A DNA stretch of 21,710 bases. Source: Candidatus Iainarchaeum sp. (lineage in GTDB: Archaea > Iainarchaeota > Iainarchaeia > Iainarchaeales > GCA-2688035). This document shows positions 1 through 21,710 of this stretch, one piece after another (within the stretch, counting starts at the first letter, position 1; each line of letters begins with the position of its first letter). Where the stretch lies: contig JAQTNI010000020.1 in NCBI GenBank assembly GCA_028713935.1, positions 1 through 21,710 on the forward strand. The letters run 5' to 3'. Both the position numbers and the translations under genes were made by a program. Below the pieces are notes generated by a model. The model saw nothing but the letters and a program-made list of their open reading frames with translations. It had not been told where the DNA came from and did not search any database.

Positions 1-187
1 TTATTCAAACACTATCAACCAGAATACAACAACACGCCGCACTCAAGCTTAAAATATCTTACACCCAATCAAGCATATAGAAACAAACAAAAAAATGGAG
101 CCATAAGCGCTGTCACGTAACACCTAACTTATTTCGCTTCTCCAACTTTCCACTTTTTTTTTCCTTCCGCAACCTTTTTACCTGTTG

Positions 188-201
188 CCTTATATTTAAG
201 G
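188..201. promoter_or_regulatory. Near-palindromic 14-mer CCTTATATTTAAGG in front of the HTH regulator gene; candidate operator or promoter element
   Basis: Read directly. Six of 7 palindromic pairs match. It ends 5 nt before the ATG at 207. A one-base variant lies at 859-872 on the other side of the same gene. The function is inferred. Confidence 0.35.
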
Positions 202-206
202 TTTTT

Positions 207-857
207 ATGTGGGTTGCGAGAATCAGGGTTAGGCATGATTGTGTTGTTGGGAACAGGTGCAGGCAGTTTAATGTAACCACTGCTGGAATTTCTTTTGATG
301 TTTTCAGGGAGCAGAAAAAAATTCATGCCCCGCAGATTCAGGTTCTTTCAGGCAAGGAAGAGGATGTAAAGGCATTTATTGAAGACTTAAAAAAAGACAG
401 GAGAATAACAAATTTTGAACAGGAAGGAAATTCTGTTTTTTTTGTTGAAACAAGACAGGATATGTTTCCTTCTGCCTTCAATAATCCAAAACTGATTTTT
501 TCAAAACCAGTGACTGTTGATGCCCAGGGCTTTGAATACTGGGAAGTTGCCTCATGGAAAAAAGAAACAATCACGGAATTCATTAAAAAACTCCGGATTT
601 CTCTGGAAGAGGTTTTGGTTGAAAAAATAAAGAAAACAAAGCTGACAGACGTTTATTTTCTCCATGTCAGCCCAAAATTAAGCCCAAAGCAAAAAAGGGC
701 CTTGGAACTTGCATTGGAATCAGGCTATTATGAATGGCCAAAAAGAACTGATTTTGCAAAGCTCGCAAAGGCAATGAAAGTAACAATCCAGACTTACAGG
801 GAGCACCTGAAAAAGGCAGAGCAAAAAATAATGCCAAACCTCGCAAAATCAATTTAA
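207..857 (+). CDS. Archaeal HTH_10 (bacterio-opsin-activator type) helix-turn-helix transcriptional regulator
   Basis: 216-aa ORF. The C-terminal LSPKQKRALELALESGYYEWPKRTDFAKLAKAMKVTIQTYREHLKKAEQKI fits the HTH_10 pattern (L-x-x-x-Q-x-x-x-L-x-x-A-x-x-x-GY-x-x-x-PR ... HLR/K-x-AE-x-K). The N-terminus MWVARIRVRHDCVVGNRC is typical of this archaeal family. Confidence 0.8.
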   Translation: MWVARIRVRHDCVVGNRCRQFNVTTAGISFDVFREQKKIHAPQIQVLSGKEEDVKAFIEDLKKDRRITNFEQEGNSVFFVETRQDMFPSAFNNPKLIFSKPVTVDAQGFEYWEVASWKKETITEFIKKLRISLEEVLVEKIKKTKLTDVYFLHVSPKLSPKQKRALELALESGYYEWPKRTDFAKLAKAMKVTIQTYREHLKKAEQKIMPNLAKSI

Positions 858-858
858 A

Positions 859-872
859 CCTTAAATTTAAGG
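859..872. promoter_or_regulatory. Perfect 14-nt palindrome CCTTAAATTTAAGG between the regulator stop and the radical SAM gene; candidate operator (or weak AT-rich hairpin)
   Basis: Read directly. It starts 2 nt after the stop at 857 and lies 67 nt upstream of the TTG start at 939. It differs by one base from the motif at 188-201. Confidence 0.35.
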
Positions 873-905
873 GTAAATTCTCAATAATCCTTCAAACTCC
901 AATGC

Positions 906-911
906 TTATAT
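906..911 (+). promoter_or_regulatory. TATA-like box (TTATAT) for the radical SAM gene; the spacing suggests a leaderless or near-leaderless mRNA
   Basis: Its centre is about 30 nt upstream of the TTG start at 939, and there is no SD-like purine run in between. The archaeal TATA position is about -26 from the TSS (established knowledge). Confidence 0.3.
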
Positions 912-938
912 CTCGCTGCTTTTTTTGGGGGTGGCTTT

Positions 939-2348
939 TTGAGAATTCTTCTTGTTTCAGTGCCAGCTCCGGCCGTAAGACAAACAACAATAGAAAAGGA
1001 ATTCTGGAAATGGCATTACGCGTTAAAAGAAAAGCTTACCTACAAAAACATTCCAAAAAGAGCATTGAAAAATTTTGGGAACCTTGAAAACCAGAATGTC
1101 GGATTGCTTTCAATTGCAAGAGTTCTGCTTGAAAACAACCACAAAGTCTCTTACCTGGCGCCAATGCCAAATCCTGGCTTGCAGGAAAAAGACTTTTTTT
1201 TTAAAAAAATTCTTGGCTTGATAAAAAGCAAGAAAATAGAAATGGCTTGTTTTTCAGCGCATACCTGTGCAATTCCAAACGCAATAAGCTTTGCGAAGCA
1301 AATCAGGATGGCGTTTCCGGACGTTTTGGCGGTAATAGGTGGACCGCATGCCAATGGCGCAAAAGGAAAAGATTTGGAAGAATTGCAAAAAAACTTTGAT
1401 TTTGTTGTGCAGGGGCCAGGAGAAAAACAATTGTTGGAAATAATTGCAAAAACAGAGGGAACAAAAATTAAGGCAAAAATTCCCGTTTTTCCGTTTCCTG
1501 CAAATACTCTTTTGAATGTGAAAGAACTGCCAGCAGCACGGGTTTTCACTTCCCTTGGCTGCAGAAAATGCTCTCAATGTGTTTTTTGTGCAGACATTCA
1601 CAACAAAAATTTTGTTGCAAGGCCATTAGAAAAAGCCTTTGAAGAAATACAAGATTTTTACAACAACTTTAACACACGCTATGTTTATTTTGGAGACGAA
1701 AATTTTTTCTTTGAAGAAAAACGCGCCTTAAAAGCAATTAAAAAAGTGAAAGAGCTTGATTTAAGGCTTGATTTTGGATTCCAGGCGAGAATAACAAATG
1801 CATCGGAAAAAATTCTTTCTTCTCTTGCAGCAAGCAACAAATGCAGTGAAGTCCAGTTCGGCATTGAAAGCGCAAACCAGGAAATTCTAAATCTAAGCAA
1901 TAAGGGATTAAGCTTTGAATATGCAAAACACGTGCTTGCAAAAGCCAAAAAGCACGGATTAACCACACATTGTTACTTTCTAACAGGGCTTCCGGGAGAA
2001 ACCAGAGAAACAGCAATGCAAACAATCAGGGCAATGTGTTCTCTGCTTGAAAAAGGCCTGACAGACTTTGTTGAATATCGCATAGCAGTTCCTTTTCCGG
2101 GCTCGCCAATGTATGACCAGGCAGAAAAATATGGCATAAAAATCCTTTCACGCAACTGGGGCTTATACAGGGGAGAAAACAAGCCACAGCACTCCCTGAC
2201 AGCTCTTTCCCAGGAACAGATTTATTCGCTTTACCTGAAAGGCCTGGAAGAAGTGACAAAAATTTACAAACAAAAACACATACAAAAATTCGGTTCAGAA
2301 AAATCAAACATTGCGGCTCAGAGCGCAATAATCGAAGGCGGATTCTAA
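939..2348 (+). CDS. B12-binding-domain (class B type) radical SAM enzyme; substrate unknown
   Basis: 469-aa ORF. The TTG start gives MRILLVSVPAP, the usual N-terminus of the cobalamin-binding Rossmann-like domain. A Cys cluster GCRKCSQCVFC (nt 1560-1589) is followed by the radical-SAM barrel-like blocks YFGDENF, QFGIESA and LTGLPGET. Confidence 0.85.
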   Translation: MRILLVSVPAPAVRQTTIEKEFWKWHYALKEKLTYKNIPKRALKNFGNLENQNVGLLSIARVLLENNHKVSYLAPMPNPGLQEKDFFFKKILGLIKSKKIEMACFSAHTCAIPNAISFAKQIRMAFPDVLAVIGGPHANGAKGKDLEELQKNFDFVVQGPGEKQLLEIIAKTEGTKIKAKIPVFPFPANTLLNVKELPAARVFTSLGCRKCSQCVFCADIHNKNFVARPLEKAFEEIQDFYNNFNTRYVYFGDENFFFEEKRALKAIKKVKELDLRLDFGFQARITNASEKILSSLAASNKCSEVQFGIESANQEILNLSNKGLSFEYAKHVLAKAKKHGLTTHCYFLTGLPGETRETAMQTIRAMCSLLEKGLTDFVEYRIAVPFPGSPMYDQAEKYGIKILSRNWGLYRGENKPQHSLTALSQEQIYSLYLKGLEEVTKIYKQKHIQKFGSEKSNIAAQSAIIEGGF

Positions 2349-3253
2349 AACGACTATCAGAGTATACATAACTATTATTTGGCTGCTGAAGTTTCTCGCT
2401 CCCTGCTTTTTACTTTCCAAATCCCGTGACAAGTGCTTTCAGGCCAGTTGAAATCCGAACCGCCCATAAAAGCGCCTTTAAGCCACTTCTATAATGAGGG
2501 GGTTTGGCGATTAAACGCATTCTATTCCACTTTAAGGCTATTTGGGGGCATTATGAAAACTTTTTTTCCATTACAAAAACGCTTATTTTGGCTAATAGAA
2601 GCATTTTAAGCGGGTTAATGGCTAAAATGGCACCATGCGTATAGTCGTATATCCATGATTATCCAGCACTTTTACCTTAGGGAATTATTTTATTTTTAAA
2701 AAAATTCGCATCAAAAAGCCCCTTAGGGGAAGAAGAGGGGTTGCCTTAGGAGCAAACTGGGGGGGGTTTTAGGCCACTTCCAAAACAAAGTTATGTATAC
2801 AAAAGCAGTATTTCCCGCTTTCCAGCCTTTTTAGGGGAAACAGGAAATGCATTAATCCGGATTTTTTAATGCATTCAAAAAACTTCCAGTGCTTTGTGAA
2901 CTATTTTTAACATTGCAAGGCAAAAGCAGCAATTCTTTCCAGAATACTGGCATTTTTATTAAAAAAAAGCAATTTTTTTCAGCCAGATTTTTTAGGGTTT
3001 TTTTTGCAATTGCCCTGGCTCTTTTAGGCATTATCAAGCCGCAAGAAAACAATTCTTTTTCAGTTATTTTTGCTGTTTTTCTTGTTTTTAATGTGATTCT
3101 AATGCCCATTGCTTGTTGTTTTTGGAAGGTTATTGGGGAGCATTAGCTTGCATGGCTGATTGCCCTCACACATTCCTGTCCGGCTGCCTTGTTTTTAAGC
3201 CAAAAATAGTGCAAAAAGATAAATATTATGTATCATTATACTACATAATTTGT
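2349..3253. other. About 900 nt without a convincing ORF; the core at about 2400-2850 is locally G-run and short-repeat rich
   Basis: The six-frame track has no ORF of 60 aa or more between 2349 and 2851, and only a mirror pair of 85-aa ORFs at 2852-3146. Repeats read directly: CCTTAGG x3 (2675-2750), TTAGGGGAA x2 (2723, 2831), TTTA(A/G)GCCACTTC x2 (2476, 2767), G-runs up to G8 (2759-2766), and a 12-nt inverted repeat at 2362-2373 / 2789-2800. Confidence 0.5.
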
Positions 3254-3679
3254 TTATGGCCTTCTTTTAAATCCCCCGATTTTTTTGATTGAGCCTGCAA
3301 GATTTCCTTCCATTCTGATTCCTGCTTTGTCCTCTGATACTATTTTGTGCCCGCGTTTTTCCATAAACTTTGCAAATCTGCTGTTTGTCGTGCCTTCAAT
3401 TTTTGTTATGCCCAGGGTTCTTAAATGGGCTTCTATGCTTTGCCAGAGATTGGCTGCAATTTTTGTTTTGGTTATGTTTGTGAGCTGTACTATTGGCCCA
3501 AATCTAAAATCTCCTACCCAATAAGATTCATTGGTTCTCTGGCCATAAACCAATGCAATAACTCTTTTTTTTCCGTCTATCAGTTCAAACCATATTTTGT
3601 TTCCCGCTTCCGGGGGATATTCCTCTATTCTTAGTTCGTACTCTCCTATTTTTTGAATTGTTTTTTTTGGTTTGATCAT
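3254..3679 (-). CDS. Small conserved protein of unknown function (distant GNAT-like C-terminal pattern); last gene of the ABC operon; paralogue of 15038-15481
   Basis: 141-aa ORF 8 nt downstream of the permease gene, with a GGGT SD-like motif upstream. It aligns by eye with the 147-aa product of 15038-15481 (LRTLGITKIEGTTNSRFAKFMEKRGHKI vs LARKGITKFEGGPANHALAMFMQKRGYGI). Both end in a basic tail. Confidence 0.7.
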   Translation of the reverse strand: MIKPKKTIQKIGEYELRIEEYPPEAGNKIWFELIDGKKRVIALVYGQRTNESYWVGDFRFGPIVQLTNITKTKIAANLWQSIEAHLRTLGITKIEGTTNSRFAKFMEKRGHKIVSEDKAGIRMEGNLAGSIKKIGGFKRRP

Positions 3680-3687
3680 TTTTTACC

Positions 3688-4539
3688 CTATTCTATTCCT
3701 GTTATCCTTTTGTCATAAACCAATAAGTTTTGTTTCAGTTTTTTTTCAACTATTGTTGTTGCTATTGCTATTGTGATTGCTGTTATTGCAATGCTTATTA
3801 TTATTTCGTGCGCTGGCACGCTTGTGATTAGTACCCTCATTGCCATTGTTATTGGCCCTGTTATGGGAATATAGCTTAGTGCGATTGGTATTTCCGATAA
3901 GGGGTTTGAGAAGAAGAAAATTGCTGCCCAGCTTGGTATAAGGGAAACTATTGTTATTATTCCGCTTATCTGGCTTGCCTGCCTTGTGTCTGCCAGCATT
4001 GCGCCTATTCCTGCTATGATTATTGCAAAAAGGGAGTATGCAAGCAGGAAAAAAATTATTACCAATATTACCATTGGGATTGTTATTTCTTCTATGTTTG
4101 CCATCCAGAGTATTTCCGGCATTATTGCTATTGCAACCAGGCTTGAGACTAGCCATGCAATTAATTGCACTATTCCAAGCAGCCCCAATCCGAGTATTTT
4201 TCCAAATAGCAATTGTTTTGTTGAAACGCTTGTCAATAATATTTCTATGAGCCTGTTTTCTTTTTCTTCTACCATTCCGTAAAGCAAAAATCCCGAGCTA
4301 ATGAATATTGCAACTGAAAAAATTGCCCCGAAGATTGATGGCAATATTATTGGCAGGGGGATGGGGGTTTCCATTGCCCTTTTTATTATGACTTCTCTTG
4401 GAAGGTCTGTTCCGAAGCTTGCCTGGATTGCTGTGAGCATTATAAAAAGAATTGGCAATACCAATGCAAATAATAAATAGCCTTTTCTTTTTGCGTTGCT
4501 TTTGAATTCGTGTTTTGCTATTATGATTGTCTTGTTCAT
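3688..4539 (-). CDS. ABC-2 type transporter permease
   Basis: 283 aa. It has one N-terminal TM segment, a loop, and then about five hydrophobic segments. It follows the ATPase gene after 9 nt, with a GAGG SD overlapping the ATPase stop. This architecture is typical of ABC-2 family permeases. Confidence 0.85.
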   Translation of the reverse strand: MNKTIIIAKHEFKSNAKRKGYLLFALVLPILFIMLTAIQASFGTDLPREVIIKRAMETPIPLPIILPSIFGAIFSVAIFISSGFLLYGMVEEKENRLIEILLTSVSTKQLLFGKILGLGLLGIVQLIAWLVSSLVAIAIMPEILWMANIEEITIPMVILVIIFFLLAYSLFAIIIAGIGAMLADTRQASQISGIITIVSLIPSWAAIFFFSNPLSEIPIALSYIPITGPITMAMRVLITSVPAHEIIISIAITAITIAIATTIVEKKLKQNLLVYDKRITGIE

Positions 4540-4548
4540 TTTTTTGCC

Positions 4549-5490
4549 TCAGTTTTTCATCCATTGTTCCGCTTCAACAACCGATAAGAAAATTGATTCA
4601 AGGCTTGGGCTTGTTTCTTCGAATTTTATTATTGCAAACCCGTTTTTTACCAGTTCTTTTAAAAGTTCTTCGGGCTTCAGTTCCATGTCAAAAGCCAGTT
4701 CAAATTCTTTTTTGCCTTTTTGCTTTATTTTTTTAATCCCGGAAATTTTTTTTGCCTTGTTTTCAAATTTGCTGTCTTCCTCGCTTAATTCTATTATTGC
4801 GCTGTTTTCAGAATACCTTTCCTTTATTTCTTTTACAGTGCCATAAAGCACTCTTCTGCCCTTGTTTATTACAATTACTTTATCGCAGATTTCTTCCGCA
4901 ATGCCCATGTTGTGCGTGCTTAAAATAATTGTTTTTCCGTTTTCTTTTTGCTTTTTGATTGTTTCAATTACAAATTTCACGCTTAAAGGGTCCAGGCCTG
5001 AAAAGGGCTCGTCCCAGACAAGCAACAAAGGGTTATGTATAATGGAGCTTATTATTTGCATTTTTTGCTGTGTTCCCTTGCTTAATTCAAATATTTTTTT
5101 GTTTTTATATTCCAGCAGGTTTAATTCTTTCATCAGCCTTGCGGCTTCTTTTGCTGACTCTTTTTCGCTTATCCCCTTTAATGCCCCGAGATATGCCGCG
5201 GCATCAATTGCCTTTTCGTTCTTGTAAAGGCCCCTTTCTTCAGGCAGGTATCCAAACAGGTTTTTTGTTTTTTCAGAAAATTTTTTCTCAAAAATTTCCA
5301 CTTTGCCATCATACTTTTCAATCAAGTTTAGCATTATCCTGATTGCAGTTGTTTTTCCAGCGCCGTTCGGCCCCAATAACCCAAATACATGACCTGTTTT
5401 CACTTCAAAGCTTATTCCATCCAGTGCCTTTGTGCTTCCAAACTGCTTTGAAATTTCTTCCAGCTTTACAGCTGTTTTTTCTTCTGGCAT
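4549..5490 (-). CDS. ABC transporter ATP-binding protein (ABC-2/NatA-like subfamily with a C-terminal accessory domain)
   Basis: 313 aa. It has Walker A GPNGAGKT (nt 5350-5373), the signature LSKGTQQK, Walker B LLVWDEP, and an H-loop STH. About 90 aa follow the cassette. Confidence 0.95.
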   Translation of the reverse strand: MPEEKTAVKLEEISKQFGSTKALDGISFEVKTGHVFGLLGPNGAGKTTAIRIMLNLIEKYDGKVEIFEKKFSEKTKNLFGYLPEERGLYKNEKAIDAAAYLGALKGISEKESAKEAARLMKELNLLEYKNKKIFELSKGTQQKMQIISSIIHNPLLLVWDEPFSGLDPLSVKFVIETIKKQKENGKTIILSTHNMGIAEEICDKVIVINKGRRVLYGTVKEIKERYSENSAIIELSEEDSKFENKAKKISGIKKIKQKGKKEFELAFDMELKPEELLKELVKNGFAIIKFEETSPSLESIFLSVVEAEQWMKN

Positions 5491-5528
5491 TGCTTAGAAT
5501 TAGTTTAAACTTGTTAAAAAGCCTTTTC

Positions 5529-5652
5529 GGAGCGCTCGCCTGTTAGGCTCGCTTCCAAAAGCCTCGTTGCAAAACCACTGGTTTTGCGACGCGTCGTAAA
5601 AGCAAAGCTTTTGCAACGTGGGAAAAATTTGCTGCACGTAAAGGTTTTTTTT
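5529..5652. ncRNA. GC-rich structured element in the divergent intergenic region: candidate small RNA (+ strand, ending in T8) or structured leader of the ABC operon (- strand)
   Basis: Read directly: hairpin 5529-5556; a 12-bp hairpin 5565-5576/5580-5591 with a 3-nt loop; hairpin 5598-5603/5607-5612; stem ACGTG/CACGT at 5616-5620/5635-5639 followed by T8 at 5645-5652. The arm 5565-5576 can alternatively pair with 5607-5618 (11 of 12). The 67-aa ORF here is not credible. Strand and function are not resolved. Confidence 0.3.
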
Positions 5653-5685
5653 ACTGCCAAATCCTGGTTTTTTTTAAAAGTCAAA

Positions 5686-5693
5686 TTTATATA
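5686..5693. promoter_or_regulatory. TATA box candidate TTTATATA, possibly serving the secreted-protein gene (+) and/or the ABC operon (-)
   Basis: It lies 43-50 nt upstream of the ATG at 5736 and is preceded by an A-rich BRE-like stretch. The sequence is nearly symmetric, so use on either strand is possible. Confidence 0.35.
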
Positions 5694-5735
5694 CAAGAAT
5701 GCCCTTTTATTTTCCAAATACCCGGGTGCGGCTTT

Positions 5736-6398
5736 ATGAAAAACTCAAGATTTTTGTTTTTGTCTTTTATTGCGCTTTTGTTCTTCTCTTCCTATGCTTT
5801 TGCAAACACTTCCACTACCACAATGACCTGGAATGTGCCTTCCAACAAGAGCCATTCTGTTTCTTATGGCGGGAGCTGTTCTACAACTGCTTTCTTTTTT
5901 GTTGAAAGCAATGCAATTATGGATTCTGACGCTGATGGCAATGCTGCCAAGATTCTGCCTTACAACCTGAGAAGCGATGGCACTGCTTGCCAGGCAGCCG
6001 GCACTGCCGGCATGATTATTACCAATACTGGGAATGTTGCAATTAATATTGATGCAAATTTTGCTTCTGCCCTTGATACCAATACCTGGCTGAAAATCTG
6101 GATGGGCAATGGGGATGCAGGCACTGATTGCGGCACTGCAGGCTTTGGCGGATGGGCAAAGCTTTGTGCCTTGCCTGGAGCTGCTGATACTGCCACCCCT
6201 GTTACTTATACTGATTGCAGGGATTTTAACAGCAACAACAGCACTACTGCTGCAAGGCTTGTTTCAGGCCTTCCAATTGGCGATACAAACCATTTGTGTT
6301 TTTCCGGTGAATTTGTAGGGCCTGTTATAACTGTGCAAGCCAATGTCACTTCCGGCGACCATAATGGGACTTTCCAGACTTCAACCGATGTCAGTTAA
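5736..6398 (+). CDS. Secreted Cys-containing protein of unknown family ('S module'), related by eye to the C-terminal ~160 aa of the 1492-aa protein
   Basis: 220 aa. It has a Sec-type signal peptide MKNSRFLFLSFIALLFFSSYAFA followed by NTS, is rich in T/S/G/N/A, and contains six Cys. Landmarks shared with nt 10516-10995 are listed in the findings. Confidence 0.75.
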   Translation: MKNSRFLFLSFIALLFFSSYAFANTSTTTMTWNVPSNKSHSVSYGGSCSTTAFFFVESNAIMDSDADGNAAKILPYNLRSDGTACQAAGTAGMIITNTGNVAINIDANFASALDTNTWLKIWMGNGDAGTDCGTAGFGGWAKLCALPGAADTATPVTYTDCRDFNSNNSTTAARLVSGLPIGDTNHLCFSGEFVGPVITVQANVTSGDHNGTFQTSTDVS

Positions 6399-6409
6399 AC
6401 CCATATTCC

Positions 6410-6424
6410 TTTTTATTGTTTTTT
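6410..6424 (+). terminator. Oligo-T tracts (T5, T6) after the secreted-protein gene; candidate archaeal intrinsic terminator
   Basis: T5 at 6410-6414 and T6 at 6419-6424, within 30 nt of the stop at 6398. Archaeal RNAP terminates at oligo-T (established knowledge). Confidence 0.3.
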
Positions 6425-6450
6425 GTTTAATTTGATTGCAGGTATTGCCA

Positions 6451-7377
6451 ATGGATGACACGCAGGTTCAGCAAAAAAAATCGCCTCTTGTTTTTATTTC
6501 AATAATCCTTGTTGTGGCAGTTGTTTGCATTGCGGCTTTTGTTTTTTTGCAGCAATTTTTGCCCCAAAATTCTGTTGGAAATTTTTTGGTTTCAAATGAT
6601 GCGCAAAGCGATGTGATTAACCCTTCGCAGTTTGTTTCAAGGGAAGATTACTTCAGGGAAGTTTTCAAGCCGCACAGGAACCAATATGGGCTTTTTGGCA
6701 AGGCAGCTGATTTTTTGAAAAAACCTGTTTCTGAAATTCCAGCTTATTTTGGGCTTAATAATGAACAGGAAATTTTTGAAGCTTTGCCTGAAATTCCAAG
6801 CGATTTCAGTGATATTGCTTATTTGTTGGCGCAGGGCAAATATTTTGACCTTGGCTTGCTTGATGAAAGGTATTACAAGCAGCCTGAGTTTTATGACAAT
6901 TTTAAGACTCTTGGCGTAAGGTATTGGACAAGGCCTGACCCAAAATATTGGGTTGCAAATGGCTATGGAACTTATCCCGCTGAGCAGTGGGATTCTCTGC
7001 AGATTGGCCAGAGAGAGGATTTTAAAGGCGTTGTTTTCTTTTATTCCAGCTGGGGAGTCCAGTCTTTTCAGGGAGTTTCACTTAGCCCTGATTCTGAATC
7101 CCAAAAATATTTTGACATTCAGATAACTCCTAAAACTTTTTTGCTTGAGCCTTCTTTTCCAAAATTCGGAAAAAACTGGGCTTATAAAATTGAAATTGCT
7201 GGAAAATTGAAGCCCAATACTCCTCCGGGAGTTTATCATGTTGGAATTAATGTGGAAGTTCCTCCCAATGAATTCAGAAGCAAGTGGGCTTTGGAGCACA
7301 AGAATATTTATTTTGATGCTGCAAATGCAATTCGGCCTGCCGGAAACCAGATTCAGTTTGACATAACAGTAAAATAA
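6451..7377 (+). CDS. Membrane-anchored protein of unknown family ('P protein', copy 1); paralogue of 9666-10487
   Basis: The ORF track starts at a TTG at 6436; I prefer the ATG at 6451 (MDDTQVQQKKSPLVFISIILVVAVVCIAAFVFL, a single N-terminal TM). The ~260-aa ectodomain shares the blocks QPEFY, YW, GV(Q/R)SFQG and LL(E/G)PSFPKF with copy 2. Confidence 0.75.
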   Translation: MDDTQVQQKKSPLVFISIILVVAVVCIAAFVFLQQFLPQNSVGNFLVSNDAQSDVINPSQFVSREDYFREVFKPHRNQYGLFGKAADFLKKPVSEIPAYFGLNNEQEIFEALPEIPSDFSDIAYLLAQGKYFDLGLLDERYYKQPEFYDNFKTLGVRYWTRPDPKYWVANGYGTYPAEQWDSLQIGQREDFKGVVFFYSSWGVQSFQGVSLSPDSESQKYFDIQITPKTFLLEPSFPKFGKNWAYKIEIAGKLKPNTPPGVYHVGINVEVPPNEFRSKWALEHKNIYFDAANAIRPAGNQIQFDITVK

Positions 7378-7448
7378 CCTGATTTTAATTTTGATGTTGA
7401 ACTCTGTCAAGCGTAAAATAAATAAGGGCTGAATGCAATAATATACTC

Positions 7449-9308
7449 GTGGCTTGTTACAAAATTCCTGCAATTGCATTGTTTTTTTTCTCGTTTGCTT
7501 TTTTCTGTCAAACAGCAGTGGCCAATGAGGGTGCCTCTCTTGTCAACTGGGTTGTTGACAATCCAAACAGCCTTGCCCTTGGCATTGCCGCAACAACCTG
7601 CATGAATTATCCCGGGAATAATTCAATTGTTGTTACAGTAATAAGTTATCCCCAGAACACTCTGAATCCAAATTCAACTGTGACAGCAACTCTTTTTGAG
7701 CCAAGCGGAGATGTTAACAGCAATATTCCTTTTTCAAATAATTCCGATGGGACTTATTCAAAAGCCATGAATTTTGATGCAAATGGCACTTTCAAGCTTG
7801 CAGTGCATGCAGTGAGCGACACCAATGCGGGCATTACTGGTGATGCAAATGCCTATATCTATGTCGGTTCTTTTGACATGAACATTTCTTTTTTGAACAA
7901 CAATGCTTCTTATAATCAGGGGGATTCCGGAAGCATCAGGAACATGGTGAAAAATTCCGATGGAAACTCCTTTGTTGGGCTTTCTAGCACTACAACTATT
8001 TTTTATCCGTCTTCTTCTGTTTTTGTCCTGGATGCAACAATGTCTGGCCTTGGCACTGGCGAGTATTATTACAATTTTATTGTTCCAAGCGTTTCAGGAA
8101 CTTATTCTGCCACTTCTGCTTTTTCTTGCGGGCTTTCAACTGATTCAAATTCCAGCGGCAGGTTTACAGTTGCTTCTTCTTCTGTGCCACCATCTGCACC
8201 AACTATTACTCCTGGCGGCGGAGGCAGTGGCGGAGGAGAAGGGCCAGCAAGCCAGCCACTTGAGGAGGAAGCATTGAAAATAATTGAGGCTGGCTTTGAC
8301 AAAAACCTTGAGCTTGACCTGCCTTCTTCTGTTTATGTATTAGTTTCAAATACTGGCAGAAAACCAATTCCGTTTAATCTTTCTATTGAAATAAAGCAGG
8401 GCGATTCAGTGAAGTATTCCTCTGAATTTCTTGTGCCAATACTGGAGCCCGGAAAAACCAGAAAAATTTTTGCCGATGCCAAATGGACTCCTGTTTTAGG
8501 AGGCTCTTACAGGATATTGGCAGAGGCTTCTTCAATTGATAAAACCAAGGTTTTTTCCAGCCTCATTGAAAAGTTTGTTGTTGGAGGGGGAATATGGCGC
8601 TATGATATTTCTGCTGAGTGCCTGAAAAAAGAAGTGAAAATCAATGAGACTGCCGATGCAAGGATTATGCTTTTGAATCTTGGAAATTATTATGAGGACA
8701 CTGCGCTTGAATGGTGGGTTGAAAACAGCAAAGGCCTTGTAATTGGAAAAAGCTCTTTTACGCTTGCCCTGTATCCTGATGAGAACAGGCTGGTCCAGAG
8801 GGAAGTTTTTATTCCGGAAGGCACTCCTGAGGGGGATTACATTTTCAAGGCAAAAATAAAACTTAACGGGTTTGAACAGGTTTCCTTTTGCTCGTTCAAG
8901 GTGAAAGGAATTGGCGATTACAACAGTGTTTTGGATCAGCTTGAAAAAAACCTTGCTGGCCTTGATGATTTTATTGCAAAGGCAAAGGCAAACGGCATTG
9001 ATGTTTCCGCAGAGGAAGAAGCCGAATTGAATGCCTTGAAAACCGCATTTTCAAATTTGAAAAGTCTGGCTGCAAGCGGGGAAACCGCATTGCTTTCCCA
9101 AAAAACCCAGGAAATTCTGAATGGCATAAATAATTTGATTGACATTTTTCATGCAAAGCAATTGAAATCAGGCCTGATAAAAATTTTTTGGATTTTTATT
9201 GTTGTCCAGTTAAGTTTAATAATTTCCTTGGCCGTATTATGTTATTTTGAAAGAAAGGCTTTTGCCAGGCTGCTCGGGCTTGCGGATGGCAAGGGCAAAT
9301 ACAGGTAA
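7449..9308 (+). CDS. Surface protein: signal peptide, Ig-like region, Gly-rich linker, two CARDB-like beta-sandwich domains, coiled coil, C-terminal TM anchor
   Basis: 619 aa from a GTG start (no in-frame ATG before the signal peptide MACYKIPAIALFFFSFAFFCQTAVA). The linker PPSAPTITPGGGGSGGGEGPASQP is at nt 8181-8258. CARDB-like strings are VYVLVSNTGRKPIPFNLSIEI...LEPGKTRKI...GGSYRILAEA and ARIMLLNLGNYYEDTALEWWV...EGDYIFKAKI. The TM segment LIKIFWIFIVVQLSLIISLAVLCYF is at nt 9174-9248, followed by a basic tail. Confidence 0.8.
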   Translation: MACYKIPAIALFFFSFAFFCQTAVANEGASLVNWVVDNPNSLALGIAATTCMNYPGNNSIVVTVISYPQNTLNPNSTVTATLFEPSGDVNSNIPFSNNSDGTYSKAMNFDANGTFKLAVHAVSDTNAGITGDANAYIYVGSFDMNISFLNNNASYNQGDSGSIRNMVKNSDGNSFVGLSSTTTIFYPSSSVFVLDATMSGLGTGEYYYNFIVPSVSGTYSATSAFSCGLSTDSNSSGRFTVASSSVPPSAPTITPGGGGSGGGEGPASQPLEEEALKIIEAGFDKNLELDLPSSVYVLVSNTGRKPIPFNLSIEIKQGDSVKYSSEFLVPILEPGKTRKIFADAKWTPVLGGSYRILAEASSIDKTKVFSSLIEKFVVGGGIWRYDISAECLKKEVKINETADARIMLLNLGNYYEDTALEWWVENSKGLVIGKSSFTLALYPDENRLVQREVFIPEGTPEGDYIFKAKIKLNGFEQVSFCSFKVKGIGDYNSVLDQLEKNLAGLDDFIAKAKANGIDVSAEEEAELNALKTAFSNLKSLAASGETALLSQKTQEILNGINNLIDIFHAKQLKSGLIKIFWIFIVVQLSLIISLAVLCYFERKAFARLLGLADGKGKYR

Positions 9309-9320
9309 AACGGTGGTCAA

Positions 9321-9650
9321 ATGGCTTTGCAAATTGACGATTCAACAATTTTAATTTTGCTTTCGGCCCTGTTGTTTATTCTCAACATTGTGATTGTCCT
9401 GATCGTTTTTTTCATGGCCACGCGCAACAGCAGGAAAATCCTGAGAAAGCTTCTTTTTTTTGAGGAAAATACTGTAAAAAAAATCTCTTCTTTGGAGCAA
9501 AAAGCCGCGGAAATTGAAAAAGCAGAGCTTTCCCTTGAGGAAAATGTCCTGGCGCTTGGCGAAAAAATAGATTCTTTGGCTGCATTGAAGGAAAAGGCGC
9601 AAGCAGAAAGGGAAATTATTGTGCATTCCCACAGGCATCCGCACAAGTAA
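9321..9650 (+). CDS. Small membrane protein with an N-terminal TM segment, a coiled coil and a His-rich C-terminus
   Basis: 109 aa. A GGTGG SD lies at 9312-9316, 4 nt before the ATG. The TM segment is ILILLSALLFILNIVIVLIVFF, followed by an E/K/A/L heptad-like region, and the protein ends HSHRHPHK. I judge the equal-length mirror ORF on the minus strand to be a shadow. Confidence 0.65.
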   Translation: MALQIDDSTILILLSALLFILNIVIVLIVFFMATRNSRKILRKLLFFEENTVKKISSLEQKAAEIEKAELSLEENVLALGEKIDSLAALKEKAQAEREIIVHSHRHPHK

Positions 9651-9665
9651 GCTAATCTTTGGCTT

Positions 9666-10487
9666 TTACTGAATTGTCAAAGTTATGCGCGCAACTGTTT
9701 TTTCCCCCACAAAATCAGTCGCATTGTAATAATTTGAATATTGATTTTTCCATTCCAAGGCCTGTTTTTCTTCAGGCGCTTTTGTTTTCAGCAGCATGAC
9801 AATTTGTTTTGGCTGTGCATTCTGCATTACTTCAATTTCAGAGTCTATTTGCCTTGCCCATTTTTCATCAAATTTTGGAAAGCTCGGCCCCAATAAAAAC
9901 CCGCTGCTGGTTTCCGAATCCAGTTTTATTTTGGCAAAAGCAGAGTCTTCCGGATTTTCAAATTCCGCAAAAATTTTTAATCCCTGGAAACTTCTCACTC
10001 CAAACCCCGAATGCAAAAAAAGCCTTGTTTTTGTTTTTGAACCGGCTTTTGCAGTTATTTCCCTGTCAAAAGAAGAAGCACCGAATCCAACCGCGCCCCA
10101 GTGCGTTGCAACAGGATTTTTCCAGTATTGTATTCCGCCTTCAAGAAAAGCCGGATAAAATTCCGGCTGCAAGAAAAATTCCTTTGTGAAAAAAAAGTCA
10201 TCAGAAAATTTTCCTTCCCTGTACAATTGCATGATTGAATCAAAGCATTTTGGCGGCTTTGGAAGGGATTCAAACACTGCAGGCGGGATATTATAAGAAT
10301 CCCGGTTCAGGTCAATGCAGCCCGCGATTTCATTATTTTGAAAAAAGCCCTGTTCTTTTGCAGGCGCTGTTGGGCTGGAATTAAAAAAAACAAAAAAAAT
10401 TGCACAGGCAAAAACGGCTGCTGCGGAAATAATTGCCATTGTTTTTAATTTTGGCAAGCTTTTTTTTTCAAAAGAAAATTTTTGCAT
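9666..10487 (-). CDS. Membrane-anchored protein of unknown family ('P protein', copy 2); paralogue of 6451-7377
   Basis: I trimmed the start to the ATG at 10487 (MQKFSFEKKSLPKLKTMAIISAAAVFACAIFFVFF). The longer track ORF would overlap the end of the giant gene. It shares conserved blocks with copy 1 and lies 25 nt downstream of the giant gene. Confidence 0.75.
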   Translation of the reverse strand: MQKFSFEKKSLPKLKTMAIISAAAVFACAIFFVFFNSSPTAPAKEQGFFQNNEIAGCIDLNRDSYNIPPAVFESLPKPPKCFDSIMQLYREGKFSDDFFFTKEFFLQPEFYPAFLEGGIQYWKNPVATHWGAVGFGASSFDREITAKAGSKTKTRLFLHSGFGVRSFQGLKIFAEFENPEDSAFAKIKLDSETSSGFLLGPSFPKFDEKWARQIDSEIEVMQNAQPKQIVMLLKTKAPEEKQALEWKNQYSNYYNATDFVGEKTVARITLTIQ

Positions 10488-10512
10488 AAAAAACACTAAA
10501 ATTATTCCTGCT

Positions 10513-13500
10513 TCATGGGGCAATGCTTGTGCTGCTGGCATTTTTATCAGTACGCCCTGGAACAGCACTGTTAAAATCTCCCCAGATAAAAATATTCAAA
10601 TCCTGGCTTTCTGTTGTAAAAACAGCTTTGCCAATGTTTGCTGCAGTTGTAGTTGCCTCTGCACAATTTGAATCGGTGTTTCCCGTGCATGCCCATGCCC
10701 AGCCTTCATAAATTTTTGAAACTTTTAAATGCAGTGTTCCTGACAATGCCTCATTCAGGTCAAGCGTAATATTCAAATCAGAGCTGCTTGTGCTTTGGTT
10801 GTCATAAACAAAAAAAGGAATCAGGGAAGTCTGCCCTTCAGGGTCAACCTTGTTCTGGTCAGCAAGCCCGCTTAAATCAGTTGTTTCAAAATATCCTTTC
10901 TGGCATGCCCCGTTTCCAGAGTCAATTCTTCCTTTTCCAGAAGTGCAGCCGCTTGAAGGCAGCATTAATACGAAAGAATAATCCGCTGCTCCGCCTAAAA
11001 TGTGAAAGCTGTTTGCCTGGCTTTTTTTTCCGGTTCCATTATTGTCCTGTGCTGTTCCCTGCACATAATAATTCCCGTCCGCTGTGCCTGTTGAATCCCA
11101 AACATAAGTGCAGTTTGCGTCTTTAGTTGTTGTTGGCAATGAAGCATTGCAGGACCAGTTTGCATAATTTTGCCTCAAAAAAAATGCATTGCTGTCTTGG
11201 GCAGAATTCTTTATTATGTTTAAGTCAATTGTTGCATCTGCATTTGTTCCCGCGCTTGAAATATTGAAATCTATTTGGATATTTCCAGAATATTCGCCAA
11301 CACCTGGGCTTATAATGTCAATGTAGGGGCTGTTTTGGTCGTAATGATAACCAATGCTTCTGTTGTAATCCAAGCGGTTGTCAAATCTCACAGTTCTGCC
11401 CTGAAACCAAGAATCTGTTCCAGTAGCGGAATTTCCATGCCCTTCTAATTGTGCAATTCCATAGGCATTTAACAAAAAATTTCTGTCAGAGCCCTCATCT
11501 ATGAATGGGGTTTGCCCCAAATAAATGCTTTGGCTTCCTTCAGTATAGCCTGCAGTGTTTGTGTCATTTGCCCAGAACGCGTTAAAATTAGCGTCAATGC
11601 TTGAATTGGAAATATTGCGGGTGTAGACTGCTGTTCCAGTGTTGTAAGCAAAAACATTGTTGTAGAAATTGGTTATGCGTGAGGTTCTAGCCGCTTGCAG
11701 AATCCTGTTGCTGATTGCACCTCCAAAAAGATCTGCAGAGTTGTTCACAAAAGTGTTGTTGTGCATGCTTGTTATTGACGCGTTGCCTGCTGTATTAAGC
11801 CCCTGGCCTATCATGCTGATGGCGCCTCCGTTTTTGTCTGCAGAGTTGTTTTGGAAAAGATTGTTGTAAACGGTTGTAATATCTCCGCCAGCACTGTATA
11901 TTGCGCCTCCGTTGCCTGTTGTTGAATTATTGGCAAAAACATTTTTGTAAATGCTTGTGGCAGTTCCCAGATTAAAGTAGGCAGTGCCGTTGGTTGTGCT
12001 GCTGTTATTGGAAAAATTGTTGTCAAAAAAATTTGTAAGGGTAACTGAAGAAAAAAATACTCCCGCAGATGTTGCTGTGGAGGAATTGTTGTAAAAAACA
12101 TTTCCAAAAAAATTTGTAACAGTATTGGTGCTGAATTTTACCGCAGTGCCGCTTCCACTGTTGTTGCCAAAAAGATTGTGGTTAAAGTTTTGGATAACCC
12201 CATTTGAAACCAAGACACAAGGCCCAGTGTTGTTAACAAACGTGTTCCCATTAAAATCTATAATCGAAACACTAACACCAGCCAAATTTATTATTCCACT
12301 CGTGGGTGGGGGGCTGTTTCCTGAAAAAGTATTGTTGTAAATACCTGATATTGGGAAATTGGAATAAATCGCGTTTCCATAAAGACTTGTTGAAACATTC
12401 ACAAAATTTGTATCGTGAATGGAATTAATTGCCCTTTCCAAATAAATGCCATTAGAAGCATAGGCAATGTTCAAGTCGAAAAAATCGTTGGCGTCAGCAG
12501 TAACCCCTGCATCAGTGGTAAAATAGATAGCGGTGTCATAATCCCCAGCTACCGGAGCTCCGCTGCTGCCGGGTGCATTCGTGCCGACGGAATTGTCATT
12601 CATGCTGGTAAAAACAATCTTATTGGCGCTTGTTCCCTGGGCCTTCAAAACGCCGCCATTGACGACACTCAAAAAGGCGTTTCCGCCCGCTTTGAGTTTT
12701 ACAACTACACAGGGATTTATTGTCAACTGGCAGTCTGAAACATCAGCATTGCCATCCACGTTCAAAAAATAGGTGTTGCCCGCAGTCCAAACCTGATTAT
12801 TGTCAGGGGTATTGCAGATGGCTTGGCTTAGTGTAACCAAATCCTGCAATTCCAAGTAATCACCCAGGCCTGTTTTGTCTGTTGAGAACCACATTGAAAC
12901 AATGTTGTTTGCAATGGAAATTTTGTATGGCTTGAATCCCGCGTTCATTTCCTGCGAAAAATCCCTTGCCGCAGAATTGAACAAAAGGCTTGTTCCCAAA
13001 AAAACATTTTCGGAGTCAAAAATAATCTCTTTTGTCTCCCCGTAAGCCAATTTCTCCCAATTAAATTTTGTTTCCAAATGGCTGTAATTGCAGTCGCATT
13101 CCGGATTGTAATCTGTCAGTAAAACCTGCTGGACCAGGCCGAATTTGGCGTATTGCCCCGAGTCCTTTAATTGTGTATCCAATGAAAAATAAAATTCGCT
13201 TGGATTCCATGTGCCGTTAATTGTTTTTGGCTTGATTTTGTGTTTCAGGAGGAGACTTTTTCCTTTTTTTTCAGGCAAATAATCCAGGTCCAGCTCGTTT
13301 TTTGCGACTTCAATTTTTGTATTCTTGTAATACGCGCTGAAATCCGGCTGTATCCCGGAGTTGTTCAAAATAATCTGGCCCTTGTTTTTACTGTCATATT
13401 CTATGTCAATTGCCCCCACTTCTATAAGGCCAGGTGTTTCGTTTGCAGGCCCCTGGGTTTTTTCAGCGCCAAAAACATTCAATCCAGGGGAGATTTTAGC

Positions 13501-14991
13501 TTCTGAAACAATGCCCCATTCTGTGCATTCCTTAATGCCGGAATCCCAGCCATTGCAGGCATAAATTTTTCCTGAAAATTCCTGTTTGAACTGAACAGAA
13601 CCGCTTTCCATTTTGAATGGGCTTGATATTCCAAAAGCATGCAAAGTTATTTTCTGTTCCGCAGGGGCTTGTGCATTTGAAGCGCTTTCAGCAATGCCGC
13701 CTTTTGCATTTCCAAAATCCTGAAATTCAAGCAGTGTGCCATTTCGGCCAATTTCAATGCCCCTGAAAAAAACACTGGAAAAATCCCTGTTTTCAAATGC
13801 CAGCAAAGCATTGTAAATTCCATTTTCAATTTCAACTGGCTCCGAAGCCTCAATTATTTTGTTTTCATTGAGGTCAAACAATGTTAGGCTTGCGGGGATA
13901 TTTGCAGGCATTATTAAAAATTTTTCTTTTTCCTGTGCAACCCCATTTTGGTCGCTGGTTGCAGGCTTTAGCCAGGCAAATGCAATTGGAGATTCTAAAA
14001 ATTCCATTGAAATGCTGTTTTCTGCAGAATCAATTATTTCCCAGTTTCCAATGCATTTCTGCTGTTCTTTTTCCCATGATTGGCATTTTGCCAGCTTTGC
14101 ATTGTTTTTGTTCTCAATCGTTACAATGCTTTTTTGTTCCCGCATGCCAAAATCCATTTCCGCGCTTTCTGCAGCCTCAAATTCATTTTCCCCAATGATT
14201 ATTTTTTCCTGCAAAATATTTTGTTTCAGCACTGCAATTGCCCTGTTCCGGTTCAATAAAAATTCCGGAAGAATTATTGCTTTTGCAGGGCCTTCAAAGG
14301 CATCAAGGTTTGCATAATATGTTCCCGCAGGAATTATTTTTGCATCCCCACTCAGCGTGTAAAGCTGGTTTAGCGTTGCAATATCCCTGATATAAACAAG
14401 GCTCAGAAAATTTGGCGGGCGTATTTCAAACAAGGCTTCTTCAGGAACTTGCACAGGAGAAGCCTCTTCAGGAAATTGCAGGGGCTTTTCAGGACTGCCG
14501 GTTTGCAGCATGTTTTCATCCGCAATAACTGCATTACTGTCACTGTTTCCTGTTTCTTCGCTGTTGTTTTCCTGAAACAATGTGTTTTCAACTGTTACTT
14601 CAAAAAATTTTTTTGAACAAGCAGTTTCATAGCACGCTTCAATTTCAAACGCATAATTTCCATCGGCAACTGTGTTGGAATCCCATTCAGCAATCCAGTT
14701 GTTTTCCGCTGACAAGTTTTTTTCAAAATGAGTTATGTTTAAGTCAGCCTGCAATAGCCTTACAACTGCGCTTGAAACAGTTTCAGGATTTTCAGGCTTT
14801 ACAATTATTACCATTGAGCCCTGTATTTTGTCGCCTGAAAAAGGCGCAACAATTGCAATTTCAGGCGCCTGAATGGCATTAATTTGGGGTTCAGGGCTGT
14901 TGGAATCTATTTGTGCAAAAGAGACTACTAGCGGAAAAATAAGCAACAACAAGGCAGTCTTTTGGATAAAACCAATTTTTTTTAAATTCAT
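10513..14991 (-). CDS. Giant secreted adhesin-like protein: signal peptide, Ig-like domain, acidic linker, two tandem Cys-pair domains, parallel beta-helix with PMP-type repeats, second Ig-like domain, C-terminal S-like module
   Basis: 1492-aa uninterrupted ORF. The signal peptide is MNLKKIGFIQKTALLLLIFPLVVSFA. The Ig-like signature WDS-x-x-x-ADGNY occurs twice (nt 14584-14865 and 10996-11328). The beta-helix carries GGAI and F-x-x-N motifs. There is no C-terminal TM segment or PGF-type sorting signal. Confidence 0.9.
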   Translation of the reverse strand: MNLKKIGFIQKTALLLLIFPLVVSFAQIDSNSPEPQINAIQAPEIAIVAPFSGDKIQGSMVIIVKPENPETVSSAVVRLLQADLNITHFEKNLSAENNWIAEWDSNTVADGNYAFEIEACYETACSKKFFEVTVENTLFQENNSEETGNSDSNAVIADENMLQTGSPEKPLQFPEEASPVQVPEEALFEIRPPNFLSLVYIRDIATLNQLYTLSGDAKIIPAGTYYANLDAFEGPAKAIILPEFLLNRNRAIAVLKQNILQEKIIIGENEFEAAESAEMDFGMREQKSIVTIENKNNAKLAKCQSWEKEQQKCIGNWEIIDSAENSISMEFLESPIAFAWLKPATSDQNGVAQEKEKFLIMPANIPASLTLFDLNENKIIEASEPVEIENGIYNALLAFENRDFSSVFFRGIEIGRNGTLLEFQDFGNAKGGIAESASNAQAPAEQKITLHAFGISSPFKMESGSVQFKQEFSGKIYACNGWDSGIKECTEWGIVSEAKISPGLNVFGAEKTQGPANETPGLIEVGAIDIEYDSKNKGQIILNNSGIQPDFSAYYKNTKIEVAKNELDLDYLPEKKGKSLLLKHKIKPKTINGTWNPSEFYFSLDTQLKDSGQYAKFGLVQQVLLTDYNPECDCNYSHLETKFNWEKLAYGETKEIIFDSENVFLGTSLLFNSAARDFSQEMNAGFKPYKISIANNIVSMWFSTDKTGLGDYLELQDLVTLSQAICNTPDNNQVWTAGNTYFLNVDGNADVSDCQLTINPCVVVKLKAGGNAFLSVVNGGVLKAQGTSANKIVFTSMNDNSVGTNAPGSSGAPVAGDYDTAIYFTTDAGVTADANDFFDLNIAYASNGIYLERAINSIHDTNFVNVSTSLYGNAIYSNFPISGIYNNTFSGNSPPPTSGIINLAGVSVSIIDFNGNTFVNNTGPCVLVSNGVIQNFNHNLFGNNSGSGTAVKFSTNTVTNFFGNVFYNNSSTATSAGVFFSSVTLTNFFDNNFSNNSSTTNGTAYFNLGTATSIYKNVFANNSTTGNGGAIYSAGGDITTVYNNLFQNNSADKNGGAISMIGQGLNTAGNASITSMHNNTFVNNSADLFGGAISNRILQAARTSRITNFYNNVFAYNTGTAVYTRNISNSSIDANFNAFWANDTNTAGYTEGSQSIYLGQTPFIDEGSDRNFLLNAYGIAQLEGHGNSATGTDSWFQGRTVRFDNRLDYNRSIGYHYDQNSPYIDIISPGVGEYSGNIQIDFNISSAGTNADATIDLNIIKNSAQDSNAFFLRQNYANWSCNASLPTTTKDANCTYVWDSTGTADGNYYVQGTAQDNNGTGKKSQANSFHILGGAADYSFVLMLPSSGCTSGKGRIDSGNGACQKGYFETTDLSGLADQNKVDPEGQTSLIPFFVYDNQSTSSSDLNITLDLNEALSGTLHLKVSKIYEGWAWACTGNTDSNCAEATTTAANIGKAVFTTESQDLNIFIWGDFNSAVPGRTDKNASSTSIAP
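11557..12354 (-). repeat. About ten degenerate coding repeats (23-34 aa each) of the type (I/V)T-x-(F/Y)-x-NN-x-F-x-NNS...GGAI; polymorphic-membrane-protein-like parallel beta-helix rungs
   Basis: Read from the translation: GIYNNTFSGNS, IDFNGNTFVNNTG, IQNFNHNLFGNNSG, VTNFFGNVFYNNSS, LTNFFDNNFSNNSS, SIYKNVFANNST..GGAIY, TVYNNLFQNNSADKNGGAIS, SMHNNTFVNNSADLFGGAIS, ITNFYNNVFAYNTG, IDANFNAFWANDT. At DNA level this shows as a recurring ATTGTTGTA on the + strand. Confidence 0.7.
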
Positions 14992-15011
14992 GTTATTATA
15001 TGGGGATTTTG

Positions 15012-15019
15012 TTATTTAA
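15012..15019 (-). promoter_or_regulatory. TATA-like element (TTAAATAA on the minus strand) about 24 nt upstream of the giant gene ATG; possible internal or leaderless promoter
   Basis: It lies in the 46-nt gap between the last isoprenoid-operon gene and the giant gene, which contains no oligo-T terminator. Read-through co-transcription cannot be excluded. Confidence 0.25.
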
Positions 15020-15037
15020 CTTTTCCTAAACCCCTTG

Positions 15038-15481
15038 TCATAATTTTTTTCTAAGTTTTTTTGGCATCAATCGCACTGGCCTTGGGCGCGCCTTTGGAAA
15101 ATTTCCCGTAATCCTGAACACTCCAGCCATTGAATCTTCAATGCCATAGCCTCTTTTTTGCATAAACATTGCAAGCGCATGGTTTGCAGGCCCGCCTTCA
15201 AATTTTGTGATTCCTTTTCTTGCCAGGCATCTTTCCACCTGCACCAACAGATTGTCAGTTATCCTGGCTGCAGTTATTTTTGGAATAAATTCGCTGACAG
15301 AATATTTATCCGCTGTGCAGGCATCGCCTATGATTTTGCATTTAAAATTTGCTATGCGAATCCCTTTTTGGCCAAAAACCTTAAATGAAACTGTTAGTGC
15401 CTCTTGTTCCGCGCTTTCAGAAATTTCCAATTTATACGCCCCAAAAGGAATTATGCGCGGGTTTTTTTCATCCACTGCCAA
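15038..15481 (-). CDS. Small conserved protein of unknown function (distant GNAT-like C-terminal pattern); last gene of the isoprenoid operon; paralogue of 3254-3679
   Basis: 147 aa from a TTG start, 4 nt after the IDI-2 stop, with AGGTAGGG upstream. It aligns by eye with the 141-aa protein. The basic tail is KARPRPVRLMPKKLRKKL. Confidence 0.7.
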   Translation of the reverse strand: MAVDEKNPRIIPFGAYKLEISESAEQEALTVSFKVFGQKGIRIANFKCKIIGDACTADKYSVSEFIPKITAARITDNLLVQVERCLARKGITKFEGGPANHALAMFMQKRGYGIEDSMAGVFRITGNFPKARPRPVRLMPKKLRKKL

Positions 15482-15485
15482 AACC

Positions 15486-16517
15486 CTACCTGCTTTTCGT
15501 TATTTTAACTTTTTTCAGTTCTTTCAGGCTTTTTGCCCCGCTCAAAAACATTGCAATTCTCAATTCTTCAATTATTTTTTCCAAATATTTTTTCACGCCT
15601 TCTTTTCCCGCTTCCTGCTGTGCCTTTAGCACAGGCAGCGCTATTCCGGCCATATCCGCGCCCAGTGCAATTGCCTTTGCAATGTCAAGCCCAGTCCTTA
15701 TCCCGCCTGAAGCAATTATTTTTTTCTTGAAGGCTTTTCTGCATTGCACAATGCTTTCAGCTGTTGCTATTCCATAATCCCAGAATGTTTCCCCCAGCTC
15801 CTTGTTGCCTCTGAGGGAGTCTATTCCTGTCCAGCTTGTTCCGCCTGCGCCTGCAACATCAATTGCTTTTATTTTTGTTTTTGCAAGCTTTTTTGCAACA
15901 GAAAACCCAATTCCATGGCCGACTTCTTTCACATAAACAGGCTTGCTTAATTTTGCGCTTATTTTTTCAATTGCATTCAAAACTCCTTTGAAATTTGTGT
16001 CTCCTTCTTTTTGCAGTGCTTCCTGTGCTGCATTCAGGTGAATTGCGAGCGCATCTGCCTTTATCTCTTCAATTGCTTTTTCTATTTTTTCAATCGGGTA
16101 CTGTAATAATTGGGCTGCGCCAATGTTTCCCGCAAGAAAAATTTTTGGCGCAATGTCCCTTACAAAATAAGTTTCTTTCAAAGCGGGATTTTCAATCATT
16201 GCCCTCATGCTTCCCAATCCCATTCCAATTCCAAGCTCTTCACACGCGCCTGCAATGTCCCTGTTTATTTGCCTTGCTTCTTCTGTTCCCCCTGTGATTG
16301 CCTCAACAATTATTGGTGCAGAGAATTTTTTTCCAAGGAATTCCGCCTGCAAGGAAATTTCTTTTTTGTTTATTTCGGGCAGGGTTTTGTACTCCAAATC
16401 AATTCCCTTGAAGCCGATTTTCTCTAAGCCAGTTGTTTTTTCCCTGAACTGGACATTCTCGCTGCACGCAATTTTCAAGTGCTCTGTTTTCCTATTCTGG
16501 GTTTGCATTTTCATCAC
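15486..16517 (-). CDS. fni: Type 2 (FMN-dependent) isopentenyl-diphosphate delta-isomerase
   Basis: 343 aa. N-terminal RKTEHL, then EAITGGTEEARQINRDIA, GLGSMRA, AGNIGAAQL, ALAIHLNAAQEALQKEGDTNF, VKEVGHGI, IDVAGAGGTSW and ASGGIRTGLDIAKAIALGA all match the IDI-2 family in order. The start could be GTG 16517, ATG 16514 or ATG 16508. Confidence 0.93.
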   Translation of the reverse strand: MMKMQTQNRKTEHLKIACSENVQFREKTTGLEKIGFKGIDLEYKTLPEINKKEISLQAEFLGKKFSAPIIVEAITGGTEEARQINRDIAGACEELGIGMGLGSMRAMIENPALKETYFVRDIAPKIFLAGNIGAAQLLQYPIEKIEKAIEEIKADALAIHLNAAQEALQKEGDTNFKGVLNAIEKISAKLSKPVYVKEVGHGIGFSVAKKLAKTKIKAIDVAGAGGTSWTGIDSLRGNKELGETFWDYGIATAESIVQCRKAFKKKIIASGGIRTGLDIAKAIALGADMAGIALPVLKAQQEAGKEGVKKYLEKIIEELRIAMFLSGAKSLKELKKVKITKSR

Positions 16518-16539
16518 TTGTTTTTACTATTAATTGCTT

Positions 16540-17235
16540 TTACCTTCTTTTAATTCTTCTTTGTTTTCTTAAAGTCGCTCGCAATTCTGCATCAGGGTTT
16601 ACTGCCTTGAACCTGATTGTTGTTCTTTTTATTGTCCTGCGGGTTCTTCTGATTGGCAGGTTTCTTGTCATTGCCAAATCTGCAACAGTATCCCCAAAAT
16701 ACTTTGTTTTTTTTGGGTCTAATCCAAACCTGCCAATTATTGTTCCAACTGCATTTTGCTTGAAATTTTTTAAATCCCGCGAAGAGCATTCCCCAGTATA
16801 TTTTCCGTTTCTTGCCCTGAACCAAAGTCCATACACATAATCAAGGCCAAGCAGTTCAATTAATGGGCTGACACATTCTATTGGCGATAGGCTTACTGCT
16901 GCAACAATTCCTCGTTTTTTTTCGTGTGCAACTAGTGCTTTTGCGTTTGAAAAAAAATTGCCACTATTTTTTCTAACCAATTCCCTTGCAAATTTTGTAA
17001 CCTGTGCATTGCTTTGCCCTTTTATTCCTTGGGCATATGCTTCAACAACTTCTTTTGCTGCCTCTGCATATGGTGTTTTTCCGGCTTTGTATCTTGCCAG
17101 TGCGGAATCTATTTTTCTCAATTCTTCTTCTGAGAAAATCCCCTTGCTTGAAAGTAAATGGGCAAGTTCTACAATAAAATAGCCTTTGTACAATGTTCCG
17201 TCCACATCAAAAATCGCACCAGATTTTCCCGCCAT
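16540..17235 (-). CDS. HAD-superfamily hydrolase, subfamily IB-like (phosphoserine-phosphatase-like fold)
   Basis: 231 aa. Motif I is IFDVDGTLYKGYF, followed by a helical cap region, motif IV-like FGDTVADL, and a late AVNPDAEL as in HAD-IB. The C-terminal 42 aa are unusually Arg/Lys-rich. It starts 1 nt after the IPK stop. Confidence 0.8.
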   Translation of the reverse strand: MAGKSGAIFDVDGTLYKGYFIVELAHLLSSKGIFSEEELRKIDSALARYKAGKTPYAEAAKEVVEAYAQGIKGQSNAQVTKFARELVRKNSGNFFSNAKALVAHEKKRGIVAAVSLSPIECVSPLIELLGLDYVYGLWFRARNGKYTGECSSRDLKNFKQNAVGTIIGRFGLDPKKTKYFGDTVADLAMTRNLPIRRTRRTIKRTTIRFKAVNPDAELRATLRKQRRIKRR

Positions 17236-17236
17236 T

Positions 17237-18043
17237 TTACAACCTTATTTTTGTTCCTTCCACTTCTTTTCCAACCAATGCATTGAAAACATTTTCAGGC
17301 TTTGTTGCATCAAAAACAATTGTTTCTATTCCTGAAGACATTTGCCTTATTTTCAATAGTTTTCCCTTCATTCCCTGTGTAACATCAATTGCTGTTGATT
17401 CTCCCGCCTGTTCAATTATTTCATCAAAATTCTTCTTATTAATCAATTCTATTCTCTTCGCATTCTTTTCCTTTTTTGGGTCTGCAGTGAAAACTCCCGC
17501 AACATCTGTTCCCAAAAAGATTTTTTTTGCTTTCAATTTTTTTGCTATGTTTGCAATTGTTGCATCCCCTGAAACAACGCTTCCTTTCAGCTTTATGTCG
17601 GGGCACATTGTGCCGTTAAGCACTGGTATGATTTCTTGGTTCTGCCTGAATAATTCTTCAATAACTGAAATGCCCTGTGAAGAGATTTTTTTGTTTTTCT
17701 GGATAGTAATTGCAGATGCTGCAAGCGGATATGCAAGCAATCCTTCTTCCCAGAAAATCCTGCTTACTTCCTGGTTCAAAAAATTGCAGTCTATTGCTAC
17801 TTTGCAAAACCCTTCAAAGTCTTTTGCGCTTTTCAGGCCATTGTTTATATTGTAATTTGCAACATTTGTGTGCCCGAAAGGGCCTGCGCCATTGACCATT
17901 ATCAGCCTGAATTTTTTTTCTTTCCTTGCCCTTGCAATTTCCTTTGCAGTGTTTCTTACTGCCCCTTCATTTACCCTGAACTGGTTCTCGGCCTTGTTTG
18001 TGCAAACAGAACCGCCAAGCTTCATTATGTATAAATCAGGCAT
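17237..18043 (-). CDS. ipk: Isopentenyl phosphate kinase (amino-acid-kinase fold)
   Basis: 268 aa. IMKLGGSVCTNK and LIMVNGAGPFGH match the IPK signature (KLGGS ... HGGGSFGH). The C-terminal half is amino-acid-kinase-like, with VSGDA and GTDVAGVFTADP. A GGTG SD lies upstream. Confidence 0.9.
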   Translation of the reverse strand: MPDLYIMKLGGSVCTNKAENQFRVNEGAVRNTAKEIARARKEKKFRLIMVNGAGPFGHTNVANYNINNGLKSAKDFEGFCKVAIDCNFLNQEVSRIFWEEGLLAYPLAASAITIQKNKKISSQGISVIEELFRQNQEIIPVLNGTMCPDIKLKGSVVSGDATIANIAKKLKAKKIFLGTDVAGVFTADPKKEKNAKRIELINKKNFDEIIEQAGESTAIDVTQGMKGKLLKIRQMSSGIETIVFDATKPENVFNALVGKEVEGTKIRL

Positions 18044-18046
18044 TCT

Positions 18047-18679
18047 TTACACCTTTAATTCTAATAATTCTTTCAAACTATTTATTACTTTGTCTGCGCC
18101 GGATTTTTTTAATTCCTGCTTTGTAAATCCTGATGCTGTTATCCCTATTGCAAGCATGTTTGCATTTTTTGCTGTTTGCATGTCAACTGGAAAATCCCCC
18201 ACATAAGCGCATTCTGCAGGCTTAGCTTCAAGTTTTTCTGCAATCATTAGAAGGGTGTTGGGCTCTGGTTTTGGCGCTTTTGTTTCTTCCCCCGCAACAA
18301 TTATTTCAAAAAGACCCAGCAATTTTTCCGGAAAAACAATTTGATTTCTTGGGGAGGCGCTGAAAATTCCTAATCTGGCTTTTTTCTTTAATTCTTCTAA
18401 TATTGTTTCTTCTTTCGGGAATAACAATTTTTTTCCAACAATCAGTTTTTTGTAAATAGCAATTTTTTTTTCTGTTATCTTTTTATAATCCACTTTTGAC
18501 TTGTGCTTTTCAAGGCCCTGCCTTATTACTTCGCTTGTAGGCTTGCCAATCATTTCTTTTATTTCTTCTTTTGAAAAATGCGCTCCTGCTAATTCGAATG
18601 CCTGCTTGTATGCTTCCAAGTGATAGGGCACATCGTTTACAAGCACGCCATTGAAATCGAAAATCAGCGCTTTCAGCAT
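18047..18679 (-). CDS. HAD-superfamily hydrolase, subfamily IA-like (beta-phosphoglucomutase / phosphatase-like), with motif I reading D-F-N
   Basis: 210 aa. Motif I is LIFDFNGVLVND, motif II is IFSAS, motif III is KPKPEP, and motif IV is VGDFPVDMQTA. It starts 2 nt after the upstream stop. Confidence 0.8.
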   Translation of the reverse strand: MLKALIFDFNGVLVNDVPYHLEAYKQAFELAGAHFSKEEIKEMIGKPTSEVIRQGLEKHKSKVDYKKITEKKIAIYKKLIVGKKLLFPKEETILEELKKKARLGIFSASPRNQIVFPEKLLGLFEIIVAGEETKAPKPEPNTLLMIAEKLEAKPAECAYVGDFPVDMQTAKNANMLAIGITASGFTKQELKKSGADKVINSLKELLELKV

Positions 18680-18681
18680 AA

Positions 18682-19887
18682 TTATGTTTCAATTCCTTTT
18701 TGTTTCAAAATTGCTTTCACATTCTCGTTGAGGATTGTTCCTTTCTGGCTTATTGGCAGTACTTTTGGTGCGCCTGCCTTGTCTACAAAGTGCACTGGCC
18801 AGTCTTCTGAATGCCCAAGCCCTTTTACATAGTCTTCAATTATTGTTTTCACTTTGTTTGCTTCTTGTTTTGTTGTTATTATTGCCAGGCTTGGCCCTGT
18901 GTCCATTGAGGCGTAGCATGGAATGCCTTCTTTTCTCATTAAATTTATTTTTCTTAAAATGTCCAATGTTTCAGGTTCCCAGCTGAAAAAGCTTCCTCCG
19001 CTTACAAGGATGTGAAACAAATTCAATGAATCAAGTTCTGCAATTTTTCCAATTGCCGCAACATCATCCGCCTTCACTGCTTCCATCAACTTGATGCATT
19101 TTTCTGGTTTTTTCATTGCCCAATCCTGGTACCATTCGCTTTTTTCCCCGCTTCCATGGGCGTCCTCTGTTTTTATTTTTGACGGGATAGGCACTGTAAT
19201 TACTTTCAGGTTTGTTTCTTCTTTTTTGTCAAATCTCACTCCATAACTTTCAAGCGGCTTTATTCCTTTGTAGCTCAGCCATATGCTCCAGCCTCCTGCT
19301 GCGCTGCTTGTTCCGCTTCCTGAAAAATACCTTGCTAATACGCTTAAAAATCTTGAATTTGTTTTTAATTCCGGCATCAGCGCTTCAGTGAAAGCCATTG
19401 CTGATGCGCCTGCTGCTGCAGCGCTTGTTCCAAGGCCTTTTCCTTTTGCCTGAACCTTTGCAATGTTTTCTGAGACAAAAACAAATTTTGTTTTAATTCC
19501 TGTCCATTCATTCAATCTTTCAAGCATTACATCCATTCCCTTCAAGCCTTTTGTGTCTTCAATCAGTTTTCCATCCACAAGGAAAACATTTTCTTTCAGG
19601 CTTTTGTCAAACTTCAGATAGGTTACTGCTTTTGTCGTGTCATGGCACATTTTTATTTGCGGAAAATAGGCTATTCTTTCTGCCTTGTCAGCATTTCCCA
19701 TGTATTTTTCTATTCCCATTATTGGATAAGCTTCCACCAGAACTTCTGCGTCGCTTTCTTTTACTTTTGGTATTTTTGGCCATTTTTCTTCTTCCCAGCC
19801 AATATTTTTTTTCAGCCATGCTTTGCATTTTTCGTTTCCTTTTTTTATTGCCAGCAATTCTGTTTTTGTCAAATCTGTTGCAGCCAT
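18682..19887 (-). CDS. GHMP-superfamily mevalonate (mono/di/bis)phosphate decarboxylase-family protein; exact activity (PMD, MDD, mevalonate-3-kinase or bisphosphate decarboxylase) not resolvable by eye
   Basis: I moved the start to the ATG at 19887 because a perfect GGAGG lies 7 nt upstream. The track start is a TTG at 19911, and the trimmed product is 401 aa. Family motifs in order are IMGIEKYMG (cf. IKYWGK), GKGLGTSAAAAGASAMA (GHMP motif II), ARYFSGSGTSSAAGG (cf. R-x-GSGSACRS) and YASMDTGPSLAI (cf. T-x-DAGPN, with the Asp retained). Confidence 0.85.
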   Translation of the reverse strand: MAATDLTKTELLAIKKGNEKCKAWLKKNIGWEEEKWPKIPKVKESDAEVLVEAYPIMGIEKYMGNADKAERIAYFPQIKMCHDTTKAVTYLKFDKSLKENVFLVDGKLIEDTKGLKGMDVMLERLNEWTGIKTKFVFVSENIAKVQAKGKGLGTSAAAAGASAMAFTEALMPELKTNSRFLSVLARYFSGSGTSSAAGGWSIWLSYKGIKPLESYGVRFDKKEETNLKVITVPIPSKIKTEDAHGSGEKSEWYQDWAMKKPEKCIKLMEAVKADDVAAIGKIAELDSLNLFHILVSGGSFFSWEPETLDILRKINLMRKEGIPCYASMDTGPSLAIITTKQEANKVKTIIEDYVKGLGHSEDWPVHFVDKAGAPKVLPISQKGTILNENVKAILKQKGIET

Positions 19888-19894
19888 TTTATCT

Positions 19895-19899
19895 CCTCC
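19895..19899 (-). promoter_or_regulatory. Shine-Dalgarno GGAGG for the decarboxylase-family gene
   Basis: CCTCC on the + strand at 19895-19899, i.e. GGAGG 7 nt upstream of the ATG at 19887 on the minus strand. Confidence 0.6.
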
Positions 19900-19918
19900 T
19901 GCTTTCTTCAAAATTTGT

Positions 19919-20776
19919 TTAAAACAATTTTTCAGGATTGTTCAAGAATGTTAGAGCTTGTTCTCTGAATTCAGAGTCTTCCCTTGCTATTGGCTTATAG
20001 CCTTCAATTGCTTCTTTTAATCCTGTTCCTTTTTTTCCAGCTTTGTACATTTCCCATGCAAGATTTACTGCCCAAGGTTCGCTTTTTTCCAAACCTTGCC
20101 TAAACATATTATGCATTTCAAATTGGCGCTGCATATATTTTTGCATAAAACCAGGGTATCTGTCTGGTTTCCAATGTTCTTTTGTCATTGCATTGGTTCT
20201 CTCAATAATTATTTTTATTGCCAACTCTCTTTCTACTTGTCCGGGTTCTGTTTGTGGTCTGCGTCCCTGTTCTTCTGCTACCCTTTTGATATTCTCCTTT
20301 TTTTGTGCTTGGAACAAGCTTCTTCTAAAAGCCCCAATTGCGCCAAATTTTGGGACATCGTCAGCCAATGCAACGCTTGCCCAGACAAGATTTTTCTTAA
20401 ATTCTCCAGGAATTTTGTCATGTAGCCTTGCTGCTTTTACAATTCTTGCAACTGGCCTTTTTCCAAATCTTTTTTCAATTATTTTTTGAGTAAAATCTGC
20501 GCTTTCTTCTGCATGCGGGGCATTTGAAACATGCCGTATCCTGTCATGCACAAACCCGCCTATAAATGCTTGGCTCTGAATTGGTTTTGTTGCGCCAAGC
20601 AGTTGCGCAATTCTTTCCGCAAGCAAGGCAGTTACTCTATTGAATTGATAATCATGGGCTGGAATTCTGCCGCCAACATGTTCAACAAATCGCATATACC
20701 TGTCAATTATTATTTTTCTTTTTGGCCATCCAGACCTGGCGCTTAGACGCCCTTGCCTTGTTACTTCTTTAGTCAA
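19919..20776 (-). CDS. Probable HD-domain metal-dependent phosphohydrolase (function uncertain)
   Basis: 285 aa from a TTG start (no in-frame ATG until residue 28). The spacing H-x(37)-HD-x(10)-H-x(34)-HD-x(21)-DD (PAHDYQ ... GGFVHDRIRH ... HAEESADF ... ARLHDK ... LADDV) resembles the HD-domain pattern. The rest is helical and basic. The CDS call is firmer than the family call. Confidence 0.55.
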   Translation of the reverse strand: MTKEVTRQGRLSARSGWPKRKIIIDRYMRFVEHVGGRIPAHDYQFNRVTALLAERIAQLLGATKPIQSQAFIGGFVHDRIRHVSNAPHAEESADFTQKIIEKRFGKRPVARIVKAARLHDKIPGEFKKNLVWASVALADDVPKFGAIGAFRRSLFQAQKKENIKRVAEEQGRRPQTEPGQVERELAIKIIIERTNAMTKEHWKPDRYPGFMQKYMQRQFEMHNMFRQGLEKSEPWAVNLAWEMYKAGKKGTGLKEAIEGYKPIAREDSEFREQALTFLNNPEKLF

Positions 20777-20802
20777 AAAAACACTTTTCAGAAATTTGTC
20801 AA

Positions 20803-21708
20803 TTATTTATTCATTTCTTCTTTTTTTCCTTTTGCCTTGTGCCTTTCTTCTTCAAATTTTTTTTGCATTTCCGTTTTTCCAATTTCTTTTCCAGCAAGCT
20901 CATTCAATTTTTTTACTTTCTCAATTACTATTCCAATGCACTCGTCAACTGCCTTGTCCCAGTTGTCTGTTGCAACAACAGGAATTCCAAATTCTTTTGC
21001 TTCTCTTTCCAGGTTTTTCTGGAAAAAAGCATAAGTGTCGAGCGCTTCCAACAATCTTTGCGCTCCGCCTTTTAAATGTGTTTTTTTGATTCTGTTTTTT
21101 ACTCTTTGTTCCCATTTTTCCCTGCTTTTCAGTGTTAAAACAATCGGAATAAAGCTCGGGTGTTTCAAGGTGTCTTCATGGTACTGGGAAGGCAAAAAGT
21201 GCAGGTATTCATAAATCATGCTTTCCCCGTCCCTGATGCCCCTGTCTGCAACTAATCTTTCCATTGCCTGGTTTGCAAGCTTTGCCTGTGCATTGAATCC
21301 CTTTATCATGTTTTCTTCTGTTTTTTCGCCGAATATTTTCCATGTTTCATACATTGAAACAAAAAAAGCAGGTTCTTTTTCCTTGTCAATGAATTCCCTT
21401 AATGCTGCCCTGAAAGCATCCCCGCCCATTACGTCGCCTAAACCAAAAGCAGTTGCTATTTCCCTTGACATTGTTGTTTTGCCAATGCAGGGAAAAGCAG
21501 AAATTAATGGCAGCACAGGCTCTTTTAATTTTTCTTTTCCAATTAATTCCTTGTATTTTTTCCAAGTCAAATACCTGTCAAGGAATTTTTTGCCTTTTTT
21601 TTCCAGTTCTTTTTCAACTGGTTTTTTTGAATTCAGTATTTGGCCTATTTCTTTCAGGCTTAGCCCTGTGCATAGCAACAGATCGTCTTTTTCATTGTAA
21701 ATAGTCAT
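20803..21708 (-). CDS. 2-phosphoglycerate-kinase-family (COG2074-like) P-loop kinase
   Basis: 301 aa. The P-loop is AFPCIGKTTMSREIATAFGL, followed by GGDAFRAALREFI, FFVSMYETWKIFG, GFNAQAKLANQAMERLV and GESMIYEYLHFLP. This matches by eye the 2PGK family order G-x-x-G-x-GKST ... TD-x-(I/L)R ... SSY-x-A(W/Y) ... EGVHL-x-P. The start ATG at 21708 lies 2 nt from the window edge, so its upstream region is unseen. Confidence 0.75.
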   Translation of the reverse strand: MTIYNEKDDLLLCTGLSLKEIGQILNSKKPVEKELEKKGKKFLDRYLTWKKYKELIGKEKLKEPVLPLISAFPCIGKTTMSREIATAFGLGDVMGGDAFRAALREFIDKEKEPAFFVSMYETWKIFGEKTEENMIKGFNAQAKLANQAMERLVADRGIRDGESMIYEYLHFLPSQYHEDTLKHPSFIPIVLTLKSREKWEQRVKNRIKKTHLKGGAQRLLEALDTYAFFQKNLEREAKEFGIPVVATDNWDKAVDECIGIVIEKVKKLNELAGKEIGKTEMQKKFEEERHKAKGKKEEMNK

Positions 21709-21710
21709 TT

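Follow-up and report, generated by a model that had tools for sequence, protein, structure and literature searches.

A gene module of Iainarchaeota and Micrarchaeota that pairs a secreted β-sandwich domain with a membrane-tethered partner and may build a surface fibre

Several described systems build or anchor surface fibres from small exported β-sandwich subunits. In the TasA-TapA system of Bacillus, the mature N-terminus of TapA mimics that of TasA (AFHDI versus AFNDI; PMC10151520), and the TapA core has been reported to be macroglobulin-like (PMC9245690). For haloarchaeal Tat-fimbriae (tafi) a layout of tip, shaft and transmembrane (TM) anchor has been proposed (PMC11821415), with a laminin-G-type domain reported for TafC, and Natrinema encodes two single-TM paralogues, TafF1 and TafF2, with β-sandwich ectodomains (PMC12337348). 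In the gene cluster of the Sulfolobus threads, neither a chaperone-like partner nor one with a TM segment was found (PMC9715654), and chaperone-free assembly has been reported for other archaeal donor-strand filaments (PMC12518558, PMC9715654, PMC12337348).

Here we describe a locus within a window (the whole stretch of DNA analysed) of 21,710 nucleotides from Candidatus Iainarchaeum sp. The window holds one copy of a gene module that is specific to Iainarchaeota and Micrarchaeota (DPANN), which are tiny symbiotic archaea. The chances are about even, in our judgement, that the module is a donor-strand-type fimbria, a system that assembles a protein fibre bearing an adhesin and keeps it on the cell surface.

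An S-like domain shared by a small secreted protein and a giant

The initial annotation of this DNA described a mirror-duplicated cassette of two genes, a secreted S module and a membrane-anchored P protein. Its placement of the reading frames for S, P1, P2 and the 1492-aa giant was correct (Table 1). The S-P pairs also stood, but their mirrored orientation is incidental, as all genes are co-directional in several genomes (five loci), and the unit is larger than two genes: a protein of about 620 aa and a small TM/coiled-coil protein are conserved members that had been overlooked.

Table 1. Features of the module in the window
Feature	Position	Strand	Basis
S, 220-aa secreted free-standing S-like domain protein, proposed fibre subunit	5736-6398	+	ORF; Sec-type signal peptide aa 1-23; six invariant Cys
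Mature N-terminal strand of S, aa 26-35 'STTTMTWNVP', proposed donor strand	5811-5840	+	Conserved in family consensus
DxDxDGN loop of S, aa 63-69, likely Ca2+ site	5922-5942	+	Residue conservation, motif
P1, 308-aa partner of S	6451-7377	+	ORF; 34 homologues
P1 N-terminal TM helix, aa 12-36	6484-6558	+	AF2 model
P1 β-sandwich, aa 172-307	6964-7371	+	AF2 model, Foldseek
619-aa secreted protein, proposed membrane anchor or initiator	7449-9308	+	Gene order, N-terminal covariation with S
N-terminal strand of 619-aa protein, aa 26-36 'NEGASLVNWVV', resembling S strand	7524-7556	+	
C-terminal TM helix of 619-aa protein, aa 576-600	9174-9248	+	
109-aa protein, N-terminal TM helix and coiled coil, 'R.SN..L.K' motif	9321-9650	+	Family HMM E=4e-22
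P2, 273-aa P1 paralogue, partner of giant C-terminal domain	9666-10487	-	BLASTP versus P1
P2 TM helix, aa 17-35	10383-10439	-	
Giant, 1492-aa secreted protein, proposed tip adhesin	10513-14991	-	ORF
S-like C-terminal domain of giant, aa 1326-1492	10516-11016	-	Domain HMM covers aa 1326-1491

S was said, by eye, to resemble the C-terminus of the giant. BLASTP between the two was not significant (best E=1.4, in the wrong region), and the giant scored below zero with the S profile HMM. Profile comparison, to which alone the relation is visible, was significant and indicates homology between S and the final ~165 aa of the giant. When the S profile (44 sequences) was aligned by hhalign with the giant-type C-terminal domain profile (63 sequences), the probability was 84-87% (P=4-8e-6, 89 columns), while the best of 30 column shuffles reached P=0.045 and a reversed profile P=0.2. 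The alignment runs in the same register as the landmarks picked by eye, and NI.D.N...AL...LK, GW..C, TTAA and G(E/D)F all hold; 'ACQ', however, had been mis-registered, since the invariant Q86 of S pairs with 'PEGQTS' of the giant and not with 'ACQK'. Free-standing proteins of 180-250 aa from Micrarchaeota bridge the two families, matching both the giant C-terminal domain (99.4%, P=4e-21) and, after removal of the signal peptide and N-terminal strand, S (94%, P=1e-7).

The S-like domain is an undescribed, Sec-exported β-sandwich of about 170-190 aa, found either free or as the very last domain of adhesin-like proteins that are large and variable. As the annotation supposed, it is portable: in 71 of 79 proteins no more than 21 residues follow it, and the full-length proteins range from 229 to 2598 aa with unrelated N-terminal parts. 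The giant of the window has a signal peptide, a variable N-terminal part with an NN(S/T)-rich repeat region, only weak Chlam_PMP/POMP repeat matches and no TM helix. Among giants of 1047-1689 aa conservation is limited to the last 200-300 aa, and a laminin-G-type domain (Laminin_G_3) was identified in one giant. The 43 homologues of S (199-271 aa), in contrast, are all free-standing.

Neither S nor P had a match in Pfam, NCBIfam or PDB sequence searches, in keeping with the view that both families are undescribed, and sequence profiles did not connect S with TasA, AbpA, pilins or any PDB chain. The AF2 model of S (pLDDT 89), when compared with the PDB by Foldseek, was nearest to donor-strand fibre subunits, which make up about 20 of the top 42 folds: TLP-1a/b, AbpA, CfaB, TasA, SafA, PapA, FimA and the Saci_0406 thread (7pnb, the Sulfolobus thread, at rank 39). 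The likeness is weak, with E of 0.014 or higher and TM of about 0.3. In the monomer model the N-terminal strand of S lies outside any sheet. Its consensus is 'TTTMTW.VPS', with T28 and W32 present in at least 90% of sequences. The motif was not found in giants, as would be expected if a tip subunit only accepts a strand. The DxDxDGN loop, in which D67 and N69 are invariant and D63, D65 and G68 at least 90% conserved, is likely a Ca2+ site, judging from its motif; it is confined to S of Iainarchaeota and absent from the C-terminal domain of giants and from the S-like proteins of Micrarchaeota.

P as the dedicated partner, and two further members

P1 and P2 are homologous, as annotated (BLASTP, 31% identity over 225 aa, E=4e-28), and each has one N-terminal hydrophobic helix. 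In the AF2 model of P1 (pLDDT 87.5) this helix is followed by a disordered linker, a helical domain (aa 64-160) and a β-sandwich. The sandwich has an MSP/PapD-like fold (Foldseek, E=3.5e-5), matching MSP/VAP and PapD-like domains and, among pilus chaperones, Caf1M (1.4e-4) and FaeE (1.5e-4). By sequence, P did not match Pfam PapD, one member reaching E=0.14. P is a type-II membrane protein in which a flexible stalk bears the helical domain and the MSP/PapD-like β-sandwich. This fold, an Ig-like topology, is in itself common. No recognisable Cys/His/Ser catalytic set stands out among the positions that never vary in P (L, P, E, G, G, W, P and W, to which Y287 comes close), and P matched no enzyme family. 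Nor is P S-like (hhalign, P=0.08-0.7), and we saw within it no strand of donor type that co-varies with the N-terminus of S.

The proposal that an S module is always followed by P could be followed into related DPANN genomes, where the adjacency is conserved well beyond chance and S modules sit on diverse large proteins. Among 45 non-redundant P genes on contigs of Iainarchaeota and Micrarchaeota, 44 adjoin an S-like gene and the remaining one lies at a contig edge. A clear S-like gene is directly upstream on the same strand in 38 of them, 3 are adjacent to one in another arrangement, and 3 are preceded by a weakly S-like ORF of 203-206 aa. Conversely, at loci ascertained through the giant-type C-terminal domain a P gene is directly downstream in all 8 informative cases; in the window the gap between giant and P2 is 25 nt. 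P and its partners have also diversified together. P paralogues beside a free S group apart from those beside giants, and P2 falls in the latter group. There is mostly one P per S-like gene, and in some Micrarchaeota loci (two) a single P is common to a giant and a free S-like gene. The near-universal adjacency in both directions and the clustering by partner type bear out the view that P is dedicated to the S module as its partner.

The 619-aa protein has a signal peptide, a β-rich ectodomain with weak MG2/YtkA matches, a coiled coil and a C-terminal TM helix with a cytoplasmic 'LLGL' tail. Genes of its family lie directly downstream of an S-adjacent P gene in 24 listed loci, and divergently adjacent to one in another. 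The S HMM matched only its N-terminus, and the N-terminal strands of S and of the 619-aa family change together over five clades (same-locus score 22.4, cross-clade 9.0, with none of 20,000 permutations as high). The 109-aa family is a conserved last gene of the S-P-619 operon, and was seen in seven loci.

A proposed fibre assembly and its alternatives

The PapD-like sandwich of P, the fibre-subunit folds near S and the additional members together suggest fibre assembly, in which P would be less a simple static receptor than a chaperone or holder tethered to the membrane. In the fibre model, S would form the shaft, the giant the tip adhesin and the 619-aa protein the membrane anchor or initiator, with P1 and P2 as tethered chaperones or holders. 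After export, P would capture the S-like domain at the membrane, P1 taking S and P2 the C-terminal domain of the giant. Donor-strand style, the conserved and amphipathic strand at the N-terminus of mature S would then slot into the S-like domain of the subunit before it, giving a fibre with the giant at its tip and S as its shaft. The 619-aa protein, with the same kind of strand and its own TM helix, would cap and anchor the fibre at the membrane, or start it. Strand exchange, fibre formation, polarity and the chaperone role of P are what we infer here. Against the fibre model count the weak fold likeness of S, its lack of a sequence-profile link to known subunits, the single Ig-like domain of P, where true pilus chaperones have two, and the chaperone-free assembly reported for other archaeal donor-strand filaments; the ratio of one P per S-like gene also looks more like that of a stoichiometric partner than of a catalytic chaperone.

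That ratio, together with the clustering of P by partner type, also fits the idea first put forward for this locus, in which the S-like domain docks to P as its membrane receptor. If the docking is permanent, giant with P2 and S with P1 would form stable 1:1 surface complexes, possibly joined by β-strand complementation, and no polymer. The N-terminal TM helix and long stalk of P would fit such a receptor, as would the absence of an anchor in the giant, and haloarchaeal TafF1 and TafF2, single-TM proteins with a β-sandwich ectodomain, have been proposed as anchors (PMC12337348). An S-P contact is, however, only one option for what holds the giant on the cell. Static docking leaves a free 220-aa S, which has no passenger domain, without a function, does not explain the conserved N-terminal strand that S shares, with covariation, with the separately anchored 619-aa protein, and sits poorly with the two loci in which one P serves a giant and a free S-like gene and with fibre subunits as the nearest folds of S. 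We regard it as rather unlikely.

It is improbable that S is instead a small subunit of a two-dimensional surface layer or sheath, which giants would join through their C-terminal domain as a co-assembly module, with the 619-aa protein as stalk and P as assembly factor. The 619-aa protein does look SlaB-like (β-domains, coiled coil, C-terminal TM helix), and S has a Ca2+-type loop and six conserved Cys; the loop, however, is missing outside S of Iainarchaeota, and the top Foldseek matches of S are linear fibre subunits and not S-layer proteins. Moreover, the known S-layer protein of Micrarchaeota differs, being a 101-kDa protein with TIGR01564/TIGR01567-type domains (bioRxiv 10.1101/2021.04.28.441871), and no protein of this locus matches such models. 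We think it very improbable that the C-terminal domain is a secretion or sorting tag that P recognises and perhaps removes or modifies as a processing enzyme. Its place at the extreme C-terminus of many unrelated passengers, with a dedicated membrane protein encoded alongside, would suit a tag, but P matches no enzyme family and has no recognisable catalytic set among its invariant residues, the domain is also abundant as a free-standing protein with no passenger, and a Sec signal peptide is already present in the giant.

Comparison with described systems

Like the C-terminal domain of T9SS substrates and PGF-CTERM, the S-like domain is a portable extreme C-terminal domain on unrelated large surface proteins with a dedicated membrane component; unlike them, it is about 165 aa long, is homologous to a free-standing secreted protein and has neither a TM helix nor a PGF motif, and P is not a sortase or an archaeosortase-like polytopic enzyme. 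Sulfolobus threads (Saci_0406/0405) share with the module a Sec-exported subunit, donor-strand complementation as proposed here and an adjacent paralogue proposed as cap, but have no giant fusions and no detectable sequence relation to it.

The layout proposed from models for the Tat-fimbriae (TafA/C/E/F), with a tip that has pilin-like and laminin-G-like domains, a shaft subunit and a TM-anchored terminator, parallels the one proposed for the module; the TafF1/F2 paralogues recall P1 and P2, and the laminin-G-type domain recalls that of one giant here. The signal peptides of the module are, however, of Sec and not Tat type, DUF1102 gave no match and the phyla differ. TafC carries its pilin-like domain at the N-terminus, the proposed tip protein here at the C-terminus, and TafF is reported to resemble TafA whereas P does not resemble S. 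TasA-TapA and the archaeal bundling pili AbpA-AbpB have a secreted jelly-roll or β-sandwich subunit with an N-terminal donor strand, and both TasA and AbpA are among the top fold matches of S. The 619-aa protein mimics the N-terminus of S as TapA mimics that of TasA, and its weak MG2-like matches recall the TapA core. The module differs in that neither Pfam TasA (PF12389) nor a PDB sequence was matched, a dedicated signal peptidase is not encoded nearby and the accessory protein has a C-terminal TM anchor; those systems, in turn, have no counterpart of P and no subunit domain fused to giants.

In contrast to bacterial chaperone-usher pili (Fim/Pap/Caf), the module has no usher and no outer membrane, its P proteins are membrane-tethered, with one β-sandwich and a helical domain in place of two Ig domains, and each type of S-like module has a separate P paralogue; no sequence similarity to PapD_N, PapD_C or Fim/Pap pilins was seen. 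The two nevertheless share β-sandwich subunits that are exported by Sec and whose N-terminal strand is conserved, a partner with a PapD/MSP-like β-sandwich, a possible terminator or anchor subunit and, in the giant (as proposed) and in FimH and PapG, a tip adhesin that joins a variable N-terminal part to a C-terminal pilin-like domain.

The gene set and its pairing rule

The contig derives from Candidatus Iainarchaeum (Diapherotrites, DPANN), and the sequence of P1 is the same as that of an NCBI protein from this organism. All ORFs named in the initial annotation are present where it had placed them, and we found that the genes for the 619-aa and 109-aa proteins, which lie between the two pairs of S-like and P genes, are members of the same unit. 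P1 and P2, the membrane-anchored proteins encoded beside the free-standing secreted protein S and the giant, respectively, are indeed paralogues (BLASTP, 31% identity over 225 aa, E=4e-28). Scans of the window for tRNAs and Rfam families found nothing; a stretch of ~900 nt between a radical-SAM gene and the next gene (2349-3253) has no convincing ORF, and lacks tRNAs and Rfam matches alike (best E=0.059). The flank at 15486-20776 carries, as judged from translations only, archaeal isoprenoid-pathway genes, among them type-2 IPP isomerase-like and isopentenyl-phosphate-kinase-like ones. These genes are consistent with an archaeal origin and have no connection to the S-P finding.

Genes of the unit in the window
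Feature	Position	Strand	Description
S	5736-6398	+	220 aa, Sec-type signal peptide
P1	6451-7377	+	ORF
619-aa secreted protein	7449-9308	+	coiled coil and C-terminal TM helix
109-aa protein	9321-9650	+	TM helix and coiled coil
P2	9666-10487	-	ORF
giant	10513-14991	-	1492 aa; ends 25 nt before P2

The initial annotation held that an S module is always followed by a P protein. We assembled 31 loci from the neighbourhoods of P and S homologues and by scanning a single genome for each GTDB species, and scored all of their ORFs with local HMMs. The loci come from Iainarchaeota and Micrarchaeota/Norongarragalinales, with one bin labelled Chloroflexi. The latter locus (L018; JAFCCG010000026.1, labelled Chloroflexi bacterium), which encodes a protein with the C-terminal domain of the giants, P, S, P, a 619-like protein and a small protein, is probably a misbinned Iainarchaeota contig. 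In the loci found through P, a clear S-like gene lies directly upstream and on the same strand for 38 of the 45 non-redundant P genes; of the remainder, three are adjacent but otherwise arranged, three follow a weakly S-like ORF and one is at a contig edge. Since loci found through P are biased, we fetched further loci from metagenomes via the C-terminal domain. P was immediately downstream in all informative cases (8/8), two other loci cut by contig ends being left out of this count.

P sequences also group by partner, a co-diversification in which Iainarchaeota P proteins encoded beside free S form one cluster, and those encoded beside giants form separate clusters. The pairing rule and this clustering together bear out the proposal that P is a dedicated partner of the S module. 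The 'mirror' layout of the two pairs, also proposed at first, is not conserved across loci; the giant-P2 pair is an add-on found in most Iainarchaeota loci. In two of the loci that are more distant (L006, 3242-9894; L007, 2361-9893), the S-P-619 operon adjoins type-IV-filament genes, for a T2SSE ATPase and two T2SSF proteins, and also a DUF7504 gene paired with one for a KaiC/DnaB_C-like ATPase; this ATPase-DUF7504 pair is likewise near the cluster in locus L001. The most divergent Micrarchaeota loci (L028, 10856-11650; L030, 5922-6845) have a MinD/ParA-type ATPase gene (GKGGVGKS) after the 619-like gene.

Homology of S and the C-terminal domain of the giants

BLASTP detected nothing significant between S and the giant, or between S and the 619-aa protein, and an S profile HMM scored giants below 0. 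As both approaches are blind to the similarity of S and the giant, we turned to profiles to test it. Searched by HMMER with the last 301 aa of the giant, a set of 1.84 billion representative proteins yielded 98 relatives. The last ~160 aa of the giant proved to be a discrete domain, which ends no more than 21 residues from the C-terminus in 71 of 79 proteins, with full-length members ranging from 229 to 2598 aa. The S module is thus portable, as had been suggested. Eight proteins depart from the extreme C-terminal position. In four of them the match ends >200 aa short of the C-terminus, and in one, the giant of L001, a second fragment shows that an insertion splits the domain. Large loop insertions are tolerated by the S-like domain elsewhere too: P0176, a free S homologue of 441 aa, has an insert of ~210 aa, and the C-terminal domain is split by ~170-390 aa in several giants (L001, 12496-17565; L016; L038).

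Alignment of the S profile with the C-terminal-domain profile by hhalign gave a probability of 84-87% and P=4-8e-6 over 89 columns, against a best P=0.045 in 30 column shuffles and P=0.2 for the reversed profile. Decisively, free-standing proteins of 180-250 aa from Micrarchaeota match both the S and the C-terminal-domain HMMs; used as a profile, these intermediates align with the C-terminal domain at P=4e-21 and with S at P=1e-7, the latter with the signal peptide and N-terminal strand removed. A joint alignment of S-like domains is colinear from one end of the domain to the other, and one Gln in it, Q86 in S, is invariant. These results establish that S and the C-terminus of the giant are homologous, as the initial annotation had supposed by eye; its landmarks were correct except for 'ACQ', which was mis-registered. 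At the level of sequence this homology is detectable only by profile-profile comparison and intermediate sequences. A search of a 5.8-billion-protein set with the merged profile revealed no further family or phylum, its sole additions being one weak match of 99 aa and a variant of S in which a loop carries an insertion of ~210 aa.

Predicted folds and a covarying N-terminal strand

Pfam and NCBIfam searches with all five proteins, and Pfam searches with each sequence in the alignments of S and P, gave nothing significant, and no PDB sequence was matched at E<=10 when S, P and the merged S-like alignment served as query profiles. S and P are therefore undescribed, as first surmised. The AF2 model of S (pLDDT 89) is a β-sandwich, with the conserved N-terminal segment outside any sheet. 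Its Foldseek matches are weak (best E=0.014, TM about 0.3), and about 20 of the top 42 are donor-strand fibre subunits, including TLP-1a/b, AbpA, CfaB, TasA, SafA, PapA, FimA, the PapG pilin domain and the Saci_0406 thread. In the P1 model (pLDDT 87.5), a TM helix and disordered stalk precede a helical domain and a C-terminal β-sandwich, which matches MSP/VAP and PapD-like domains (E=3.5e-5 and above), the chaperone-usher chaperones Caf1M and FaeE among them. By hhalign, P is unrelated to S (P=0.08) and to the C-terminal domain (P=0.7), and so is not a degenerate pilin. A search for a strand in P that co-varies with the N-terminal motif of S yielded a weak W..P coincidence only. The giant ends '...RTDKNASSTSIAP', without a hydrophobic segment, and the passenger parts of seven C-terminal-domain proteins had only weak MG2 matches in Pfam.

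A protein of ~570-780 aa, of the same family as the 619-aa protein, is encoded directly after the S-like gene and P in 24 listed loci; the gene is divergent and beside P in L001, and a small TM/coiled-coil gene comes next in many loci. What this family has in common with S is only the first ~10 mature residues, and here the N-terminal motifs change together by clade: 'TTTMTW' in S and 'T.TW' in the 619-aa family of Iainarchaeota, 'D[YF]A.T.V.F' in both in Micrarchaeota clade A, and 'TTPVRF' and 'SVPLRI', respectively, in Micrarchaeota clade B. The best 8-mer score between S and the 619-aa family was 22.4 within a locus and 9.0 across clades, a value as high being reached in 0 of 20000 permutations, with N-termini cut by hand and clades amounting to about five independent events. 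Giants lack the S-type N-terminal motif before the C-terminal domain. The tail of the 619-aa protein that follows its TM helix (9249-9305) is basic and contains 'ARLLGLADGK'; in the homologues from L001, L003, L005, L006 and L007, every tail has one or two copies of 'LLG[LIFV]', which suggests a conserved cytoplasmic contact.

A proposed fimbria model and known systems

We propose, as a model with an even chance of being correct, that the gene set encodes a donor-strand-type fimbria. S would be the shaft subunit, with its N-terminal strand as donor, and the giant a FimH/PapG-like tip adhesin, with a variable N-terminal part and a C-terminal acceptor domain. The 619-aa protein, having the same strand, would act as a TapA/TafF-like initiator or terminator whose own TM helix anchors the fibre, and P1 and P2, tethered to the membrane, would hold or chaperone S-like domains just after their export. 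What the data show directly is homology, pairing, co-diversification and covariation of the strands. Weak-to-moderate fold similarity and analogy point to the strand exchange, polymerisation, polarity and chaperone role that this model entails. It is possible, if doubtful, that this is the first chaperone-assisted donor-strand fimbria of archaea, in which a tethered PapD-like P replaces both periplasmic chaperone and usher. Each P would then serve one particular type of pilin-like module, and would hold the growing fibre end at the cytoplasmic membrane while S adds beneath the giant tip.

The anchoring idea of the initial annotation makes P instead a permanent receptor of the S-like domain. 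That interpretation is partly supported: its dedicated partner, portable module and undescribed families all stood. We consider static anchoring through S-P contact possible but unlikely; it explains neither free S nor the strand common to S and the separately anchored 619-aa protein, and the fimbria model is better supported. A lattice or S-layer is improbable, being weakened by the fact that the known Micrarchaeota S-layer protein is different (101 kDa, with TIGR01564-type domains); S-layer proteins of that kind were rejected, and no protein here matches Pfam or NCBIfam S-layer models. The 619-aa protein does resemble the SlaA/SlaB-type stalk plan of β-domains, coiled coil and C-terminal TM helix. 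Very improbable is a sorting tag in the C-terminal domain, since P has no catalytic signature; P is a single-pass protein lacking a catalytic triad, and T9SS sorting employs a PorU-type sortase. There is no NCBIfam or Pfam match to PGF-CTERM or the T9SS domain (TIGR04183, ~80-100 aa), and in contrast to PGF-CTERM proteins, with their C-terminal TM helix and PGF motif, the giant has no hydrophobic C-terminal segment.

Host attachment and recognition by DPANN archaea are largely unknown (PMC11329633). In this locus, two undescribed protein families are strictly paired, and a portable module at the C-terminus tags a whole set of giant, variable surface proteins across two DPANN phyla. P is a candidate for an assembly factor tethered to the membrane, and tip, shaft, anchor and partner would together make up a complete, testable list of parts for a surface fibre. 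Built from two new families, this would be a kind of archaeal donor-strand fibre that has a real chance of adding a missing component class. If true, the fimbria model would illustrate a way of organising donor-strand assembly with just one membrane, and would make the S-like C-terminal domain a sequence handle for DPANN adhesins in metagenomes. On the chaperone-assisted reading, the apparatus would be a prime candidate for host attachment, because it occurs only in Iainarchaeota and Micrarchaeota, two episymbiotic DPANN phyla.

Parts of the fimbria model find support in two precedents: the mimicry of the TasA N-terminus by TapA (PMC10151520), and haloarchaeal tafi, for which models have a tip, a shaft and a TM anchor (PMC11821415, PMC12337348). 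The 619-aa family has the TapA/AbpB-like trait of an accessory protein that carries the mature N-terminal strand of the subunit. None of 44 S members matches TasA/Peptidase_M73 (PF12389) in Pfam; in fold, S may resemble the TasA superfamily (7ueg (AbpA), E=0.016, probability 0.77; 8aur (TasA), E=0.11), with TM scores of only about 0.3-0.38. Tafi subunits have a Tat signal peptide; here S, the giant and the 619-aa protein all begin with a Sec-type N-terminus that lacks an RR motif, and no S member has a TafA/DUF1102 Pfam match. A chaperone-like component would be new, as the authors describing bundling pili, threads, cannulae and tafi, which are all the archaeal donor-strand filaments known to date, reported none (PMC9245690, PMC9715654, PMC12518558, PMC12337348).

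Chaperone-usher chaperones are periplasmic and two-domain (PapD_N and PapD_C), whereas Foldseek assigns P just one MSP/PapD-like β-sandwich, and P is tethered to the membrane and carries a further, helical domain; Pfam PapD is significant in 0 of 38 P members (one at E=0.14). Archaea lack an outer membrane. We found no usher-type Pfam match among the called genes of seven annotated loci, nor does the conserved gene set include a recurring large β-barrel-like gene. The subunits of chaperone-usher pili have an incomplete Ig fold, which the N-terminal extension of a neighbour completes; S has a conserved unpaired N-terminal strand, and weak fold matches to the subunits CfaB, SafA, PapA and FimA. 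The tip-adhesin plan of these pili, an N-terminal binding part followed by a C-terminal pilin domain, is present in giants of 1047-1689 aa (1492 here), which have the S-like domain at the C-terminal end without the S-type strand; by this architecture they are tip-adhesin-like, and adhesion is their predicted function.

Follow-up and report, generated by a model that had tools for sequence, protein, structure and literature searches.

A probable Thermoplasma-type mevalonate cluster with accessory phosphohydrolase genes on an Iainarchaeota contig

An array of eight genes from 'Candidatus Iainarchaeum' (DPANN, Iainarchaeota) combines isopentenyl phosphate kinase (IPK) and type 2 isopentenyl-diphosphate isomerase (IDI-2) with a 2-phosphoglycerate kinase (2PGK)-like gene, a decarboxylase-family gene and interleaved phosphohydrolase genes. 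The question is whether it encodes a Thermoplasma-type mevalonate pathway or, as the original prediction also considered, a new route. The window analysed was an entire 21.7-kb contig of a metagenome-assembled genome (MAG). Eight of eight open reading frames were recovered on the minus strand with gaps, from the kinase end, of 26, 31, 2, 3, 1, 22 and 4 nt, reproducing the predicted coordinates and spacing (1-31 nt); profile scores bore out the predicted families (IPK, IDI-2, HAD-IA, HAD-IB, GHMP, HD and kinase). [quoted passage not shown]

20803..21708, minus strand: P-loop kinase, full length, 301 aa, putative long-form M3P5K homologue of the Ta0762 type (NCBIfam, homologues, neighbour-joining tree, synteny)
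19919..20776, minus strand: putative divergent HD-superfamily metal-dependent phosphohydrolase, 285 aa, accessory (family profile against PDB 2PQ7)
18682..19887, minus strand: MBD-clade GHMP protein, 401 aa (NCBIfam, PDB match, tree, residues)
18047..18679, minus strand: HAD-IA hydrolase, 210 aa, accessory, in the decarboxylase/IPK slot (Pfam HAD_2, TIGR02009)
17237..18043, minus strand: IPK, 268 aa (NF040647, synteny)
16540..17235, minus strand: HAD-IB phosphatase, 231 aa, accessory (TIGR01488, TIGR01490, PF12710)
15486..16517, minus strand: IDI-2, 343 aa (TIGR02151)
15038..15481, minus strand: small protein, 147 aa, tentative GNAT-like fold (AF2 model and Foldseek)

The HD-like frame starts at TTG. 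The GHMP frame spans 18682-19911 (TTG, 409 aa) or 18682-19887 (ATG, 401 aa), the latter being used in public gene calls; the gap upstream of it is 7 or 31 nt, respectively. Gaps between unrelated neighbour genes on the contig were likewise 8-71 nt, and short gaps within the mevalonate cluster are unremarkable because tight packing is general across the contig. GC content was even throughout.

The kinase had been taken as the head of the operon. The contig merely stops 2 nt upstream of its ATG, and the clusters of relatives run on upstream in the order HMG-CoA reductase (HMGR), HMG-CoA synthase (HMGS), thiolase, DUF35, HAD, mevalonate-3-kinase (M3K)-like gene, kinase. The closest relative found was L006, with core genes 73-90% (about 90%) identical to the window at the DNA level. 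The M3K-like protein of the relatives matched the mevalonate-3-kinase model best in NCBIfam (135 bits, against 67 for phosphomevalonate decarboxylase, PMD) and Ta1305 best in the PDB (E 3e-20), formed a clade with Ta1305 in 200/200 bootstraps, and carried Thr or Gly at the position of the decarboxylases' catalytic Asp. It adjoined the kinase gene in every related locus with upstream flank except Micrarchaeota contig L020; the pairing was seen in Iain-, Aenigmat- and Heimdallarchaeota loci and in one 'Bathyarchaeia' MAG. The second decarboxylase paralogue that had seemed to be missing is thus present in these relatives, and in this genome it is expected, by synteny only, just past the contig end.

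The kinase scored 122 bits against the NCBIfam 2PGK model (PRK04220) and 103 bits against that for M3P5K (PRK12339), both under cut-off and the latter far below the M3P5K equivalog cut-off of 250. The Walker A motif was AFPCIGKT. Homologues of 289-311 aa covered 100% of the query, and a ~65-aa N-terminal domain was present that is absent from the ~205-aa M3P5K-type proteins. Such ~205-aa proteins, with 208-260 bits on the M3P5K model, were the best profile-search matches beyond the kinase's own family, joined by P0127, a natural M3P5K-M3K fusion; these proteins make up the nearest outgroup, and one of them, P0132, lies above the cut-off of 250. In a neighbour-joining tree the kinase family and M3P5K were split from 2PGK-like proteins in 99/100 bootstraps. 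The window kinase would accordingly be placed by sequence with mevalonate-3-phosphate 5-kinases, with which it groups, and not with 2-phosphoglycerate kinases, in line with the proposal of a mevalonate-phosphate kinase. That proposal drew on Ta0762 as a 5-kinase once annotated as 2PGK-like, which agrees with the literature, where Ta0762 is the M3P5K of published assays (PMC5177888), and with our finding that proteins at or near the M3P5K cut-off also match 2PGK models. A true 2PGK for cyclic 2,3-diphosphoglycerate (cDPG) synthesis, as in methanogens, lying beside isoprenoid genes by chance, is very improbable. The kinase does have a 2PGK model as its top single NCBIfam score, and it resembles 2PGKs in belonging to the P-loop superfamily, in length and in an N-terminal region that can be aligned in part. 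However, proteins that reach the 2PGK cut-off form a separate clade at the bootstrap value just given, neither the window nor the annotated relatives showed a cDPG synthetase, and the kinase is tied to mevalonate genes, with the M3K-like gene beside it in the flanked loci (bar L020).

The GHMP protein matched PF22700 (MVD-like_N) and scored 168, 150 and 81 bits against the NCBIfam models for MBD, PMD and diphosphomevalonate decarboxylase; all were under cut-off, and 168 is far below the MBD equivalog cut-off of 560. Its best PDB match was the Picrophilus torridus enzyme PtoMBD (7T71, E 5e-29), with Anaerolinea PMD second (4e-24). A clade of PtoMBD with DPANN and Asgard proteins, including the window protein, was recovered in 199/200 bootstraps, and the PMD/DMD clade, without it, in 200/200. 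The predicted catalytic Asp (SMDTGPS) and extra ~50 N-terminal residues were both present; an extension of about this length is a published MBD feature described for PtoMBD (PMC9254496). The original prediction had offered M3K or PMD as identities. An M3K is unlikely because the catalytic Asp is retained, and the protein appears from its sequence to belong with the characterised Picrophilus MBD, with which it groups, and not with phosphomevalonate or diphosphomevalonate decarboxylases. Compared with the Thermoplasmatales enzymes, the protein has Ser194 in place of the Arg that binds the carboxylate, and an additional lysine, Lys79, within an N-x-S-x-S motif. It keeps the two adenine-contacting residues of ATP-dependent homologues, Ser and Asn, which are absent from PtoMBD, so ATP-independent MBD chemistry is unassured for this protein.

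IPK scored 186 bits on NF040647 (IPPK_Arch, cut-off 120) and its gene was syntenic among relatives; IDI-2 scored 399 bits on TIGR02151 (cut-off 281). Because the kinase groups with M3P5K, the GHMP protein with MBD, and IPK and IDI-2 exceed curated cut-offs, the Thermoplasma-type route is most likely in this archaeon, and the data are explained without the new route that had been raised. What was observed is homology, position in the trees, gene order and residue patterns, and every catalytic activity in this reading is predicted from these. HMG-CoA would be reduced to mevalonate by the upstream enzymes seen in relatives, and the M3K-like paralogue of diphosphomevalonate decarboxylase, off the contig end by synteny, would phosphorylate the 3-OH. 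The kinase (20803-21708) would then phosphorylate the 5-OH of mevalonate-3-phosphate, the MBD-clade protein (18682-19887) would eliminate the 3-phosphate and decarboxylate to isopentenyl phosphate (IP), IPK would form isopentenyl diphosphate (IPP), and IDI-2 would yield DMAPP. The HD, HAD-IA (D-x-N), HAD-IB and GNAT-like genes would be accessory, in variable slots between conserved core genes.

The same four enzyme families make up the Thermoplasma-type pathway (Ta1305 M3K, Ta0762 M3P5K, Ta0893 and P. torridus MBD, IPK). Each family here falls in the clade of a characterised enzyme of that pathway or of proteins that reach or come close to the NCBIfam M3P5K cut-off, with the same pattern of an M3K-like protein without the catalytic Asp, an MBD-like protein with the Asp and N-terminal extension, and then IPK. 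Several features differ. The locus numbers of Ta0762, Ta0893 and Ta1305 place these genes apart, whereas one operon-like array was found here; the kinase is ~300 aa with its extra domain rather than ~205 aa; the decarboxylase has the Arg to Ser change, the Lys in N-x-S-x-S and the adenine contacts; phosphohydrolase genes are interleaved; and the host, in which the system is known from sequence, is a DPANN lineage of non-acidophile type.

A Haloarchaea-type or hybrid route appears unlikely, though more credible than the 2PGK alternative. Under it, the MBD-clade protein would be an ATP-dependent PMD, mevalonate kinase (MVK) would be encoded elsewhere, and the M3K-like/kinase pair would have another role, for example in a bypass; alternatively, the kinase would stand in for phosphomevalonate kinase or mevalonate 5-kinase without being orthologous to it. 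The Haloarchaea-/Chloroflexi-type route (MVK, PMD, IPK) likewise passes through isopentenyl phosphate and IPK, and the closest sister family is that of its decarboxylase, some of whose ATP-site residues the window protein keeps, namely the Ser-x-Asn adenine contacts, along with a GHMP-like P-loop (KGKGLGTSAA, including GLGTSAA). The PMD score of the window protein is near its MBD score, and a published survey argues for a PMD identity of Asgard (Loki-type) members of the same MBD clade (PMC11052028). In type-B relatives, MVK and a DMD/PMD-type enzyme lie beside the M3K-like/kinase pair with no IPK nearby, and in the type-A locus L050 a partial MVK-like frame follows IPK; these loci suggest that the pair may have another role. 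Against this, the decarboxylase groups with the characterised MBD and outside the PMD/DMD clade, no MVK was seen in the cluster or within the 21-25 kb examined around it in the closest relatives, and two Micrarchaeota MAGs with the full enzyme set have no MVK (PMC11052028, Table S3). An M3P5K-like gene is present here and an M3K-like gene in relatives, and the adjacency of the two, together with the natural M3P5K-M3K fusion, argues for sequential action on mevalonate.

As to the accessory genes, the HD-like protein alone had no Pfam or NCBIfam match; a profile of its five-member family matched the HD hydrolase 2PQ7 (E 4.5e-12), and Pfam HD was matched by four of the five. H41, H77-D78, H88, H119 and D139 were invariant in the family. 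Only two database relatives were found; relatives lie inside other mevalonate clusters (L014, L017, L039 and, in two copies, L031). Conservation of residues 11-27 with P0114 supports the long frame; the AF2 model was of low quality (pLDDT 51). The HAD-IA protein (PF13419, E 5.8e-29; TIGR02009, 100 bits) has an unusual motif I, FDFNGV, in which Asp+2 is Asn; the general acid/base Asp is absent. D-x-N is kept in the Iainarchaeal orthologues in L036 and L038; the Aenigmatarchaeal orthologues have D-x-D. The HAD-IB protein (TIGR01488, 56 bits, cut-off 45; TIGR01490, 83 bits; PF12710, E 4.9e-17) has the FDVDGT motif in canonical form, and its C-terminal tail is very basic; none of its family was found in 54 related loci, and it is confined to this contig. 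For the 147-aa protein, which had no Pfam or NCBIfam match, a single-sequence AF2 model (pLDDT 72) gave top Foldseek matches that were all GNAT acetyltransferases (3FIX, E 1.8e-5, TM 0.49), and it is tentatively GNAT-like and probably not a pathway enzyme. Homologues follow IDI-2 in L008, L032 and L035. A paralogue is encoded at window positions 3254-3679, adjoining an ABC transporter.

The HD and HAD genes could also be unrelated passengers, housekeeping or mobile, that settled at permissive junctions in a densely packed DPANN genome and have no isoprenoid link. This is a serious possibility, somewhat short of an even chance. L006 has no DNA counterpart of the HD, HAD-IA, HAD-IB or GNAT-like gene at those positions despite its similar core genes, an absence that tells in part against the original view of the embedded hydrolases as pathway-linked. 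Accessory positions vary by lineage, HAD-IB is found on this contig only, and both the short gaps and the uniform GC content are those of the contig at large. Minimal M3K-kinase-MBD-IPK operons without hydrolases (L041, L047-L052) indicate that the accessory genes are dispensable for the core chemistry. On the other side, HAD, NUDIX and HD genes made up 18/52 non-core genes in or beside clusters (12 HAD, 3 NUDIX, 3 HD) and at most 8/150 genes elsewhere in the same loci, an enrichment of about nine times (naive Fisher p 6e-7, ignoring relatedness among loci). The families that recur across three phyla number at least six and are not orthologous to one another (HAD-IA, HAD4b, HAD294, slot HAD, HD, NUDIX), and by this recurrence the association of hydrolases with the cluster is real; to that extent the original view stood. 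The kinase/MBD slot holds HD in the window and HAD in other Iainarchaeum genomes, the order MBD-HAD-IA-IPK is repeated in L038, and HAD-IA follows MBD in L036 also.

Given this recurrence, we infer that the phosphohydrolases work on phosphorylated intermediates or products of the pathway, in flux control or in repair of mis-phosphorylated metabolites; IP/IPP, mevalonate phosphates and prenyl diphosphates are candidate substrates. In plants, an IPK-Nudix hydrolase couple reportedly controls the IP/IPP ratio. NUDIX genes directly follow IPK in L002 and L003 and, in Aenigmatarchaeota, precede the M3K-like gene. The hydrolase genes of the window are of HAD and HD type instead, and the parallel is one of analogy only, for possible flux control. 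Taken as a whole, the region is probably the distal half of one Iainarchaeota mevalonate cluster for the Thermoplasma-type route, with accessory phosphohydrolases in variable slots that would act on pathway phosphates.

M3K, M3P5K and MBD homologues have been published for other DPANN phyla and Heimdallarchaeia ('Expanded Archaeal Genomes Shed New Light on the Evolution of Isoprenoid Biosynthesis', PMC11052028). That survey gives a score of 0 for each of the three enzymes in its five Iainarchaeota MAGs, and its sole Aenigmatarchaeota match was without MBD (Table S3). It covers the same protein families and draws the same Thermoplasma-type inference outside acidophiles, and the Aenigmat-, Micr- and Heimdallarchaeota loci of the present analysis overlap with it; gene order, accessory hydrolases and the active-site swap are not described there. 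The Thermoplasma-type route is itself rare but already known, reported in other DPANN and Heimdallarchaeia and not in the surveyed Iainarchaeota, and the interleaved phosphatase-type genes are a recurring extra of these clusters, beyond the known route.

The eight minus-strand open reading frames of the cluster were located at exactly the coordinates originally predicted, in the following order.

20803-21708, minus strand: P-loop kinase
19919-20776, minus strand: HD-like protein
18682-19887, minus strand: GHMP protein of the mevalonate decarboxylase (MDD) family
18047-18679, minus strand: HAD-IA protein
17237-18043, minus strand: isopentenyl phosphate kinase (IPK)
16540-17235, minus strand: HAD-IB protein
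15486-16517, minus strand: type 2 IDI (IDI-2)
15038-15481, minus strand: 147-aa protein

The predicted intergenic gaps of 26, 31, 2, 3, 1, 22 and 4 nt hold with the GHMP gene started at ATG 19887, where public gene calls also start it (401 aa). A protein of a 'Candidatus ainarchaeum sp.' MAG matches the GHMP protein at 100% identity, and the window spans an entire contig. Short gaps are usual across the contig, so the tight packing alone carries little information. The IPK, IDI-2, HAD-IA, HAD-IB and MDD-family assignments were upheld by curated models; the IPK (186 bits, cut-off 120) and the type 2 IDI (399 bits, cut-off 281) scored above curated equivalog cut-offs. No Rfam RNA family and no tRNA (ARAGORN) was found within the window. 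A stretch of ~900 bp at 2349-3253, with no ORF >85 aa and no tRNA or Rfam match, is odd in so tightly packed a contig.

Related loci (L-numbers) were collected in a genome scan. The scan patterns were specific to DPANN and Asgard kinases, and no Thermoplasmatales or methanogen loci were therefore returned. In L001/L006, the closest relative found, the kinase and GHMP genes are 89-90% identical to those of the window at the DNA level. The cluster there starts with HMG-CoA reductase, HMG-CoA synthase, thiolase, a DUF35-type protein, two unknown proteins and a HAD, continues with a 320-aa second MDD-family gene, the kinase and a 284-aa protein, and ends with the 401-aa GHMP gene, IPK, two small ORFs, IDI-2 and the window's large surface protein. 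The core gene order is identical in a second relative (82.6-kb contig). The kinase was originally thought to head the operon; this was not borne out, because the clusters of relatives continue upstream of it with further pathway genes. The genes seen in the window make up the downstream half of a larger mevalonate cluster. The kinase ATG lies 2 nt from the contig end (window 21706-21710), and the contig stops inside an intergenic gap that measures 6 nt in L006. Kinase homologues of 289-311 aa span the whole window kinase, so the ORF was taken as complete. Its exact sequence was absent from the database matches (best, 92% identity), and exact-sequence look-ups of the window GHMP (409-aa form) and IPK proteins gave no match. 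Directly downstream of the cluster lies the gene of a 1492-aa secreted or surface protein (10513-14991, minus strand), whose L001 homologue has a weak Pfam beta-helix match; the gene is syntenic in L006 at just 67-80% DNA identity and diverges more than most pathway genes.

The kinase scored below cut-off both on the 2-phosphoglycerate kinase (2PGK) model (122 bits, cut-off 343) and on the mevalonate-3-phosphate 5-kinase (M3P5K) equivalog model (103 bits, cut-off 250). A profile of 18 family members was searched against 1.84 billion representative proteins. Outside the family, the top matches were ~205-aa proteins with M3P5K equivalog scores of 208-260 bits (one of them over the 250-bit cut-off), together with one natural fusion protein (P0127); proteins reaching the 2PGK cut-off ranked next. 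Reference M3P5K and 2PGK sequences were picked from these matches by NCBIfam scores. The split between the kinase family plus M3P5K-type proteins and the 2PGK-like proteins was recovered in 99 of 100 bootstraps (209-column kinase core). Grouping with true 2PGKs had been named beforehand as counting against the prediction, and a separate clade was found. A genuine 2PGK was rejected on this placement and on the 2PGK score. No cyclic 2,3-diphosphoglycerate synthetase was seen among annotated neighbours in the window and relatives. By grouping, the kinase belongs to the Ta0762 family, and its predicted activity is that of an M3P5K. The earlier statement that Ta0762 had been annotated as 2PGK-like fits the finding that proteins at or near the NCBIfam M3P5K cut-off also match 2PGK models; Ta0762 is the M3P5K used in published assays (PMC5177888). 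The DPANN and Asgard kinases are longer than the ~205-aa M3P5K-type proteins by an N-terminal region of ~65 aa, which aligns in part with 2PGKs. No sequence relative of the kinase was found in the PDB. One protein from the representative-protein search (P0127, 547 aa) is a natural fusion of an N-terminal M3P5K-type kinase domain (213 bits) and a C-terminal mevalonate-3-kinase domain (369 bits), which would tie the two activities together in Rosetta-stone fashion.

No mevalonate-3-kinase (M3K) gene lies in the window, since the contig stops short of the kinase ATG. The second decarboxylase-family paralogue sought by the original prediction is present beside the kinase in relatives and is M3K-like. 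Wherever a relative has enough flank, it immediately precedes the kinase, the exception being the Micrarchaeota contig L020; loci with this pair came from Iainarchaeota, Aenigmatarchaeota, Heimdallarchaeota, one 'Bathyarchaeia' MAG and further metagenome lineages. For the 320-aa paralogue the top NCBIfam model was mevalonate-3-kinase (135 bits vs 67 for phosphomevalonate decarboxylase, PMD) and the top PDB match was Ta1305, the M3K of T. acidophilum (E 3e-20). The M3K-like proteins have Thr or Gly at the position of the decarboxylases' catalytic Asp; the 320-aa paralogue reads Thr-Ala-Gly-Gly there, aligned with Thr275 of Ta1305. [quoted passage not shown] The M3K-like proteins and Ta1305 were joined in 200/200 bootstraps of a neighbour-joining tree. 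A 330-470-aa family recurs in Iain- and Aenigmatarchaeota just upstream of the M3K-like gene (L001:4895-6298, L032:5793-7088, and in L011, L012, L014, L017, L019 and L027); the L032 member has class I SAM-methyltransferase Pfam matches. In one lineage an AglB/STT3-type oligosaccharyltransferase gene (L010:12191-14386) follows directly after the trio of M3K-like, kinase and decarboxylase genes, a possible sign that the isoprenoids made are used for dolichol-type glycan carriers.

On NCBIfam models the GHMP protein scored 168 bits for bisphosphomevalonate decarboxylase, 150 for PMD and 81 for MDD, all below cut-off. Its first PDB match was the Picrophilus torridus MBD (PtoMBD, 7T71; E 5e-29), followed by the Anaerolinea PMD (4e-24). 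Trees were built by neighbour-joining on Kimura distances, not by maximum likelihood, with PtoMBD, AthPMD and TaM3K references copied from printed PDB alignments and therefore slightly truncated. The ~400-aa proteins of DPANN and of Asgard archaea formed one clade with PtoMBD in 199/200 bootstraps, and a PMD/DMD clade apart from this MBD clade had 200/200. The two features noted earlier were both confirmed: the catalytic Asp is retained (SMDTGPS vs TSDTGTS in PtoMBD), and ~50 extra residues are present at the N-terminus. In PtoMBD such an extension forms helix alpha-1, which is absent from DMD and PMD structures (PMC9254496), and the window segment corresponds to it. The protein had been proposed as either an M3K or a PMD; because of the Asp, the MBD-type extension and the tree placement it was taken as neither an M3K nor a PMD-clade member.

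Active-site motifs of the window protein were set against those of 49 further MBD-clade sequences. Every aligned M3K, PMD, DMD, PtoMBD and Asgard sequence has the Arg of the G-S-x-x-R-S motif. Of the MBD-clade sequences from DPANN or metagenomes, 28 have Ser in its place, the window protein (Ser194) included, and 3 have Gln; exactly these 31 carry Lys instead of the second Ser in the N-x-S-x-S-type motif (K79 with S194 in the window). Arg-keeping MBD-clade sequences, PtoMBD and Asgard among them, have Ser at the K79 position in 19/19 cases. This perfect covariation suggests that a positive charge may have been relocated. The Ser-x-Asn adenine contacts, which we take to be S94 and N96 (S. epidermidis numbering) of ATP-dependent decarboxylases, are kept in the window protein and absent in PtoMBD. 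Published work describes MBDs as retaining an Asp/Lys/Arg triad and as being without the ATP-binding residues (PMC5177888). The window protein departs from this description of triad kept and ATP-binding residues lost, and judged by these residues it appears unlike the Thermoplasmatales MBD at both the triad and the ATP site. ATP independence of the window decarboxylase may thus be listed as a candidate trait and not as an assured one.

The accessory genes were compared between loci. In the DNA comparison with L006, counterparts were found for the kinase, GHMP, IPK, IDI-2 and surface-protein genes, and none for the HD-like, HAD-IA, HAD-IB and 147-aa genes. Absence of the HAD and HD genes from the syntenic operon of relatives, raised beforehand as an argument against a pathway role, therefore holds for L006 but not for phosphohydrolases as a class, which recur in other clusters. 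The four accessory genes sit in variable slots, yet not at random. The HD-like protein alone had no family match (below detection) and just two database relatives, and its AF2 model is all-helical but of low confidence (pLDDT 51). Its assignment was upheld by a family profile (n=5), which matched the HD hydrolase 2PQ7 (E 4.5e-12), and by an H...HD...D metal-binding motif: H41, H77-D78 and D139 are invariant, as are H88 and H119, and Pfam HD matches 4/5 members. In other Iainarchaeum genomes the position between kinase and decarboxylase is taken by a ~255-319-aa protein (L001:9147-10001, L003:1860-2621, L032:10872-11783) with no family match but with HAD motifs I-IV (LFLDIDGVFT, FITAR, GDxxxED). 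The L001 protein was tried as a homologue of the HD-like protein and rejected as an unrelated HAD; the same slot thus holds a HAD in some genomes and an HD protein in the window.

Further phosphohydrolase genes were placed relative to the core. The order decarboxylase, HAD-IA, IPK of the window is matched in L038, and immediately 3' of the decarboxylase lie a HAD-IA gene in L036, at the contig end, and an HD-like gene in L039. Where the upstream flank of an Iainarchaeal cluster was covered, a ~293-aa HAD stands before the M3K-like gene. In Aenigmatarchaeal clusters the decarboxylase is followed by one or two HADs and the M3K-like gene is preceded by a NUDIX gene; in a Diapherotrites MAG, IPK is followed by two NUDIX genes. 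Motif I of the window HAD-IA reads FDFNGV, in which the nucleophile Asp is present and Asp+2 is Asn; motifs II-IV are present. Iainarchaeal orthologues (L036, L038) keep D-x-N, and Aenigmatarchaeal orthologues have D-x-D. Sequencing error was rejected as the source of D-x-N, the motif being common to orthologues. Since motif I reads D-x-N, HAD-IA is without the general acid/base Asp, and phosphatase activity of this HAD-fold protein is in doubt. HAD-IB is canonical (FDVDGT, GDTVAD; TIGR01488 above cut-off) and was seen in this contig alone, none of the 54 related loci having a family member. Strongly basic, Arg/Lys-rich C-termini were seen in several cluster proteins (window 16540-17235, 15038-15481 and 20803-21708; L001:6337-7221), that of HAD-IB being ...RRTRRTIKRTTIRFK...RKQRRIKRR. 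For the 147-aa protein, which has a homologue directly after IDI-2 in a relative, a single-sequence model (pLDDT 72) had only GNAT acetyltransferases as structural neighbours (TM about 0.5). A 141-aa paralogue of it is encoded at window 3254-3679 (minus strand) beside ABC transporter genes (3688-5490), and in L032 and L035 the GNAT-like homologue separates IDI-2 from a pair of ABC transporter genes, so that the family may belong with the transporter and not with the pathway.

Placement, synteny and residues together argue for a Thermoplasma-type route from mevalonate to DMAPP as the probable function of the cluster, with predicted activities throughout. Mevalonate would be converted to mevalonate-3-phosphate by the M3K-like protein, whose gene would lie off the contig, then to mevalonate-3,5-bisphosphate by the P-loop kinase and to isopentenyl phosphate by the MBD-clade protein; IPK would give IPP, and IDI-2 DMAPP. 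The main alternative, a decarboxylase that is still ATP-dependent and supplied by a mevalonate kinase (MVK) elsewhere in the genome, is improbable. It is favoured by the ATP-site residues of the window decarboxylase and by the reading of Loki-type relatives as PMD (PMC11052028). Neither the window nor the 21-25 kb examined around the closest relatives' clusters contains an MVK; a partial MVK-like ORF occurs in L050. A further point in its favour is a second kind of cluster (L009, L011-L014, L017, L018, L026, L027 and L031; e.g. L014:9027-13615, L031:5261-11977), in which the M3K-like and kinase genes are paired with a DMD/PMD-type enzyme (TIGR01240, 310 bits; 1e-87 to Anaerolinea PMD) and an MVK (TIGR00549, 205 bits). 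An MBD-clade gene is missing from these clusters, and no IPK lies close by. One Aenigmatarchaeota MAG in the literature has MVK, DMD, M3K and M3P5K, with PMK, IPK and MBD absent (PMC11052028, Table S3). The P-loop kinase of such clusters might stand in place of the missing phosphomevalonate kinase.

Within the Thermoplasma-type reading, the part played by the hydrolases was weighed. In 17 DPANN loci, 52 non-core genes lie in or next to the clusters; Pfam matches among them were 12 HAD, 3 NUDIX and 3 HD. The 150 other genes of the same loci gave 4 PF00702 matches, two of them P-type ATPases; HD and NUDIX were absent among the 25 top-ranked entries listed and were taken as <=2 each. The enrichment has a naive Fisher p of 6e-7, which ignores kinship between loci. 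Minimal operons of M3K-like, kinase, decarboxylase and IPK genes exist without any hydrolase (L041, L047-L052), so the hydrolases lie outside the core chemistry. That they are mere passengers is a sizeable but lesser possibility, and a flux-control or repair role on phosphorylated intermediates is favoured. A stronger proposal, that the DPANN route is a distinct variant of the Thermoplasma type with HAD, HD and NUDIX proteins as working pathway parts, is unlikely. Its decarboxylase site would be re-wired, with the Arg lost, a new Lys in the N-x-S-x-S motif and retained adenine contacts. Its hydrolases could include an IPP/IP or prenyl-diphosphate phosphatase that works against IPK to set flux, a phosphatase or mutase that repairs mis-phosphorylated mevalonate (3-P vs 5-P), or a D-x-N HAD with a phosphoanhydride as substrate.

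The Thermoplasma-type route was originally explained as an adaptation to extreme acid. It is biochemically established in Thermoplasmatales (PMC5177888, PMC9254496), and a 2024 survey described M3K, M3P5K and MBD homologues in Micr-, Alti- and Aenigmatarchaeota and Heimdallarchaeia (PMC11052028). In that survey all five Iainarchaeota MAGs (5/5) score 0 for M3K, M3P5K and MBD, and the sole Aenigmatarchaeota match is without MBD and IPK (PMC11052028, Table S3). A literature search found no paper tying Iainarchaeota to the route. The details new here are the order of the genes, the phosphohydrolases placed between them and the Arg/Lys swap, which may or may not matter. Experimental handles are provided by a soluble long-form M3P5K, a decarboxylase with a natural Arg-to-Ser/Ser-to-Lys swap, and phosphohydrolases that can be screened for substrates. 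The probable assignment would extend the Thermoplasma-type mevalonate route to Iainarchaeota and weakens the notion of a route solely for life in acid. DPANN archaea carry the whole pathway, from HMG-CoA reductase to IDI-2, within one cluster, which favours the view that some of them produce their own isoprenoid precursors. If the hydrolases act on pathway intermediates, they would constitute a new layer of control or repair in isoprenoid synthesis.
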